This document shows, piece after piece, positions 1 to 64,000 of a DNA stretch of 64,000 nt (its first letter is position 1; every line of letters starts with the position of its first letter). The notes under the pieces were generated by a model. It did no database searches, was not told the origin of the DNA, and saw only the letters and a program-made list of their open reading frames with translations. Source of the DNA: Mesorhizobium sp. (GTDB taxonomy: Bacteria; Pseudomonadota; Alphaproteobacteria; Rhizobiales; Rhizobiaceae); assembly GCF_965229135.1 (NCBI RefSeq), contig NZ_OZ245860.1, forward strand, positions 1,231,849 through 1,295,848, written 5' to 3'. Position numbers and translations under genes: made by a program.

Positions 1-971
1 TAGAGCATCCGGCTGGTCGCGAAGAGCCCGCTGTTGCATGCGGACGCTGCTGCCGAAATCACGACAATGTTGACGATCGCGGCGGCGGCCGGAAGGCCTA
101 TGCGCGCGAAAACCAGTACGAAGGGGCTCGCCGTCGGATCGAGCTGATCCCAAGGATAGAGTGTCATGATCACCGTGAGCGCGCCGATATAGAAAATCAG
201 GATCCGGTAGATAATCCCGTTGAATGCTTTTGGAAGCGATTTGCCGGGGTCCTTCACCTCTCCGGCGGTCAGCCCCAGGACCTCCGTGCCACCGAAGGAA
301 AAGGCGGCGATCGGGAGCGCGAGCAGCACGCCCATGGCACCATGCGGAAAGACGCCCCCGTGCGACCAGAGGTTGGAGAAATCGGCGGGACCGGGAGTGC
401 CTTTCAAGCCAAAGAAAATGATCACCGAGCCCAATGCGATCATCGCCACGATCGTGACGACCTTGACCAGCGACAGCCAGAATTCGATCTCGCCATACAG
501 CTTTACGGAGATGATGTTCGCGCCATAGAGGACGATGACCGCGCAAAGCGCTGGGATCCATTGCGGCAGATCCGGGTACCAGTAGTGAAAATAGATTCCG
601 ATCGCGCTGACTTCCGCAACCCCCGCCAGGATCCAGTTCAACCAGTATGACCATCCCGTCAGAAATCCTGCCCAGGGGCCGATGAACTCCTCGGCATAGG
701 ACGCGAAGGACCCGGCGACGGGCCGATAGATCGCGAGTTCGCCTAGCGCCCTCGCGATCAGAAAGACAATGATCCCCGTGATCAGATAGTCCAGGAGCAG
801 ACCCGGGCCGGCCTTGTGGATGGCTTCGCCGGAGGCGAGGAACAGGCCGGCCCCGATAGCCCCGCCTATGGCAATGAACTGGACCTGACGATCGCCCAAG
901 GCGCGCGACAATTGACCAGGTTGGGTCTGGACCTTGGTGTCTGAACCTGTTGCCGCTATGGGCAGTGCCAC
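1..971 (-). CDS. amino acid permease, AAT/APC family (3' end cut by window edge)
   Basis: My own minus-strand translation from GTG at 971 reads VALPIAATGSDTKVQTQPGQLSRALGDRQVQFIAIGGAIGAGLFLASGEAIHKAGPG ... ACNSGLFATSRML. This is the N-terminal signature of AroP/GabP/CycA-type permeases. The frame stays open to base 1. It is absent from the ORF track because no stop lies in the window. Confidence 0.8.
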   Translation of the reverse strand, partial: MALPIAATGSDTKVQTQPGQLSRALGDRQVQFIAIGGAIGAGLFLASGEAIHKAGPGLLLDYLITGIIVFLIARALGELAIYRPVAGSFASYAEEFIGPWAGFLTGWSYWLNWILAGVAEVSAIGIYFHYWYPDLPQWIPALCAVIVLYGANIISVKLYGEIEFWLSLVKVVTIVAMIALGSVIIFFGLKGTPGPADFSNLWSHGGVFPHGAMGVLLALPIAAFSFGGTEVLGLTAGEVKDPGKSLPKAFNGIIYRILIFYIGALTVIMTLYPWDQLDPTASPFVLVFARIGLPAAAAIVNIVVISAAASACNSGLFATSRML

Positions 972-987
972 AAGGGGACTGCCAAGT

Positions 988-2958
988 TCACTCAAGATTG
1001 CCAACCTTCAGGGGGTGATTAGAGCGCGCGGGGTTGGTTTCACTCGCTTTGGGCGTATCCCTGCTTGGTGCCGCGGGTTGAGACCGGTCATGCGCGATGA
1101 TCCGGCCAATTTCCTTTTTCATGATCTCGAGATAGGACTGCCAGCTCTCGGGATAGCTCGCGACCTTGACGATCCACGGATGGAGCACGCAACACCTGAG
1201 AACATAGACGTTGTGGATACGGTTCCATTCCGCCTCCGGGATTCCCAGACGGCCGACCAGCCCCATCGGGGCATTGCCATAGGAATCGAATTCAAGGACG
1301 GTGTGCGACGTAATCCAGTCGTCGGCGTATAGCGGTCCGCCTTCATAGGACGACGCCTTGTAGATCTGGGCATTCAGATCGTTCATTCTGGTCAGATCAG
1401 TGTTGCCCTTATAGTTGAAGGCCATGCAGACCACATTGAAATCCGGGCCGTCGAGCAACTGCTCGCAGACGATAACCTGGTCACCGACCGTGAATTCCCG
1501 GACGCTTTCCAGTGCCTTGGCGAAATGGGCGGCGCCGGCAACGCTGCGACCGATCAACTGCCCGTATCCGGCAATGTTGAGCGGCAGGAGTCTGTGCGCC
1601 GCCCACACGCCGGCCGCCGCGGCGCCTGATTTGGAGCCTTCAAGTATGACGCTGCCGAGGTTCATTTCCAGATTTTGCTTGTTGTCGAACACGTAGGCCG
1701 CATCGTAGGAAACAAGCCCCAGGATGCGTTTGTCCCGCAACGCTATGCCGCCCGCGGCATAGGGAATGTAGCCCATCTTGTGCGGATCGATGGTGATCGA
1801 ATCCGCCAAGGGCATCGCGCGATATGCGCTCCAGACATCCTCGGACGGGAACATGGCCTCCGAAACCGGAACACCCATCCCGGCAATCCTGGCGCGGACA
1901 TCGGCGAAGCTCATGAAACGGTTGCCCTCGTCGAGGAACACCGCCCGCCCGTAACCGCCATAGGCCGCATCGACGTGAAAGTAGAACGACAGACCCTGCT
2001 TGACATATTCGTCGCGCAGCGCGGCGACGGCGGCGATGTCATCGACAGCCCCCTCCTCCGTCGTCGCGACCACGGCAACGATGGATATGATTGGCGTCCT
2101 GGACTTGATACAGGCGTCGATCGCCGATCGCAGCGCGCCGATGTCCATGCGATACCGATCCGTGACGGGGATCCGGATGAGATTGTCGACGCCGATGCCG
2201 AGAACATCGGCCGCCTTGTCCCAGGAGTAGTGCCGGGTCTGCGGCACAATGATCTTTCCGAGCTTGCCTCCGCCGGCGCCGCGCGCCCGCGCCGATGCCT
2301 TCAAGACAAGGCCGAAGGTCTTCTGCTCTTTGGTCCGATCGACCAGATCGAGGATCTGGGTCACGGACAGGTTGAGCAGTTGCCAGTCGTCGAGACCTTT
2401 GACGAGCTCGGGACTGACCTCCTTCACCGCCAGCGGGAACGATTTGAGGTTGCGGGCCAGCCACAGCGATTCATAGTTCGCTATCGTGCCGTCCGACGTG
2501 ATGTGGCCCCAGGAACGATCCGCATCGTAGCCAAGCAATTTCGCGAAATCGCCACCGCACTCGAGTTCCATATGGGCGGTTGCGACCGAGGATTCGTAGG
2601 CGACATTGTTCGGGTTGTACATCGTGGCCGCCATCTGGGCGAGGTTGGCCACCATCAACGTGTCCGAATTCATGTGACCGAGGTAGCGTGTCGAGAACCA
2701 GGGCGTCGAACTGTCCTTCAGCTTCGCCGACACCATGTTCAAGACGGCGGTCGTACGGTCGAGAGTGGAGGTGAACGGCGGTTGCCGCATTTCGCTCGGT
2801 TCGACCATCTCGTCGTCGGCCGGATGGAAGTCACGCCGCCAATGGACGTGCTCGTCCATCAGGAAATCGAGCGTTGTCTTGAAGAAGGCCTGGTTCTCCG
2901 ATTTCGGACCGAGAAAGAGGGCTTCGACGACAATCGGTTCTTGGCTTAAAATTTTCAC
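988..2958 (-). CDS. PLP-dependent group II amino acid decarboxylase (tyrosine decarboxylase/MfnA-like, 656 aa)
   Basis: 656-aa ORF with a lysine-PLP motif region ITIDPHKMGYIPYAAGGIAL and the HVDAAYGGY motif typical of group II decarboxylases. GTG start at 2958. Confidence 0.85.
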   Translation of the reverse strand: MKILSQEPIVVEALFLGPKSENQAFFKTTLDFLMDEHVHWRRDFHPADDEMVEPSEMRQPPFTSTLDRTTAVLNMVSAKLKDSSTPWFSTRYLGHMNSDTLMVANLAQMAATMYNPNNVAYESSVATAHMELECGGDFAKLLGYDADRSWGHITSDGTIANYESLWLARNLKSFPLAVKEVSPELVKGLDDWQLLNLSVTQILDLVDRTKEQKTFGLVLKASARARGAGGGKLGKIIVPQTRHYSWDKAADVLGIGVDNLIRIPVTDRYRMDIGALRSAIDACIKSRTPIISIVAVVATTEEGAVDDIAAVAALRDEYVKQGLSFYFHVDAAYGGYGRAVFLDEGNRFMSFADVRARIAGMGVPVSEAMFPSEDVWSAYRAMPLADSITIDPHKMGYIPYAAGGIALRDKRILGLVSYDAAYVFDNKQNLEMNLGSVILEGSKSGAAAAGVWAAHRLLPLNIAGYGQLIGRSVAGAAHFAKALESVREFTVGDQVIVCEQLLDGPDFNVVCMAFNYKGNTDLTRMNDLNAQIYKASSYEGGPLYADDWITSHTVLEFDSYGNAPMGLVGRLGIPEAEWNRIHNVYVLRCCVLHPWIVKVASYPESWQSYLEIMKKEIGRIIAHDRSQPAAPSRDTPKASETNPARSNHPLKVGNLE

Positions 2959-3030
2959 GGTTGCACTCAGCTTTCAGAATTTTGCACGGATAGTGCGGGA
3001 ATGGTTCGTCTGCGGGCTTGTCTTGCGTCG

Positions 3031-4464
3031 CTAAGCGACGGGCAGCGGAATGACAGCGACCTGCTTCCAGTTGGCTTTGCGGAGGCGATAGATCGCGATC
3101 GGGATCAGGCACACCACGATCGTGCCGATGATCATGAAGAGTTCGAACGGCAGCGGGTCTTCCTTGACCTGCGTAGGCGGCAGCAGCGAGATCACGAAAA
3201 TGAAGGCGGCGGCGACAATCCCCCACCCGGCCATGAGCCACATGCCGAGCTTGCCTCCGGGTATCCGGAACTTTCGCGGCGTGTCCGGCTGGCTGTATCG
3301 CAACCGGATGGCGGCCGCGTACATGAAGAAATACATGACGATATAGACTGAAGTCGTCAGGGCGAAGAGCGCCCAGAAGCCGGCGCTGACGCCGCCTGGC
3401 AGCACAACGAAGACCGCTCCCCAGAACGTCACCAGAACAGCCTGCAGGAACATGAGCGCGGTCGGTACACCCTGCTTGTTTTCCTTTTGGAACACCGCGG
3501 GCAGAAGTCCGTCGCGCGCTGCCACACTCAGTCCGCGCACCGGGCCCAGCACCCAGGCGATAACTTCGCCCACGGCCCCGACGATGATGAGAACACCGAC
3601 GACAGGGGTAATCCAGCTAAGCCCCGGACCGAAAACGACCTGAAAGCTCTGCATGATTCCGGCGATCAGGCTCAGGTTCTTCACCGGAACGATCCACGCA
3701 ACGACCAGGCCGCCGATTACGCTTGTGACCGCCATGATAACGCCGACGACGAGGATCGCGATCGGGTAGTCGCGGTTGGGGTTCTTCATTTCATTGGCGT
3801 GCGCGGCAGAGACCTCGATGCCAATGAAAAAGAAGACGAATGTGATCAGGAGAACGAGATCCCCGGCATCGGAGAACTGTGGAACGAGGTCCCTGGCCGA
3901 CGGGATCAGGGGAATGAGGACGGGGTGGCCAGTCCAGATATAGAGAATACCGCCGCCGATCAGAACGATCATGGGAATGAAAGCCCCCAGGATCACGAAG
4001 AGCGTCGTCCATCGGGCGTAGGTCTTCAAGCCTTGAAGATTGAGCAGCGTGGCTCCCCACCAGACGCCGACGACCACCGCGAAGATAAAGAGCTTGCTAT
4101 CGGCCAATGCGGGGTTGAACAGATAGGCGGCCGTGCCCGCGATAAAGGTCAGGATGCCGATGAAGCCTATGGTCATCTGAAACCACTGCAGCCAGATCGC
4201 GACGAAACCGCATTGCTCGCCGAAGGCCTCCTTCACCCAGACATAGACGCCGCCTTCCTTGGGCCAGCCAGTCGCGAGCTCAGCCGAAACGAGTGATGCC
4301 GGGATCAGGTAGAGAATGATCGCCAGTGCGTTGAAGGCGATGGTCTGCCAGCCCACGAGGGCCTGAAGCGGAAAGGTGCGGATGCTGATCAACACCGCGG
4401 ACGTAATCATGATGAACGTTGGCAGTGACAGGGAATAGCTGGTTGGTTTTGCAGCTGTCGCCAT
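3031..4464 (-). CDS. APC-family amino acid/amine antiporter (GadC/TyrP-like)
   Basis: Polytopic membrane protein. The N-terminus ...LSLPTFIMITSAVLISIRTFP...SAELATGWPKEGGVYVWV resembles the glutamate:GABA antiporter family. I prefer the ATG at 4464 (GGAAG 6 nt upstream) over the track start at 4512. Confidence 0.85.
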   Translation of the reverse strand: MATAAKPTSYSLSLPTFIMITSAVLISIRTFPLQALVGWQTIAFNALAIILYLIPASLVSAELATGWPKEGGVYVWVKEAFGEQCGFVAIWLQWFQMTIGFIGILTFIAGTAAYLFNPALADSKLFIFAVVVGVWWGATLLNLQGLKTYARWTTLFVILGAFIPMIVLIGGGILYIWTGHPVLIPLIPSARDLVPQFSDAGDLVLLITFVFFFIGIEVSAAHANEMKNPNRDYPIAILVVGVIMAVTSVIGGLVVAWIVPVKNLSLIAGIMQSFQVVFGPGLSWITPVVGVLIIVGAVGEVIAWVLGPVRGLSVAARDGLLPAVFQKENKQGVPTALMFLQAVLVTFWGAVFVVLPGGVSAGFWALFALTTSVYIVMYFFMYAAAIRLRYSQPDTPRKFRIPGGKLGMWLMAGWGIVAAAFIFVISLLPPTQVKEDPLPFELFMIIGTIVVCLIPIAIYRLRKANWKQVAVIPLPVA

Positions 4465-4617
4465 GATGTCTTCCGATCCAATTGACTGTGCTTGAATGTC
4501 GCCGATTGCCATTGCCCGGCGCGATACGGTCGGCCGGAGCGATGAATCTCGTGAGCTCGATCATGAGCGCCCAAAACTTGTGTCGAATGGGTTTGATGGC
4601 AAAACGGATTAATTGAA

Positions 4618-4635
4618 AGCATCGGAAACTACCTA
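4618..4635 (-). promoter_or_regulatory. island motif copy A (TAGGTAGTTTCCGATGCT), directed toward the antiporter/decarboxylase operon
   Basis: Matches the 18-nt consensus TGAGTAGTTTCCGACSCT. It lies about 150 nt upstream of, and is co-oriented with, the start at 4464. It is the only copy without a clear TAnnnT hexamer at the expected distance. Confidence 0.45.
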
Positions 4636-4737
4636 CGGTCCGAGGGGGCCGAAGCGAAATTTCCAGGAACATCTCCGCGCGCTAATACGAACGCAGGCAG
4701 GGCCGAGCCGCTGCGTGCCCGCCGATATCTAATCGCC

Positions 4738-4755
4738 TGCGTAGTTTCCGACCCT
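4738..4755 (+). promoter_or_regulatory. island motif copy B (TGCGTAGTTTCCGACCCT) with -10-like TAAGGT at 4778-4783
   Basis: Back-to-back with copy A and co-oriented with the PRC-barrel gene. 22 nt separate the motif from the TAnnnT hexamer. Confidence 0.5.
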
Positions 4756-4955
4756 GTGGGCGCGATCCCTAGAAGGCTAAGGTCAGTTCCAGGCAGCGCG
4801 CCGGCCGGATAAAGGACGATGAATCCTGCACCTCCGGCCAGGTCCCAGGCTCTTTGCTTTGCCTTGGCCTGGCGATGCCGCTGGTATCGATGGCTGATCC
4901 CGCTGCTGTATCACCGACACCTGCGAAACAGACCACGGATACAAGGAAGCTCATA

Positions 4956-5729
4956 ATGTTGAGGCACAAATCAGAAATCATCGGTTATGCCATCGCGGCA
5001 AGCGACGGTGTGATCGGTACCGTTACCGACGTCCTGTTCGATGACACGAACTGGATCATTCGATGGTTGGTTGTCGACACCGGCAAGTGGCTCTCGGGCC
5101 GCAAGGTGCTTCTGCACCCTTCGGCGCTAAAGCACGTCAATCATAGGGGTCACCAGTTCTCCGTCAAACTCACGATGCAACAGGTCAAGGACAGCCCGGA
5201 TATCGACACGGATCAACCGGTGACGCGGCAAATGGAAACCAGCATCTACGATCACTACCCATGGGGTGCGCCCTATTGGTCGACGCCATATTATATGGGC
5301 GGATACGGCTACTACGTGAACGGCTTCGGCTATATGGGCGGGCCAATGGAGGAACAGCTTTCCGATGACGACATTCCACGCCGGCACGGCGATCCGAGCC
5401 TGCGCAGCATGAAATCGGTGAGCGGATATCATATCCATGCGACCGACGGCGAGATCGGCCACGCCGAGGACTTTCTTGTCGACGACAAGGATTGGAGCAT
5501 CCATTATCTGGTGGTCGACACGAACAACTGGTGGCTTGGAAAAAGGGTTCTGATCTCGCCATGGTTTGCGACGGAGATCAGCTGGAGGGATAGGCTGATC
5601 AACGTCGACGTCACCCGACAGACGGTCAAGGACAGCCCGGCCTATGATGCCGCCACCGTGGTGGACCTTGATTACGAGAGGCATTTCCAAAGTCACTACG
5701 GTGATGGGCAACCCAACCTCCACCACTGA
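4956..5729 (+). CDS. PRC-barrel domain protein (two PRC-barrel repeats)
   Basis: Repeated signature IGYAIAASDGVIGTVTDVLFDD..W.IRWLVVDTG and SGYHIHATDGEIGHAEDFLVDDKDWSIHYLVVDT. The ATG at 4956 is preceded by AAGGAAG, so the track start at 4854 is probably too long. Confidence 0.85.
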   Translation: MLRHKSEIIGYAIAASDGVIGTVTDVLFDDTNWIIRWLVVDTGKWLSGRKVLLHPSALKHVNHRGHQFSVKLTMQQVKDSPDIDTDQPVTRQMETSIYDHYPWGAPYWSTPYYMGGYGYYVNGFGYMGGPMEEQLSDDDIPRRHGDPSLRSMKSVSGYHIHATDGEIGHAEDFLVDDKDWSIHYLVVDTNNWWLGKRVLISPWFATEISWRDRLINVDVTRQTVKDSPAYDAATVVDLDYERHFQSHYGDGQPNLHH

Positions 5730-5994
5730 GGTCTTGCCCGGTCTTTTCTGACACTATCATCAGGAGGGATCGGGCGAAGCCGATCCCTGTGAGCTGAGCG
5801 CGGCTGCGCATCGCGCAACAACGCCATGGTGTCGCGCTGGCCTCCATTTGGCGAGTGCGACCGCCGCCCGGAGCCATGTAGTTCATTGAAGATAGCCTGG
5901 ACGGCCGCATGGATTGGAGCTTCTTCGGCCACGTTACAGGCAGGTCCGAGCCTGCACGACAGACCACGAAAACGTTGCTGGCGAGGTTTCGGCG

Positions 5995-6315
5995 TTAGAT
6001 GTCGGATTTGGCCGGGTCAGTGTCGATGTCGGGGCCACGCCAACGAGGTATGCTGAGCTTACCCGTTATGCGGCGGCCCGGAAGACTGCGATCCATCCGG
6101 GTTTCTCCGGCATTGTCACCCAGCCCCAAGCCCGTTCCCGCGCTGGTGTCGCCCGTTGCCCCTCCGAGGTCGAACCCGGGCCGATCCACCGCGCCAGCCA
6201 TGGGCGCTCTTTCCGCGACAATTCGATTCAGGCCCTCGCCCGCGTACTTTCTCCTGGCCTTCTTGAGCCAGGTCGAACCGGACGGCAAAAATCCATGATC
6301 TTTATCGTTTTTCAT
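5995..6315 (-). CDS. hypothetical protein (about 106 aa, Gly/Asp-rich)
   Basis: Internal ATG at 6315 of ORF 5995..6528 (MKNDKDHGFLPSGSTWLKKARRKYAGEGLNR...). Supported mainly by motif copy H lying upstream and co-oriented. I recognise no family. Confidence 0.35.
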   Translation of the reverse strand: MKNDKDHGFLPSGSTWLKKARRKYAGEGLNRIVAERAPMAGAVDRPGFDLGGATGDTSAGTGLGLGDNAGETRMDRSLPGRRITGKLSIPRWRGPDIDTDPAKSDI

Positions 6316-6449
6316 GATGTCACCAAAACCAGAATGTCCAAGGACCAGGAAACAGTTCATCGGAGCGATCGCGTACAGACGGCGCCCTCGATCAAGTCGG
6401 GCACAAGCGACCGTCTGACGCCACCGTACGATCATGCCGAGCCGAGGAA

Positions 6450-6467
6450 AGACTCGGAAACTACTCA
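6450..6467 (-). promoter_or_regulatory. island motif copy H (TGAGTAGTTTCCGAGTCT) with -10-like TACGGT at 6423-6428
   Basis: Lies just downstream of the MscS stop and is co-oriented with the ORF starting at 6315. 21-nt gap to the TAnnnT hexamer. Confidence 0.45.
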
Positions 6468-6493
6468 GATTGACAGTACGAGCGCGAACCAGA

Positions 6494-7558
6494 TCATCGC
6501 CACTTCGGAAACAAGACCCGGCCGGCATCGGCGTTGAGTTTAACGAGCATCTTTCGCAGGAGCACGGTCTTCACGCGCCCGGCTTCCTTGGGATCGACGA
6601 GATAGCGCACCACCGCGTCCAGCCAGCCATCCTCGTTCGTACGGAAGAAGACCGTGGGCTCCTCCCGCACGTCGATCTGGTCGACCGGCGTCTTTTCCAG
6701 AACGGATCGGTAGGCGCGAATGCGCTGCGCCATGACCGCGCCGACCTCTTCCGTAGCCACGCCCAGCAAGATATCAGACACGAAATCCAGGTCGCTGTCA
6801 TACGCGACGTAGAAGCGGATCTCATCCCAAATGTAAGGAAAGAGCTCCCAGGAGTAGTTATAGACCGGAGCACTCAGCACGATCGAATTCGGGAATTTGA
6901 CGATGCGCCCGCTTGGATGATCGGTGGAAAGATATTGGCCCCCAAACTCCCAAAGCGTGGTGTCGAAATAGCTCACGTCGATGACATCTCCGGTCACGCC
7001 GGCGATCTTGATGCGATCGCCGACCCGATAGGGCTTGCGCGACAGAACATAGATCCAGCCGACAAAGCTGGTCATCGGCGTCTGCAGCGCAAAACCCGTT
7101 ACAATCGAGAAGATGCCGATCGCTACGGGCACCGTGTACCAGGTCTGGGAAATCGCGGAGAGAAAGACCAGACAAACCAAGGCTATTGCAATCAGCCTGA
7201 CGACCAGACGCAGGTTGAAAAACGTCACATTGTCATTGAGGGTCTTCTTGTTGATGACAGCATCCGCCAGCCTTTGGACGGCAAGTATGAGCCCGCTCAA
7301 AAGGGCGGCAAGCAGCAGATGAACCGTCAGCGAGCCGTATGACGCGGAGACGCCGAAAGCGGCTGCCCCCAGCTTGATGTAGGCCGCCAGGAGCGCCCCG
7401 GGAACCAGCACGCCAAGCACATACCAGTATGTCCGATGCCCATGCCCGCTTCTGTGTTTCTTACCAGCCGCGCTCATCGCCACGGCTTCGTGCATCGCAT
7501 GTTTGACGGGATCCGTGTTCCCACGCACCACCTTCTCGCTCGTCTTGGGATTGATCAT
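6494..7558 (-). CDS. mechanosensitive ion channel, MscS family
   Basis: TM helices followed by the MscS beta-domain signature YRVGDRIKIAGVTGDVIDVSYFDTTLWEFGG. The ATG at 7558 (MINPKTSEK) avoids overlap with the upstream gene; the start is uncertain. Confidence 0.85.
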   Translation of the reverse strand: MINPKTSEKVVRGNTDPVKHAMHEAVAMSAAGKKHRSGHGHRTYWYVLGVLVPGALLAAYIKLGAAAFGVSASYGSLTVHLLLAALLSGLILAVQRLADAVINKKTLNDNVTFFNLRLVVRLIAIALVCLVFLSAISQTWYTVPVAIGIFSIVTGFALQTPMTSFVGWIYVLSRKPYRVGDRIKIAGVTGDVIDVSYFDTTLWEFGGQYLSTDHPSGRIVKFPNSIVLSAPVYNYSWELFPYIWDEIRFYVAYDSDLDFVSDILLGVATEEVGAVMAQRIRAYRSVLEKTPVDQIDVREEPTVFFRTNEDGWLDAVVRYLVDPKEAGRVKTVLLRKMLVKLNADAGRVLFPKWR

Positions 7559-7592
7559 CGCGACAGGCCCGCCTGAACGGTGGCAGACGATC

Positions 7593-9209
7593 CTACGCCC
7601 ATGGCACGGCCGTGCGCGCGAACTGGTGCCAACGATGGCGCAGCCCTTTCTCGCCGTGCTCCAGTTCGGCCGCCTGACTGGCCAGGATGGCAGCGATGGC
7701 GCCATTGGGGTGAGCCAGTTCCTGCCTATGCTTCAACTCGCCTATTAATCCGGGCGTGCGGGCAATGTCATTGAAACGTCCTAGCGTATCCTGGAGGCGC
7801 GCCAAAGCTTGCGCATAACGCTTCATCTGTTTCGTCTTGCCGACCACGGGAAGCAGGAAATCAGCGACATAACGCAGCTTCTTGAGGGCTATCCGCAACT
7901 GATGGCGCTGATCGGCAGCAAGATGATCAAAGTGCCTGCCGCGCTTTATCGCCTTTCGATGCAGCGCACCGAGCACATCGACCGCAAAGCGCCTTGTTGG
8001 TTTTGACAACTGCGCAAGCCCTTCAGGCGTGGCGTCGCCGCGCCACCCGCGCTGCCGCGCCCACAGGCCCAGTTCGAGCAGGAAGCGGGCGACGTGCTCG
8101 TCCGTCGTTGCTAGACGCCCTTTCTGATGTGCCTCTCGGCGAGCCGTCGCCGCCGTACCGCGAAGATCGTCGTATCCATTCACCGATACGCTTTTGCTCA
8201 AGATGGACGGCACGGTTTCAGTCGCGAAAACATCCCAGTCACGCGCATCTCCCAATGCCGCCTCCAGCCTCTTGGCTTCAGCGCGCAGGCTTTCGATCCT
8301 TGGGGACCCCGAGGTCCGCTTCACGAGGTCAAACGCGGCACGGACACGACGCAAGGCGACCCGCGCCTGATGCACGCCTTCCGGACTGTCGCTGTCACCC
8401 GCGAAGTGCAGATTGCCAACCAGATGCGTCAGGACGCTGGCGAATATCGCGGCGAAGGATTCATCGAGCGGTTGTCGTGGCGAAAGATCTGGTTGGCAAG
8501 CCTTGAGGGCCGTCGGCTTTGAGCCAAGCGCCAGATCGAAACCTCTGTCGGCCTTTGCCCTCGAGCTCGGCATAAGTACGCCTGACTGACCGAGAGCGAG
8601 TGCGAGTTGATAGAGCGCAGCCGTTGCGCCTGCCTTTAGTTCGAGTTCCACTTCGGCGACCGGTTCGGTCTTGTCACCCGAAACGACCCGCCCCCTGTCT
8701 ATTGCGACTTCAATGATGGACGAGGAAAACGACAGGGTTGTCTGCTCGCGGTCGATCTCGGTGGTGAACAGCGGTTCGAGAGCGGCTTCGCCGATTCTCT
8801 CCAGCACGTCCGCCGGCAACAGGCCCTGAAGCCGTATGCGGTCCACGTCCTGACTGGACACAGCGCACTCCCATTCGCCGCGCAGAAGCTCGTCAGAGGC
8901 GCTGTCTGCCGAGCTTTTCACCGTCATGACATAACCATCCCCGTCATCTCTTACGCGAAGCGTGAAGCCATCCTTTCGCAGCGCACGATCCGGCGTGTCG
9001 TAGTAGACAGACGTCAGCCGGCGTTTCTTGTGATCCAGGACATGTCCATGCAGGATCGGCGCGGCGGCAATATTGTCGAGTTCGTCCGGCTTTGCGACCA
9101 GCATCTTGAGTTCGATTTCTCGACCAATCCCCGCCGTGACGCTAGGCGGCGGCGCGTGGCCGCCGGAAACAGACGTTTGAATGCCGGGAACTGGTGCCCG
9201 CATGTTCAT
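7593..9209 (-). CDS. CYTH plus CHAD domain protein (triphosphate tunnel metalloenzyme family)
   Basis: N-terminal EIELKMLV... CYTH signature with acidic/basic tunnel residues. The C-terminal helical region (VHQARVALRRVRAAF..., LRIALKKLRY) is typical of CHAD. Confidence 0.85.
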   Translation of the reverse strand: MNMRAPVPGIQTSVSGGHAPPPSVTAGIGREIELKMLVAKPDELDNIAAAPILHGHVLDHKKRRLTSVYYDTPDRALRKDGFTLRVRDDGDGYVMTVKSSADSASDELLRGEWECAVSSQDVDRIRLQGLLPADVLERIGEAALEPLFTTEIDREQTTLSFSSSIIEVAIDRGRVVSGDKTEPVAEVELELKAGATAALYQLALALGQSGVLMPSSRAKADRGFDLALGSKPTALKACQPDLSPRQPLDESFAAIFASVLTHLVGNLHFAGDSDSPEGVHQARVALRRVRAAFDLVKRTSGSPRIESLRAEAKRLEAALGDARDWDVFATETVPSILSKSVSVNGYDDLRGTAATARREAHQKGRLATTDEHVARFLLELGLWARQRGWRGDATPEGLAQLSKPTRRFAVDVLGALHRKAIKRGRHFDHLAADQRHQLRIALKKLRYVADFLLPVVGKTKQMKRYAQALARLQDTLGRFNDIARTPGLIGELKHRQELAHPNGAIAAILASQAAELEHGEKGLRHRWHQFARTAVPWA

Positions 9210-9326
9210 GGCTTCCTCCGATGCCGGTTCGAATTGTGTTGGCTTTCCGCCAACGCTATCGCCGTCGAACGCGCGACGTCCGGCTATTGTGTCGAGGAGT
9301 ATAGGCTTGGCGCAGTGCTTTTCGGG

Positions 9327-9344
9327 AGCGTCGGAAATTACTCA
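9327..9344 (-). promoter_or_regulatory. island motif copy F (TGAGTAATTTCCGACGCT) with -10-like TATACT at 9298-9303
   Basis: Co-oriented with the CYTH-CHAD gene (start 9209). 23-nt gap to the hexamer. Confidence 0.5.
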
Positions 9345-9460
9345 CGCCAGATCTCCGGCGGATGGCCGACCCACCCAAAGTTCTTCCGCGCCGATGCCAG
9401 CCGGCCCTCGCTTCGGAGCGGCTCCGGGACGGTTCGGCACGAAATGCCCGACGCAAAGTC

Positions 9461-9883
9461 TCAACCCTCGCCTTTGCCCCGGCCGATTGTTTTTCGTGGC
9501 TCGGGCAGCAAGGACGGCTCGTCGGTGGATGCCCTGCCCAGCGCGCTTGCAACGGCACGTGCTAGGTCGGATTCGCGATATGGCTTCTGAATCACCACAG
9601 CGCGCGGGTCGCGGCGGCAGTTCGTCAGGATGTCGCCAGTCGCGAAGATGTGCGGAATGAAAGTTGACTTGAGGATTTCCTCTACCGCCGCGATGCCGCT
9701 TCCCATACTCAGACGTACGTCCACGATCATCACATCCGGCCTCGTCGCCAAAGCCGCTTTTACCGTCTCTTCTTGTGTCTGGGCAGACGCGCATACCGTG
9801 TGCCCCATCTCTTCAAGCATCTCGACAAGCATCATGCTTATGAATGGGTCGTCTTCAGCGACCAGGATACGAAGGCTACTCAT
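9461..9883 (-). CDS. single-domain response regulator (receiver only)
   Basis: MSSLRILVAEDDPFISMMLVEMLEEMGH...PDVMIVDVRL... shows the acidic pocket and phospho-acceptor Asp context. No output domain. Confidence 0.9.
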   Translation of the reverse strand: MSSLRILVAEDDPFISMMLVEMLEEMGHTVCASAQTQEETVKAALATRPDVMIVDVRLSMGSGIAAVEEILKSTFIPHIFATGDILTNCRRDPRAVVIQKPYRESDLARAVASALGRASTDEPSLLPEPRKTIGRGKGEG

Positions 9884-10068
9884 GCGAGTGGCTCTCCGCC
9901 CGCTCCGCCTTCATTGATCCAGGCCTCTATCTGGAGGCGCTGCAGCAGCTTCAATCTGCCATCCCGTCGACGATCGGTTGTTTCGTCACCCGGCTGGGTA
10001 TAGTCGTGGCGCGACCAAACCACCATCTGTGCCCTCGACTGTTCTGGAACTGGCTGCATTTCGTTCAT
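9880..10068 (-). CDS. small hypothetical protein (62 aa), translationally coupled to the response regulator
   Basis: Its stop overlaps the regulator ATG (ATGA at 9880-9883). Weak RBS. No family recognised. Confidence 0.45.
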   Translation of the reverse strand: MNEMQPVPEQSRAQMVVWSRHDYTQPGDETTDRRRDGRLKLLQRLQIEAWINEGGAGGEPLA

Positions 10069-10345
10069 CTAAAAACTTCTTATCCGTTGTATCTTGGCGC
10101 TAAGCCCATATTGAAATCCGAGCCGCGCCAAATATGGCTCCAGAGAGCCGAGCGAGGCTAAAGCCCTTGGTCCCACTTTTTGTCCGTGGCCGGCCACGAA
10201 GGATGGCGGAGGGGACGGCCATTCGCAGCCGGCCACGTGACGGTCATGAACGGCGCCTCATAGGTTCGTTCAGGATCAGGAAGCTGGCGCAGAGCGGCGC
10301 GGCAAACCCGACCATAGGATCATACGCCTTGCCGTCGATATCGGC

Positions 10346-10363
10346 AGCGTCGGAAACTACTCA
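10346..10363 (-). promoter_or_regulatory. island motif copy G (TGAGTAGTTTCCGACGCT) with -10-like TATGAT at 10319-10324
   Basis: Co-oriented with the sORF/response-regulator pair. 21-nt gap to the hexamer. Confidence 0.5.
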
Positions 10364-10455
10364 TGCAATTTTGCTAAGTCTTAGGTCGGATGCGCCGGCC
10401 CCGTTTTGGCTATCGTGTCCGTTCACGCAACAGTGTTTCCGTGCGACGAAACCCT

Positions 10456-10481
10456 GGAACTTGCACGCCCCCTGCAACGTT
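10456..10481 (+). promoter_or_regulatory. EcfG-type (general stress response ECF sigma) promoter: GGAAC-N17-CGTT
   Basis: GGAAC at 10456-10460, a 17-nt spacer, and CGTT at 10478-10481. It lies about 170 nt upstream of, and is co-oriented with, the hybrid kinase start at 10652. This is an exact match to the alphaproteobacterial EcfG consensus GGAAC-N16-17-CGTT. Confidence 0.55.
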
Positions 10482-10651
10482 AGCGGTGGACGAGATCGAG
10501 AATCGATTTCAATCAAAATGATTTCCGCGAACGCACCGTAGGCTCCTAAGCGTCCCTTGGCCACCAATCTCAAGCGTTGCTGTGCGGCGATGATACCAGT
10601 GCTAAACTCGGATTGCCCGTTCCCTGCGGAGCTGGCCCAAAGGAACCCAAA

Positions 10652-13600
10652 ATGCCTGGGACCACACCCGACCATGCGGAGACGGCGCGACCGTCGCCGA
10701 GCGGGTCCTTGCTCGCGGACGCCTTTGATCCGACCAATTTCCGAGTTGTCGCCATAGGCGCCTCCGCAGGAGGATTGGAGGCTTGTCAAAAGCTGCTGGA
10801 TGCCCTTCCGACAAAGCCGGACATGTCATTTCTGCTGGTACAGCATCTGGATCCCTCGCATAAAAGTCTGATGGCCGAGTTGCTCGGCCACCATACGACC
10901 ATGACAATTGCAGAGGCAGCCAACGGCACGGCAATCGAACCGAACCACCTTTATGTGATACAGCCCGGAACATATCTGGCCGTAAAGAACGAGACATTGG
11001 TCGTGTCCAAACCCAGCGCGCCCCACGGAGCGCGCTTGCCGTTCGACTTCCTGCTGAACGCGGTTGCCAACGAGTATGGCGCAAGAGCCATCTGCGTCGT
11101 ACTTTCAGGAACAGGCGACGACGGCAGCGTCGGACTGAGGGGAATAAGCGCCAGAGGCGGCCTGGTCATAGCGCAGGATCCGCAGGAAGCAACGTTCGAC
11201 GGCATGCCCCGAAGCGCCATAGCCACAGGCCTTGTAGACCTCGTCATGCCTGTCGGGCGGATCGCCGAAGCGCTGGTTGCCAGAACCGCACCGTCTACCC
11301 ATGACATTATCGAACCACTCGATACCCCATCAACCGAGCGCGCGCGCGCTGAGATCATCGAATACCTGCGCACTCAAACCGGGCACGATTTCACGCATTA
11401 CAAGACCGGGACTCTCCAGCGCCGCATCGAGCGGCGCATGGGCATGGCTGCGGTCAAGTTCGACGACATGACCGACTATCTGACGCATATCAAACAGGAC
11501 GAGGCCGAAAGCAACGCACTGGCCAAGGACCTTCTCATCCATGTCACGCGTTTCTTCCGTGACCCCGAGATATTCGAATTTCTGACCAGGGAAATCATTC
11601 CGGGTCTGGTAAAAGCCGCGGCCCCGGAGCGCGCGCTCCGGATATGGATCGCTGGCTGCAGCACTGGCGAAGAGGCGTACTCCCTTGCCATTCTGTTCAG
11701 GGAGGCAATCGATGCCGTCGACAGCCGATCGAAGCTGCATGTATTCGCCTCGGACATAGAAGCCGACGCCATCGCAACGGCACGCGAGGGCTTCTACGGG
11801 CATGCGATCAACGCTGACATTTCGGAAGAGCGGCTCGCCAAGTTCTTTTGCCGGGAAGACACTGGCTACCGTGTCTTGGCCGAGCTGCGCGCTACGGTCG
11901 TCTTCACGGTGCAGAACATCCTGTCAGATCCGCCCTTCTCCAGACTGGACTTCATTTCCTGCCGCAACATGCTGATCTATCTCGGGCCAGATGCCCAGAA
12001 GAAGGCTATCGCGCTGTTTCACTTCGCGCTCAATGACGGCGGAATGCTTTTCCTGGGAAGCGCGGAGACGGTCGGCAACGCGGAGGGCCGCTTTGAAGCC
12101 GTAGCCAAGTCCCAGCGGGTCTACCGGCATATTGGCCGAAGCCGCCCCGGCGTGTTCGCTTTTCCGTTGGCCGCCGGCGCGGTCGATATGTCGCCTTCCA
12201 GGCTTGGGCAGCGCCGCACCCTGTCTCGCCAGGCAACGCTCGGCGAACTCTGTCGTCAGATGATACTGGAATCCCATGCGCCGGCGGCAGTGGTGATCAA
12301 TCGCAAGAATGACTGCCTGTATGCCGTTGGTCCAATCGACCGTTACCTGAGCGTGGCTCAAGGGTCGCCAACACTTGATCTGCTCGCGCTCTCGCGGAAG
12401 GGCATTCGCAACAAAGTTCGAGCGGCTGTTCAGCAAGCTGTGCAGACAAATGCTCGTGTTCGACTTTCGGGCGGACAATCCGAGCGCGACGGGGTCGCGA
12501 TTTCGCTGAGCATCGACGTCCAACCCTTCATAAGCGAGGGCGAAGACCTTCTGCTTGTTTGCTTTCATGAACAGGCATCTCGCGCGGTGCATGGCGCATC
12601 TGCCCTGCCTGAGGACGTACCGCGTATAGCTGAACTAGAGCTGGAACTCGACGACACTCGAACGGAACTTCAGAATGCCATTCGCAACCTGGAGATATCC
12701 GGCGAGGAACAGAAAGCCATCAACGACGAGACGCTCTCGGTCAACGAGGAGTATCAATCGACGAACGAGGAGTTGCTGACCTCGAAGGAGGAGTTGCAGT
12801 CGCTCAACGAAGAGCTGACGGCCCTCAACAGTCAACTTCAGGAAACGCTGGAACATCAGCGCACGCTGTCCAACGACCTTCAGAACGTGCTGAACAGCAC
12901 GGATATAGCGACCGTATTTCTCGACCGGGATCTCAATATCCGTTTCTTCACGCCGGCGACGAAGCAGCTTTTCAACGTCATTCCAGGCGATGTGGGACGC
13001 CCCCTTGCCGACCTGGCCTCGATGGCGACCGACACCGCACTTCTGATAGATGCCCGCACGGTGCTTGAATCACTCGCCCCCATCGAAAGCGAGATCGAAG
13101 CAGCCGACGGCACTTGGTACATGCGGCGGATCCAGCCGTATCGGACGCAGGACAACCGCGTTGAAGGCGTGGTGATCACATTCGCTGATATCACCAACCG
13201 ACGGCACGACGCGGACGCCCTGATCGCCGCCAAGCGCGAGGCTGAACAGGCGACCGCGGCGAAGTCGAGGTTCCTTGCGGCCGCAAGCCACGATCTTCGC
13301 CAGCCGCTCCAGACACTGACCTTGGTGCAAGGCCTGCTTGCCAGGACGGCCAAGGGCGAGAAGCAGGAGAGACTGATCGCGCGTTTCGATGAAACGCTCG
13401 ATGCCATGACCGGGATGCTCAACGCCCTGCTCAACATCAATCAGATCGAAGCCGGCATCGTTCGAGGCGAAATCACGAATTTCGCGGTTGGCGACCTGCT
13501 GTCCAGGCTTGGACGTGAGTTTGTCTATCTCGCTCAGGCAAAGAAATTAGAACTGCGCCTCGTCACGACCAATTTGCGGGTCCGCAGCGACCCGCATCTT

Positions 13601-15040
13601 CTCGAACAGATTATCAGAAACCTGGCAGCCAACGCCTTGAAATATACCAAATACGGCAAGGTGTTGATCGGTTGTCGCCGTCACCTCGGCAAAGTCAGTA
13701 TCGAAGTGTGGCATACAGGACCAGGCATCGAGGGCGATGACTTGCAGGCAATCTTCGACGAGTACTACCAGATCGACAACGCTGCTCGTGAGACAAGCAA
13801 GGGGCTAGGCCTTGGCTTGTCGATCGTCAAGCGTCTCAGCGACCTGCTCGGTCACGACGTGCGTGTTCATTCGATCCTCGGAAAGGGCTCGGTCTTCGCG
13901 ATCGAAATCCCGCTTGCCGCGGACGAAGCTGAAGGCACGGAAGACAAGGTTGCAAAGCAAGAGATCACATCGCTTCCGACGGAACGACTCGCCGCCGGTG
14001 CGATTCTCGTGGTGGAAGATGATCCGGAAGTCCTTGAAATGCTTGAAGACCTGCTGAAGGACTCCGGCCACCATGTGCTGGTCGCTCCTGATGGTGCGTC
14101 CGCGCTTGAACTGACGCTGCATGGGGCCATCAGGCCCGACATCATCCTGGCGGATTTTGGGCTGCCGGGAAAAATGGACGGTGTGAGAACGGCAATTACG
14201 CTTCGCGAAAAGCTCCACAGGTCGGTTCCAGTGATCATACTCACCGGCGACATTTCCGCCGACACCTTGCGGGTTATCGCACAGAATGGGTTTGCACAGC
14301 TCCATAAGCCCGTCCGACTGCAGGACCTGACCAGCCTTATCCAACGTCTCTTATCCGACGAACGCGCATCATCTTTAGTTGCCGAAGAACGCGCGGAAGC
14401 GAACGAGGCGGTCGCGGCGCCGACGATCCACATCGTGGACGACGACACAAACATTCGTGAAAAGATCAAACGTGTGTTCGAGGATGACGGATACATAATG
14501 GAGACCTACGAGAGCTGCGAGGCTTTCCTCGAAAGCAGCAAGAGGAACCTTCCGGAATGTCTGCTGCTCGATGCCTACCTGCCGGGAATGAGCGGGTTGC
14601 AGCTCCTTGAAAGACTGCGTCAGCGGGGCGATGTCCTTCCCTCGATCATGATCACCGGCGAGAGCGATGTGTCGATCGCGGTGGAAGCCATGAAAGCAGG
14701 GGTTTCCGATTTCATCGAGAAGCCGATCGGCCTCACGGAATTGCGTGCCAGCGTACACCACGCGCTCAATCTGGCACGGGATTCGAACAGGCGGGCCCTG
14801 TCGCAGGAATCAGCCGCGTTGCACATGGCTGAGTTGACCCTGAGACAGCGCCAGATCATGGATCTCGTGCTGGCAGGCCACCCCAGCAAGAACATCGCCG
14901 CTGACCTCGGAATCAGCCAGCGGACGGTTGAGAACCATCGCGCGGCCATCATGAAGAAGACAGGCTCGAAGTCGCTACCGGCGCTCGCAAGGCTCGCGGT
15001 CACGGCTGTCAAAGTTCCAACGGAAACCAAGGTCTCCTGA
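10652..15040 (+). CDS. CheB methylesterase - CheR methyltransferase - PAS - coiled coil - PAS - histidine kinase - receiver - FixJ-type receiver - LuxR HTH fusion protein
   Basis: Domain evidence in order:
- CheB-like: VVAIGASAGGLEAC...GTGDDGS.
- CheR-like: IWIAGCSTGEEAYSLAILF...CRNMLIYL.
- Coiled coil: NEEYQSTNEELLTSKEELQSLNEEL.
- HisKA: FLAAASHDLRQPLQTL.
- HATPase: GLGLGLSIVKRL.
- REC1: ILVVEDDPEV...ILADFGLPG.
- REC2: IHIVDDDTNI...LLLDAYLPGMSG.
- LuxR HTH: LTLRQRQIMDLVLAGHPSKNIAADLGISQRTVENHRAAIMKK.
The ATG at 10652 has AGGA 7 nt upstream; the track start at 10577 is less likely. Confidence 0.9.
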   Translation: MPGTTPDHAETARPSPSGSLLADAFDPTNFRVVAIGASAGGLEACQKLLDALPTKPDMSFLLVQHLDPSHKSLMAELLGHHTTMTIAEAANGTAIEPNHLYVIQPGTYLAVKNETLVVSKPSAPHGARLPFDFLLNAVANEYGARAICVVLSGTGDDGSVGLRGISARGGLVIAQDPQEATFDGMPRSAIATGLVDLVMPVGRIAEALVARTAPSTHDIIEPLDTPSTERARAEIIEYLRTQTGHDFTHYKTGTLQRRIERRMGMAAVKFDDMTDYLTHIKQDEAESNALAKDLLIHVTRFFRDPEIFEFLTREIIPGLVKAAAPERALRIWIAGCSTGEEAYSLAILFREAIDAVDSRSKLHVFASDIEADAIATAREGFYGHAINADISEERLAKFFCREDTGYRVLAELRATVVFTVQNILSDPPFSRLDFISCRNMLIYLGPDAQKKAIALFHFALNDGGMLFLGSAETVGNAEGRFEAVAKSQRVYRHIGRSRPGVFAFPLAAGAVDMSPSRLGQRRTLSRQATLGELCRQMILESHAPAAVVINRKNDCLYAVGPIDRYLSVAQGSPTLDLLALSRKGIRNKVRAAVQQAVQTNARVRLSGGQSERDGVAISLSIDVQPFISEGEDLLLVCFHEQASRAVHGASALPEDVPRIAELELELDDTRTELQNAIRNLEISGEEQKAINDETLSVNEEYQSTNEELLTSKEELQSLNEELTALNSQLQETLEHQRTLSNDLQNVLNSTDIATVFLDRDLNIRFFTPATKQLFNVIPGDVGRPLADLASMATDTALLIDARTVLESLAPIESEIEAADGTWYMRRIQPYRTQDNRVEGVVITFADITNRRHDADALIAAKREAEQATAAKSRFLAAASHDLRQPLQTLTLVQGLLARTAKGEKQERLIARFDETLDAMTGMLNALLNINQIEAGIVRGEITNFAVGDLLSRLGREFVYLAQAKKLELRLVTTNLRVRSDPHLLEQIIRNLAANALKYTKYGKVLIGCRRHLGKVSIEVWHTGPGIEGDDLQAIFDEYYQIDNAARETSKGLGLGLSIVKRLSDLLGHDVRVHSILGKGSVFAIEIPLAADEAEGTEDKVAKQEITSLPTERLAAGAILVVEDDPEVLEMLEDLLKDSGHHVLVAPDGASALELTLHGAIRPDIILADFGLPGKMDGVRTAITLREKLHRSVPVIILTGDISADTLRVIAQNGFAQLHKPVRLQDLTSLIQRLLSDERASSLVAEERAEANEAVAAPTIHIVDDDTNIREKIKRVFEDDGYIMETYESCEAFLESSKRNLPECLLLDAYLPGMSGLQLLERLRQRGDVLPSIMITGESDVSIAVEAMKAGVSDFIEKPIGLTELRASVHHALNLARDSNRRALSQESAALHMAELTLRQRQIMDLVLAGHPSKNIAADLGISQRTVENHRAAIMKKTGSKSLPALARLAVTAVKVPTETKVS

Positions 15041-15055
15041 GACCGTCCTAGCTAC

Positions 15056-15073
15056 TGAGTAGTTTCCGACCCT
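15056..15073 (+). promoter_or_regulatory. island motif copy C (TGAGTAGTTTCCGACCCT) with -10-like TAACAT at 15097-15102
   Basis: Lies 16 nt after the kinase stop and is co-oriented with the 52-aa ORF at 15171. 23-nt gap to the hexamer. Confidence 0.5.
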
Positions 15074-15170
15074 GTGTCCGCCAGGCGGAAACGCGGTAAC
15101 ATCCGGTCGTTGCGCGAGCGAACTATTGCATGGGTACATGCCTGAACCCCTTATCAAGCAGGAGCGTGCG

Positions 15171-15329
15171 ATGCCAAACAGATACGACAATTTCGTGCGT
15201 CGAGAGAATATCAAGAATTTCGAAGAGAAGTTGAGCACGGAAACCGACCCGGAAAGACGCAATCTGCTTCTTAAATTGCTGTCCGAGGAGGCTGCTGGCA
15301 GATTTTTGATCGTTAGTCTAACACCATGA
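15171..15329 (+). CDS. small conserved-looking hypothetical protein (52 aa)
   Basis: MPNRYDNFVRRENIKNFEEKLSTETDPERRNLLLKLLSEEAAG... with AGGAG 5 nt upstream of the ATG. It resembles small helical proteins common in Rhizobiales; that comparison is from memory and not verifiable here. Confidence 0.55.
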   Translation: MPNRYDNFVRRENIKNFEEKLSTETDPERRNLLLKLLSEEAAGRFLIVSLTP

Positions 15330-15439
15330 TTGCTCACTCCGGTGCCACACCCCCTCCCTGCGCTCGCCAGACTGGCACTTTTGCCGCCAAGACCAAGACG
15401 AACGCTTGACGCGAGACCGTCGCGTTCGATGTTGAAATC

Positions 15440-15577
15440 GCCTTGCCTTCGCGCGCCGGCGCCACAAATCGTGGTCTTGGTGATCTTGACGATGGCGTCG
15501 GTGGGCGCCGGGATCGATGGTTTGGGCCGCTCTTCAAGCGACTTTCTGCCAAGTCCCGAGTAGACAAGTGCTTTCAT
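15440..15577 (-). pseudogene. remnant of a Zn-dependent alcohol dehydrogenase (N-terminal ~45 codons only)
   Basis: Minus-strand ATG at 15577 gives MKALVYSGLGRKSLEERPKPSIPAPTDAIVKITKTTICG, the canonical MDR/ADH N-terminus up to the catalytic Cys. After that the similarity collapses and no ADH body follows. Confidence 0.5.
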
Positions 15578-15660
15578 TGCTTGGTGCCGATCATTCGGTT
15601 TCGTGCAGGTGCCATGCTGGTTGTCGGCTAGATCGTATTGGCGGGAACCGCCGCCGGGAA

Positions 15661-15678
15661 AGCACCGGAAACTACCTA
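15661..15678 (-). promoter_or_regulatory. island motif copy D (TAGGTAGTTTCCGGTGCT) with -10-like TACGAT at 15632-15637
   Basis: Co-oriented with the ADH remnant (ATG at 15577). 23-nt gap. It shares the extended form GAAAGCAYCGGAAACTACCTASGG with copy A. Confidence 0.5.
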
Positions 15679-15740
15679 GGGGCATTGCCGTCAGGCTCTC
15701 GAAAACAGCCGCGGCGACTGACGCTGGACAGGTCCTTTTT

Positions 15741-15758
15741 TGAGTAGTTTCCGAACCT
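15741..15758 (+). promoter_or_regulatory. island motif copy E (TGAGTAGTTTCCGAACCT) with -10-like TAATGT at 15781-15786
   Basis: Back-to-back with copy D and co-oriented with the gene at 15906. 22-nt gap. Confidence 0.5.
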
Positions 15759-15905
15759 GCTCCCCAGTGACCAACCCGCCTAATGTCGCGTCTCCGTGTC
15801 AGCAGGCGCACGCCCTGAAAGCGGGGCGTTGCGTGACTGTAACATATTGAAAAGGCTCTCGGATCAGGTGCCGGGAGAAGCCTTTCCATCCAAAGGAGAA
15901 CGAGA

Positions 15906-16466
15906 ATGAAGACCATGACAGACGCTGCCGTCGCCATATTCCCCGATCACGAAGCGGCGGAATCGGCCGTTAAACAACTAAGTGCCGCAGGATTTGCAAT
16001 CGGCAGCTTGAGCGTCGTGGGCAAGGGCTACCACACCGACGAGAAGGTCGTGGGCTTCTACAACGCCGGCGACCGCATCACGTTCTGGGGAACGCGCGGT
16101 GCTTTCTGGGGCGGCCTGTGGGGCCTGTTTCTGGGCGGCATGTTCATAACGCTACCGCTGGTCGGACCGGTGGTAGCGGTGGGCTATTTCGCTGCAGCCT
16201 GGATTGCCGCGTTGGAGAGCGCGCTTGTCGTCGGCGGCTTGAGCGCACTTGGCGCGGCGCTCTACAGCATCGGCGTGCCCAAGGACAGCGTCATCCAGTA
16301 TGACAGCGCGATCAAGGCCGACAGCTTCATTGTGATGGCTCATGGAACACCTGAAGAAGCGACTCGAGCCAAGGCTATCCTCGGCACCTTGAAGCCATCG
16401 CGCCTTGATGTGCATTCCGGCCTTGGCAAGAAGCACGCCGCCGAGCTTGCCCTCGCAAACGGCTAG
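15906..16466 (+). CDS. general stress protein 17M-like / DUF1269-type membrane protein
   Basis: N-terminal soluble domain (AVAIFPDHEAAESAVKQLSAAGF), then glycine-zipper TM segments (FWGGLWGLFLGGMFITLPLVGPVVAVGYF). AAAGGAGAA RBS. Confidence 0.8.
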   Translation: MKTMTDAAVAIFPDHEAAESAVKQLSAAGFAIGSLSVVGKGYHTDEKVVGFYNAGDRITFWGTRGAFWGGLWGLFLGGMFITLPLVGPVVAVGYFAAAWIAALESALVVGGLSALGAALYSIGVPKDSVIQYDSAIKADSFIVMAHGTPEEATRAKAILGTLKPSRLDVHSGLGKKHAAELALANG

Positions 16467-16675
16467 CCGAGGTTCTGGTTTGCGCGCGATTACATGAAAT
16501 CGCTCAGGACACAGCCCGCCGAGCCTCGCCGAGGTTGGGTGGGCTTTCACGTCCTGGAAAGCCTTGAAGGACGAATGCCCCGCGCTCTCGTCGAGAGCGG
16601 CCTTGTCGGAAGATCGACTGGCTGAGAGCGGCAGTGCCCGGGGCCACTAACGGCATCATCTGCCTCCCGGCACGT

Positions 16676-17131
16676 TCAGTCGTCGATAGCCATGACGCGG
16701 ACATACCCCTCCAGTTGAAGCGACCGATCCCGGATGACGTTGGTCGCGTCCGATGCCTGCATGGGCACGAACATCGTGCCCTGCCTTGTTTCGTACAACG
16801 CATCCCGTGCCTTCGTTTCGCTGTCGCGGAAGGACAGCCACGCGCGCTGTGACAGGCGCAATTGCTGCGCTGCCTTCTCGGGCAATTTGTGCATGAGGGT
16901 CGCATAGGCGGTATTCATGCGGCGATCGTAGTCGCTCGACGCCGCCGCCTCGCATTCTGTTTGACCGGCGGTGGAGGCATTGGCCGGGTCGTTCAGACAG
17001 CGGTCGAGTGTCGCGGCGGTAGGATCTTCCAGTGACGCGCCCATCAGGCTGGCCGGAGATGCCAGCACCAGCAAACAGGCCAGCACAGCTTTCGCTGCAA
17101 CCAGTTTACGGCCTAAGCGCTCGATCTGCAT
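16676..17131 (-). CDS. DUF1311 / LprI-family (lysozyme inhibitor-like) secreted protein
   Basis: Signal peptide, then ...CLNDPANASTAGQTECEAAASSDYDRRMNTAYATLMHKL...RLSQRAWLSFRDSE. The ATG at 17131 is preceded by GGAGG. Confidence 0.8.
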   Translation of the reverse strand: MQIERLGRKLVAAKAVLACLLVLASPASLMGASLEDPTAATLDRCLNDPANASTAGQTECEAAASSDYDRRMNTAYATLMHKLPEKAAQQLRLSQRAWLSFRDSETKARDALYETRQGTMFVPMQASDATNVIRDRSLQLEGYVRVMAIDD

Positions 17132-17716
17132 GTCACCTCCAGACATCTTCCCATCAGGGTCGCGCTGTAGCAGGTTCCTGGCTCTGACCACGGAACTTAG
17201 CCGGCCAATGACCCTGCTACAGGATAACGTAGACTAGCCTCTCTTCCTTGACGGTTTCAAACGTCGTCGCCGACAATCTGTCTTCCACCGCGCAAAATGG
17301 CGCGTTGCCGACGGCGGTTTCATACCTGCGCACCTTGATGCGGACCGGAACACCGGTGACGCGATTGCCGGACAGCTGCGCGAGGAAGGCATCAAGGTCA
17401 AGCGCACGGTTCTGCCCGGTTTGACGCGGCGAGGCCCTCTCGGTAGCGGACCCAGCCAGGCACAAAGCTCTGATGAGCGATATCCAGAAGATCCTCCAGG
17501 ACTCGGACGTCATCATCCAGCCTTACTGGCGCAAGCTCTGCGATCACTCCGCTGCGTCAGTGAAAAACCACGGCATGCACCCGACCTACGAGCACGACTT
17601 CGGCAAAGTCTGGCTCGACGAGCCGTGAAATAGCCTCACGCATTCGAACGGCGATGGCGAACGGATTGCCGCCAAAGGTGCCGCTGGCGACGGTTCAACC
17701 CACGGATTGAGGCGCT

Positions 17717-18805
17717 TCAGTCGGCGGCGGCAATCGTTTGCCGCCCGCCAGCCCAGTCACGCCATTGCCTCTCGTCGCCATGGAACACGTTGAGGTCGAT
17801 GCGTCCCGTCACCCCATGAGAGAGGCCGGAGCCGGAATACTGCCAGAACAGCCATTTGCGACCCGGATAGACCTTTGATGGATGCTGTGCCACGGCACGC
17901 AGCCAGAATGGATAATCCAGGAACGCGCCCTGCAAATTGTCGCGGTAGAAGTCGGGCGCGGTGTAGATGATCGGCCGCTGGCCATAGTGGCGCTCAAGCT
18001 TGTCCATGAACACCTGCATCTTCTCCAGCACCTTCTCGCGCGAGGGCCGGTGCTTGCAGGTCGATTCTCCATTCCACTCGACATCGATGACCGGCGGCAG
18101 CGCGCCCTCCATCCTCGGCACATTGCGAATGAACCAGTCGGCCTGCTCGCCGGCGGTGCGGCACCAGTAGAAGAAATGATAGGCGCCGCGCTTCAACCCG
18201 GCGGCCTCGGCGCCGCGCCAGTTCTTCATGAACATCGGATCGAGATGGTCCCCGCCATCGGTCGCCTTGATATAGGCGAAGTTGGCGCCCTGGGCGCGCA
18301 GCTTCTGCCAGTTCACGTCACCTTGCCAGCGCGAGACGTCGACCCCGTGCACGGCCAGATGCCTGGGCGAAGACCTGCCGAAGTTGATGGGCTTGGCGTC
18401 GCGAAAGGCATAGCGCGTGACCGGTCCGGCAAGCATGGACGGAGCGGCGCGCGACAGGAGCTTCGGCGGCGAGACAAGGGCAGCCGGTTCGATCGAAGCA
18501 TCGCCGCTGTCGGGCATGCCAGCCGACGCCAACGCCACCGTCTCCTCTTCGGCCAGGCCGAACGGCCGAGCGGGGCCGGCCATGGATGCCTGCTCAGGAG
18601 CCCCGCGCGCGATCATCGGCTTCGCTTTCGCCGAGGCGGAGGCAGAGGCAGAGGCGGAGGCCACGGGGGCGCTCGGCCGGACCACCGAACTGGTGATCTC
18701 ATTGGACGGTTTGCCCATATCGAGCGCGTCGACGCCGGACGTCGACGAACAGCCGACGAGGCACAAGGATGCAATCAAGGAAGTGAGAATGCCGGGTAAC
18801 CGCAT
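17717..18805 (-). CDS. glycoside hydrolase family 25 lysozyme, lipoprotein
   Basis: Lipobox LIASLCLVGCSS, an (AS)5 linker, and the GH25 core HGVDVSRWQGDVNWQKLRAQGANFAYIKATDG...GAYHFFYW. Confidence 0.85.
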   Translation of the reverse strand: MRLPGILTSLIASLCLVGCSSTSGVDALDMGKPSNEITSSVVRPSAPVASASASASASAKAKPMIARGAPEQASMAGPARPFGLAEEETVALASAGMPDSGDASIEPAALVSPPKLLSRAAPSMLAGPVTRYAFRDAKPINFGRSSPRHLAVHGVDVSRWQGDVNWQKLRAQGANFAYIKATDGGDHLDPMFMKNWRGAEAAGLKRGAYHFFYWCRTAGEQADWFIRNVPRMEGALPPVIDVEWNGESTCKHRPSREKVLEKMQVFMDKLERHYGQRPIIYTAPDFYRDNLQGAFLDYPFWLRAVAQHPSKVYPGRKWLFWQYSGSGLSHGVTGRIDLNVFHGDERQWRDWAGGRQTIAAAD

Positions 18806-19157
18806 CTGGACCTGTACGCAAAACACAACAGACCGAAGGCACACACAGAAAGCCGCCGGACAAATCAGACCGAGTTATGAATGAGAAATTACCAATAAAG
18901 TTTGAATCAAAATTTTATTGCCGGTGTGATGGTAAACACACGGCGGCCGAGGATCAGGGGCGGCAAATGGTGCACCCCTCGCCGGCCATGTGGCGGGAGG
19001 ACCTCCGGCTGTGTGGCCGGCGTGACCCCCGAAGGCGGAATTCGACGATATGATGGGCGCGAAGGCGTGCGCCGCGCTTGACAGTCCCCGACGAGGCTGT
19101 TCAGGAAACAGGCAGCGCGGTCGACCGCCCATGCCCTCCGATCCCGAAAGGCGCTAG

Positions 19158-20123
19158 ATGATTGCCTTGCAGAAATCTTTCCTGGTGCTTTTGCTTGTGA
19201 TCCTTGCCTCGGCAGGCATGCCGTCGATTGACGCGGCCCATGCCGACACGATCGTTGTGCCGCCGGGTAACCGCTCCGTGACCCAACCGCCCATTCCCAA
19301 CGCGTCAGCGGTGAGGACGCGCGCCTTCAACACGACCTATGATGAAAAATACCAGAAGATCATCGCGCTTCTGAAGCGCGAGAAGAAGCTCATCACGCAT
19401 ATCAAGCAGGTCGCCGCGGTCTATGGCGTTGATCCCATTCACATCGTCGGCGCGCTCGTTGGAGAGCACACCTATAATGTCACCGCGGTCGGTTCGGTGC
19501 AGACCTATTATGTGAAGGCACTCTCCTATTCCGGTCTTGATTTTGCCTTCCGCTACAAGGGGGTGAAGGTCCAGGATTTTGTCAAACGTCCCGAGTTCGC
19601 GGCCTGCGAACAGGCGAAAGGCAACGCCGCCCTCTGGAGCTGCCGCGACACGGTCTGGACGCAGCATTTCAAAGGCAAGACCGTCGACGGCGTCGCGTAC
19701 GAGCCGATGACCTTCCAGCAAGCATTCTTCCAGCCATTCTTCGCCGGCCAGACATTCGGTCTCGGGCAGATCAGCCCGCTTACCGCCCTTGAGGTCACGG
19801 ATCTCGTCAACAAGGTGAGCGGCTACGACAAGCTGACGCCGGACAATCCGCAAGCCATCTATCGTGATGTCATGGATCCCGACCGCAGCATCGTCTATAT
19901 CGCGGCCATCGTGCGCGATGCGATCGACGCCTACAAGCAGCAGGGCTTCGACATCTCCCACAATCCGGGAATTACAGCGACCCTGTACAATGTCGGGCAG
20001 CCCAGGCAGAGGGCGGCCGCGTTGCGCGAAGCAGGTCGCAAGCTGCCCGTCGAGAATTATTATGGCTGGCTGGTCAATGACAAGCTGGACGACCTCAAGG
20101 CGCTGCTCGACAGCGGCAGCTAG
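19158..20123 (+). CDS. secreted hypothetical protein (DUF1402-like, tentative)
   Basis: Signal peptide MIALQKSFLVLLLVILASAGMPSIDAAHA. 321 aa. The family assignment is from memory of Rhizobiales proteins of about 310 aa. Confidence 0.7.
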   Translation: MIALQKSFLVLLLVILASAGMPSIDAAHADTIVVPPGNRSVTQPPIPNASAVRTRAFNTTYDEKYQKIIALLKREKKLITHIKQVAAVYGVDPIHIVGALVGEHTYNVTAVGSVQTYYVKALSYSGLDFAFRYKGVKVQDFVKRPEFAACEQAKGNAALWSCRDTVWTQHFKGKTVDGVAYEPMTFQQAFFQPFFAGQTFGLGQISPLTALEVTDLVNKVSGYDKLTPDNPQAIYRDVMDPDRSIVYIAAIVRDAIDAYKQQGFDISHNPGITATLYNVGQPRQRAAALREAGRKLPVENYYGWLVNDKLDDLKALLDSGS

Positions 20124-20173
20124 GCTCAAGTCAATTGCCGCGGCCCATGTTCAATAAAGTGTGATCAGGCCGA

Positions 20174-20818
20174 CTATTTTACGGAGCTGACCAGCGCTTC
20201 GTCGCCGCCCAGGATCGACACCCAGCGCCCTGTATTCTCGCTCGACTGTCTCTTCAGGTAGCGATAGCCTGTCTGGCTCCAGAGACGAACCTTGTTGGTA
20301 AGGTTGTCGAGAATGAAGTCGCCCTTGTCGGTCCGCACGGTGAGCACCGCATGGCCTTCGCCATCAGGCTTGCGAACAACCGTCATCAGCAGGTTGGATA
20401 CGGCCACACCGCTGGAGATAAGCTCCCGCCGCTTTTCGAGCGCATAGTCCTCGCAGTCGCCGAACCCGTCTTCCGGATACGCCCACCACTCTTCCTTGCC
20501 GTAATTGTCCATGTCGCTCATCGGCTTGACGCGCGTGTTGACGGACAGGTTGACGGCGGTTATCTGCCGCAAAAGCTGGCTGGACATGTGCTCAGGCATA
20601 TTGTTGGGCGAACGGATCGAGCATTCGTCAACATGGATCTTGCAGAAATCGTAGTGTCCGATGGGTTGCGATGTCGGGCCGCCGATGACCATCGAGAGCT
20701 CGGACGCATTCGCCAAACTCGATGCCGAACCCAAAACCGTCAAGGCGACGGCAAGGCCAAGCCTCCTTGCCGCACACCGCCAACCCACCGAGGATGCCAT
20801 GAGGCCCCGCCCATTCAT
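20174..20818 (-). CDS. transglutaminase-like cysteine peptidase (BTLCP family)
   Basis: WWAYPEDGFGDCEDYALEKRREL...GEGHAVLTVRTDKGDFILDNL carries the Cys-His-Asp BTLCP signature. The start may instead be the ATG at 20800. Confidence 0.85.
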   Translation of the reverse strand: MNGRGLMASSVGWRCAARRLGLAVALTVLGSASSLANASELSMVIGGPTSQPIGHYDFCKIHVDECSIRSPNNMPEHMSSQLLRQITAVNLSVNTRVKPMSDMDNYGKEEWWAYPEDGFGDCEDYALEKRRELISSGVAVSNLLMTVVRKPDGEGHAVLTVRTDKGDFILDNLTNKVRLWSQTGYRYLKRQSSENTGRWVSILGGDEALVSSVK

Positions 20819-20823
20819 TCTTG

Positions 20824-20839
20824 TTAACAGAATGTTAAC
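20824..20839. promoter_or_regulatory. CtrA box TTAA-N7-TTAAC (perfect consensus)
   Basis: TTAACAGAATGTTAAC directly upstream of the BTLCP gene start. A further TTAAC half-site lies at about 20901. Confidence 0.45.
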
Positions 20840-21228
20840 GGCGGTTTTTGATGCGTGTCAATGAAGGCATTGGGCCGATCCCAGGTATCGGCGATTTGCG
20901 TTAACGGCGTGGTTCCAGCGCAACACCGGTCGCGAGCCGAACCGCGGCCCGATAGCGCAGGCTTGCGACGTCCACGCCAGACCATGTGGCCTACAAGCTC
21001 ACAAGAACCAGCGCCCCGCGCCGACCTTGTGGGATTTCTCGCGTCGCCCAGCGCCTTGACGATCAGCGACGCGATGCGCGCGGCTCCGGCTGGCGGCAGA
21101 TTTTGTAGTTCATGCCGATGGCGCCGTAGTGGCGTCATCGGCGCTGCCGTCGCGATGTCTCGAAGCCAAGATCGTCTCCCAAAAGAGCCGTCCCTGGCGA
21201 CGTTCAATGACCGGCGTCCAACAGCCGG

Positions 21229-22662
21229 CTATTCGGCCGCCTCGTAACCGGCGATGCCCTTGATCTCGAGGAAGTCCTCAAGGCCGTATTCGGCATATTC
21301 ACGGCCATTGCCCGACTGCTTGTAGCCGCCGAAGGGCAGGCCGGCGTCCCACGTCGGATAGTTGATGTAGACATTGCCGGTGCGCATGCGTGCAGCCACG
21401 TCGCGCGCCTTCTTCATGTCCTTGGCCTGGATGTAGGAGGCAAGGCCATAGACCGTGTCGTTCGCTTGCTCGACGGCCTGTTCGACCGTGTCGTAAGGCA
21501 TAATCGCCAGCACCGGCCCGAAAATTTCCTCGCGGGCGATGCGCATGTCATGGGTGACATCCGCGAAAACCGTCGGCCTGACATAGTAGCCGCGGTTGAG
21601 TTCGGCTGGACGGCCGGGGCCGCCCGCAACCAGCGTCGCGCCTTCGTCGATGCCGGCCTGGATCAGATCCTGGATCTTGTCGAACTGGACCTGGCTGACA
21701 ACCGGTCCGAGCTTGGTGCCGGGTGCATCGGCTGGGCCGACGGTGAACTTTTCAGCGGCCGCCTTGGCATAGCCGGCAGCCTCGTCATGACGATCGCGCG
21801 GCACGAACATGCGCGTCGGCGCGTTGCAGGACTGGCCGCTGTTGCCGAAGCAGCCGGCGACGCCCTTGGCAACCGCGGTGGCGAGGTCGACATCCGGAAA
21901 CAGGATGTTGGCCGACTTGCCGCCAAGTTCCTGATGCACGCGCTTGACCGTGTCGGCGGCGGCCTTGGCCACCAGGATGCCGGCCCTGGTCGAACCGGTG
22001 AACGACATCATATCGATGTCGGGATGGCTGGACAGCGCATGACCGACGCCCGGTCCATCACCGTTGACGAGGTTGAACACGCCCTTCGGCACGCCTGCCT
22101 CGTCGAGGATCTCGGCGAAGATGATGGCGTCGAGCGGCGCGATTTCCGAGGGCTTCAGCACCATGGTGCAGCCGGCGGCGAGAGCGGGGCCGACCTTGCA
22201 GGTGATCTGGTTGAGCGGCCAATTCCACGGCGTGATCAGGCCGACGACGCCGATCGGCTCCTTGACCACAAGGTGGGGGCCCTTCACATGACGGAACTCG
22301 AAGGTCTTGAGCACATCGGCCATCTTCTGCAGATGCGCGAGGCCGATGCCGACCTGGCTGTCCAGCGCCATCTGGCGCGGCGCGCCCATCTCGCGCGAGA
22401 CAGCGACCGCAAGATCGGCGCTGCGCTTCTTGTAGACAGCGATGATGCGGTTCAACAATTCCAGCCGTTCACCGACCTCGGTGAAGCCGAACGTGTTGAA
22501 GGCGCGCCTGGCGGCGGCTACCGCCTTGTCGACATCGGCCTTGGAGCCGAGCGATATCTGGGCGAAGGCATCCTCGTTGGAGGGATCGATGACATCGAAC
22601 GTGTTGGGCACAACCGGATCGACCCACGCGCCATCGATGTAGAACTGCAGATTGTGTGACAT
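21229..22662 (-). CDS. NAD(P)-dependent aldehyde dehydrogenase
   Basis: MSHNLQFYIDGAWVDP..., ELGGKSANILF, and the catalytic region FGNSGQSCNAPTR. GGGAGA RBS before the ATG at 22662. Confidence 0.9.
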   Translation of the reverse strand: MSHNLQFYIDGAWVDPVVPNTFDVIDPSNEDAFAQISLGSKADVDKAVAAARRAFNTFGFTEVGERLELLNRIIAVYKKRSADLAVAVSREMGAPRQMALDSQVGIGLAHLQKMADVLKTFEFRHVKGPHLVVKEPIGVVGLITPWNWPLNQITCKVGPALAAGCTMVLKPSEIAPLDAIIFAEILDEAGVPKGVFNLVNGDGPGVGHALSSHPDIDMMSFTGSTRAGILVAKAAADTVKRVHQELGGKSANILFPDVDLATAVAKGVAGCFGNSGQSCNAPTRMFVPRDRHDEAAGYAKAAAEKFTVGPADAPGTKLGPVVSQVQFDKIQDLIQAGIDEGATLVAGGPGRPAELNRGYYVRPTVFADVTHDMRIAREEIFGPVLAIMPYDTVEQAVEQANDTVYGLASYIQAKDMKKARDVAARMRTGNVYINYPTWDAGLPFGGYKQSGNGREYAEYGLEDFLEIKGIAGYEAAE

Positions 22663-22815
22663 GGTTTTCTCCCTTGGGGTGCGCCGCATGGCCTTTGCGA
22701 CCGTGATATGTGGCTAGAGATAACGATGCTCAAACGCCGCTGTCAAACGCAACCCCCGAAGTCGTTGAGCCAGCGCGCCAGTCGTTGAGCCAGGGGGGTG
22801 CCCGCTGGGTGAGTG

Positions 22816-23199
22816 CTAGAGCAGCGTGTGCCCGGCCTCGGCCAGAAACCGTTTCGCCGCTTCCTCATCCACCGCTTTCACCAGCAGATGGTCGCCGTCG
22901 AACGTGGAAACCACAAAAATGCCCAGGCCGTTCTCCGACAGCGGTCTGATGACCGATAGCACGATGCCACTTTGGCCGAAGGCAAATGGCCCTTCGAACT
23001 TGAAGGCGACCCAGTCGCCGTCCTGCCTGACGTCGTTCGGCACGCGATCCTGCAGGCAGACGACCGAAAGCTCGTCGTCGGTTCTGGTGATGCTGACGAA
23101 TCCTGGCCCATCCGCCCAGCCGGGAATGCCATCTCTGGCTTCAAGCCGCGCAATTGCGAACAGTCCGGGGATTTGCTTCAACCTGATCCTGGCGGCCAT
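22816..23199 (-). CDS. ACT-domain protein (ACT_7-like)
   Basis: 127 aa: ...GFVSITRTDDELSVVCLQDRVP...FKFEGPFAFGQSGIVLSV...GIFVVSTFDGDHLLV. Confidence 0.7.
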   Translation of the reverse strand: MAARIRLKQIPGLFAIARLEARDGIPGWADGPGFVSITRTDDELSVVCLQDRVPNDVRQDGDWVAFKFEGPFAFGQSGIVLSVIRPLSENGLGIFVVSTFDGDHLLVKAVDEEAAKRFLAEAGHTLL

Positions 23200-23219
23200 C
23201 GTCGCACCTCGATTGTGGA

Positions 23220-23687
23220 TTATCCGGCGAGCCTCTTGCTCATATAGACCGTCACGCCATTCATGAATGGCTCCTCCCGATCGATTGCATAGCCATGGCG
23301 CTTGTAGAGCGACACATTGGCCTCGAAGGCGCCATTGGTCAGCAGGCGAATCTCCCGGCGGCCCGCTTCGATCGCCTTGCGCTCGGCCTGCTCAAGCAAA
23401 AGCCGGCCGATGCCCCTGCCCTGCGCCCGCGGCACCACGCAGACGTTCTCGATCCAGAGGTGATCCTCGGCGAGGATGGTTTCAACCATTCCAAGGATGC
23501 CGCCATCCTCGACGGCCAGATCGAACCGATGCTCGCGAACGGCCTTGTCGTAGTCGGCGCGCATGGGCAACGGCTCGCGGCCGATCACCGGCACCCATTT
23601 CGCATAAGCAGCGCGCACGATATCCCTGATCGCGTCGGCATCCGCAGGCTCGGCCGCACGAAGATTTGCGACAACGCCGATCGTCAT
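23220..23687 (-). CDS. GNAT family N-acetyltransferase
   Basis: Acetyl-CoA motif VVPRAQGRGIGRLLLEQAERKA and the C-terminal YKRHGY. Confidence 0.85.
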   Translation of the reverse strand: MTIGVVANLRAAEPADADAIRDIVRAAYAKWVPVIGREPLPMRADYDKAVREHRFDLAVEDGGILGMVETILAEDHLWIENVCVVPRAQGRGIGRLLLEQAERKAIEAGRREIRLLTNGAFEANVSLYKRHGYAIDREEPFMNGVTVYMSKRLAG

Positions 23688-23786
23688 TGAAAAAGCTCCA
23701 GGCCCGTGAAAAAGGCCGCCGACCGCTACCGCATCGGTCGGTGAATCGAAACTCATTTTTGAAAATCACCGCGTCCATGGCGACGC

Positions 23787-24407
23787 ATGTCCTTGAAACG
23801 TAGAGACACGAAGCGACCAGCAACAGTCGACGAGGATGCTTGGCGTCCATGGCATCCGACCGAACTGGCACAGCGCCTTGGCGGCCTGTCGAAGCCCTGG
23901 TGTATCGTCGGAGGCTGGGCGCTCGATGTCTGGCACGGACGCCAGACCCGCGATCATGAGGACCTCGAATTCACCATCCTGCGGGAGGATTTCGGGACCT
24001 TTCGCCGTCTGCTGAAAGGCATGCGGTTCCACACGGTCGCAAGCGGTGTCATCAAGCATCTGCCGGCGCGCCGTTCGGCAGAGATTTCGCAGATATGGTG
24101 CGGGGATATCCAGGAACGCCGCTGGCGGGTGGACATGATGATCGAGCCGGGAACGTCGGACCTGTGGGTCTACAAGCGGGATGCCTCCATCACCCGGCCG
24201 CGCGCCGAGATGGTCGAGGTCACACCGGACGGCCTGCCCTATCTCAAACCAGCGGCCGTCCTGTTGTTCAAGGCTAAATACAGGCGCGACAAGCACGAGC
24301 TCGATTTCGCCAATGCCCTGCCGAAGCTGGTGCCATCCGAAAGGGCATGGCTTAAGGGCTGCCTTGCTACGGCCCATCCCGACCATGAATGGTCAAAGCA
24401 GTTGTAG
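23787..24407 (+). CDS. nucleotidyltransferase, ANT(2'')-like fold
   Basis: WCIVGGWALDVWHGRQTRDHEDLEFTI resembles the G-G-W-A-x-D...D-x-D core of aminoglycoside 2''-nucleotidyltransferase-like proteins. Confidence 0.65.
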   Translation: MSLKRRDTKRPATVDEDAWRPWHPTELAQRLGGLSKPWCIVGGWALDVWHGRQTRDHEDLEFTILREDFGTFRRLLKGMRFHTVASGVIKHLPARRSAEISQIWCGDIQERRWRVDMMIEPGTSDLWVYKRDASITRPRAEMVEVTPDGLPYLKPAAVLLFKAKYRRDKHELDFANALPKLVPSERAWLKGCLATAHPDHEWSKQL

Positions 24408-24421
24408 CGCTTTGTTGCGGC

Positions 24422-25162
24422 TCAATACTCCTGGGCAGTCGGCCGGAACAGGATCTCGTTGATGTCGACCTCTTCGGGCTGGCTCATGGCGAACACCACC
24501 GTCCTGGCGAAGGAATCGGCGGGGATGGCTACTCGGTGGTAGAGCGCCCGCACGCCCTCGGCGACATCGGGCTCGGTGACGCTGTCGGGCAGTTCGGTCG
24601 CCACCGCACCCGGCGAGATGATGGTGGTGCGGATGTTGTAGGGTTTTACCTCCTGGCGCAGCCCCTCGGAGATGACGCGCACCGCGTGCTTGGTGGCCGC
24701 ATAGACGGCGCCGCCCGGCCCGACCTTGTGGCCGGCGACCGACGACACGTTGATGATGTGGCCGCTCTTCTGCTTCGTCATGTAAGGCAGCACGGCGGCG
24801 ATGCCGTAGAGCACGCCCTTGATGTTGACGTCGATCATCCGGTCCCAGTCCTCGATCTTGCCGCGCTCCAGCGGCGAATGCGGCATCAGCCCGGCATTGT
24901 TGATGATGACGTCGACGCGGCCATGCGTCTTGACCGCATGGTCAACGAGATGCCGGACCTGGCCGACATCGGTGACGTCGGTCTGCACGACGGCGTCCTT
25001 GCCGAGTGAAAGCTCAGCCGCCAGCACTTCCAGCCGGTCGAGACGCCGCGCGCCCAGCACCAGCTTCGCGCCCTCCTTCGCCAGCAGCCGTGCGGCGGCT
25101 TCGCCCAGCCCGCTGCTGGCGCCGGTGATGACGACGACCTTGCCCTTGATGTTATCTGTCAT
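24422..25162 (-). CDS. SDR family oxidoreductase
   Basis: TGASSGLG Rossmann motif, NNAG, and YAATK catalytic motif. Confidence 0.9.
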
Positions 25163-25180
25163 GGGATTTTCCTTACGCCT

Positions 25181-26546
<1,366 letters not shown>

Positions 26547-26550
26547 GGCT

Positions 26551-26889
26551 TCATCCCCTTTTCTCGGCGTCGGCCTGTTCGAAGATCTTGCGGGCAATGC
26601 CGATTGCCGTGCTTGCCGCCGGCCATCCCGCGTAAAAGGCAAGGTGCGTGATGGTTTCGATGAGTTCGTCGCGGGTGACGCCGTTGTCGAGCGCCCGCTT
26701 CATGTGAAAGGGCATTTCGTTGATCCGGTAATTCGAGATCAGGCTGGTAACGGTGACCAAGCTGCGGTCGCGCGGCGAGAGGCCGGGGCGCCTCCAGACA
26801 TCACCAAATAGCACTTCGTCGGTGTATTTGCCGAGCGCGGGCGCGATATCGGAGAACGGGCTTTTGGGGGCGTCTGGTGCATCGGTCAT
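26551..26889 (-). CDS. carboxymuconolactone decarboxylase (AhpD-like) family protein
   Basis: VWRRPGLSPRDRSLVTVTSLI...ELIETITHLAFYAGWPAA. AAGGAAA RBS before the ATG at 26889. Confidence 0.85.
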   Translation of the reverse strand: MTDAPDAPKSPFSDIAPALGKYTDEVLFGDVWRRPGLSPRDRSLVTVTSLISNYRINEMPFHMKRALDNGVTRDELIETITHLAFYAGWPAASTAIGIARKIFEQADAEKRG

Positions 26890-26945
26890 GGCAGTTTCCT
26901 TCGTTGAGAGATACTTGTCCGGACATGGAGCCGGGTGCCGCCCGG

Positions 26946-27341
26946 TCAAATCCCGTATTGTTGGTCGGTGACCTTCTCCATCCAGTCGACGACCTTGCCA
27001 TCAAGCGCTTCGGCGATGGCGACATGGCTCATAGCCGTGGCCGGCGTCGCGCCATGCCAATGTTTTTCGCCGGGCTCGAACCAGACGATGTCACCGGGGC
27101 GGATCTCTTCGATAGGGCCGCCTTCACGCTGGACCAGGCCGGCGCCCGAGAGCACGATCAGCGTCTGGCCGAGCGGATGGGTGTGCCAGGCGGTGCGCGC
27201 GCCGGGCTCGAAGGTCACGGTCGCGCCACCGATACGGGCCGGCTCGCTGCCCTTGAAGGGTGCATCGACACGCACCGATCCGGTGAAATAATCGGCGGGA
27301 CCTTTCGCGGAAGGCTGGGAGCCGCTTCGCTTGATATCCAT
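26946..27341 (-). CDS. cupin domain protein
   Basis: [19 protein letters not shown]...[16 protein letters not shown] cupin motifs. Confidence 0.8.
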
Positions 27342-27454
27342 GGTCTTTCCTTCTCCATGCCTGGCAGCGAACCGCCACAGGCTTTCTCGGCCGCCCACTT
27401 TCGGCGCCCGATTGTCATGGTGGTTATCTAGCGCCTCCTATTGGTCGTGATTAG

Positions 27455-28387
<933 letters not shown>

Positions 28388-28451
28388 TTCCACTGCGCCC
28401 GCGGTCGTCCTATCTTCGCGTTCAACCGATCTAAAGCACCGGAGCATCGCC

Positions 28452-28829
28452 GTGACTGTGGCCGACCTCTATCGAGGCTATATCGACTGCCTCAACAACT
28501 AGGATTGGGCGCGGCTGCACCGCTTCGTGCATGACGAGGTGCACTACAACGGCGACCGGGTCGGCCTGTCAGGCTATCGCGCAATGCTGGAGCGGGATTT
28601 TCGCGAAATCCCTGACCTCTATTTCGACGTCCAGCTCTTGATCTCCGACCCGCCCTTCATCGCCAGCCGCATCCAGTTCCACTGCACGCCAAGAGGGACC
28701 TTCTTCAACCTGCCGATCAACGGCAAGAAGGTCTCTTTCAGCGAGAACGTCTTCTATGAGTTTCTCGATGACCGGATCAGGAATGTCTGGTCGGTGATCG
28801 ACAAGGCGGCGGTTGCAGCGCAGCTTTGA
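28452..28829 (+). pseudogene. ester cyclase (SnoaL-like) interrupted by an in-frame TAG at 28500-28502
   Basis: GGAG lies 7 nt before the GTG at 28452. Translation reads VTVADLYRGYIDCLNN*DWARLHRFVHDEVHYNGDRVGLSGYRAMLERDFREIPDLYF... and is continuous across the stop in one frame. Confidence 0.6.
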
Positions 28830-28992
28830 TTGGCATGTGGCGCCAGGCAAAGTGCCTCGCGACTAGCGCTGCCAGTCGCTCCACGTTTGAACTGCTATTC
28901 CGCCGACGTTCGCGCTGCCCCTCACCTGCCTGCCGGCGTTCGTCATTCGAAAAGCCAAGCAATTGGCTTTTCGTCCGCAAGCGAACCATTCC

Positions 28993-29036
28993 TCAACTCC
29001 CCGTATAGTGACGGGAGAGGGACGCTGTTATCGGCG
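28993..29036. repeat. REP-like hairpin element (degenerate copy)
   Basis: CTCCCCGT-atagtg-ACGGGAGAG hairpin, related to the neighbouring ccccgtttacgggg elements. Confidence 0.5.
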
Positions 29037-29079
29037 ATTTCGCCAATCTCCAACGCCGTAAGACAGGCGCCGACAGCGA

Positions 29080-29145
29080 GGCCAGCTTCTCTCGCCCCGT
29101 TTACGGGGAGAGATGTCCGGCAGGACAGTGAGGGGCAGCGCCGAC
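29080..29145 (+). repeat. 66-nt REP-like intergenic repeat, copy 1
   Basis: ggccagcttctctcgccccgtttacggggagagatgtccggcaggacagtgaggggcagcgccgac. It differs at 2 positions from 32890-32955 and contains the hairpin TCTCGCCCCGT-tt-ACGGGGAGAGA. Confidence 0.85.
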
Positions 29146-29185
29146 TTTCGATATCGGCGATCGATGCCGCCTCACGGCCACGCCC

Positions 29186-29950
29186 TCAACCCGCCCCCGC
29201 ATGCGTCACACTCGGCCAAGCCGCCAGCAGCTCCCTCGTATAATCCTCGCGTGGCGCACCGAACAGCGCCCCCACTTCGCCACCCTCAACCACCTTGCCT
29301 GCGCGCATGACGACCGCGTTTTCGGCGATAAGCCGCACGATCGCCAGATTGTGGCTGATGACGACCAGCGTGATTTTGTCGGACCGCCTGATGTCCTGTA
29401 GCAGATTGAGCAGATCCCCCTGCACGGAGACATCGAGCCCGGCGGTCGGTTCGTCGGCGATCAGGATCGATGGCTTCATCAGCAATGCCCGCGCGATCGC
29501 CACGCGCCGCGCCTGGCCGCCGCTGATCTCGTGCGGATATTTGTCGATGACGCCGGGCGGCAGGCCGAGCCGGCCCAGGATGACGGCGAGCCGCTCGTGC
29601 GTTGCCGCATGCGGTTCCCGCAGCACCGTGCCGACCTCGTTCATCAGCGTGCGGATGCGGCTGCGCGGCGACAGCGAGGCGGCCGGGTCCTGGAAGATCG
29701 GCTGGATGAAGCTGGCGCGTTCCTTGAGCGCCGCGCGGCCATGCACCAGCGGCTTGCCAAGGATGCGGATCTCGCCCCCGTCGAGCTTCCGCAGGCCAAG
29801 CACGGCGCGCATCAGCGTCGTCTTGCCGGAGCCGGATTCGCCGACAATGCCAAAGCAGGTGCCTTGCGGAATGGCAATCGATACGCCGTCGAGTGCCGCG
29901 GTCTCGCCGAAGCGCAATTGTGCATTGCTGATGGAGATCGCATCGGTCAT
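29186..29950 (-). CDS. ABC transporter ATP-binding protein (oligo/dipeptide type, DppF-like)
   Basis: Walker A GESGSGKTT, signature [15 protein letters not shown], Walker B ILIADEPTAGLD. Confidence 0.9.
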   Translation of the reverse strand: MTDAISISNAQLRFGETAALDGVSIAIPQGTCFGIVGESGSGKTTLMRAVLGLRKLDGGEIRILGKPLVHGRAALKERASFIQPIFQDPAASLSPRSRIRTLMNEVGTVLREPHAATHERLAVILGRLGLPPGVIDKYPHEISGGQARRVAIARALLMKPSILIADEPTAGLDVSVQGDLLNLLQDIRRSDKITLVVISHNLAIVRLIAENAVVMRAGKVVEGGEVGALFGAPREDYTRELLAAWPSVTHAGAG

Positions 29951-30936
29951 TGCGTGCGCAACCGCAGGCAGCGAGCACTATGCCCGGGATCGCCGCCGAC
30001 AGGATAATCGCCGGGTTTGATGATAGCGCAATCGTCGAACGACACATCGCAGCGCCCGTTGAAGATGCAGCCGGGCGGTCTCTGGCGCGGGTCGGGCAAC
30101 TCGCCTGATATCACCGTGAATCGGTTTTGCGAGGCATTGGCGTGGCGCTCGCGGTCGATCGGCACCTCGCAGTCGAACAGCATTCGCGTATAGGGATGGC
30201 CGGGCCGGCGCTGAACTTGATTGACCGTGCCACTTTCGAGTTTCTCGCCGGCATAGAGCACCGAGATTGCATCGCAATATTCGGTGACCAGCCCCAGACT
30301 GTGCGTGATCAACAGCACGGCGCAGCCGATTCGGTCGCGCAGGCCGATGATTTCGCGCATGATCTGCGCCTCGACGGTGACATCGAGCGCCGTGGTCGGT
30401 TCGTCGGCGATCAGCAGCGCCGGCTCCGACAACAGCGCCATGGCGATGACCACCCGCTGGCGCATGCCGCCGGACAGTTCGTGCGGATACTGGTTCATGC
30501 GCCGCGCGGGGTTGCTGAGCTTGACCTTGTCGAGCGCGTCCTCAGCCATCGCAACACGGGTCTTGCGATCGCTCTCGGGAGTACGCCGGCGTAGCACTTC
30601 GCAAAGCTGGGTGCCTATCGTGAACACCGGGTTGAGCGACAGCATCGGGTCTTGAAAAATCATCGCCATGCCGCGACCGCGCAAGGCAGCCGTCGCGTTA
30701 CGCTTCGTCAGGTCGAAATTATTGCCCTCAATCGTGGCGGTGCCGGATGTCACCCGGGCGTTGTTGGCAAGCAGGCCCATCAGCGCGAAGGCGACGGTGG
30801 ATTTGCCGCTGCCGGATTCGCCGACCAGCCCGAGCATTTCGCCCTTTTTTATGTCCAGCGAAACGCCCCGCAAAGCATGCGCGGTGCCCTGCTGCAGGCT
30901 GTAGTCGACTGAGAGATCGCGCAACGAAACCGCCAT
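29947..30936 (-). CDS. ABC transporter ATP-binding protein (DppD-like)
   Basis: The true start is the ATG at 30936 (MAVSLRDLSVDYS...GESGSGKST...LSGGMRQRV). It overlaps the upstream permease stop (ATGA). The upstream part of track ORF 29947..31806 is out-of-frame read-through of the permease gene. Confidence 0.9.
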   Translation of the reverse strand: MAVSLRDLSVDYSLQQGTAHALRGVSLDIKKGEMLGLVGESGSGKSTVAFALMGLLANNARVTSGTATIEGNNFDLTKRNATAALRGRGMAMIFQDPMLSLNPVFTIGTQLCEVLRRRTPESDRKTRVAMAEDALDKVKLSNPARRMNQYPHELSGGMRQRVVIAMALLSEPALLIADEPTTALDVTVEAQIMREIIGLRDRIGCAVLLITHSLGLVTEYCDAISVLYAGEKLESGTVNQVQRRPGHPYTRMLFDCEVPIDRERHANASQNRFTVISGELPDPRQRPPGCIFNGRCDVSFDDCAIIKPGDYPVGGDPGHSARCLRLRTQ

Positions 30937-31778
30937 CAACGTGCCCCCGTCGACTTGGGATCGATGACGCGCCGCAGCGCTTCGCCGAGTAGCGTGGCGC
31001 CGAGCGTGGCGATGGCCAGCACCAGGGCGGCGGCGACCGTCGGCCACCAGGACTGGTTGATCGAGACGAAGCCGTCCTTGATCAGCGTGCCGAGCGAGGA
31101 TTTCGGCGGTTGGACGCCAAAGCCGAGAAAGGACAGCGAGGCTTCGAAAGCAATCACGACCGGCAGGTTCATGCTGGCCAGCACGATGATCGGCCCGGCG
31201 ACATTGGGCAGATAGTGCCTGACCACGATGGTGAATGGATGCACGGCCAGCATCCGCTCCGCCTCGATGAAGGAAAGGTTGCGCAGCGTCTGCGCCCGGG
31301 CGCGCGCCATGCGGCCGAACTGTGGAATGAAGACAATGGTCACCAGCAGCACGAAGGTGGCCGAACCCTTGCCGTAGAGCGCGATCAGCGCGAAGGCGAG
31401 GATCAGTGGGGGGAAGGCGTTGACAATGTCGAAGACAGCCGTCACCGCGCGATCTACCCAGCCGCCGGCGATGCCCGCGACAATGCCGATCAGCGAGCCG
31501 ATCATCGACGAGATGACGACGATCATCACCGCCAGCGTCAACGCATAGCGCGTGCCGACCGAGGTGCGCGCGGCGAGGTCGCGCCCAAGATTGTCGGTGC
31601 CCAGCAGATGCGCCAGACCGGGTGCGGCGAAGCGGGCCTTGATATCGATGGCGTTGGGGTCGGGGCTGATCAGCGGCCCGATGAGCGCGAACACCAGAAT
31701 GGTCAGGGTGAAAGCCAGCCCAAGCCGGCCATCGCGCTCCGAACAGATGCGTTTGAGCAGCCCCGCCAGTCCGCTCAT
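30936..31778 (-). CDS. ABC transporter permease (DppC-like)
   Basis: Six-TM BPD_transp_1 pattern with an N-terminal LLGTDNLGRDL motif. Confidence 0.9.
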   Translation of the reverse strand: MSGLAGLLKRICSERDGRLGLAFTLTILVFALIGPLISPDPNAIDIKARFAAPGLAHLLGTDNLGRDLAARTSVGTRYALTLAVMIVVISSMIGSLIGIVAGIAGGWVDRAVTAVFDIVNAFPPLILAFALIALYGKGSATFVLLVTIVFIPQFGRMARARAQTLRNLSFIEAERMLAVHPFTIVVRHYLPNVAGPIIVLASMNLPVVIAFEASLSFLGFGVQPPKSSLGTLIKDGFVSINQSWWPTVAAALVLAIATLGATLLGEALRRVIDPKSTGAR

Positions 31779-32740
31779 CCGCGATCCGCCGCGATACGGG
31801 GATCAAGCAGCGCGTTGATCATGTCGACCACGAGATTGGCGACGATGTAGAAGGCGACGATAAAGACGACGCAGGCTTGCACCACCGGATAGTTGCGTTG
31901 TGCGATCGAGTTGAAGATCAGGCTGCCGATGCCGGAACGGGCGAAGATGATCTCGACGACAACCGAGCTGCCGATGAGGTCGCCGAGCCCGATGCCGAGG
32001 ATCGAGACCACCGGCACCAACGCGAGCTTCAGCGCGTACAGGCCGACGATGCGGTATTCCGATACGCCATAGGCGCGTAGCGTTCGCACATGCAGTTCCG
32101 CCAGCGTGTCGAGGAGCGAGGCGCGCACCAGCCGCGAGATGTAGCCGACCCAGCCGAGCGCCAGCGCCACGCTGGGCAGGATCAGATGCCGCAACCGGTC
32201 CATGATGTCGTTGGGATCGCCCGCACCCGCCACCGGCAGCCAGTGCAGACCGATCGCGAAGATCAGGAACAGGATGACCGAGACCACCAGCGTCGGCGTG
32301 GTGATGAAGGAGATCGACAGCAGCGCCAGGCCGCTGTCGAGCCACGACCCCGGTTTCAGCGCCGCGATCACGCCTATGGGAATGCCCACTACGAGTGCCA
32401 GCGTCAGCGCGCTGAAGGCCAGCGCCAGCGTGTTGGGAATGACATCCAGCACAATGTCGAGGATCGGCCGGTGAGAGACAACATCCTCGCCGAAATTGCC
32501 GGTCGCGGCACGGCTGGCGAACAGCCACAGCTGCTCGAGCAGGCCGCGGTCGAGCCCCATGTCATGGATGATCTGGGCGCGAAGTTCCGGCGTCGCCCTG
32601 GGGCCCAGCATCACCGAAGCGAAATCGCCCGGCACTAGCCGTACCATCAGGAACAGGAGCAGCGTGGCGCCGGCGATGGTCAGCACCACCGACGCGAGGC
32701 GGCTTGCGATGAAGGCGGCGGTGCGTCGCGCTCTGGTCAT
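31775..32740 (-). CDS. ABC transporter permease (DppB-like)
   Basis: Typical DppB/OppB-type N-terminus and EAA-loop region. 4-nt overlap with the downstream permease. Confidence 0.9.
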   Translation of the reverse strand: MTRARRTAAFIASRLASVVLTIAGATLLLFLMVRLVPGDFASVMLGPRATPELRAQIIHDMGLDRGLLEQLWLFASRAATGNFGEDVVSHRPILDIVLDVIPNTLALAFSALTLALVVGIPIGVIAALKPGSWLDSGLALLSISFITTPTLVVSVILFLIFAIGLHWLPVAGAGDPNDIMDRLRHLILPSVALALGWVGYISRLVRASLLDTLAELHVRTLRAYGVSEYRIVGLYALKLALVPVVSILGIGLGDLIGSSVVVEIIFARSGIGSLIFNSIAQRNYPVVQACVVFIVAFYIVANLVVDMINALLDPRIAADRG

Positions 32741-32817
32741 GGACGCAGCAAGTCCGGTTCGTCGAGGTTGGTCAATGGCTTCAACCTAACTGGAGATGGG
32801 CCAATGGTGGAGGCTGG

Positions 32818-32873
32818 CGCCGCCCCTCATCTGGCTGCCGCCATCTTCTGCCCGTAAACGGGGAGAAGGACGC
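32818..32873 (-). repeat. REP-like intergenic repeat, inverted copy
   Basis: The reverse complement reads gcgtccttctccccgtttacgggcagaagatggcggcagccagatgaggggcggcgc. Same family as 32890-32955 but in the opposite orientation. Confidence 0.75.
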
Positions 32874-32889
32874 TATCGCGCGGCGTTTC

Positions 32890-32955
32890 GGCCAGCTTCT
32901 CTCGCCCCGTTTACGGGGAGAGATGCCCGGCAGGACAGTGAGGGGCGGCGCCGAC
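32890..32955 (+). repeat. 66-nt REP-like intergenic repeat, copy 2
   Basis: 64/66 identical to 29080-29145. Confidence 0.85.
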
Positions 32956-32971
32956 GTATCGTCCCCTGCCC

Positions 32972-34516
32972 TTACGCCTTGTCGAAGAACTCGAACTGCC
33001 AGTCCTTGCCGTTGGGCAGGAACACCGGCTTCAGCCAAGCTGCGTCGGCGAAGAAATTTCGGCCATGGGTGATCCAGATGCAGGAGGCCGATTCATCGAG
33101 CAGCTTCTGCATCTTGATGTAGATCTCCTCGCGCTTTGCCTTGTCCAGCGTCTCCAGCCCTTCCTGGTGCAGCTTGTCGAATTCGGGGCTGTTCCAGCGC
33201 TGCCAGTTCCACAGGCCGATCTGGCTGGCGAGGAACCACTGCGTCTGGAAGCTCGGATCGAACTTCGAGGTGTAGGGAATGAGGGTCAGTTCGAGGTTCT
33301 TGCTGGCATCGCCAGCGCCAAGCGCCCAATAGGCGCCGGAGTCCATCGCGTTGATGGTGAGCGTGATGCCGACATCGGCAAGGTTGGCCTGGGCGATCTG
33401 GGCGACGGCCAGCGAGGTTGCATCGTTGAGGCAGGTGAATGTGAAGGCAAGGTTGGACTTGCCGGCCTCGCTCAGCAGTTGCTGCGCCTTGGCGACGTCC
33501 CTGGTGTAGAGCGGTGCATCGGCCCAGTTGCCGAGCAGGCCGGGGGCCAGCAGCGTCTTGGCACGCGAGGTGGCGCCGGAATAGGCGCCCTGGATGATGG
33601 CGTCGACATCGATTGCCCAGCGGATCGCCTGGCGCACCTTGATGTCGGCGAGATCGCCCTTCTCCACATTGATGCCGATCCAAGTGTAGTCGATGCCGGG
33701 GATATCGATCACCTTGGTGTCGGGCAGGCCCTTGGCGGTTGCGAGCTGGTCGGCATCGAATGCGGTGAAGTCGAGTTCCTTGGCCTGATAGGACAGGAAG
33801 GCGGTCTTGTGCTCGGGGATGATCTTGCCGGTGATCTCCTCGAAATGAGCCTTGTTGGGGCCCTTGTAGTCGGCGTTGGCGGCGAGCACGAACTGTTCCT
33901 TCGGCCGCCATTCCTTGAGCACCATCGGACCGGAGCCGATCAGCGTGGTGGCGATCTTGTCGCCGAGTTGCTCGGTGGCCTTCTTCGACAGGATCGCGCC
34001 CGACGCGTCGCAGATGCCGATAAGCCAGAGTGCGGCCGAGGGATGCTTCAGGACAAGCTTGCCGGTGTATTTTCCGGTGACCTCAACCGATTTCAGCGCT
34101 TCCAGATCGTCGGCGTAGGCGAGCTTCTTGCCGTTCTTGTCGCCGTTGATGTAGCGGTCATAGGTGAACTTGACGTCGTCGGCCGTCATCTCGCCAAAGC
34201 CGCCGGTGAACATCTGGCCGGGGTTGAGCTCGAACTCGAACTCGGTATCGGAGACCTGCTTGATCTCCTTGGCCGCATCGTTGGTCCAGCTGGTCTTGCC
34301 CGGCTCGAAGCGCACCAGCGTCTGGCAGACGGCACGGATGATGTTGCCTTCGGTGGTGCCGACACGGTTGCCCGGATCGAGATTGCCGATGTCGGCATCG
34401 AGCGCGATGATCGGGTTGGTCCTGGCGCCCGCCGCCACAGCGAAGCGGGCGTAGGGCAGGATCGCCAGTGCCGACGAGCCGGCCAGGAAAGTTCTGCGGT
34501 CGAGTTTCATGCGCAT
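32972..34516 (-). CDS. ABC transporter substrate-binding protein, family 5 (peptide/nickel type)
   Basis: Tat/Sec-like leader MRMKLDRRTFLAGSSALAILPYA. 514 aa. SBP_bac_5-type sequence. Confidence 0.9.
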   Translation of the reverse strand: MRMKLDRRTFLAGSSALAILPYARFAVAAGARTNPIIALDADIGNLDPGNRVGTTEGNIIRAVCQTLVRFEPGKTSWTNDAAKEIKQVSDTEFEFELNPGQMFTGGFGEMTADDVKFTYDRYINGDKNGKKLAYADDLEALKSVEVTGKYTGKLVLKHPSAALWLIGICDASGAILSKKATEQLGDKIATTLIGSGPMVLKEWRPKEQFVLAANADYKGPNKAHFEEITGKIIPEHKTAFLSYQAKELDFTAFDADQLATAKGLPDTKVIDIPGIDYTWIGINVEKGDLADIKVRQAIRWAIDVDAIIQGAYSGATSRAKTLLAPGLLGNWADAPLYTRDVAKAQQLLSEAGKSNLAFTFTCLNDATSLAVAQIAQANLADVGITLTINAMDSGAYWALGAGDASKNLELTLIPYTSKFDPSFQTQWFLASQIGLWNWQRWNSPEFDKLHQEGLETLDKAKREEIYIKMQKLLDESASCIWITHGRNFFADAAWLKPVFLPNGKDWQFEFFDKA

Positions 34517-34540
34517 TTTCTTGTTCCCCTTTTTTGTCGG

Positions 34541-36568
34541 TTACATGCAATCGCGTGGAATGACCTCGTCGTAAGACCTCTCGGCGAAGATCGTTCCTCG
34601 CTCGTAAGCCTTGACCCATCCGCGCGCGTAAAAATTGTCGCGGTCGCAGCTGAAGCTGATTTCGCAGTCGACCCGCGCGTTCCAATCGGGCCTCATGAAC
34701 TCTTCGTGGCAGGTCACCGTCGTCGCGCAGCTTGCCGGATCATTGTCGGCGATGCCGTATGTCTTGCGGCGCCAGGACGTGATCTCGGTGCCGGTCTCCT
34801 CGATCAAGAAACGGCCGTCATCCGACAGCGCCGTCAGCTCGGTTCGTTCGGTTGGCAGGTCCGTGGTCAGCGAACGCAGTTGGCGAGCGGGCTCCTTGAT
34901 GGTGACCGGGCGAGGTTCGGCCCACAGCGCTTCCTCGAACGCCACCGAGGCCAACCCCTCCTCGCTGGCCAGAACCGACAGGTCGAGCCGGCAACCCTTC
35001 GGATCGAAGGTCAGCATCGTGCGCTCCGGTGACGGCCAGGCCATCGGCCAGTAGGAGGAAGAAATCGCGACCCGAAGCCTGTGTCCCGCCGGGATGATCT
35101 GCGCAACCGGTTTGAAATCCAGCTCGACATCCTCGAACTGGCCCGGCGTCAGCGGCTCGGGAAATTCATGACTTTGGCGATGCGCCAGATTGAGCAGCGC
35201 AAAGGTGATGAAGGCGGACGTGCCGTCTGGCGCCACATCGGTCAGCCGCACGCAAAGCTGGGCTTGCGGCTTGTCGGCCGCCACACGCAGCCTGATCTTC
35301 GATATGCCGGCAAGCTGCAGGTCGGCATCCATGACATGGCTGTCGAAGCACAGCGAGCCGCCGTCATCGGCGCGCTGGTCACGCGCGCCTTCGGCCGAAA
35401 TTCGACCCTGACCGTAGGGGCACCATTCCTGTCCTTGCACACCGGTGGTGAGAGGTGAGCAGACGGTCAGCGGCCCTGCCCCATTGGCATCCTGCGTTTC
35501 GCTCAGTTTGCCGTCGCCGTTCAGCCACCACGCCTTGCCACCGATCTGCCCGGCCGGCCATTGCGGAAAGCCCAGCCAGCGGCCAGGCCGGACATCGATA
35601 TGCGAATGCGGCCTGGCGTAGTCCATCAGGTAGAGGCGCATGTCGGGCTCGCTGTCGGCGCCGTTGTCGATACCCTTCAGCCAGCGATCGTACCAGCGGA
35701 TGCATTCCTGCAGATAGCCCATTGCCGGGCCGGGAACGCCATAGTTGGGCTCCTTGTGGCCCCATGGACCGCAAATGCCCTTGGCCGGCCCCTTGAGATT
35801 CTTGACCAGGCTGAAGATGGTCTGCGTGTAGCCGTCGAGATAGCCGCCGACCGCCAGCACGGCGCATTCGATGGCGGAAAAATCCTCGCAGACCGAACCC
35901 TGTTTCCAGAACGCGTCCCGGCGCTGGTGCTTCAGCCATTCGGCTGCATGGTTCTTGTGGTCGTCGAGCCGATCTTTCCACATTTGCCGCCAACGATCCT
36001 CGCCAACGACGGCCGGGTCCGGCGGCAGCGCAGAATAGCCGAAAAGCGCCCCACCCCAGCCGAAATTGTCGTTGATCAGCAGGCCGCCATTGTAGTGCGC
36101 GTCGCAGGCGTAACGGTCGTCGGTCGAGCAGGAAGTGACGATCGCTTTCAATTGGGGCGGGCGGCGGGCCGCGACCTGCAGACCGGAGAAACCGCCCCAG
36201 CTGTTGCCGATCATGCCGGCAACGCCCGTGCACCAGGGCTGCGAACACAGATGATCGAGGATCTCCAGCGCATCGTCCTGCTCGCGCTTGACGTATTCGT
36301 CGTCGAGCAGGCCGTCGGAATCGCCCATGCCCGCAATGTCGACGCGGGCCGAGGCATAACCATGGCCGGCGAAGAAAAGATGCATCTCCTCGTCGCCGGT
36401 GCGCGTGCCGTCGCGGCGGCGATACGGTATGTATTCGAGGATCAACGGGACGGGGTTTTTCTCGGCGTCGTCGGGCAGGAACAGGCGAGCGGCCAGCTTG
36501 CGGCCATCGGCAAGCGGAATCCAGTGGGTTTCGACCGTTCTGACCCCGGAAATGACGACGCTGGGCAT
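34541..36568 (-). CDS. CocE/NonD family hydrolase (X-Pro dipeptidyl-peptidase S15-like)
   Basis: ILEYIPYRRRDGT...YASARVDIAGMGDSDG...GMIGNSWGGF nucleophile elbow. The ATG at 36568 has GGAG upstream; the track start at 36784 is too long. Confidence 0.85.
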   Translation of the reverse strand: MPSVVISGVRTVETHWIPLADGRKLAARLFLPDDAEKNPVPLILEYIPYRRRDGTRTGDEEMHLFFAGHGYASARVDIAGMGDSDGLLDDEYVKREQDDALEILDHLCSQPWCTGVAGMIGNSWGGFSGLQVAARRPPQLKAIVTSCSTDDRYACDAHYNGGLLINDNFGWGGALFGYSALPPDPAVVGEDRWRQMWKDRLDDHKNHAAEWLKHQRRDAFWKQGSVCEDFSAIECAVLAVGGYLDGYTQTIFSLVKNLKGPAKGICGPWGHKEPNYGVPGPAMGYLQECIRWYDRWLKGIDNGADSEPDMRLYLMDYARPHSHIDVRPGRWLGFPQWPAGQIGGKAWWLNGDGKLSETQDANGAGPLTVCSPLTTGVQGQEWCPYGQGRISAEGARDQRADDGGSLCFDSHVMDADLQLAGISKIRLRVAADKPQAQLCVRLTDVAPDGTSAFITFALLNLAHRQSHEFPEPLTPGQFEDVELDFKPVAQIIPAGHRLRVAISSSYWPMAWPSPERTMLTFDPKGCRLDLSVLASEEGLASVAFEEALWAEPRPVTIKEPARQLRSLTTDLPTERTELTALSDDGRFLIEETGTEITSWRRKTYGIADNDPASCATTVTCHEEFMRPDWNARVDCEISFSCDRDNFYARGWVKAYERGTIFAERSYDEVIPRDCM

Positions 36569-36605
36569 GTGAACTCCGGCTTGGATTGAACAACGATATG
36601 ATATA

Positions 36606-36621
36606 TTGAATGGCCAATCAA
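36606..36621. promoter_or_regulatory. candidate TetR operator: near-perfect palindrome TTGAATGGCCAATCAA
   Basis: 14 of 16 positions are self-complementary. It sits in the 76-nt divergent intergenic region between the hydrolase and the TetR gene. An additional ATTGAA half-site lies at 36585-36590. Confidence 0.35.
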
Positions 36622-36644
36622 TATACAAACGAGAAGGCTTTGCA

Positions 36645-37235
36645 ATGGCGAAACGATCCATCAAGGCGATGCGCCGCGACGAGCTGGTCGACGCCGCGAT
36701 CGCCGTCGTGGGCGAGGAAGGAATGTCCGGTGCCACGATGGCGGTGATCGCGCGGCGCGCCGGCATGTCGGCCGGGTTGGTCAACCATTATTTCGACAGC
36801 AAGGAGGAGTTGCTGGCGCTGGCCATGCGCAATCTGTCGAACCTGTTTCGCCAGGACATCCTCAAGCTGGCGCCTGCCAATCCTACGCCCGCGCAACGAT
36901 TGAAGGCGATCGTCGATGGCTCCTTCGCGCCGCAGCATCTGGGCTCGCCCAAGCGCGCCGTGACCTGGATGCAGTTCATGATCGCCGCGCAGACCGAGCC
37001 GCGCATCAAGCATCTCTACCACCTGACTGGCGCGCGCTTCGTTTCCAACATCCGTTATGCCGTCAAGCAACTGGTTCCGGCCGATAAGGTCGATGATATC
37101 GTCGACGGCATCGCCGCGCTGATCGACGGCTTCTTCTGGCAGAACGCAGGGGAGTATCTGGAAGAGGACCTGGAGCGAGCGCGGCGAATTTGCTGGCGCT
37201 ATGTCTCCTTGTTGATCCCGGGGATAGAGGGGTAA
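36645..37235 (+). CDS. TetR family transcriptional regulator (BetI-like)
   Basis: RRDELVDAAIAVVGEEGMSGATMAVIARRAGMSAGLVNHYFDSKEELL HTH region. Confidence 0.85.
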   Translation: MAKRSIKAMRRDELVDAAIAVVGEEGMSGATMAVIARRAGMSAGLVNHYFDSKEELLALAMRNLSNLFRQDILKLAPANPTPAQRLKAIVDGSFAPQHLGSPKRAVTWMQFMIAAQTEPRIKHLYHLTGARFVSNIRYAVKQLVPADKVDDIVDGIAALIDGFFWQNAGEYLEEDLERARRICWRYVSLLIPGIEG

Positions 37236-37340
37236 CACGCCAATACAGCCGGCGTTCAGCGCACAGCTAGAGAGACGAGGCAAGGATCGTTCGTAAAAAT
37301 CGATCATTTCAAGCAGAACAATTCGTTGGAAAGATCGTTT

Positions 37341-38447
37341 ATGGAATGGCATTCTCCGGCGGAACTTGCTTGGAGAATTGCATTGTCTTCCGTCACCCGC
37401 ATCGCGAACGAAATTCCGAAAAGCAAGATCTCCGCCGATCTGGCCGCGGGCCGCAGGCGGCTCGATTCGGCGTGGAACGGCATCATTCCGGGCATCGTGC
37501 TGGTAGCGATGATCACCGCCGTCGCCTTCTCCGCCCACAATGTCTCCGGCTTTGCCCTGTTCAGCCCGATGATCCTCGCCGTCGTCGCGGGCATGGTTTA
37601 TTCCAACGTGCTCGGCACTCCCGCGCACGCCAAGGCCGGTATCGCCTTCTCGCAAAAGCGCTTGCTGCGCTTCGCCATCGTGCTGCTCGGTTTCCAGCTC
37701 ACGCTTGGCCAGGTCGCAGCCATCGGCGCCAGCGGCGTCGGTATTGTGGCGCTGACACTTGCCTCGACCTTCGTCTTCACCATCACGCTCGGCCGGTTGA
37801 TCGGCGTCGACCATAAACTGGCGCAGCTGATCGCCGCAGGCACCTCGATCTGCGGCGCCTCGGCCATCGTCGCCACCAACATCGTTACCGACGCGCGCGA
37901 TGAGGACGTCACCTATGCAGTCGCCTCGATCACGCTGTTCGGCACCATCGCCATGCTCGGCTTCCCGCTGCTGGCGCCCATGCTCGGGCTTGACCAGCAC
38001 GCTTTCGGCCTTTGGGCCGGCGCCTCGATCCATGAGGTGGCGCAGGTTATAGGCGCCGGCTTCCAGAACGGTACCCAATCAGGCGAGATCGCGACCGTCG
38101 CCAAGCTGACCCGCGTCGCCATGCTGGCGCCGATGGTCATCGCGCTCGGCCTGATGGCGCGCCGCAGGAGCAGCGATCAGTCAGCCGCGCGGCCGCCCAT
38201 GCCGTGGTTCGTCGCCGCCTTCGTCGCCGTCGTGGCGCTGAACAGCCTCGTTGCCGTGCCGACAGAGGTGAAGTCGGCAATGGCGCTGGCCACCACCATC
38301 ATGCTGACCATGGGCCTGGCCGCGATGGGTCTGCAGGCCGACATTTCACAACTACGCTCGCGCGGCCTGCGCCCGCTGGCGCTGGCGTTCTCGGCCTTCC
38401 TGTTCATCGGCTGCTTCAGCCTGATGCTGGTGAAGTTCGTAGGCTAA
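37341..38447 (+). CDS. YeiH/UPF0324 family putative sulfate exporter
   Basis: Polytopic protein with [21 protein letters not shown], a family hallmark. Start uncertain (TTG at 37326 or ATG at 37341). Confidence 0.8.
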
Positions 38448-38960
38448 TCAATCCTCGAACGAACTCGCCGCGACATAGATCGCGGCGAGCTTTTCGATAC
38501 CGGCCTGGTCGGCGCTGTCAAAACGGCCGGGAAGCGGGCTGTCGAGATCGAGCACGCCAAAGGCGCCGTCATTGTCCTGCAGGAGCACGACGAGTTCCGA
38601 GCGCGAGGCGGCATCACAAGCGATATGGCCGGGGAAATCATGCACGTCCTTGATCAGCATCGACATGCCGAGTTCGACGGCCGTTCCGCAGACGCCTTTG
38701 CCGACGGCGATGCGCACGCAGGCCGGCTTGCCCTGGAATGGGCCCAGCACCATTTCCTCGTCGGACTGCAGGAAGTAGAAGCCGGCCCAATTGAGGTCGG
38801 GCACCATCTGGAAGATCAGCGCGGCGGTGTTGGCGGCGTTGGCGATCGAGTCGCGCTCGCCATCGAGCAGCGCCTTCAACTGGGTGGCGAGGTCGCGGTA
38901 GAACGCGGCCTTGTCCGTAGTATCGATGGCCTTGGCGGCAAACATTATGCTGATCTCCAT
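38448..38960 (-). CDS. GAF domain protein (free methionine-(R)-sulfoxide reductase-like)
   Basis: NWAGFYFL...LVLGPFQGKPACVRIAVGKGVCGTA...VHDFPGHIACDAASRSELVV matches the YebR/MsrC-type GAF pattern. Confidence 0.8.
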   Translation of the reverse strand: MEISIMFAAKAIDTTDKAAFYRDLATQLKALLDGERDSIANAANTAALIFQMVPDLNWAGFYFLQSDEEMVLGPFQGKPACVRIAVGKGVCGTAVELGMSMLIKDVHDFPGHIACDAASRSELVVLLQDNDGAFGVLDLDSPLPGRFDSADQAGIEKLAAIYVAASSFED

Positions 38961-39101
38961 ATCGGGAATCGCGGTCTGCGTTCCTGCAGCCTGTCTGCAC
39001 CAAACCACGGTTGCGACATAGTAGCGTGAATTCCACTGATTGCGAAAGCAAACCCGCGCAGCACGCCGCCTGCGCGGTGCCGATCTTTCAAGGCATTGCC
39101 A

Positions 39102-39299
39102 TCAAGAGCAGAGCCAGAGTTTCTGGCACGTCCTTGCAATCACATGGGGCGGTGGCAAACGTGTCTCATCCAAGGACGGGCGACGAACCCGCTCAAGCAG
39201 CATGCGCACCTCTTCAGGCCGCACGCGGTCACGCGCCATCACCAGTTGGATCATCGGATCACCCAGCAGTTCTTCCAGGGTGTTGATGGTGTCGTTCAT
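39102..39299 (-). CDS. small hypothetical protein (65 aa)
   Basis: The ATG at 39299 is preceded by GAGGAGG. MNDTINTLEELLGDPMIQLVMARDRVRPEEVRMLLERV... Confidence 0.5.
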   Translation of the reverse strand: MNDTINTLEELLGDPMIQLVMARDRVRPEEVRMLLERVRRPSLDETRLPPPHVIARTCQKLWLCS

Positions 39300-39435
39300 C
39301 CGTTGCCTCCTCGAATACCGGCCCGCAGCCGATAGATAGGGAGGCAATCATGGCCCGCCAATGACGCTTAGCCGGCGATCTCATGTCCTTGCGAGGATTT
39401 TTCGGACACAAAAAAGTGTCCGGCGGCCAGTTCCA

Positions 39436-39837
39436 CTAAGCAGGTGGCGCCCCTTCATATTGCGGCAGGCCGTCGTCGAGTTGCACCCACGACTGTTTCG
39501 ACGCCGTGAAGATATGCATCTGTGGTTTGAAGACGGACGGATCGTCAAGCGAGCCGGAGGTGACGCCGACAATGCCAGCGGCATCCCGCCTTGAAAACAT
39601 GGTGGTACCACACCGCGGACAATAGCCGCGCTTGAGGTCGGGCGACGAATTCACTGTTGCCAGCGGCCCTTCGATCGTCACATCGTCGATGCGAAACAAA
39701 ACCCGGGCGTTGAAGGCGGCGCCAATCGCTTTCTGACAAATCCGGCAATGGCAGACTCGTTCATTTATCGGCGCGGCATCAGACCGATATCGAACCGCGC
39801 CACACAGGCACCCGCCCTCATATTTCGCCATCGCCAT
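39436..39837 (-). CDS. GFA family protein (glutathione-dependent formaldehyde-activating enzyme fold)
   Basis: GGCLCGAVRY...CHCRICQK...CPRCG zinc-Cys motifs. Confidence 0.85.
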   Translation of the reverse strand: MAMAKYEGGCLCGAVRYRSDAAPINERVCHCRICQKAIGAAFNARVLFRIDDVTIEGPLATVNSSPDLKRGYCPRCGTTMFSRRDAAGIVGVTSGSLDDPSVFKPQMHIFTASKQSWVQLDDGLPQYEGAPPA

Positions 39838-39978
39838 GATCCATCGCTTTCAAGGACGGAAAGGTAGCCGCGGCCGCGTCTCCGTCAATTGAAAAGCCTT
39901 GATGGATCTATCGGCGGTCGCGATACGATCCGCCGAAGCCATTGCTCCTCGACACCAGCCGGTATGGCGCCGCGCATA

Positions 39979-40464
39979 TCAAAGGGTCTTGGCAACCGCT
40001 TCGAGTTGATCGGTGCACTGCCCCCAGCCTTCGTGAAAACCCATCTTCTCGTGCTGCTCGCGGTCGGCGACGCTCCAGTGGCGGACGCGAGCGATGTAGC
40101 GGGTCCTGCCTTCGCCTTCGTCCTCGAACGTCAGCAGGCCGGTCATGAACGGCTTCTGCGACGGTTCCCAAGCCCGGGTGTAGGCGTCGGAGAAGACGAT
40201 CTTCCGGCCGGGAATGACCTCCAGGAACACACCCGGATTCGCAAACTCGTTGCCGTCGGGACCAGCCATGACGATGAGGCTGGAGCCGCCTGTGCGCACG
40301 TCCAATTCAGCGCGCGGCGTCGTCCAGGGTTTTGGGGCGAACCACTGGGTCAGAAGCTTCGGCTCGGTCCAGCAGCGGTAAACGTTCTCGCGCGGCGCAT
40401 CGATGATGCGGGCCAGAACCATTTCGCGGTCGTTGGCGGGAGCGATGTCGAGCTTGGTGGTCAT
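39979..40464 (-). CDS. SRPBCC (AHSA1/START-like) domain protein
   Basis: LARIIDAPRENVYRCWTEPKLLTQWFAPKPW... The ATG at 40464 has GAGGAG upstream. Confidence 0.8.
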   Translation of the reverse strand: MTTKLDIAPANDREMVLARIIDAPRENVYRCWTEPKLLTQWFAPKPWTTPRAELDVRTGGSSLIVMAGPDGNEFANPGVFLEVIPGRKIVFSDAYTRAWEPSQKPFMTGLLTFEDEGEGRTRYIARVRHWSVADREQHEKMGFHEGWGQCTDQLEAVAKTL

Positions 40465-40595
40465 GATGGTCTCCTCACATGCAAAGGCGGGTTCGATTTG
40501 ATTTCCGTCCCAAGGACGAGCGGCGCGCGCGCAAGCCGACATGTCCGCGTGAAAAGATTCAAGGAACGATCGGGATACGCGATCGAATTGAAGGA

Positions 40596-40844
40596 TCAGT
40601 GGCGCTTGGCTTGCACCAGATAGGCTTCGATCTCGGTTTCGCCGAGCCATTTTGCCGCTTCCAGCCGATGCAGGCCTTCAACAAGCACATGCCGCTTGCC
40701 GTCGTGACGGACCTGGATCGGCGTCTTCATGCCGTTTTCCAGGATGTCCTCGGCCAGATGCCGGACCGTCTCGGGATGCAGCGTCTTCTTGCGCGCCGTC
40801 GGCACGTAGATGTCGTCGACCTTGACTTTTTGCACTCTCAGCAT
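40596..40844 (-). CDS. ParB-like nuclease N-terminal domain protein (82 aa)
   Basis: ...PIQVRHDGKRHVLVEGLHRLEAAKWLG resembles the ParB/Srx fold motif. Confidence 0.7.
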   Translation of the reverse strand: MLRVQKVKVDDIYVPTARKKTLHPETVRHLAEDILENGMKTPIQVRHDGKRHVLVEGLHRLEAAKWLGETEIEAYLVQAKRH

Positions 40845-41033
40845 GCCGACCCCCGCGGCGGAAAAGGCCGCCTCCCCCTGAGATAGGCGGTTTGCTGAAG
40901 GCGGCCAAGGGCGCGGCTAACGAATAACCCTGCCGATTTGAAGATGGCGGGACAGCAGCCCGTGCGCCCGACGGTTTGCCTGTCGCGGCGCATTGCGATA
41001 TTGCGTGTCCGCCATCGTCGGCAGGAAACCTCC

Positions 41034-41456
41034 ATGAGCAAACCCCTCGTCACCTTCATCGGCGTAACGCATCCGTGGATGTGCGACAGGATGGGACATT
41101 TGAATGTGCGCCATTACGCGGCGATGTTTGATGATGCCAGCTTCCAGATCCTCGGCCATATCGCCGGGCAAGACGACAACCAGGCGACGGAGGCCGGCTG
41201 GGCCGACGTTCGCACCGAGATCGACTATCGGCATGAGACCAAGGCGGGCGCGCTCATCACCATCCATTCCCATGTGGTGAAGATCGGCCGCACCTCCATC
41301 ACCTTCGAGCAGGTGATGTCGGGGACGCTCGACGGAATGGTCCATGCCGTCAGCAGGACGACCAGCGTTCGCTTCGATCTTGCGGCGCGTGCGTCGGTGC
41401 CTCTTGACGACGCCAGGCGCGAGCGCGCGTCGGCCCTACTCATCGATCAAGCCTGA
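41034..41456 (+). CDS. acyl-CoA thioesterase (4HBT/hotdog fold)
   Basis: THPWMCDRMGHLNVRHYAAMFDDAS... matches the YbgC-like pattern. AGGAAAC RBS before the ATG at 41034. Confidence 0.75.
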   Translation: MSKPLVTFIGVTHPWMCDRMGHLNVRHYAAMFDDASFQILGHIAGQDDNQATEAGWADVRTEIDYRHETKAGALITIHSHVVKIGRTSITFEQVMSGTLDGMVHAVSRTTSVRFDLAARASVPLDDARRERASALLIDQA

Positions 41457-41486
41457 TCATTAGCCGGCGAATTTTTAGACGGAGCT

Positions 41487-42443
41487 TCAAGCGTTGTAGA
41501 TCCGATCATCAATCGGTGTTTCGGCGATGATCGCATGCAGGCCTGAAAGCAGTGCCTTCTCGGCGCGGTTCATGGTCTTGTCTGGGTTGACCAGCAGGAA
41601 GATGTCGACGGCAGGCGGCGCGTCGTAAGGCGGCAGCCGCCACAGCACGCCATCATCCACATCGCGCCGCGCCACATGCAGCGGCAGCGGGCCGATTCCC
41701 AGCCCGGCGACAATCATGCGGCGCACCTCTTCCAGGCTCGATGACACGCCGACGACGTCGGCGTTCAGCCTGGCTTCGCTGCGCAACAGCGCGACCGGTC
41801 GCAAGGCGTCCGAAATGTGATCGGTCTGGAAGGACACCGAAGGCTCGCCGCGCAGATCGGCCAGCGTCAGCCCTTCACGCCCAAACAATCTGTGCCGCGG
41901 GCCGCAGAAGAAGCCGAAGAATTCGCGATAGACCATTTCGTATTCCAGCGCCGGATCGCGCTGGCTGACCAGGCAGATGCCGAAGGATGCACGACGTTCC
42001 CTGACCTGCTTGGTCACTTCGGTGCTTGCCGCAACCGAAATGGTGATGCTGGCGCGCGGATAGTTGCGGTGAAATTCCGATAGCGCCTGGTCGAAGATCG
42101 GCGAGACGACGTGGCTCGCCGTGGCGATGATGACATGGCCTGTGACATCGTCGCTGATACCCCGCATCAGCAATGGCAACTGCGATATGGTGCCGAACAC
42201 CTCGACGCTCTGCTCATAGAGCAGGCGACCGACCTCGGTCAGTTCGAATCGTGTCGCATCGCGCTCGACCAGCCGCCGGCCAACCCGGTCCTCCAGCCGC
42301 CGCAGCGCGTTGCTCACGCTCGGCTGCTTGAGGTTCAGCCGCTCGGCGGCACGCGTGATGCTTTTCACTTCCGCGATGACGACGAACGTCCGCAGAAGGT
42401 TCCAATCGAGATCCCAGACCAGCCGTTCGGGTCGCGCAATCAT
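41487..42443 (-). CDS. LysR family transcriptional regulator
   Basis: LLRTFVVIAEVKSITRAAERLNLKQPSVSNALRRLEDRVG. Divergent from the operon at 42580. Confidence 0.9.
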   Translation of the reverse strand: MIARPERLVWDLDWNLLRTFVVIAEVKSITRAAERLNLKQPSVSNALRRLEDRVGRRLVERDATRFELTEVGRLLYEQSVEVFGTISQLPLLMRGISDDVTGHVIIATASHVVSPIFDQALSEFHRNYPRASITISVAASTEVTKQVRERRASFGICLVSQRDPALEYEMVYREFFGFFCGPRHRLFGREGLTLADLRGEPSVSFQTDHISDALRPVALLRSEARLNADVVGVSSSLEEVRRMIVAGLGIGPLPLHVARRDVDDGVLWRLPPYDAPPAVDIFLLVNPDKTMNRAEKALLSGLHAIIAETPIDDRIYNA

Positions 42444-42579
42444 TCCTGAAATCTATGCTCCGTATTCCCATTATCTATTTGCGCAATGCTGAAGCAAAGG
42501 CAATCATGAAAATCAGGAGAGCGCCCCAACGCCTCCCAAGAACAAGACTTCGCGCTCCATCCAGAGGACAGGAAATCAC

Positions 42580-43362
42580 ATGAACAGAGTATTTTCCGGC
42601 ATCGCCGTCGCGGCAGTGCTGCTTGCTTCCACGTTCACAACCGTTTCGGCCAGGGCTGACGACCTTGAGAAGATCAAGGCGGCGGGCGAACTGAAGATTT
42701 CGATGAGCGGCCAGTATCCGCCCTTCAATTTTGTCAATGACCAGAACGAGGTGGTCGGCTTCGACGCCGATATCGGCAAGGCCATCGCCGATCGCATCGG
42801 CGTCAAGGGCACCATCGTCACCACCGCCTGGGATGGCATCATCGCCGGTCTGCTGGCCAAGAAATACGACACCGTGGTCGGCTCGATGACCATAACGCCC
42901 GAGCGCGAGAAGGTCGTGGACTTCGTCGGCCCGTACTATCACGCCGGCCGCGCGGTCTTCGTGAACGAAAATTCCAAGGTGAAGAGCCTCGACGAACTCA
43001 AGGGCAAGACGCTTGGCGTCACACTGGGCGAGACGCATGAGAAATGGGCCCGTGAACAGGGCGGCTGGGACGTCCGCACCTACAAGGGCCTGCCGGAACT
43101 GCTTCTGGAGCTTAGGGCCGGCCGCGTCGACGCCATCGTCGTCGACAACATTCCGGTCATGGTCGCCGTCAAGGAAACCGGCGAGAAGGTCCGCAGGCTC
43201 GAGACGCCCAACATCGAAGGCGGCAGCGTCGGCATCGGTATCGCCATCCGCAAGGACAATCCCGAGCTGAAGGCAGCCATGCAGAAGGCGCTGGACGACA
43301 TGATGGCGGACGGAACCTACGAGAAGATTTCCAAGCAGTGGGTCGGCAGCGACATCCGCTAA
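42580..43362 (+). CDS. polar amino acid ABC transporter substrate-binding protein (family 3)
   Basis: Signal peptide, then SBP_bac_3 pattern: KIKAAGELKISMSGQYPPFNF...GFDADIGKAIA. Confidence 0.9.
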   Translation: MNRVFSGIAVAAVLLASTFTTVSARADDLEKIKAAGELKISMSGQYPPFNFVNDQNEVVGFDADIGKAIADRIGVKGTIVTTAWDGIIAGLLAKKYDTVVGSMTITPEREKVVDFVGPYYHAGRAVFVNENSKVKSLDELKGKTLGVTLGETHEKWAREQGGWDVRTYKGLPELLLELRAGRVDAIVVDNIPVMVAVKETGEKVRRLETPNIEGGSVGIGIAIRKDNPELKAAMQKALDDMMADGTYEKISKQWVGSDIR

Positions 43363-43378
43363 ACTCGTCAGGCTCCAG

Positions 43379-44074
43379 GTGGCCAACACCACCTGGAGTC
43401 GAGCGCAACTCCCGCCGGGCGTTTCCATGGATTTCTCCTTGATGTGGCGAGTCTTCCCATTCTTCGTGGAAGCCGCCTGGGTAACGATCGAGATCACGGC
43501 GCTGGCCTTGATTCTCGGCCTCGTGGTCGCGGCGCTCGCGGCGGCCGCCAAGATGTCGAGGTCCGCACCGCTGCGGGCCATCGGCGCCGTCTATGTCAGC
43601 GTGTTTCGCGGCACGCCCTGCCTGATCCAGCTGTTCGTGCTTTACTTCGGCGGTCCGCAAATCGGCATCAACCTGGAGCCGTTCGCGGCTGGCGTCGTCG
43701 GCCTTGGCCTCAACATCGGCGCTTACATGGCGGAATCGATCCGTGGCGCGCTGATCGCGGTCGACCGGGGCCAGACAGAGGCCGCCCGCACCATCGGATT
43801 CAGCCGTTTCCAGACGCTGCGCAAAGTCGTGCTTCCGCAAGCCGCGCGGCTGATGATCCGGCCGCTCGGCGTCAATACGGTCGCTCTGTTGAAGGGATCG
43901 GCACTGGTGTCGACCATCTCGGTCGTGGAACTGACCTATACGGCTCAGCGCTTCATCGGCTCGACCTACAAGCCGTTCGAGATCTTCGGCGTCGCGGCCC
44001 TGCTCTACATGGTCATGGTTTACGCCGTGGCGCGGATCGTCGACCTGCTCGACAAGCGCTTTGCCATCGTCTGA
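43379..44074 (+). CDS. amino acid ABC transporter permease
   Basis: HisM/HisQ-type: [16 protein letters not shown] and [22 protein letters not shown]. Start uncertain (GTG at 43379 or ATG at 43427). Confidence 0.85.
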
Positions 44075-44086
44075 CCGGAGAGCGTG

Positions 44087-44746
44087 ATGGAAGGCTTGGA
44101 TTTCAGCGTCGTACTGCCCTACTGGGACCTGCTGTTGACGGGCGCCTGGTGGACGGCCGTGCTGACGATCTCGGCAGGCGCACTCAGCTTCGCCTTCGGC
44201 ATCCTGTTCGCGGTCATCGTGCTCTACGCGCCAGCGATCATCGCCTATCCCGTGCGTGCCTTCATGTGGGTGTTCATGGGCACGCCGCTGCTGCTGCAGC
44301 TCTTCCTCATCTATTTCGGCCTGGTTCAGATCGGCATCGATATTCCTGCGCTTGCGGCCGGCATCGTCGGGCTTGGCCTGCACTTCGCCGTCTACAATGC
44401 CGACGTCGTCCGCGCCGGCATCGTCGCCGTCGATATCGGCCAGACGGAAGGCGCGCGCAGCATCGGCTTCGGCAAGTGGCAAACGCTGCGCCATGTCGTG
44501 ATCCCGCAGGCTGTCCGCAGCACGGCACCGCCCATCGGCGGCAACATGATCGCGCTCTTGAAGGAGTCCTCGATCGTGTCGGTGATCGGCATTGCCGAAC
44601 TGGTCCATTCTTCCCAACTGGCGATCAGCGAAACGTTCCGGCCGTTCGAGTTCTACATCACCGCGGCCGCGATCTATTACATTCTCAACCTCGCGCTAGA
44701 AGCGGGTTTGCGCCGGTTCGAGCGGCGCGTGGAGGTTTCCCGATGA
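44087..44746 (+). CDS. amino acid ABC transporter permease
   Basis: [16 protein letters not shown] and [31 protein letters not shown]. Confidence 0.85.
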
Positions 44747-45507
44747 ACACGCAGAGGCCAATGGTCGAGGTTCGCGGCGCACGCAAATCATTCGGGGCGA
44801 TGGAGGTGCTCAAGGGCATCGACCTGTCCGTGGATCGTGGACAGATCGTGGCGATCATCGGGCCGAGCGGCTCGGGCAAGAGCACGCTGCTGCGGGCCAT
44901 AAACCACCTTGAGACTTTGAACGGCGGCGAGGTCTGGCTCGATGGCGTGCAGGTCAACCAGCCCTTGCGCGGCCAGGCTTTTGAACGTCATATCAATGCC
45001 GTGCGACAGCAGATGGGCATGGTTTTTCAGCACTTCAATCTTTTTCCGCATCTGACCGTACTTGAGAACATCGCCATGGGACCGATCATCCTCAAAGGCG
45101 TGAGCAGGAGTGACGCGCATGCGCTCGCGCACAGCCTTCTGTCCAAGGTGGGGCTCGCCGACAAGATCGACGCCTATCCGTCGCGGCTTTCAGGCGGCCA
45201 GAAGCAGCGCGTGGCGATCGCGCGTGCATTGGCCATGCAGCCCAAGGTGATGCTGTTCGACGAGGCCACTTCGGCGCTCGACCCCGAGCTTGTCGATGAG
45301 GTCAACGCGGTGATGAAGCAGCTCGCCGCCGAACACATGACGATGCTGATCGTCACGCACGAGATGCGTTTCGCCGGCGAAGTGGCCGACAGGGTGCTGT
45401 TCATGGACGGCGGCGCGGTTGTGGAGGAAGGTCCGCCGTCCGAAATGTTCCGCGCACCGAAGATGGAACGGACCCGCACCTTCCTCAAAAAATACCTTTC
45501 AGCCTGA
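44743..45507 (+). CDS. amino acid ABC transporter ATP-binding protein
   Basis: The ATG at 44743 overlaps the permease stop (ATGA). [38 protein letters not shown]. The upstream part of track ORF 43444..45507 is a shadow frame. Confidence 0.9.
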
Positions 45508-45515
45508 GCAAGACC

Positions 45516-47156
45516 ATGATCAGCCTCCCGACAGAATTTCCCGATTTCGGGCTGACGCCCGACCAGCGACGCCAGGCCGTGCGCGGCCATTACTACGAAT
45601 GGCCGGGCATGGATGGCGAGCTCGGCGAAATCTGGTGCTACACAGACCGCTTCTCGTACCGCCCCGGCGAGGCGGTGGCTCTGCATGTCAGTTCGACGGC
45701 GCGTGCCTTCAACATGACAATCATCCGCGACGGCGGTAGCGAAACGAAGCTGTTCGATAAGGGCGGCATCGCGGCGCGCTGGCAGGACAGTCCAGACCAA
45801 TGTTCGGTCGAAGGCTGCGGCTGGGAATCCTCACTGGAATTCCGCGTCGGCGATGATTGGCCGTCCGGCGCCTATCGCCTGACGCTGACCGCGGATGGCC
45901 GCGACGGCACGCCGATCCAATGCCACCATATCTTCATCGTTGCGCCCCTGCCCGGCCGCAAGCCCGGCCGCGTGCTGCAAGTGGCGGCGACGGGAACCTG
46001 GCTGGCCTACAACACCTGGGGCGGCTCCAACCACTATCAGGGCATCACCGGGCCGGGCCGCAACCAGTATGCGACGTCCGTGTCGACGCAGCGCCCATGG
46101 TGCCGGGGCTTCGCGGTGCTGCCGAAGGACGCGCCGCGCGTGCCGCTGGAAGTCGCCGTACCGCCAAAGACGGTACCGCGTTATCCGCATATGGAATGGG
46201 CGTTTGCCACCGGACATTCGAAGAAATATGCCTCGTCCGGCTGGGCCAGCTACGACAGCCACTTCTTCCGCTTTGCCGAGCGCGCCGGCTACGGCGTCGA
46301 TCTCATCAGTCAGCACGATCTGCATTTCTCGCCGGACATCCTCGATGGCTACGACTGCGCCATCTTCGTCGGCCATGACGAATACTGGACCTGGGAGATG
46401 CGCGATGCCGTCGACGGATACGTCGAGCGCGGCGGCCATGCGGCGCGCTTTGCCGGCAATTTCATGTGGCAAACGCGGCTGGAAGACGAAGGCCGCCGGC
46501 AGGTCTGCTACAAGTACCGCTCCCGTGCCGAAGACCCCGCCTATCGCGGCGGCGACGTGACCCGTGCCACCAATTCCTGGGAGGCGCCGGAAATCGGCCG
46601 GCCGGGTTCGGCGACCTTCGGCCTCAACGCGACCCGCGGTGTCTATGCCGGCTGGGGCGGCTGCGCGCCGCGCGGCGTGCGCGGTTTTCCTGTCTACCGG
46701 CCAGAGCATTGGGCCTTTGCCGGAACCGGCATCTATTATGGCGACCTGCTCGGCGCGGACAGCCATGCGTATGGCTACGAGGTGGATGGGCTCGATTTCG
46801 AGATACGCGGCGGCCTGCCCTACCCCACAGCGACCAGCGGCGCACCGGACGGATTGCAGGTTCTCGCGGTCGGCATGGCTAGCCAGGTCGAGGAAAGCGC
46901 CGATATCCCGATCGAGGACCAGTTCCTCACCGACGAAGACGGCCGCTTCACCGCCGAAACGCTGTTTGGCGAGGCGACCGATGCCAATCTCGACAAGGTC
47001 AAGCGCGGCAACGGCATGATCGTCAACTTCCCGCGCGGCAAGGGCGAAGTGTTCCACGCCGGAAGCTGCGAATGGGTTGCCGGCCTGCTAAGACAAGACC
47101 CGATGGTCGAACGCGTCACCCAGAATGTCCTTGATCGCTACCTTGGAAAGTCCTGA
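45516..47156 (+). CDS. N,N-dimethylformamidase large-subunit-like family protein (function unknown)
   Basis: 546 aa. The N-terminal beta-sandwich-like region (IWCYTDRFSYRPGEAVALHVSS...) and ...LQVAATGTWLAYNTWGGSNHY... recall DMFase beta-subunit homologues. Assignment is from memory, so moderate confidence. Confidence 0.6.
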   Translation: MISLPTEFPDFGLTPDQRRQAVRGHYYEWPGMDGELGEIWCYTDRFSYRPGEAVALHVSSTARAFNMTIIRDGGSETKLFDKGGIAARWQDSPDQCSVEGCGWESSLEFRVGDDWPSGAYRLTLTADGRDGTPIQCHHIFIVAPLPGRKPGRVLQVAATGTWLAYNTWGGSNHYQGITGPGRNQYATSVSTQRPWCRGFAVLPKDAPRVPLEVAVPPKTVPRYPHMEWAFATGHSKKYASSGWASYDSHFFRFAERAGYGVDLISQHDLHFSPDILDGYDCAIFVGHDEYWTWEMRDAVDGYVERGGHAARFAGNFMWQTRLEDEGRRQVCYKYRSRAEDPAYRGGDVTRATNSWEAPEIGRPGSATFGLNATRGVYAGWGGCAPRGVRGFPVYRPEHWAFAGTGIYYGDLLGADSHAYGYEVDGLDFEIRGGLPYPTATSGAPDGLQVLAVGMASQVEESADIPIEDQFLTDEDGRFTAETLFGEATDANLDKVKRGNGMIVNFPRGKGEVFHAGSCEWVAGLLRQDPMVERVTQNVLDRYLGKS

Positions 47157-47157
47157 C

Positions 47158-48537
47158 ATGTCGAAGACCCACACTGCCACTCCAGACATAGAGCCTCGGC
47201 GCGAATCGCATCTGTTCTATCTGTCCAGCCTGCGCCGGCCGCTGATCGACCGCGCCGAGGGCATCTACATGTGGACGCAGGACGGCCGCCGCTTCATCGA
47301 CGGGTCGAGCGGACCGATGGTCGCCAATATCGGTCATTCCAACCGCAATGTGCTCGATGCCATGAAGCGGCAGATGGACCGGGCCACCTTCGCCTACCGC
47401 CTGCATTTCGAGAACGAGCCGGCGGAAGAGCTGGCTCGAGAGCTCGCGGGCAAGCTGCCGGAAGGCATGGACCGCATCTTCTTCGTCTCCGGCGGATCCG
47501 AAGCGACGGAATCCTGCATCAAGCTGGCGAGGCAATGGGCTGTCGCCACCGGCCAAAACAGTCGCTGGAAGGTCATCACGCGCTTTCCCTCCTACCATGG
47601 CGGCACGCTGGGTTCGCTGTCGATCACCGGCGACGATGCCCTGGCCGAAAGCTTTACGCCGATGATGCGGGTGATGCCGACAGTGCCGGCGCCAACCGCC
47701 TGGCGCGACCGCGATAATCTTTCGATGGAGCAGCGCGGCATCCGCTACGCCGACATGCTTGAGGAAAAGATTCTCGCCGAAGGGCCGGAAAGCGTGGTCG
47801 CCTTCATCATGGAGCCGATCGGCGGCGCGGCGACCGCGGCCCTGGTCGCGCCGGACAGCTATTATGCGCGCATCCGAGAGATCTGCGACCGCTACGGCAT
47901 CCTGTTGATCCACGATGAAGTGATGAGCGGCGCCGGACGCACCGGCAAATTCCTCGGCGGCGACCATTGGAACTGCAAGCCCGACATCGTCGCGCTGTCG
48001 AAGGGGTTGGGCTCGGGCTATGCGCCGCTCGGCGCCCTTGCAGCTCCCATGCGGCTGGTGAAGCCGTTGCTCGCTTCGGGTGGCTTCCAACACGGGCACA
48101 CCTACGCTGGCAATCCGCTGGCCTGCGCCGCCGGCCTTGCCGTTCTCGGTGAAATGGACAGGCTCGACCTGATCGCCAATGCGGCGGCCATGGGCGATGT
48201 CCTGATGGATGGGTTGAAGGGGCTGGCGAAGCGGTTCCCCTTCATTGCGGATGTGCGCGGCAAGGGCTTGCTCACCGGGGCCGAGATGGTCGCCGATCCC
48301 GAGACGCTGCGACCGATCGACCAGAACAAGAAGGCTACGCAAAGGCTGCTCGACCTCGCCTATGAACGCGGGCTGATCATCTATGGCCGCAGGGTCAAGG
48401 GCGGCGTCGACGGCGACAATTTCATGGTCGCGCCGCCGATGATCGTGACCAGGGAGCAGGTCGGCGAGATCGTCTCCATCATCGGCGACTCGCTGCAGGC
48501 GCTCGCCTCTGAACTCTACCTTCCAGTCGAGGGCTGA
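47158..48537 (+). CDS. class III (omega-type) aminotransferase
   Basis: FIDGSSGPMVANIGHS..., YHGGTLG, LLIHDEVMSGAGRTG, and the PLP-Lys context DIVALSKGLGSGY. Confidence 0.9.
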   Translation: MSKTHTATPDIEPRRESHLFYLSSLRRPLIDRAEGIYMWTQDGRRFIDGSSGPMVANIGHSNRNVLDAMKRQMDRATFAYRLHFENEPAEELARELAGKLPEGMDRIFFVSGGSEATESCIKLARQWAVATGQNSRWKVITRFPSYHGGTLGSLSITGDDALAESFTPMMRVMPTVPAPTAWRDRDNLSMEQRGIRYADMLEEKILAEGPESVVAFIMEPIGGAATAALVAPDSYYARIREICDRYGILLIHDEVMSGAGRTGKFLGGDHWNCKPDIVALSKGLGSGYAPLGALAAPMRLVKPLLASGGFQHGHTYAGNPLACAAGLAVLGEMDRLDLIANAAAMGDVLMDGLKGLAKRFPFIADVRGKGLLTGAEMVADPETLRPIDQNKKATQRLLDLAYERGLIIYGRRVKGGVDGDNFMVAPPMIVTREQVGEIVSIIGDSLQALASELYLPVEG

Positions 48538-48546
48538 GGAGAAAAA

Positions 48547-49476
48547 ATGGCACCGCGAAAAGTCATCATCACCTGCGCCGTCACCGGCTCGGTGCACACG
48601 CCGTCGATGTCGCCATACCTGCCGGTGACGCCGGACCAGATCGCGGCGGACGCGATCGCGGCGGCCGAAGCAGGCGCGTCCATCCTGCATCTCCATGCCC
48701 GCGACCCAAAGGACGGACGGCCGACCGCCGACCCGGACGTCTACATGCAGTTCCTGCCGCGCATCAAGCAGGCGACATCAGCGGTGATCAACATCACCAC
48801 CGGCGGCTCATCGCTGATGACGCTTGACCAGCGGCTGGCGGCGCCGTTGCGGGCCAAGCCCGAAATGTGTTCGCTCAACATGGGCTCGATGAATTTCGCG
48901 CTTTTCCCGATGCTCGACAAGCCGAGGGAGTGGCAGCACGAGTGGGAGCCGAAGCTGCTTGAAGCCACGCGCGACACCATTTTCAAGAACACTTTCGCCG
49001 ACATGGAAGGCGTGCTCGAAAAGTTGGGCGAAGGCTGCGGCACGCGCTTCGAGTTTGAATGCTATGATGTCGGCCACCTCTATTCGCTGGCGCATTTCCG
49101 CGACCGTGGTCTGGTGTCGGGACCGCTGTTCATCCAGTTCGTACTGGGCATTCTTGGCGGCATCGGCGCCGATCCGGACAACCTCATCCACATGAAGCGA
49201 ATCGCCGACAAGCTGTTTGGCGACAGCTACCAGTTCTCCGTTCTGGCCGCTGGCCGTCATCAGATGCCTCTGATCTCGATTGCCGCCGCGATGGGCGGCA
49301 ATGTCCGCGTCGGGCTGGAAGACAGTCTCTATGACGGCCGCCAGCTGGCGAAATCCAACGCCGATCAGGTGCGCCGCATCCGTGGCATTCTCGATGGACT
49401 GTCACTGGAAGTTGCCACGCCCACCGAAGCGCGCGAGATGCTGGCGCTCAAGGGCGGCGACCGGGTAGCGTTTTGA
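48547..49476 (+). CDS. beta-keto acid cleavage enzyme (BKACE / 3-keto-5-aminohexanoate cleavage family, DUF849)
   Basis: MAPRKVIITCAVTGSVHTPSMSPYLPVTPDQIA...AGASILHLHARDP is the family N-terminal hallmark. GAGGAG RBS. Confidence 0.85.
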   Translation: MAPRKVIITCAVTGSVHTPSMSPYLPVTPDQIAADAIAAAEAGASILHLHARDPKDGRPTADPDVYMQFLPRIKQATSAVINITTGGSSLMTLDQRLAAPLRAKPEMCSLNMGSMNFALFPMLDKPREWQHEWEPKLLEATRDTIFKNTFADMEGVLEKLGEGCGTRFEFECYDVGHLYSLAHFRDRGLVSGPLFIQFVLGILGGIGADPDNLIHMKRIADKLFGDSYQFSVLAAGRHQMPLISIAAAMGGNVRVGLEDSLYDGRQLAKSNADQVRRIRGILDGLSLEVATPTEAREMLALKGGDRVAF

Positions 49477-49485
49477 GATACAACC

Positions 49486-50004
49486 GTGACCAATACAGCC
49501 TCCAATGATGTCCTGATCCGGCCCGGCCGGATCGACGACGTCGAAACGATCCACGCGGCGATCCTGAAACTCGGTACCCATATTGGCGCGCCAGAGGAAA
49601 TCATCTCGACGCCCGGCGACCTCAGAACCTACGGCTTCGGCGAAAAGCCAGCCTTTTCAACGCTGATTGCCGAAGTCGGCGGCGAGTTTGCCGGCCTGTG
49701 CCTGCATTTCCCGATCTTCTCGACATGGATGGGACGGCCCGGCGTCTATGTGCAGGACCTCTATGTCGAGAACCGGTTTCGTGGCCGCAAGATCGGCGAA
49801 CGCCTGTTGCGCGCAGTCGCGGCACAGTGCCGGAAGGAAGGCGGCGTTTATCTGCGGCTGTCGGTCGATACCGACAATGAGGGCGCCAAGGCTTTTTATG
49901 AAAGGCTGGGCATCGGCTGGTCGAGCTACGAGCAGACACAAAAGATCATAGGCGATGCCTTCTTTGCCTTCGCCGACGCCCCGGACAATGGAGAGCGGGA
50001 ATGA
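49486..50004 (+). CDS. GNAT family N-acetyltransferase
   Basis: GTG start. VENRFRGRKIGERLLRAVAAQCRKEG acetyl-CoA motif and FYERLG. Confidence 0.85.
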   Translation: MTNTASNDVLIRPGRIDDVETIHAAILKLGTHIGAPEEIISTPGDLRTYGFGEKPAFSTLIAEVGGEFAGLCLHFPIFSTWMGRPGVYVQDLYVENRFRGRKIGERLLRAVAAQCRKEGGVYLRLSVDTDNEGAKAFYERLGIGWSSYEQTQKIIGDAFFAFADAPDNGERE

Positions 50005-51029
50005 AAGCCTTCTACGCCGAGGAACAGAAGCGACACGATCCCAAGGCTTTTCTTTCAAGCGGTGCACCGCAGCCCAATCCGGAAAAACCCGAGCGAATCG
50101 AACGATTGTTCGCCGGCGCAAAATCCGCGGGCTGCGCGATCGAGCGGCCGCGCAATCATGGGCTTGGCCCAGTCTCGGCTGTCCATACGCCCGAATATCT
50201 CGACTTCCTGGAGCACATTTTCACGCGCTGGCAGCGCATCGAAGGCGCTTCGGCCGAAGTGATCCCGAACATCCACCCGATCGCTCGCAACGGCTCCTAT
50301 CCAGCCTCCGCTGTCGGCCAGGCCGGCTATCACATGGCCGATACGGCTTGCCCGATCTCGGGCGAAACATGGCAAAGCGCGTTGTGGAGTGCCTGGAGCG
50401 CTGTCGAGGCGGCGGAAGCCGTGATGTCGGGCGCGCCTGCCGCCTATGCGCTCTGCCGGCCGCCGGGTCATCACGCCTTCTCTGATGTGGCCGGAGGCTT
50501 CTGCTTCATCAACAATTCGGCGGTCGCGGCACAGACGCTACGCAGAGCGGCGGCGCGGGTGGCGATCCTCGATGTAGACCTGCATCACGGCAACGGCACG
50601 CAAGGGATTTTCTATGCCCGTCCGGACGTGCTCACCGTCTCGCTGCATGCCGACCCCGTGCGCTTCTACCCATTCTTCTGGGGCCATGCCGACGAACGCG
50701 GTGAAGGACCCGGCCTCGGTTATAATTTCAACCTGCCCTTGCCTCGTAAATCCGCCGATGCAGCGTTCCTGGAGGCACTTGGGACGGCTTTCCAGCGCAT
50801 CCGGGCCTTTTCACCCGATGCGCTGGTCGTGGCACTCGGCCTCGACGCGTTCGAGGGCGACCCGTTTGGCGGGCTTTCGGTGACGACGCCCGGCTTCTCG
50901 CGCATTGGCGAAGCCATAGCCAAACTCGGCATGCCGACGGTCATCGTCCAGGAAGGAGGCTACCTCTGCGACGAGCTCGGCGACAACCTCACCGCGTTCC
51001 TCACCGGTTTCGGCGGCAAGGCGCGGTGA
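50001..51029 (+). CDS. histone deacetylase-family amidohydrolase (acetylpolyamine/acetamido-compound deacetylase-like)
   Basis: The ATG overlaps the GNAT stop. CRPPGHHA, GFCFINN and DVDLHHGNGTQ zinc/active-site motifs. Confidence 0.9.
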   Translation: MKAFYAEEQKRHDPKAFLSSGAPQPNPEKPERIERLFAGAKSAGCAIERPRNHGLGPVSAVHTPEYLDFLEHIFTRWQRIEGASAEVIPNIHPIARNGSYPASAVGQAGYHMADTACPISGETWQSALWSAWSAVEAAEAVMSGAPAAYALCRPPGHHAFSDVAGGFCFINNSAVAAQTLRRAAARVAILDVDLHHGNGTQGIFYARPDVLTVSLHADPVRFYPFFWGHADERGEGPGLGYNFNLPLPRKSADAAFLEALGTAFQRIRAFSPDALVVALGLDAFEGDPFGGLSVTTPGFSRIGEAIAKLGMPTVIVQEGGYLCDELGDNLTAFLTGFGGKAR

Positions 51030-51044
51030 CGATTCAGGCTGGCT

Positions 51045-52310
51045 TCAGGAGCGCTGCTGCCTGAGCATGGCGATCACCCGATGCACGCTCTCCAGCGTCT
51101 CGTCGATTTCGGCTGACGTGTTGTAGTGGGCGATACCGATGCGCACGACACCATGCTCGGCCGGAATGCCGAGTTGGTGGACGATCTCCCAGGCGTAGTT
51201 GTGCCCGGACCACAGGAAGATGTTTTCGGCGTTCATCTGCCGCACGATCGTTTCCGGCACGATGCCCTCCACGGTGAAAGACACCGTTGGCACGCGCTCA
51301 TCGACCCGCTTCGGATCGGTGATGCCATGGATGGTCAGTCCTGAAATGTCGGACAGGCCGTCGATCAGCCTTTGCGCCAACGGGTTTTCGTAGGCGATCG
51401 ACACTTCGAACGCCCTGGCGATCTTCTGCCTTCGCGAACCGCCCTCTCCCGCAGCGGTACCGAGATCGGCGAAGTAGTCTACGGCGGCGGTGAGACCGGC
51501 CATCAGCTCGATCTGCGGCGTGCCCAGTTCAAACCGCTCCGGCAGGCCGTTGGACGAGCAGCGGCATTTGTAGGGTTTCAGGCCATCGATGACGTCGCGA
51601 CGACCCCACAATATGCCCATGTGCGGGCCGAAGAATTTATAGGCCGAGCAGATCAGGAAATCGCAACCGAGCTCTTGTACATCGACGAGGCCGTGTGGCG
51701 CGAACTGCACGGCATCGACATAGACGAGAGCGCCGGCTTTCCTGGCAATGGCGGTCAAAGCTTTCACGCGGTTGATCGAACCGGTCAGGTTGCTGGCGTA
51801 GTTCAACGCGACAAGGCGGGTCTTGTCCGAAAGCAGACCGGCCAGCGTCGCCTCTTCGACCTGCCAGGTCTTTTCGTCGAACGGCAGCCAGCGCACGATA
51901 AGGCCCAGATCCTCGGCCAGTTGCAGCCATGGCGAGACATTGCCCTCGTGGTCCATGCGGGTCAGGATGATCTCGTCGCCCGGCTTCATGGTGCGGCCGA
52001 GCGTGCGCGACATGTGATAGGTCAGCGTCGTCATGTTGGCGCCGATGATGATTTCCTGAGGGCTCTTGGCCCCAAGGAAATCGGCCATGGCCTGATGCGC
52101 CTCGTCGACAACGGCCTGCGCGGCAATCGTGGTTTCGAAATAGCCGCCAAGATTGGCGTTGGTGGTCAGCAGGCAGCGCGACACCGCGTCCGCCACTGCT
52201 TGGGGCACCTGCGTGCCGGCGGGATTGTCGAGATAGATGCGGCGGCGACCCTTGTCGGTCAGGGCAAGTGCCGGAAATTTCCCGCGTACGGTGTCGATCT
52301 GAAATGTCAT
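51045..52310 (-). CDS. class V aminotransferase (cysteine desulfurase-like protein)
   Basis: MTFQIDTVRGKFPAL...IYLDNPAGTQVP...ICSAYKFFGPHMG (PLP-Lys). The ATG at 52310 has GGGGGA upstream. Confidence 0.85.
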   Translation of the reverse strand: MTFQIDTVRGKFPALALTDKGRRRIYLDNPAGTQVPQAVADAVSRCLLTTNANLGGYFETTIAAQAVVDEAHQAMADFLGAKSPQEIIIGANMTTLTYHMSRTLGRTMKPGDEIILTRMDHEGNVSPWLQLAEDLGLIVRWLPFDEKTWQVEEATLAGLLSDKTRLVALNYASNLTGSINRVKALTAIARKAGALVYVDAVQFAPHGLVDVQELGCDFLICSAYKFFGPHMGILWGRRDVIDGLKPYKCRCSSNGLPERFELGTPQIELMAGLTAAVDYFADLGTAAGEGGSRRQKIARAFEVSIAYENPLAQRLIDGLSDISGLTIHGITDPKRVDERVPTVSFTVEGIVPETIVRQMNAENIFLWSGHNYAWEIVHQLGIPAEHGVVRIGIAHYNTSAEIDETLESVHRVIAMLRQQRS

Positions 52311-52350
52311 GTTTCCCCCTCGATCAATTCTGTTTTTGTGCCGCTTTGCC

Positions 52351-53418
52351 TCAAGGGCACGGATTGCCGACGCGCTGGTGGATGGCGTCGACCGCTTTCT
52401 GCATCTCCTCGGTCCAGACAACGTCCGCCGAAGACAGCGCCATGTCGAGTTGCGCGATGCTGGTGGCGCCGACGATGTTCGACGTCACGAATGGGCGGCT
52501 CGACACATAGGCGTTGGCAAACAGGGCCGGCGCCATGCCGAAGGAGCGCGCCAGTTCGTTGTACTCGAGCAGCGCTTGCGCCGCATTGGGCGTCTCGTAG
52601 CGCTGGCCGCGATTGAACAATTGCGAGCGCGAGCCCTGCGGTCGCGCGCCATGGTCGTATTTTCCGGTCAGATAGCCCTGCGCCAGCGGCGAATAGGCGA
52701 GCAGCGACACCTCTTCGCGCTCGCAGACCTCGGCAAGGTTCACCTCGAAGGTGCGGTTGACGAGATTGTAGGCATTCTGGATCGAGGCAACGCGAGGACC
52801 GCCCCCTTTGTCGCTTTCCGCCAGGAACCGCATCACGCCCCATGAACTCTCGTTCGACAGGCCAAAATGACGGATCTTGCCGACCTTCACCAGGTCCTCG
52901 AACACCGCAAGCGTCTCGGCAATCGGTGTCTCGTCGGCCGGCGCCCCGACGGAATCGGCGCGCGGCGCTATGGCGCCTACGCGTGTCGGATTGGCACCCC
53001 AGGGAATGTCCCGTTCCGGCCAGTGGATCTGGTAGAGATCGAGATAGTCGGTGCCTAGCTTGGCAAGGGATTTGTCGATGGCGTCAAGGATATCGGCGCG
53101 CACCAGTTGCGACGGCCTGTCGCCGCGAAACCAGGTATTGGCCGTGCGGCCGACGACCTTGGAAGCCAGGATGACCTTGTCGCGGTTGCCCTTGGTCTTC
53201 ATCCAGCTGCCGATGATCTTCTCGGTTCGCCCCTGTGTCTCGGCCTTGGGCGGGATCGGGTAGAGCTCGGCGGTGTCGATGAAATTGACGCCGCGCGAAA
53301 AGGCCAGATCCATCTGGGCATGCCCTTCCGCTTCCGTGTTCTGCTGCCCCCAGGTCATCGAACCCAGGCAAATCTGGGTGACAAGGAGATCTGTCCGACC
53401 GAGACGGCGTTTGTGCAT
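52351..53418 (-). CDS. NADP(H)-dependent aldo/keto reductase (Tas-like)
   Basis: MHKRRLGRTDLLVTQICLGSMTWGQQNTE...FIDTAELYP... Confidence 0.9.
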   Translation of the reverse strand: MHKRRLGRTDLLVTQICLGSMTWGQQNTEAEGHAQMDLAFSRGVNFIDTAELYPIPPKAETQGRTEKIIGSWMKTKGNRDKVILASKVVGRTANTWFRGDRPSQLVRADILDAIDKSLAKLGTDYLDLYQIHWPERDIPWGANPTRVGAIAPRADSVGAPADETPIAETLAVFEDLVKVGKIRHFGLSNESSWGVMRFLAESDKGGGPRVASIQNAYNLVNRTFEVNLAEVCEREEVSLLAYSPLAQGYLTGKYDHGARPQGSRSQLFNRGQRYETPNAAQALLEYNELARSFGMAPALFANAYVSSRPFVTSNIVGATSIAQLDMALSSADVVWTEEMQKAVDAIHQRVGNPCP

Positions 53419-53536
53419 GGGATATTCTCCGACGGGGAATCTTGGGCGCGACTGCGCGGGAGGGAACCCGAGCATACGCGAAAGCCCGGACCTTCTCCAA
53501 GCCGGAAACCTCCGGATTCCAGCGAACCTGGAAGTT

Positions 53537-53995
53537 TTAGCGCCTTGCGCCGGCCAGAGCCCGCCGCTTGGCCTCGTCGATCAGCATGTTGGCCACCTGC
53601 ATACGGATCATCGCGCGCTGGCGCAGATGCGGGGCGACACGATCGGGATGGTTCGAAAAGGCGAAGCTGCGGCGAATGCGGCTGAAATCAGCCGCCTGTT
53701 TCGGCTGGTTGAGGCCAAGTTCGACAGCGATCGATTCGGGATCGATCGGCGGCAGTTTCTCCTCGGGCTTCGCTTCTTCGCCGATGAGGGTCAGCTTTGC
53801 ATGATCAAGCAGTGCCGCGAACTCGCTTGCGAGATCGGCGCCCGATTCCCGATACTCGGCGGTGAAGGTATCGCCCGAAACCTTGATGCGGCCGGAGTGC
53901 AGTTCGTCTGCCACCGAAAGATAGTCGAAGGGAATGGAAGGACGAGCACCCACCTCTTCGCCCCTATCGTAAACGACGAATAGATCGTCGAGCAA
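53537..53995 (-). CDS. J-domain-like protein (C-terminal HPD motif)
   Basis: C-terminus IRRSFAFSNHPDRVAPHLRQRAMIRMQVANMLIDEAK. TTG start as in the track; the start is uncertain. Confidence 0.6.
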   Translation of the reverse strand: MLDDLFVVYDRGEEVGARPSIPFDYLSVADELHSGRIKVSGDTFTAEYRESGADLASEFAALLDHAKLTLIGEEAKPEEKLPPIDPESIAVELGLNQPKQAADFSRIRRSFAFSNHPDRVAPHLRQRAMIRMQVANMLIDEAKRRALAGARR

Positions 53996-54157
53996 CGAAG
54001 CGAAATCCCGCTTGGCGCTGGTACCGATGTCAGCCTCCCCCTGTCACAAGTCCGTGCATCGAAGATCCACACCCGAACATATAGGACCGGCTCGTTAAAA
54101 ATGAATGCCAATCATCTTGAGAGTTTGGCCATTTCCTCGGCGAGATGAGCACCCCAG

Positions 54158-54191
54158 ATAAAAAGCCGGACTGCACTTTCATGCAGTCCGG
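54158..54191 (-). terminator. rho-independent terminator (minus strand)
   Basis: Perfect 10-bp stem CCGGACTGCA/TGCAGTCCGG (54166-54175 / 54182-54191) with a 6-nt loop. On the minus strand it is followed by CTTTTTAT. No minus-strand CDS ends immediately upstream of it. Confidence 0.7.
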
Positions 54192-54395
54192 AATTCGCCA
54201 GGAGTGGCGAGGAAAAACCGGCCATGTGCCAGCGTCTAAGCATACGGTCCGTACGCGGCAGAAGTTTCGTTTGGACACTAAAATAAAGTCGAAAAAAATC
54301 GGCAAGGCATGGCAGCCATGCAAATGCTGCACTGCACAATTGTCACGATTCACCTATATTCGGGCTCGGGAGGACCAACAAAAGGAGCCTGTATC

Positions 54396-54572
54396 GTGGG
54401 GTTCTTCACTGAAATGTTCGCCCGCCCGCGCCCGCAAGAGCATCTGCGTTATCGCTCGGCTCTTGCGCTGCTTCACTCCATGAGCAGTGCCGACCGTGCA
54501 GACATCGGCATAAAGCCGGCCGATTTCCCGCGCATCGCTCGCGAAATGTCCCTGCGCCAAGGCGTCAGGTAG
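54396..54572 (+). CDS. DUF1127 domain small protein (58 aa)
   Basis: The GTG at 54396 is preceded by AAAGGAG. The C-terminus LLHSMSSADRADIGIKPADFPRIAREM fits the DUF1127 pattern. Confidence 0.7.
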   Translation: MGFFTEMFARPRPQEHLRYRSALALLHSMSSADRADIGIKPADFPRIAREMSLRQGVR

Positions 54573-54617
54573 CGTTAGGTCTCCCGGCAGAACCGGGAAA
54601 CCTTGATATGTCTGTCT

Positions 54618-55124
54618 TCAACGCGCGCCAAGGAACGTCGCCTTGCCCAACGGCACACCGTTGTGGCGCAGGATGTCGTAGGCCGTGGTCAGGTGGAAAT
54701 AGAAGTTGGGCATGGCCAGGTGCAGCAGGTACTGCATGCCGCTCATCGACATTTCGCGCCCGCCAAGCTTCAGTTCGATCATCCTATCGTCCGAGCCATC
54801 GATATCGGCTGCTGAAAATGTCGCCAGAAGCGCAACTGTCTTGGCGATGCGCGCTTCCAGATCAGCGAAGCTCGCTTCGTTGTCCTCATATTTCGGCACC
54901 TCACGCCCCGCCAGCCGCGACGGCGCGCCCTTGGCATGGTCGGTCGCGATCTGGACCTGCCTAGTCAGCGCGTACATGTCGGGCGCCAGCCGCGAGGTCA
55001 AGAACACCTGGGGGTCGATCTTGCGTTCGACCGCATTCTGTTCGGCCGTCACCAACACGGTGGAAAGTGCCTTCAGCCGGGCCGAAAACACCGGCACGGA
55101 CGCCTCATACATCGATATCGTCAA
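54618..55124 (-). CDS. DUF1993 domain protein
   Basis: MTISMYEASVPVF...LAPDMYALTRQVQIATDHAKG...PNFYFHLTTAYDILRHNGVPLGK. Confidence 0.8.
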   Translation of the reverse strand: MTISMYEASVPVFSARLKALSTVLVTAEQNAVERKIDPQVFLTSRLAPDMYALTRQVQIATDHAKGAPSRLAGREVPKYEDNEASFADLEARIAKTVALLATFSAADIDGSDDRMIELKLGGREMSMSGMQYLLHLAMPNFYFHLTTAYDILRHNGVPLGKATFLGAR

Positions 55125-55263
55125 TTGAATTCTCCCTGTGGGCTGGAACGCCAGGTGGGACGTAGCGCCTTCCCTTCCGATTTTTCAAGCAGGGGAAATT
55201 CGGCGCGTCACCGCGTCGCCGCAATCCCCGTGGTAGAATCTCGCATCAGGTGGAGATTGCCTT

Positions 55264-56313
55264 ATGAAACGTTCCCTCTTCGCAGCGACCGCTGTTTGCT
55301 CCCTCGCGGCGATCAGCCCGATCGCACATGCCGCCGATGCCCCCTATGTCGACGACAGGACAGATGCCGCAGCCGTAGTCCGTTCGCTCTACAGCGCGAT
55401 CAACCGGCATGAATTCTCTCGCGCCTGGAGCTATTTTGGCGAAACAAAGCCGGCTAAAGACTTTGATACCTTCGCGAAGGGCTACGACGGCACTGAAGCG
55501 GTCGAGGTCAAGACCGGCGCCGTATCCGAGGATGGGGCGGCCGGAAGCGTTTTCTACAGCGTCCCTGTAGCCATCCGAGCCAAAGCCAAGGATGGCAGCG
55601 AAAAGGTCTTTGCCGGCTGCTACACGGTGCGTCAGGTCAACGCGCAGATCCAGGAGCCGCCGTTCGACCCTATCCACATCGACAAGGGCGAACTGAAGCC
55701 CGCGACAGCCGCTTTCGACGATGCCGTGCCGGCAAGCTGCGGCAATGGTCCGCCCCCGCCGAAAAAGGACGCAATGCTGGATCAAGCCAAGAAGGCATTT
55801 GCCGCCGCCTATGGCGAACAATGCGACAAGACAATGCCCGGCGGCGACCCTCGCGGAGAGCCGGATGCCTACAGCCTTCACTACAAGGATGCGGGTGCGG
55901 CGGCCAGCGATCCCGACCGCGAGACACGATTGTTCCACTTCTTCTGCTCGATGGCCGCCTACAATGAAAGCTCGGTATACTATATCGCCGACGATGTCGC
56001 GGGTGTGCGGCAGTTGCAGTTCGCCGCGCCGACGCTCGATATTCGCTATGAAAACAACAACAGCGAAGGCAAGGTGCAGGCGATCAACATCATCGGCTTC
56101 CAGACCGACGACCAGGCAGTCAATTCGACATATGACGACGCCACCAAGACCATCACGTCCTTCACCAAATGGCGTGGCGTGGGCGATGCTTCGTCAACGG
56201 GTACCTATCTGTTCCGAAACGGCACTTTCTCGCTTGTGCAGTACGACGTCGACGCGTCCTACGACGGTGAGGTCAACCCGCAGACGATCCTCGACTACAA
56301 CAGCGCGCCCTGA
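55264..56313 (+). CDS. secreted hypothetical protein (C-terminal DUF1176-like region, tentative)
   Basis: Signal peptide MKRSLFAATAVCSLAAISPIAHA. The C-terminal ...TKWRGVGDASSTGTYLFRNGTFSLVQYDVDASYDG resembles DUF1176. Confidence 0.65.
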   Translation: MKRSLFAATAVCSLAAISPIAHAADAPYVDDRTDAAAVVRSLYSAINRHEFSRAWSYFGETKPAKDFDTFAKGYDGTEAVEVKTGAVSEDGAAGSVFYSVPVAIRAKAKDGSEKVFAGCYTVRQVNAQIQEPPFDPIHIDKGELKPATAAFDDAVPASCGNGPPPPKKDAMLDQAKKAFAAAYGEQCDKTMPGGDPRGEPDAYSLHYKDAGAAASDPDRETRLFHFFCSMAAYNESSVYYIADDVAGVRQLQFAAPTLDIRYENNNSEGKVQAINIIGFQTDDQAVNSTYDDATKTITSFTKWRGVGDASSTGTYLFRNGTFSLVQYDVDASYDGEVNPQTILDYNSAP

Positions 56314-56343
56314 GGCCGCCACCACTGTACGACCGACAGACTG

Positions 56344-57246
56344 TCACGGCGCTTTCGACAGCATCCAGTTGAGCGTACCGCGCCAATCGGTCATGCGGAT
56401 CGGCGTGCCGTGGGTACCCGTCTCGAAACGGACGAAACGGGTCGGATAGGTCTTGGACTTCTTCAGGATGGAGCGGAAAAAAGCCTCCTGGTTCGCCACC
56501 GGAAAAACCACGTCATGGCTGCCCTGGCCGAAGAAGACCGGCACACGGCGCCTGAAGGCCGGGCTGGAGAAGAAAGTCTCATCCCATAGCGAGCCAAGCA
56601 GCAGCAGCCCATTGATGCGCCCGCCCGTGTCCTTGCGGGCCGCAAGTTTCCAGCAAAGTGCGCCGCCCATCGAGCCGCAAGCGACGAAGATCTTGGCGCC
56701 CGGCGATTGTCCGGCATAGTGGTCGATCAGCGCCGCCACCTGTGCGGCGCCGGCGTCGCCGAAATCGGGGAAATCAGGGGACAGATAGAGACCGTCATTC
56801 TCGGCCATCAGATTCTTGAGGCGATTGAAGTTGCCGCCGAAGGTGAAGTCGTCAACGCCCTGTTTGCGGCTGCCGCCCTGCCCGTGCAGGTACAGGACGA
56901 TGATGCCGGCGCCCTCTGTCTTGCCGACGGCGACGTGTTTGACATCGCCTACATCCGTCTTCAGGGACAGGTCCTGCTGCACCTTGCGCACGCCAGTGTC
57001 GGTATATTGCGCATGCACGCGCCGCTCGGGAACCTCGTCGCGAGCGTTGATGTCGCGCATTTCCCGATAGTCGAAGACCGTGTATGCGCCGTTGTCACCC
57101 GACGAGAGCGTGGCCGGATAGGCGAAGAGATCATCCTTGAAGGGTTTGAGCGTCAGCGTCTGACTTTGGGCGGCGGACGACAGCAACGCTGTCGCGGCGG
57201 CAAGGACGCAGAAAGATCGGAGGCGAAAGAACATGCTTGCAGGCAT
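56344..57246 (-). CDS. secreted alpha/beta hydrolase
   Basis: Signal peptide. VLYLHGQGGS and nucleophile elbow ACGSMGG. Confidence 0.75.
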   Translation of the reverse strand: MPASMFFRLRSFCVLAAATALLSSAAQSQTLTLKPFKDDLFAYPATLSSGDNGAYTVFDYREMRDINARDEVPERRVHAQYTDTGVRKVQQDLSLKTDVGDVKHVAVGKTEGAGIIVLYLHGQGGSRKQGVDDFTFGGNFNRLKNLMAENDGLYLSPDFPDFGDAGAAQVAALIDHYAGQSPGAKIFVACGSMGGALCWKLAARKDTGGRINGLLLLGSLWDETFFSSPAFRRRVPVFFGQGSHDVVFPVANQEAFFRSILKKSKTYPTRFVRFETGTHGTPIRMTDWRGTLNWMLSKAP

Positions 57247-57267
57247 GCGTAATTCGACTTGGGTTTG

Positions 57268-58878
57268 TCAATCCTGCAGCACGCCGCCGGCGTCTTCCAG
57301 CGCCTGGCGGGTGTCGACATCGACAGCCGCGCCCTCGCCGATCTCGACATCGATGACCTCGAGCCCTCCGGCCTCGACAAGATGGCGCGCACCGGTATCG
57401 CCCTCGAGATGAGCCATCGCGGAAAACAGCGAGCGGGGCAGCAGAACCGGGTTGCCGCGGCGACCGTCGTGAGCCGCGCGAACAACCGAAACTCCCCCGG
57501 CCTTGCGGAATGCATCGATCAGCCTGTCGAGATCGGCCGAAGAAACGCCCGGCATGTCACCGAGGACGATCATGGCACCAGCGACATCGCCACCTACATG
57601 GGCAAGGCCCGCCTTCAGCGATGTCGACAGGCCCTCTGCGAAGTCCGGATTGTCGGCGAAGGTGAGATCGAGCCCAGACAGCGCGGCGCGCACGCGCTCG
57701 CGTTGATGACCTGTAACGACAACCGTGCCTGACGCCTTCGAGCCAAGCGCTCGCTCGGCGGTACGGCGAACCAGCGGCTTGCCGTCGAACAGCGCCATCA
57801 GCTTGTTCGGCCCGCCCATGCGACTGGAACGACCGGCGGCCAGAAGCACGATGTCAACATTGAGTGGGGCCTTGGTCGGCAGCGGTTCGCGCGGCTGTGG
57901 CCGGGTCGGGATCTCCATCAACAGCCCGCCGACCCCCATGCCGGCAATATCCTTGGCCGTAACGTCGAGACCCGCAATCAGCCGGTCCAGCACCCAGTCG
58001 AAGCCGTTTTCCTTGGGGCTGCGGGCACATCCGGGCGCGCCGATGACGCGCTTGCCGGCAAGCGTTCCCAGCACCAGAAGATTGCCGGGATCAACGGGCA
58101 TGCCGGCGCGAACGATAGTGCCGCCGGCCTTCTCGATCGCTGCCGGAACGACATCGTGGAAATCGCTCATCGCGGATGCGCCGAAGATGACGACCATGTC
58201 GTTGTCGGCAGCCAGCGAAGCCACGGCTTGAGCAACCGGCTCGATCTCGTGCGGCGTCCGTCGCTCCGTCGTCAGCCGACCGCCCGAACGCGCCAGCCGG
58301 GCTTCGGTGACGCGCAGCGTCTTGTCGAGCACGCTGGACTTGATGCCGGGCAGAACCGTCTGGATGACGCCGACCCGAACCGGCTGATAGGCGTTGACGG
58401 CGAAAATCTCCCCGCTGCCGCAGATCGTTGTCACGGCATCGACCAGCGAAGACGCGACAGCAAAGGGAATGATCTTCACGGTCGCGACCATCTGGCCGTT
58501 TTCGACCGGGGCATGTTGGGCCAGGGTGGCGATGGTGATGGTCGCATCGACGGCGTTGATGGCATCGATCATCGTGGCGTCGACGGTGAAGATTCCAGAC
58601 GCCTTGGCGTAAAGATTGACTCGGCCAGTCGCCGCGGCGTTCGCCTCGACGTTGCGATGGACCATGCTTTCGGCAATTTTCTGCGCGGCGGCGTCCTCGC
58701 CCAAATCATCGGCGTCGAGCACAGCCGCGACGATCCGCGAAACACCGGAAGCCTTCAGCAGGGCGACATCGGACGCGCTCAGCCTGTGCGCCTTGCGATA
58801 GCGCCGTTCACCCGCGCTGGTGGCATGAGCCAGCACGGCTCCCTCGGCCGCCTCTATGGGGATCTGACCAAATTTCAC
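57268..58878 (-). CDS. molybdopterin-binding domain / MocA-MobA-like nucleotidyltransferase fusion protein
   Basis: The central MoCF-biosynthesis-like domain is followed by the NTP-transferase motif VLLAAGRSSRMGGPNKL. Confidence 0.75.
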   Translation of the reverse strand: MKFGQIPIEAAEGAVLAHATSAGERRYRKAHRLSASDVALLKASGVSRIVAAVLDADDLGEDAAAQKIAESMVHRNVEANAAATGRVNLYAKASGIFTVDATMIDAINAVDATITIATLAQHAPVENGQMVATVKIIPFAVASSLVDAVTTICGSGEIFAVNAYQPVRVGVIQTVLPGIKSSVLDKTLRVTEARLARSGGRLTTERRTPHEIEPVAQAVASLAADNDMVVIFGASAMSDFHDVVPAAIEKAGGTIVRAGMPVDPGNLLVLGTLAGKRVIGAPGCARSPKENGFDWVLDRLIAGLDVTAKDIAGMGVGGLLMEIPTRPQPREPLPTKAPLNVDIVLLAAGRSSRMGGPNKLMALFDGKPLVRRTAERALGSKASGTVVVTGHQRERVRAALSGLDLTFADNPDFAEGLSTSLKAGLAHVGGDVAGAMIVLGDMPGVSSADLDRLIDAFRKAGGVSVVRAAHDGRRGNPVLLPRSLFSAMAHLEGDTGARHLVEAGGLEVIDVEIGEGAAVDVDTRQALEDAGGVLQD

Positions 58879-59579
58879 GCCGCCACGCCTTTGGCCTGGA
58901 GACCGCGCGCACGAAAGGCGTGCACAACCTGCGCCAGCACCGCGACGGCGATCTCGGCCGGGCTGGCGGCACCGATGTCGAGGCCGATCGGCGCGTGGAT
59001 GCGAGCGATCTGCTCTGCAGTGGCGCCCAACCCAAGCAGGCGTTCCACGCGCTTTGCATGGGTTTTACGGCTGCCGAGCGCCCCGACGTAGAAACAATTG
59101 GCGTCGAGCGCCGCCTTCAGCGCGAAATCGTCGATCTTGGGATCATGGGTGACGGCGGCCAGCGCCGTGTAGCTGTCGAGCGGCTCGCGCTTCAGCACAT
59201 CCTCGGGCCATTCGGCATGCAGTGCCACGCCGGGAAAGCGGTCGGGCGTGGCGAAGGCGGTGCGCGGATCGATGATCTCGACAGGATAGCCGGCGATCTT
59301 CGCCATCGGTGCCAAAGCCTGGCTGATATGGACGGCGCCGATCACCATCAGGCGCGGCTGCGGCAGATGCGCGTTGAGGAAAAAGGTGCGTCCCTCGGCT
59401 TCGACCGAACCCGAATTGCCGGTGCGAAACGCCTTGGATATCGCGGCCCCCAGATCGCCGGCGACATGGTCGCCTTCGCGCACGATACGATCGCGGCCAT
59501 CGCCGAGATCGGTGACCAGAACCGCCGCGCGACGGGCGCGGCGTTCGACATTCAGTGTCTTGAGCGCGTACGGATCCAT
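58875..59579 (-). CDS. XdhC/CoxI family protein (C-terminal Rossmann-like half)
   Basis: PRLMVIGAVHISQALAPMAKIAGYPVEIIDPR...DPKIDDFALKAAL...YVGALGSRKTHAKR. Confidence 0.8.
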   Translation of the reverse strand: MDPYALKTLNVERRARRAAVLVTDLGDGRDRIVREGDHVAGDLGAAISKAFRTGNSGSVEAEGRTFFLNAHLPQPRLMVIGAVHISQALAPMAKIAGYPVEIIDPRTAFATPDRFPGVALHAEWPEDVLKREPLDSYTALAAVTHDPKIDDFALKAALDANCFYVGALGSRKTHAKRVERLLGLGATAEQIARIHAPIGLDIGAASPAEIAVAVLAQVVHAFRARGLQAKGVAA

Positions 59580-59596
59580 TGGAAATTCTCTTTTTT

Positions 59597-59645
59597 GAGC
59601 ATGATCTTATCCAAAAACCGGTTCCCACTTTTTGGGATCATGCTC
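59597..59645. repeat. 49-nt compound palindromic element filling the gap between the two XdhC-half genes
   Basis: GAGCATGATC-ttat-CCAAAAA-ccggttcccac-TTTTTGG-GATCATGCTC. That gives 10 + 7 bp of perfect pairing. Confidence 0.7.
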
Positions 59646-59986
59646 TAACCCAGCCTTTCAACATACACCTTGATACGCCCGCCGCAGGACAGGCCGACCT
59701 GCCAGGCGGTCTCATCGGCGACGCCGAATTCCAGCATTTTCGCCTTGCCGCTGTCGATGACGTCGATGGCCTCGGCGACCACCGCGCCTTCCACGCAACC
59801 GCCCGATACGGAACCATGGAACTTGCCGTCCGCATCGATGACAAGATGACTGCCGACAGGACGCGGCGCCGAGCCCCAGGTCTCCACCACCGTGGCAATG
59901 GCAACGTCCTTGCCGTCCTTCATCCAGCCCTCGGCGATGATCAGCGGGTCACGAGCCTCATCAAGATAGATGCTGTTTTCCATCAC
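59645..59986 (-). CDS. XdhC/CoxI family protein (N-terminal domain, 113 aa)
   Basis: VAIATVVETWGSAPRPVGSHLVIDADGKFHGSVSGGCVEGAVV. Confidence 0.8.
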   Translation of the reverse strand: MMENSIYLDEARDPLIIAEGWMKDGKDVAIATVVETWGSAPRPVGSHLVIDADGKFHGSVSGGCVEGAVVAEAIDVIDSGKAKMLEFGVADETAWQVGLSCGGRIKVYVERLG

Positions 59987-60028
59987 CGTTTCTCCTGAAG
60001 TCTGTTTTTGGCCTGGGCAAACATATGG

Positions 60029-61273
60029 CTATGCGGCGCGCCTCGCGCCAGCGTCCATCCATCGGCGCGGATCGACCGACCGCGCCGACTTCTTGTCCAG
60101 CGACGCGCACAGATCGGCCAGCGCATCGAGATTGTGCACCGAGCGGAACTCGTCGACATGCGGCAGCATCGCCTTGACGCCACGCGCCCTGGCTTCGAAG
60201 CCATCGAAGCGCAGCAGCGGGTTCAGCCAGATCAGCCGCCGGCAGGATTTGTGCAGGCGCTCCATCTCCTCCGACAGGCCGGCGACATCGTCGCGTTCGA
60301 GCCCATCGGTGATCAGCAGCACCACCGCGCCCTGCCCCAGCACGCGCCGAGACCATAGCCGGTTGAACTCAGCCAGCGTATCACCGATACGCGTGCCGCC
60401 CGACCAGTCCTTGACCGCCGCCGAACAGTCGGCAAGCGCGGCATCGGGATCGCGATGGCGCATCTGGCGCGTCAGGTTGGTGAGTCTGGTACCAAAGACG
60501 AAGGCATGCACGCGCCGTCGTTTTTCGGTTAGCGCGTGGAGGAAATGCAGGAAAATGCGCGTGTACTGGCTCATCGAACCCGAAATATCGGCAAGCACGA
60601 CCAGCGGCGGATGAACCTCGCGCGGCGACCGGAATTTCGGCAGGATCAATTCCCCGCCGGTACGCGCGGCCGATCGCATCATGGCGCGCGGATCGATGCG
60701 GCGGCCATGCGCATCGGCCTTGAAACGCCGTGTCGTGACCAGATCGAATGGCAATCGCAACTGGCTGATCGCCTTCTTGGCGTCGGCCATCTCCGTCGCG
60801 TTCATCTGGGCGAAGTCCTTGCCTCTGAGCACCTCATTGCCGGAGAAGGTGAAACGGGCATCGACCTCGATTTCAGGAATCTCCTGAACCGGCTGGCTCT
60901 TCTGATGGCCTTCGAACATCGCCTGGCTGACACGGCTTTCGGCCGCGCGCGGCTTCTGCTTCTCCCTGTTGTCGGGAGCCACCGGCGAAAACATCGCCAG
61001 CATCTTTTCGATCAGCTCGCGTGATTTCCAGAACAACCGGAAGGCTTCGTCGAACGTGGCGTGATCCTCGTGCCGGGAAACCAGAACGGCGTGCAGCGTC
61101 CAGTAGAAATCGTCGCGGGACCCAATACCGGCGGCCAGGACCGCTTCGATCGCGTCCTTGACCGAGGCCGGCCCCACCCGCATGCCCGATTTGCGCAGCG
61201 CGCGGGCAAAGTAGACGATGTTGTCGGCGATCCGCCCGTCCGCTGTCGCCTCCCTGGGCTCGGGGCGCGCCAT
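60029..61273 (-). CDS. VWA domain protein (CoxE-like)
   Basis: The ATG at 61273 gives MARPEPREATADGRIADNIVYFARALR.... The C-terminal MIDAS context is LVVLADISGSMSQY. The upstream part of track ORF 60029..61948 is a shadow frame over the MoxR gene. Confidence 0.85.
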   Translation of the reverse strand: MARPEPREATADGRIADNIVYFARALRKSGMRVGPASVKDAIEAVLAAGIGSRDDFYWTLHAVLVSRHEDHATFDEAFRLFWKSRELIEKMLAMFSPVAPDNREKQKPRAAESRVSQAMFEGHQKSQPVQEIPEIEVDARFTFSGNEVLRGKDFAQMNATEMADAKKAISQLRLPFDLVTTRRFKADAHGRRIDPRAMMRSAARTGGELILPKFRSPREVHPPLVVLADISGSMSQYTRIFLHFLHALTEKRRRVHAFVFGTRLTNLTRQMRHRDPDAALADCSAAVKDWSGGTRIGDTLAEFNRLWSRRVLGQGAVVLLITDGLERDDVAGLSEEMERLHKSCRRLIWLNPLLRFDGFEARARGVKAMLPHVDEFRSVHNLDALADLCASLDKKSARSVDPRRWMDAGARRAA

Positions 61274-61278
61274 GGGCG

Positions 61279-62207
61279 TTACTCCGCCGCCGAAAGCTCG
61301 GCCTTCACCTCGTTGAGGATCCGCCGGCCTTCGCCCTGTTCGATGCGGGCAATGTCGTCCTGGTATTTCAGCAGCACGCCTATCGTGTCGGACACGGTTT
61401 CGGGATCGAGCGCCACCTTGTCGAGCTCGGTCAGCGCGCCGGCCCAGTCGATGGTCTCGGCAACGCCCGGCATCTTGAACAGCTCGATCTGGCGCAGTTT
61501 CTGGACAAACGAAACCACTTCGGCGGAAAGGCGACGATTGGCTTCCGGCACCTTCCGGTGAACGATCTCCAGCTCTCGCTCGGCATTCGGATAGTCGACC
61601 CAGTGATAGAGGCAACGCCGCTTCAATGCGTCGTGAATTTCCCGGGTGCGGTTGGTGGTGATGATGACGATCGGCGGCTCTTCCGCCTTGATCGTGCCGA
61701 GTTCGGGCACCGTCACCTGGAAATCGGACAGGATTTCGAGCAGGAAAGCCTCGAACGCCTCGTCGGTGCGATCGAGCTCGTCGATCAGGAAGACCGGAGC
61801 GGCACCCGCCTTGCCGGTCAACGCATCCAGCACCGGGCGGCGGATGAGATATTTTTCGGAGAAGACGTTGCGCTCCATATCGGAGCGGTCGACCTTGCCG
61901 GCAGCCTCCTCCATGCGGATCTCGATCATCTGCGCGGCATAATTCCATTCGTAAACGGCGGAGGAGACGTCGAGGCCTTCATAGCACTGCAGGCGGATCA
62001 GCCGGCGGCCGAGCGATTGCGCCAGAACCTTTGCGATCTCGGTCTTGCCGACACCGGCTTCCCCTTCCAGGAACAGGGGCGCTTCATGCGCAGCGACAGG
62101 AACAGCACCGTTGCCAGCGATCGGTCCGCGACATAGTCCGCGCCGGTCAGAAGATCGAGCGTCTCGTCGATCGTCCGCGGCACGGCGCGCGGTGTCAGCT
62201 CGGTCAT
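61279..62207 (-). pseudogene. MoxR/CoxD-type AAA+ ATPase with a -1 frameshift in a C4 tract (about 62076-62079)
   Basis: Frame 1 from the ATG at 62207 reads MTELTPRAVPRTIDETLDLLTGADYVADRSLATVLFLSLRMKRP. After the C-run the protein continues in another frame: LFLEGEAGVGKTEIAKVLAQSLGRRLIRLQCYEGLDVSSAVYEWNYAAQMIEIRMEE... (Walker A), then FLIDELDR (Walker B), to the stop at 61279. Confidence 0.8.
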
Positions 62208-62234
62208 TCTCTCTCCGTCGGTGCGGCCTGCCCG

Positions 62235-62729
62235 TTACAGAACGTGGTAGGCGCGGTCGTGATAGATCAGCGGCCGCAAATTATCGCCGATGCGCAGACC
62301 TGTCACCTTGCCAAAAAGCACACGATGCGTGGCCAGATCCTTGGTGTCGATCAATTCGCAATCGAACACGGCGAGCGCACCCTTGAGCGTCGGCGCACCA
62401 GTCGAGATCACATCCCACTCGCCAAGCGCGAAACGCTCCTCGACCGGCAGGCCAGTGACGCCGGAAAAGCCGATCGCGAGCGGCTCCTGGTGCGAGGCCA
62501 GCGTGTTCAGCGCGAATTTGCCATTTTTCACGAAAGCCTCATTCTTGGCATTCTCGCGATTGAGGCAGGCCAGGATGGTTGGCGGCGTGTCCGACACCGA
62601 GCAGGCGGCAATCACCGTCGCGCCACGCCGGCCGGCCGTGCCGTCGGTGCTGACCACATGGACGTGACCGGCAAAATGGCTCATCGCGTCGCGATAGGCC
62701 TGCGGCCCAATGTCGTTCTTCTTCAGCAC
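62235..62729 (-). CDS. flavin reductase family protein
   Basis: AYRDAMSHFAGHVHVVSTDG..GRRGATVIAACSVSDTPPTILACLNR. The GTG at 62729 gives a typical length of about 165 aa; the track start at 63059 is too long. Confidence 0.75.
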   Translation of the reverse strand: MLKKNDIGPQAYRDAMSHFAGHVHVVSTDGTAGRRGATVIAACSVSDTPPTILACLNRENAKNEAFVKNGKFALNTLASHQEPLAIGFSGVTGLPVEERFALGEWDVISTGAPTLKGALAVFDCELIDTKDLATHRVLFGKVTGLRIGDNLRPLIYHDRAYHVL

Positions 62730-62911
62730 GGGCGATTTTCCACAGTGAGAACCCAACCCGGTATATATTGCGACATATGGCACGCCACAAGCGAAGTGCT
62801 TGGCACATATCCGGAAATTCGCGTGTTGCACCAAGGCCGGACAGCCTTTAGGTCTTTGCGCCAAGGGGACCGGGACACGCGTGACCGGTACAAAGGAATG
62901 TTTCGACCAGA

Positions 62912-63985
62912 ATGCGACCGGGGACAACGACAATAGCGCTGCTGCTCTGGCTGTCTGTGGCCGGCGGCGCGAGTGCCCAGGCGCTGCTGGTCGGCATCGC
63001 CGCGCCGCTGTCGGGACCATCGGCGATCCTCGGCAAGCAGATCGCGACGGGCGCCTCACTGGCGGCCCAGGCGAATGACGTCGATATCAAGACGGTCGAT
63101 GACGCCTGCTCGGCCGATGGCGGTGCCGCCGCCGCCCGGGAACTCGCGGCGGCCAAGGTCAACATGGTCGTGGGCTTCCTCTGCACCGACGCCATCGAGG
63201 CGGCGCTTCCGATCCTGAAGGACGCCAACATACCGGTCATTACGGTGGGCGTGCGCACCGAGAGCCTGACTGACCGGCGTGCCAAGACAGGCTGGCCGAT
63301 CTATCGTCTCGGGCCGCGCGGCGACGACGAACGCAACGCGGTCGCCACGACCCTCACCCGTCTGTGGCAGAACGAACTGTTCGCCATCATAGACGACGGC
63401 ACCATCTATGGTCGCGAGATGGCCGAAACATTCCGGGCAGCCGCGGAGCAGGCCGCGCTGAAACCGGTATTCACCGACACGTTCCGGCCGCAGCTCGACA
63501 ATCAGATCGGCCTCATCGGCAGGCTGAAAAAGGCCGGCGCAACGCATGTCTTTGCTGGCGGCGACGGTGACGACATCGCGATCATGGGCCGCGATGCAGC
63601 GCAGCTCAATGCGGGTATCGTGTTTGCCGGCGGCGAAAATTTGCGCACACCGCCTGGTGACGTCCCGTATGCGGTAGGTACTCTGATGATCGCGCCGCCA
63701 GAGTGGGCCGATATTGCCGACCCCAAGGTGATGCAGGCATTCGCCGGCCAGAAGATCGTGCCGGACGGCTACACGCTGCCGGCCTATGCGGCGGTTGAGA
63801 TCGCCAAGGCCGCGTCGGGTTTGTCGGAAATCTCCGCAAAGCCTCTGGCCGATGCGCTCACCGGGCATGACTTCACTACGGCGATCGGGCCAGTCCGCTT
63901 CGACGGGAAAGGCGACGTCAGCCAGAGCCTCTACCGCGTCTTCCGCTTCGACGGCACGCGTTTTGTGCATGCGGAAAACAACTGA
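62912..63985 (+). CDS. branched-chain amino acid-type ABC substrate-binding protein (Peripla_BP_6)
   Basis: Signal peptide, then LLVGIAAPLSGPSAILGKQIATGASLAA.... Confidence 0.85.
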   Translation: MRPGTTTIALLLWLSVAGGASAQALLVGIAAPLSGPSAILGKQIATGASLAAQANDVDIKTVDDACSADGGAAAARELAAAKVNMVVGFLCTDAIEAALPILKDANIPVITVGVRTESLTDRRAKTGWPIYRLGPRGDDERNAVATTLTRLWQNELFAIIDDGTIYGREMAETFRAAAEQAALKPVFTDTFRPQLDNQIGLIGRLKKAGATHVFAGGDGDDIAIMGRDAAQLNAGIVFAGGENLRTPPGDVPYAVGTLMIAPPEWADIADPKVMQAFAGQKIVPDGYTLPAYAAVEIAKAASGLSEISAKPLADALTGHDFTTAIGPVRFDGKGDVSQSLYRVFRFDGTRFVHAENN

Positions 63986-64000
63986 TGTTCAGAACCGGCC

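Follow-up and report, generated by a model that had tools for sequence, protein, structure and literature searches.

Genes and repeats of the locus

The window, meaning the whole 64,000-nt stretch of DNA that was analysed, contains between 4618 and 15758 eight copies of a short asymmetric element, interspersed with genes of acid-resistance and stress type and with a gene for a large sensor kinase carrying a DNA-binding domain (Table 1). The consensus of the element (18-19 nt) is T[GA][AGC]GTA[GAT][TA]TTCCGA-NN-CT-g. A scan of the window with the core GTAGTTTCCG gave seven exact copies and one with a single mismatch (9332, GTAATTTCCG), all inside this region, and the eight copies were regained by an independent repeat finder as families D1 and D4. 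Six exact matches to the degenerate pattern TRVGTAGTTTCCGRNSCT occur in the window, compared with none expected from 100 shuffles. Two copies depart from the earlier degenerate formula at a single position, 6450-6467 with T at position 16 of the pattern and 9327-9344 with A at position 7, and are still clear copies. In the rest of the window there are no sites with four mismatches or fewer, and matches with five mismatches are background, five in all against about 9.6 in the shuffles. All eight copies lie between ORFs and each is oriented toward the nearest downstream ORF. Thus, the observation of eight intergenic, co-oriented repeats with no further copy in the window, made in a preliminary description of this DNA, is confirmed.

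Table 1. Copies of the element, the kinase-regulator gene and putative target genes
Feature	Position	Strand	Sequence, content and context
Motif copy 1 (variant)	4618-4635	-	TAGGTAGTTTCCGATGCT; toward GadC-like antiporter/PLP-decarboxylase operon; back-to-back with copy 2; no TAnnnT at +40
Motif copy 2	4738-4755	+	TGCGTAGTTTCCGACCCT; -10 TAAGGT 4778-4783; PRC-barrel gene
Motif copy 3	6450-6467	-	TGAGTAGTTTCCGAGTCT; -10 TACGGT 6423-6428; hypothetical ORF of about 106 aa from 6315(-)
Motif copy 4	9327-9344	-	TGAGTAATTTCCGACGCT; -10 TATACT 9298-9303; CYTH-CHAD and MscS
Motif copy 5 (consensus)	10346-10363	-	TGAGTAGTTTCCGACGCT; -10 TATGAT 10319-10324; 62-aa sORF and single-domain receiver; divergent from kinase gene
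Motif copy 6 (consensus)	15056-15073	+	TGAGTAGTTTCCGACCCT; -10 TAACAT 15097-15102; 52-aa ORF from 15171
Motif copy 7 (variant)	15661-15678	-	TAGGTAGTTTCCGGTGCT; -10 TACGAT 15632-15637; orphaned promoter of decayed Zn-alcohol-dehydrogenase (Zn-ADH) gene
Motif copy 8	15741-15758	+	TGAGTAGTTTCCGAACCT; -10 TAATGT 15781-15786; YflT-type general stress protein
Antiporter/decarboxylase operon	988-4512	-	GadC/TyrP-like amino-acid antiporter (3031-4512) and tyrosine-decarboxylase-like PLP enzyme (988-2958); acid-resistance-type content
PRC-barrel protein, putative target	4854-5729	+	downstream of copy 2
CYTH-CHAD and MscS, putative target operon	6494-9209	-	CYTH-CHAD (7593-9209) and MscS-type channel (6494-7705); downstream of copy 4
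Single-domain receiver	9461-9883	-	PHIFATGD motif; SdrG/PhyR-receiver ('FATGUY') type; downstream of copy 5
Putative 62-aa sORF	9880-10068	-	ORF between promoter 5 and receiver gene
Proposed sensor and regulator, 1462 aa	10652-15040	+	CheB esterase, CheR methyltransferase, coiled coil, PAS, HisKA-HATPase, REC1, FixJ-like REC2-GerE HTH (Pfam)
Zn-ADH pseudogene remnant	15461-15577	-	first 39 codons alone recognisable, by identity to Zn-ADH N-termini
YflT-domain general stress protein, putative target	15906-16466	+	downstream of copy 8

Several of these genes recur beside the element in other genomes. The Phyllobacterium orthologue of the CYTH-CHAD gene also has a site, and YflT-type orthologues are preceded by one in Phyllobacterium and Caballeronia. 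The C-terminal AWxNEGGAGGE of the 62-aa sORF is common to one other locus (L058). The gene downstream of copy 7 had been described as an ADH remnant, which holds, since identity to Zn-ADH N-termini in eight other motif-bearing loci is 68-74% over the 39 codons from 15577(-), after which the frame decays; a Zn-ADH is the next ORF 3' of the motif in six loci (Pfam). The earlier suggestion that the motif would define a co-regulated set of stress-type genes is supported.

Position of the element at promoters

In seven of the eight sites of the window a TAnnnT hexamer begins at motif position 40-42, that is 21-23 nt past the motif end, as noted before. Copy 1 has no -10 at the canonical spacing, which counts against the interpretation preferred below. 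The same geometry was observed at 77 sites from other genomes, where conservation includes G19, Y20 and C21, followed at constant distance by a -10 signal (T41/A42/T46). Conservation there extends beyond the searched motif as GA-NN-CT-g; 80 of 122 matches continue with 'NCT', in columns that were not searched for, where chance would give 6%. From the conserved bases and the fixed -10 signal we read the element as part of sigma70-type promoters, spanning about -52 to -33, in which the -35 is either weak or has given way to the element (CTGyC). The promoter-proximal activator position proposed earlier agrees with this constant distance upstream of a sigma70-like -10. Transcription is predicted to start about 6-8 nt past the -10 hexamers, near 4790(+), 6416(-), 9291(-), 10312(-), 15109(+), 15625(-) and 15793(+).

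The kinase-fused FixJ paralogue as candidate regulator

The protein encoded at 10652-15040 ends in a receiver and HTH of the FixJ subfamily. Its C-terminal 200 aa match StyR (1e-34) and Bradyrhizobium japonicum FixJ (1e-33) in the PDB, and the C-terminal domain is 42% identical to FixJ of S. meliloti. The recognition helix reads ISQRTVENHRA against ISPRTVEVHRA in the S. meliloti protein and is almost invariant across six orthologues from four orders; the phospho-acceptor Asp of the receiver is conserved together with the Thr and Lys. The protein nevertheless scores only 206.6 bits with the NCBIfam FixJ model, below the equivalog cut-off of 255, and unlike FixJ it is fused to its own CheB/CheR/PAS kinase with no separate FixL-type sensor. 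It should be noted here that an HTH terminating a 1462-aa multi-domain protein is unusual, and that HisKA, REC1 and REC2 occur without an Hpt domain for phosphotransfer; both features weigh against the preferred interpretation. Annotation of the window's ORFs, which reached to about 52 kb, revealed no further REC-HTH regulator and no FixL, FixJ or FixK.

The element had been called private. It is local within this window, but a genome scan detected this 18-19-nt element, at an unchanged distance from the -10, in many alphaproteobacterial orders as well as in some Beta- and Gammaproteobacteria. Among 120 loci of 8 kb that were selected solely by a 15-mer of the motif, 15 contain an orthologue of the kinase (50-60% identical), 11 of the receiver, 12 of the PRC protein and 8 of the YflT protein. 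Most motif-selected loci (about 65 of 80) have no kinase inside the fetched 8 kb, so that linkage in cis is frequent and not universal. A divergent site precedes the kinase gene in 9-10 of the 15 orthologous loci, and the arrangement of copy 5 is seen also in L121, L125 and L126. Four annotated plasmids with full-length kinase orthologues carry 4, 6, 2 and 6 sites at three mismatches or fewer; each of these 18 lies between genes, and for 16 of them a CDS in the same orientation begins 52-417 nt downstream. One of the four plasmids is betaproteobacterial (Caballeronia). The sites cluster strongly, 115 further ones being present in 1.2 Mb of loci where a hand estimate expects roughly 1.5. HTH-less CheB-CheR paralogues in Methylocystis bryophila and Azospirillum oryzae, on the other hand, lack any credible site in the 15 kb to each side. 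No published description of a module of kinase and motif was found in the literature.

The preliminary description had stated that the element matches no described rhizobial cis-element. This does not hold, because the core is a FixJ box. The core GTAGTTTCC agrees at 9 of 10 positions with the FixJ SELEX consensus GTAGTTTCCC (PMC4999443) and matches the fixK site of S. meliloti, TAAGTAATTTCCC, also given as TAAGTAATTTCCCTTA. Motif positions 1-12 match the fixK site TAAGTAATTTCC (PMC4999443; the S. meliloti pfixK1 sequence was compared directly), and a site on pACRY01 of Acidiphilium cryptum, TAAGTAATTTCCGATACT, is the same as the fixK site across those 12 positions. As at the fixK and nifA boxes of S. 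meliloti, the site lies upstream of or overlaps the -35 of a sigma70-type promoter. The resemblance is partial. The conserved 3' half is CCGA-NN-CT here and CCCTTA at fixK; a single site at -52 to -33 stands against two FixJ footprints reported at fixK (-69/-44 and -57/-31); and the TAAG of the fixK site is reported at -64, some 12 bp upstream of the -52 seen here, a difference in geometry that weighs against the interpretation preferred below. The lack of dyad symmetry noted earlier is true of the sequence and is no argument against a regulator of the FixJ/NarL type.

Our data indicate that the repeats are probably operators of a FixJ-family regulator, namely the kinase-fused FixJ paralogue, in a self-contained and horizontally mobile regulon. 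The C-terminal REC-HTH, already put forward as a candidate, is the best-supported one and most likely the regulator. A stress signal would switch on the kinase, which would phosphorylate the FixJ-like receiver; the HTH could then occupy the box adjoining the -35 region of seven or eight local promoters and there recruit or activate RNA polymerase. Targets would be the antiporter/decarboxylase operon, the PRC-barrel protein, CYTH-CHAD and MscS, the YflT protein, the small ORFs, the decayed Zn-ADH and the receiver. The divergently transcribed SdrG-like receiver might feed back on the kinase as a partner, or draw phosphate off it as a sink. Kinase, receiver and box would thus form a portable module that carries its own regulon onto islands and plasmids, and the same module is proposed to turn on genes for stress and fermentation in many Alphaproteobacteria and in a small number of other Proteobacteria.

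The same core could also be recognised by a canonical FixJ, or by a further FixJ paralogue encoded elsewhere in the genome. The repeats would then be ordinary FixJ boxes of a hypoxia regulon, read by an oxygen-responsive FixL-FixJ or a free-standing paralogue, with the kinase incidental. The agreement of the core with the SELEX consensus and the fixK site speaks for this, as do the many loci without the kinase and the regulon members found elsewhere (Zn-ADH, phosphoketolase, acetate kinase, PFL and USP), which have a low-oxygen, fermentative look. Still, we consider it unlikely. Motif and HTH-bearing kinase occur together far above chance, jointly even on the betaproteobacterial plasmid, and sites are missing near the HTH-less paralogues. 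The conserved 3' half differs from that of fixK (CCCTTAGT), the fixLJK genes are not among the ORFs annotated in the window to about 52 kb, and the comparative FixJ regulon comprises only fixK, nifA, fixX and SMc03253.

The same protein could also act as a repressor or roadblock, since repressors, too, can act at the -35 region that the site overlaps, or the sites could be non-transcriptional and serve nucleoid structuring or recombination. Either is improbable. The -35 is replaced by the element and its likeness to TTGACA is weak, as at activator-dependent promoters, and FixJ activates fixK and nifA (PMC4999443); more than 70 promoters show a constant distance to the -10 and strict agreement in direction with the genes, which argues against a non-transcriptional function.

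Slightly less probable still is an extended -35 for a dedicated alternative sigma factor, of ECF type or other, in place of an activator site. Constant distance to the hexamer, strict orientation and stress-related gene content would suit it, but the hexamer is of the housekeeping type TAnnnT and not the CGTT/CGTC of ECF promoters, and 14-18 conserved bases reaching out to -52 far exceed any -35. As recognised from the start, the element is unlike the EcfG promoter GGAAC-N16-17-CGTT; none of the eight motif sites is an EcfG box, and the one EcfG-like box upstream of the kinase gene is seen in this window only. No sigma or anti-sigma gene lies beside the motif in the window or the annotated plasmid loci, where a FixJ-like HTH is present instead.

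That the repeats are termini or remnants of a dispersed MITE or REP-like mobile element might be suggested by their number within a short stretch whose G+C is slightly reduced, and by IS elements flanking the module on several plasmids. This origin is effectively refuted, and chance with it: no matches are expected by chance, sequence likeness among the copies stops within about 19-27 nt with no conserved interior, flanks in 77 loci are unrelated apart from the -10 columns, and the repeats match no Rfam family.

Relation to known systems

With FixJ the putative regulon shares the recognition core, the regulator subfamily and, presumably, activation through a phosphorylated receiver, but its targets are stress, acid-resistance and fermentation genes and not fixK and nifA. 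The gene content (PRC-barrel, YflT/CsbD-type, BON, CHAD, MscS) resembles that of the PhyR-NepR-EcfG general stress response of Alphaproteobacteria, and the FATGUY-type receiver of the module resembles SdrG; there, however, an ECF sigma factor reads the promoter, whereas here a putative activator would work at sigma70 promoters. The low-oxygen-activated (lxa) locus of Burkholderia cenocepacia is likewise a genomic island with one motif common to many intergenic regions, contains USPs, an alcohol dehydrogenase, a cation ATPase and two-component genes, and helps persistence under stress. There a CRP-family protein reads a palindrome of FNR/Anr type, TGA-N6-TCA (PMC3721108), whereas the box of the window is asymmetric, of FixJ type and putatively read by a kinase-fused regulator.

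The N-terminal CheB-CheR-PAS-HisKA-HATPase-REC part is that of the hybrid kinases grouped as KEGG K13924 ('CheB/CheR fusion protein'), which are widespread on alphaproteobacterial plasmids. Linkage to the motif is found only for the subset with the extra C-terminal REC-GerE, unlike the HTH-less members of Azospirillum and Methylocystis bryophila, and no functional study of K13924-type kinases with or without this extension was found in the literature. Mycobacterial DosR (DevR) is also a NarL/FixJ-family regulator that activates dispersed USP, ADH and stress genes from a box near -35. It differs in having a palindromic box, in being a free-standing regulator with haem kinases, and in belonging to an unrelated lineage.

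The element as a FixJ-type box

Eight copies of an asymmetric motif had been claimed in the preliminary description, and the same eight come out of an independent repeat finder, with the similarity among them ending after about 19-27 nt. The degenerate pattern put forward there has six exact matches in the window as against none in 100 shuffles; the copies at 6450 and 9327 each depart from it at one position and are still obvious copies. Of the 10-nt core GTAGTTTCCG there are seven exact occurrences and one with a single mismatch, all within 4618-15758; when as many as four mismatches are tolerated, no further copy turns up in the other 48 kb, as had been stated. It was likewise confirmed that all eight copies lie between ORFs and are aimed at the next ORF, and that TAnnnT hexamers, identical to those given in that description, start at motif position 40-42 in seven of the eight, the copy at 4618-4635(-) having none there. 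Sites frequently stand in back-to-back divergent pairs with 62-139 nt between motif starts, and in the window pairs the leftward member is a weaker TAGGTAG...TGCTTTC variant.

It is known from in vitro selection (SELEX) that the consensus site of Sinorhizobium meliloti FixJ is GTAGTTTCCC, and the fixK promoter carries the site TAAGTAATTTCCCTTA (PMC4999443). In pSymA the sequence itself shows the fixK1 site 86 nt 5' of the fixK ATG. The core of the window motif, which is GTAGTTTCC in seven sites and GTAATTTCC in one, equals the SELEX consensus in its GTAGTTTCC form. Since the core agrees with both the selected consensus and the fixK site, motif positions 1-12, T[GA]AGTA[GA]TTTCC, correspond to the FixJ box, which the preliminary description had not recognized. 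On Acidiphilium cryptum pACRY01 one site agrees with the fixK site at every one of those 12 positions. Judged by its sequence, the window element is a FixJ-type box and a predicted operator. A FixJ box lies just 5' of or overlaps the sigma70 -35, and the same position is predicted in silico here from the TAnnnT hexamers. With the -10 hexamer at -12 to -7 the element would cover about -52 to -33, and its 3' CTGyC occupies the -35 place, which puts the window site about 12 bp nearer the transcription start than the distal fixK site. The original interpretation was right in part: from sequence and geometry the motif is predicted to be an activator site.

Occurrence in other genomes and linkage to the kinase

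An exact scan with TGAGTAGTTTCCGAC over one genome per species returned at least 120 loci. By our own estimate chance would give of the order of a thousand matches in the collection, and real sites were told from chance ones by continuation into NCT, taxonomy, extra conserved columns and the -10 signal. The unsearched NCT follows in 80 of the 122 matches listed, as against 6% expected, and among those listed the NCT matches come almost all from Alphaproteobacteria of many orders, with one Paraburkholderia and one Rhodanobacter besides. In the aligned sites G19, Y20 and C21 are additionally conserved and a sharp -10 signal is seen at T41/A42/T46, the columns of the TAnnnT signal in 77 foreign sites, with the flanks of these 77 loci otherwise unconserved. 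The same loci hold 115 more sites with up to three mismatches, where about 1.5 would be expected by chance (own estimate), and many 8-kb loci hold three to five sites. The element is thus a widespread, clustered promoter component; it recurs across the class, in Alphaproteobacteria of many orders, and the description of it as private to this genome must be given up. Strings of the extended motif were met only in unrelated primer lists, in a literature search of incomplete coverage in which figure logos are unsearchable, and no paper describing the extended motif was found, many subscription papers lying outside that coverage.

The 15-mer matches in 11 Dehalococcoidia genomes share their flanks, have neither the NCT continuation nor the -10 signal, and were set aside as coincidence. 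Ten of these loci (L003, L034, L044, L050, L063, L098, L106, L107, L116 and L120) have near-identical flanks, GATATCATCCTC-motif-TCCGAGGGAGAA, and the eleventh has the same; at L098 the common flanks continue to about 57 nt beyond the motif, where they diverge. By their appearance these matches represent a single conserved coding sequence that has no relation to the promoter element. Matches in other non-proteobacterial phyla are coincidence as well.

It was found that among 120 loci listed, which had been picked by the motif alone, 15 carry an orthologue of the large CheB-CheR-PAS kinase with 50-60% identity; the single-domain receiver is present in 11, the PRC protein in 12 and the YflT protein in 8. 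In 9-10 of these 15 loci a divergent site stands ahead of the kinase gene, like the copy at 10346-10363 in the window. Full-length orthologues bearing the HTH are present on plasmids of Methylocystis, Phyllobacterium, Sphingomonas, Lichenicola, Polymorphobacter, Methylocapsa, Asticcacaulis, Novosphingobium, Acidiphilium, Rhizobium and Agrobacterium, and of the betaproteobacterium Caballeronia. The genes fronted by sites are, on the Phyllobacterium plasmid, those for the receiver, a CYTH-CHAD protein and oleate hydratase, a YflT-like gene and an adhP-phosphoketolase-acetate kinase operon; on the Caballeronia plasmid, those for a general stress protein, a USP, a hypothetical protein, a BON protein and a HAD phosphatase; on the Methylocystis plasmid, those for the receiver, a DUF3309 protein and an ABC transporter; and on the Sphingomonas plasmid, those for the receiver, a DUF2171 protein, slipin, GrpE and two oxidoreductases. 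On these four annotated plasmids all 18 sites with up to three mismatches are intergenic, and for 16 of them a co-oriented annotated CDS starts 52-417 nt 3'. Within 15 kb on either side of the HTH-less CheB-CheR paralogues of Methylocystis bryophila and Azospirillum oryzae no credible site was found.

Two good sites, 24759-24776(-) in L123 and 29769-29786(-) in L126, have no annotated gene 3' of them. In Caballeronia the gene-less site aims into the 3' end of the kinase gene, and may be the promoter of an antisense transcript or of a small gene missing from the annotation. On a plasmid labelled Roseateles sp. XES5 (L124, UNVERIFIED_ORG) the kinase orthologue lies in a polysaccharide-synthesis cluster and adjoins a free-standing response-regulator transcription factor, ahead of which stands the only site, the degenerate TACGTATTTTCCGAATCT. 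This plasmid may hold a rewired variant of the module, and its repC and DUF1403 genes suggest that it is of rhizobial type.

The large protein and its island

The product of the kinase gene comprises a CheB esterase, a CheR methyltransferase, PAS, HisKA-HATPase, a receiver, and a second receiver with a GerE/LuxR HTH. In its Pfam Response_reg plus GerE composition this end is of the FixJ/NarL subfamily. Its last 200 residues match the structures of StyR (1e-34) and Bradyrhizobium japonicum FixJ (1e-33), and the structure alignment pairs DDD, LLLDAYLPG, ITG and EKP (acidic pocket, phospho-Asp, Thr and Lys). The FixJ-like end shares 42% identity with S. meliloti FixJ. In the HTH alignment its recognition helix reads ISQRTVENHRA as against ISPRTVEVHRA, and this helix is almost invariant in the orthologues of Phyllobacterium, Methylocystis, Sphingomonas, Acidiphilium and Caballeronia. 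With the NCBIfam FixJ equivalog NF006900 it scores 206.6 bits, under the cut-off of 255, and so it is a FixJ-like paralogue and not FixJ. This C-terminal REC-HTH, which the preliminary description had named as a possible regulator, is the best candidate. CheB/CheR-fused hybrid kinases (KEGG K13924) are common in Alphaproteobacteria, where both chromosomes and plasmids encode them; in a literature search of incomplete coverage, which gave genome-listing papers only, no function for them was found. Between CheR and PAS, at residues ~700-770 of the TTG-started translation, lies a coiled coil rich in Glu/Gln pairs (NEEYQSTNEELLTSKEELQSLNEELTALNSQLQE). It resembles the methylation helices of chemoreceptors and, speculatively, may be a substrate of the protein's own CheR and CheB.

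Coordinates of the motif copies, of genes and other features of the island, and of divergent site pairs (motif starts)
Feature	Sequence	Position	Strand
Tyrosine-decarboxylase-like PLP enzyme	window	988-2958	-
GadC/TyrP-like antiporter	window	3031-4512	-
Motif copy	window	4618-4635	-
Motif copy	window	4738-4755	+
PRC-barrel protein	window	4854-5729	+
Motif copy	window	6450-6467	-
MscS channel	window	6494-7705	-
CYTH-CHAD protein	window	7593-9209	-
Motif copy	window	9327-9344	-
Single-domain receiver, preceded by a 62-aa sORF	window	9461-9883	-
62-aa sORF	window	9880-10068	-
Motif copy	window	10346-10363	-
EcfG-type box	window	10456-10481	+
Large kinase	window	10652-15040	+
Motif copy	window	15056-15073	+
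52-aa ORF	window	15171 onward	+
ADH remnant	window	from 15577	-
Motif copy	window	15661-15678	-
Motif copy	window	15741-15758	+
YflT-domain stress protein	window	15906-16466	+
Cell-wall-related cluster	window	16676-20818	
Divergent pair	window	4618/4738	
Divergent pair	window	15661/15741	
Divergent pair	L121 (foreign locus)	24501/24597	
Divergent pair	L123 (foreign locus)	24759/24916	
Divergent pair	L123 (foreign locus)	36483/36596	
Divergent pair	L126 (foreign locus)	28332/28463	
Divergent pair	L126 (foreign locus)	34361/34460	

The ADH remnant already recognized in the window is real, its first 39 codons being 68-74% identical to the N-termini of Zn-ADHs at eight other motif-bearing loci, past which the frame decays. 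It was through the ADHs of motif-bearing loci that it was identified, Zn-ADH (Pfam) being the next ORF 3' of the motif in six of them; the Phyllobacterium adhP gave no match because it belongs to a different ADH subfamily. Receivers of the FATGUY type (SdrG/PhyR-receiver-like) are stand-alone receivers with a PFxFATGY-type motif in beta4-alpha4. The window receiver contains IPHIFATGD, and its best NCBIfam match is the PhyR-family receiver, at 92 bits, far under the full-length cut-off of that family. The sORF between the fifth promoter and the receiver gene ends in EAWINEGGAGGE; a similar peptide, AWVNEGGAGGE, is encoded in the foreign locus L058, and in Methylocystis an unannotated gap of ~400 nt between site and receiver gene might conceal a comparable sORF.

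Directly adjoining the island on its right is a cell-wall-related cluster (LprI-like lysozyme inhibitor, GH25 lysozyme, DUF1402 and a BTLCP transglutaminase-like protease), within which no motif site was found. Elsewhere in the window the annotated ORFs, to ~52 kb, are those of ordinary metabolism and transport. A megablast comparison of positions 4000-17000 with plasmids gave no match; an exact protein match was obtained for the receiver, on a 656-nt metagenome scaffold, and none for the YflT protein or the kinase. The motif-bearing positions 1-16500 have 57.5-61% G+C as against ~59-64.5% for 16500-30000. The difference hints weakly at acquisition of the module as an island, in agreement with its plasmid and IS-flanked contexts elsewhere.

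The EcfG-type box, a perfect GGAAC-N17-CGTT and the only one in the window, lies ~196 nt 5' of the start codon of the kinase gene. Were it functional, the kinase would be controlled by the general stress sigma factor. The strict pattern is present 5' of the orthologous kinase genes in none of 15 loci, and with the relaxed GGAAC-N16-20-GTT the window stands alone among 22 loci. The box being absent from the 21 others, it is either lineage-specific or due to chance.

Reading of the module and relation to known systems

The same core could be bound by a canonical FixJ whose gene lies elsewhere in the genome. The fused paralogue is favoured over it by the linkage data, by the 3' half of the element, which is distinct, and by the non-fix targets. 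The published FixJ regulon consists of fixK, nifA, fixX and SMc03253; the island holds an antiporter/decarboxylase operon, PRC, CYTH-CHAD/MscS, a REC-only protein, YflT, ADH and small ORFs. The sole REC-GerE regulator of the window is not a free-standing FixJ beside a haem-PAS FixL, being fused to the CheB-CheR-PAS kinase, and among the annotated window ORFs to ~52 kb there is no fixL, fixJ, fixK or other REC-HTH regulator. It is unlikely that an alternative sigma factor reads the element, because the -10 is of the housekeeping type, because conservation extends over too great a length and because no sigma gene occurs with the element. Control of the motif promoters by EcfG was rejected, none of the eight copies fitting GGAAC-N16-17-CGTT, just as the preliminary description had stated. 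The end of a mobile element, a REP or a MITE is dismissed by the short similarity, by the unconserved flanks and by the strict co-orientation of sites with genes, and an RNA explanation by the absence of any Rfam family match.

For the fused paralogue we infer the following steps from sequence, geometry, conservation, linkage and domain similarity. The kinase part would sense a signal and phosphorylate the FixJ-like receiver; the HTH would then bind the box beside the -35 and activate sigma70-RNA polymerase in the manner of FixJ at the fixK and nifA promoters. The single-domain receiver, itself motif-driven, would serve the kinase as feedback partner or as phosphate sink, and might also link the module to the PhyR/EcfG network. 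The earlier reading of the gene content as a stress regulon is supported. The most far-reaching reading is tentative, and we put its chance slightly under even: a previously undescribed, horizontally mobile stress/dormancy regulon of Alphaproteobacteria, parallel to EcfG, in which a single CheB-CheR-PAS-kinase-two-receiver-FixJ-HTH polypeptide acts through a FixJ-like box as the direct activator of a portable promoter set of its own, the methylation-adapting sensor kinase being itself the transcription factor and its SdrG-like receiver perhaps a link to PhyR/EcfG.

If the reading with the fused paralogue is right, a defined operator sequence can be assigned to the HTH-bearing subset of K13924 kinases, together with predictions of promoter architecture and regulon. 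Beside EcfG, Alphaproteobacteria of soil and plants would then possess another stress regulon, a transferable one, covering acid resistance, fermentation (ADH, phosphoketolase, acetate kinase), USP/BON/PRC/YflT-type proteins and channels. Predictions of FixJ sites in rhizobia may include sites of this paralogue, and cross-talk between the systems is possible. In Sphingomonas melonis an orphan hybrid kinase is EcfG-dependent and a Zn-ADH is an indirect EcfG target (PMC6599016); a connection of these two to the module is a lead.

Among known systems the module is like FixLJ in DNA recognition, but differs from the FixLJ regulon in targets, sensor and equivalog score. It resembles the EcfG general stress regulon in gene content, but its promoter is different. 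The gene content of the Burkholderia lxa island is also alike; the lxa motif is an FNR-type palindrome, TGA-N6-TCA (PMC3721108), and the locus was therefore rejected as the same system.
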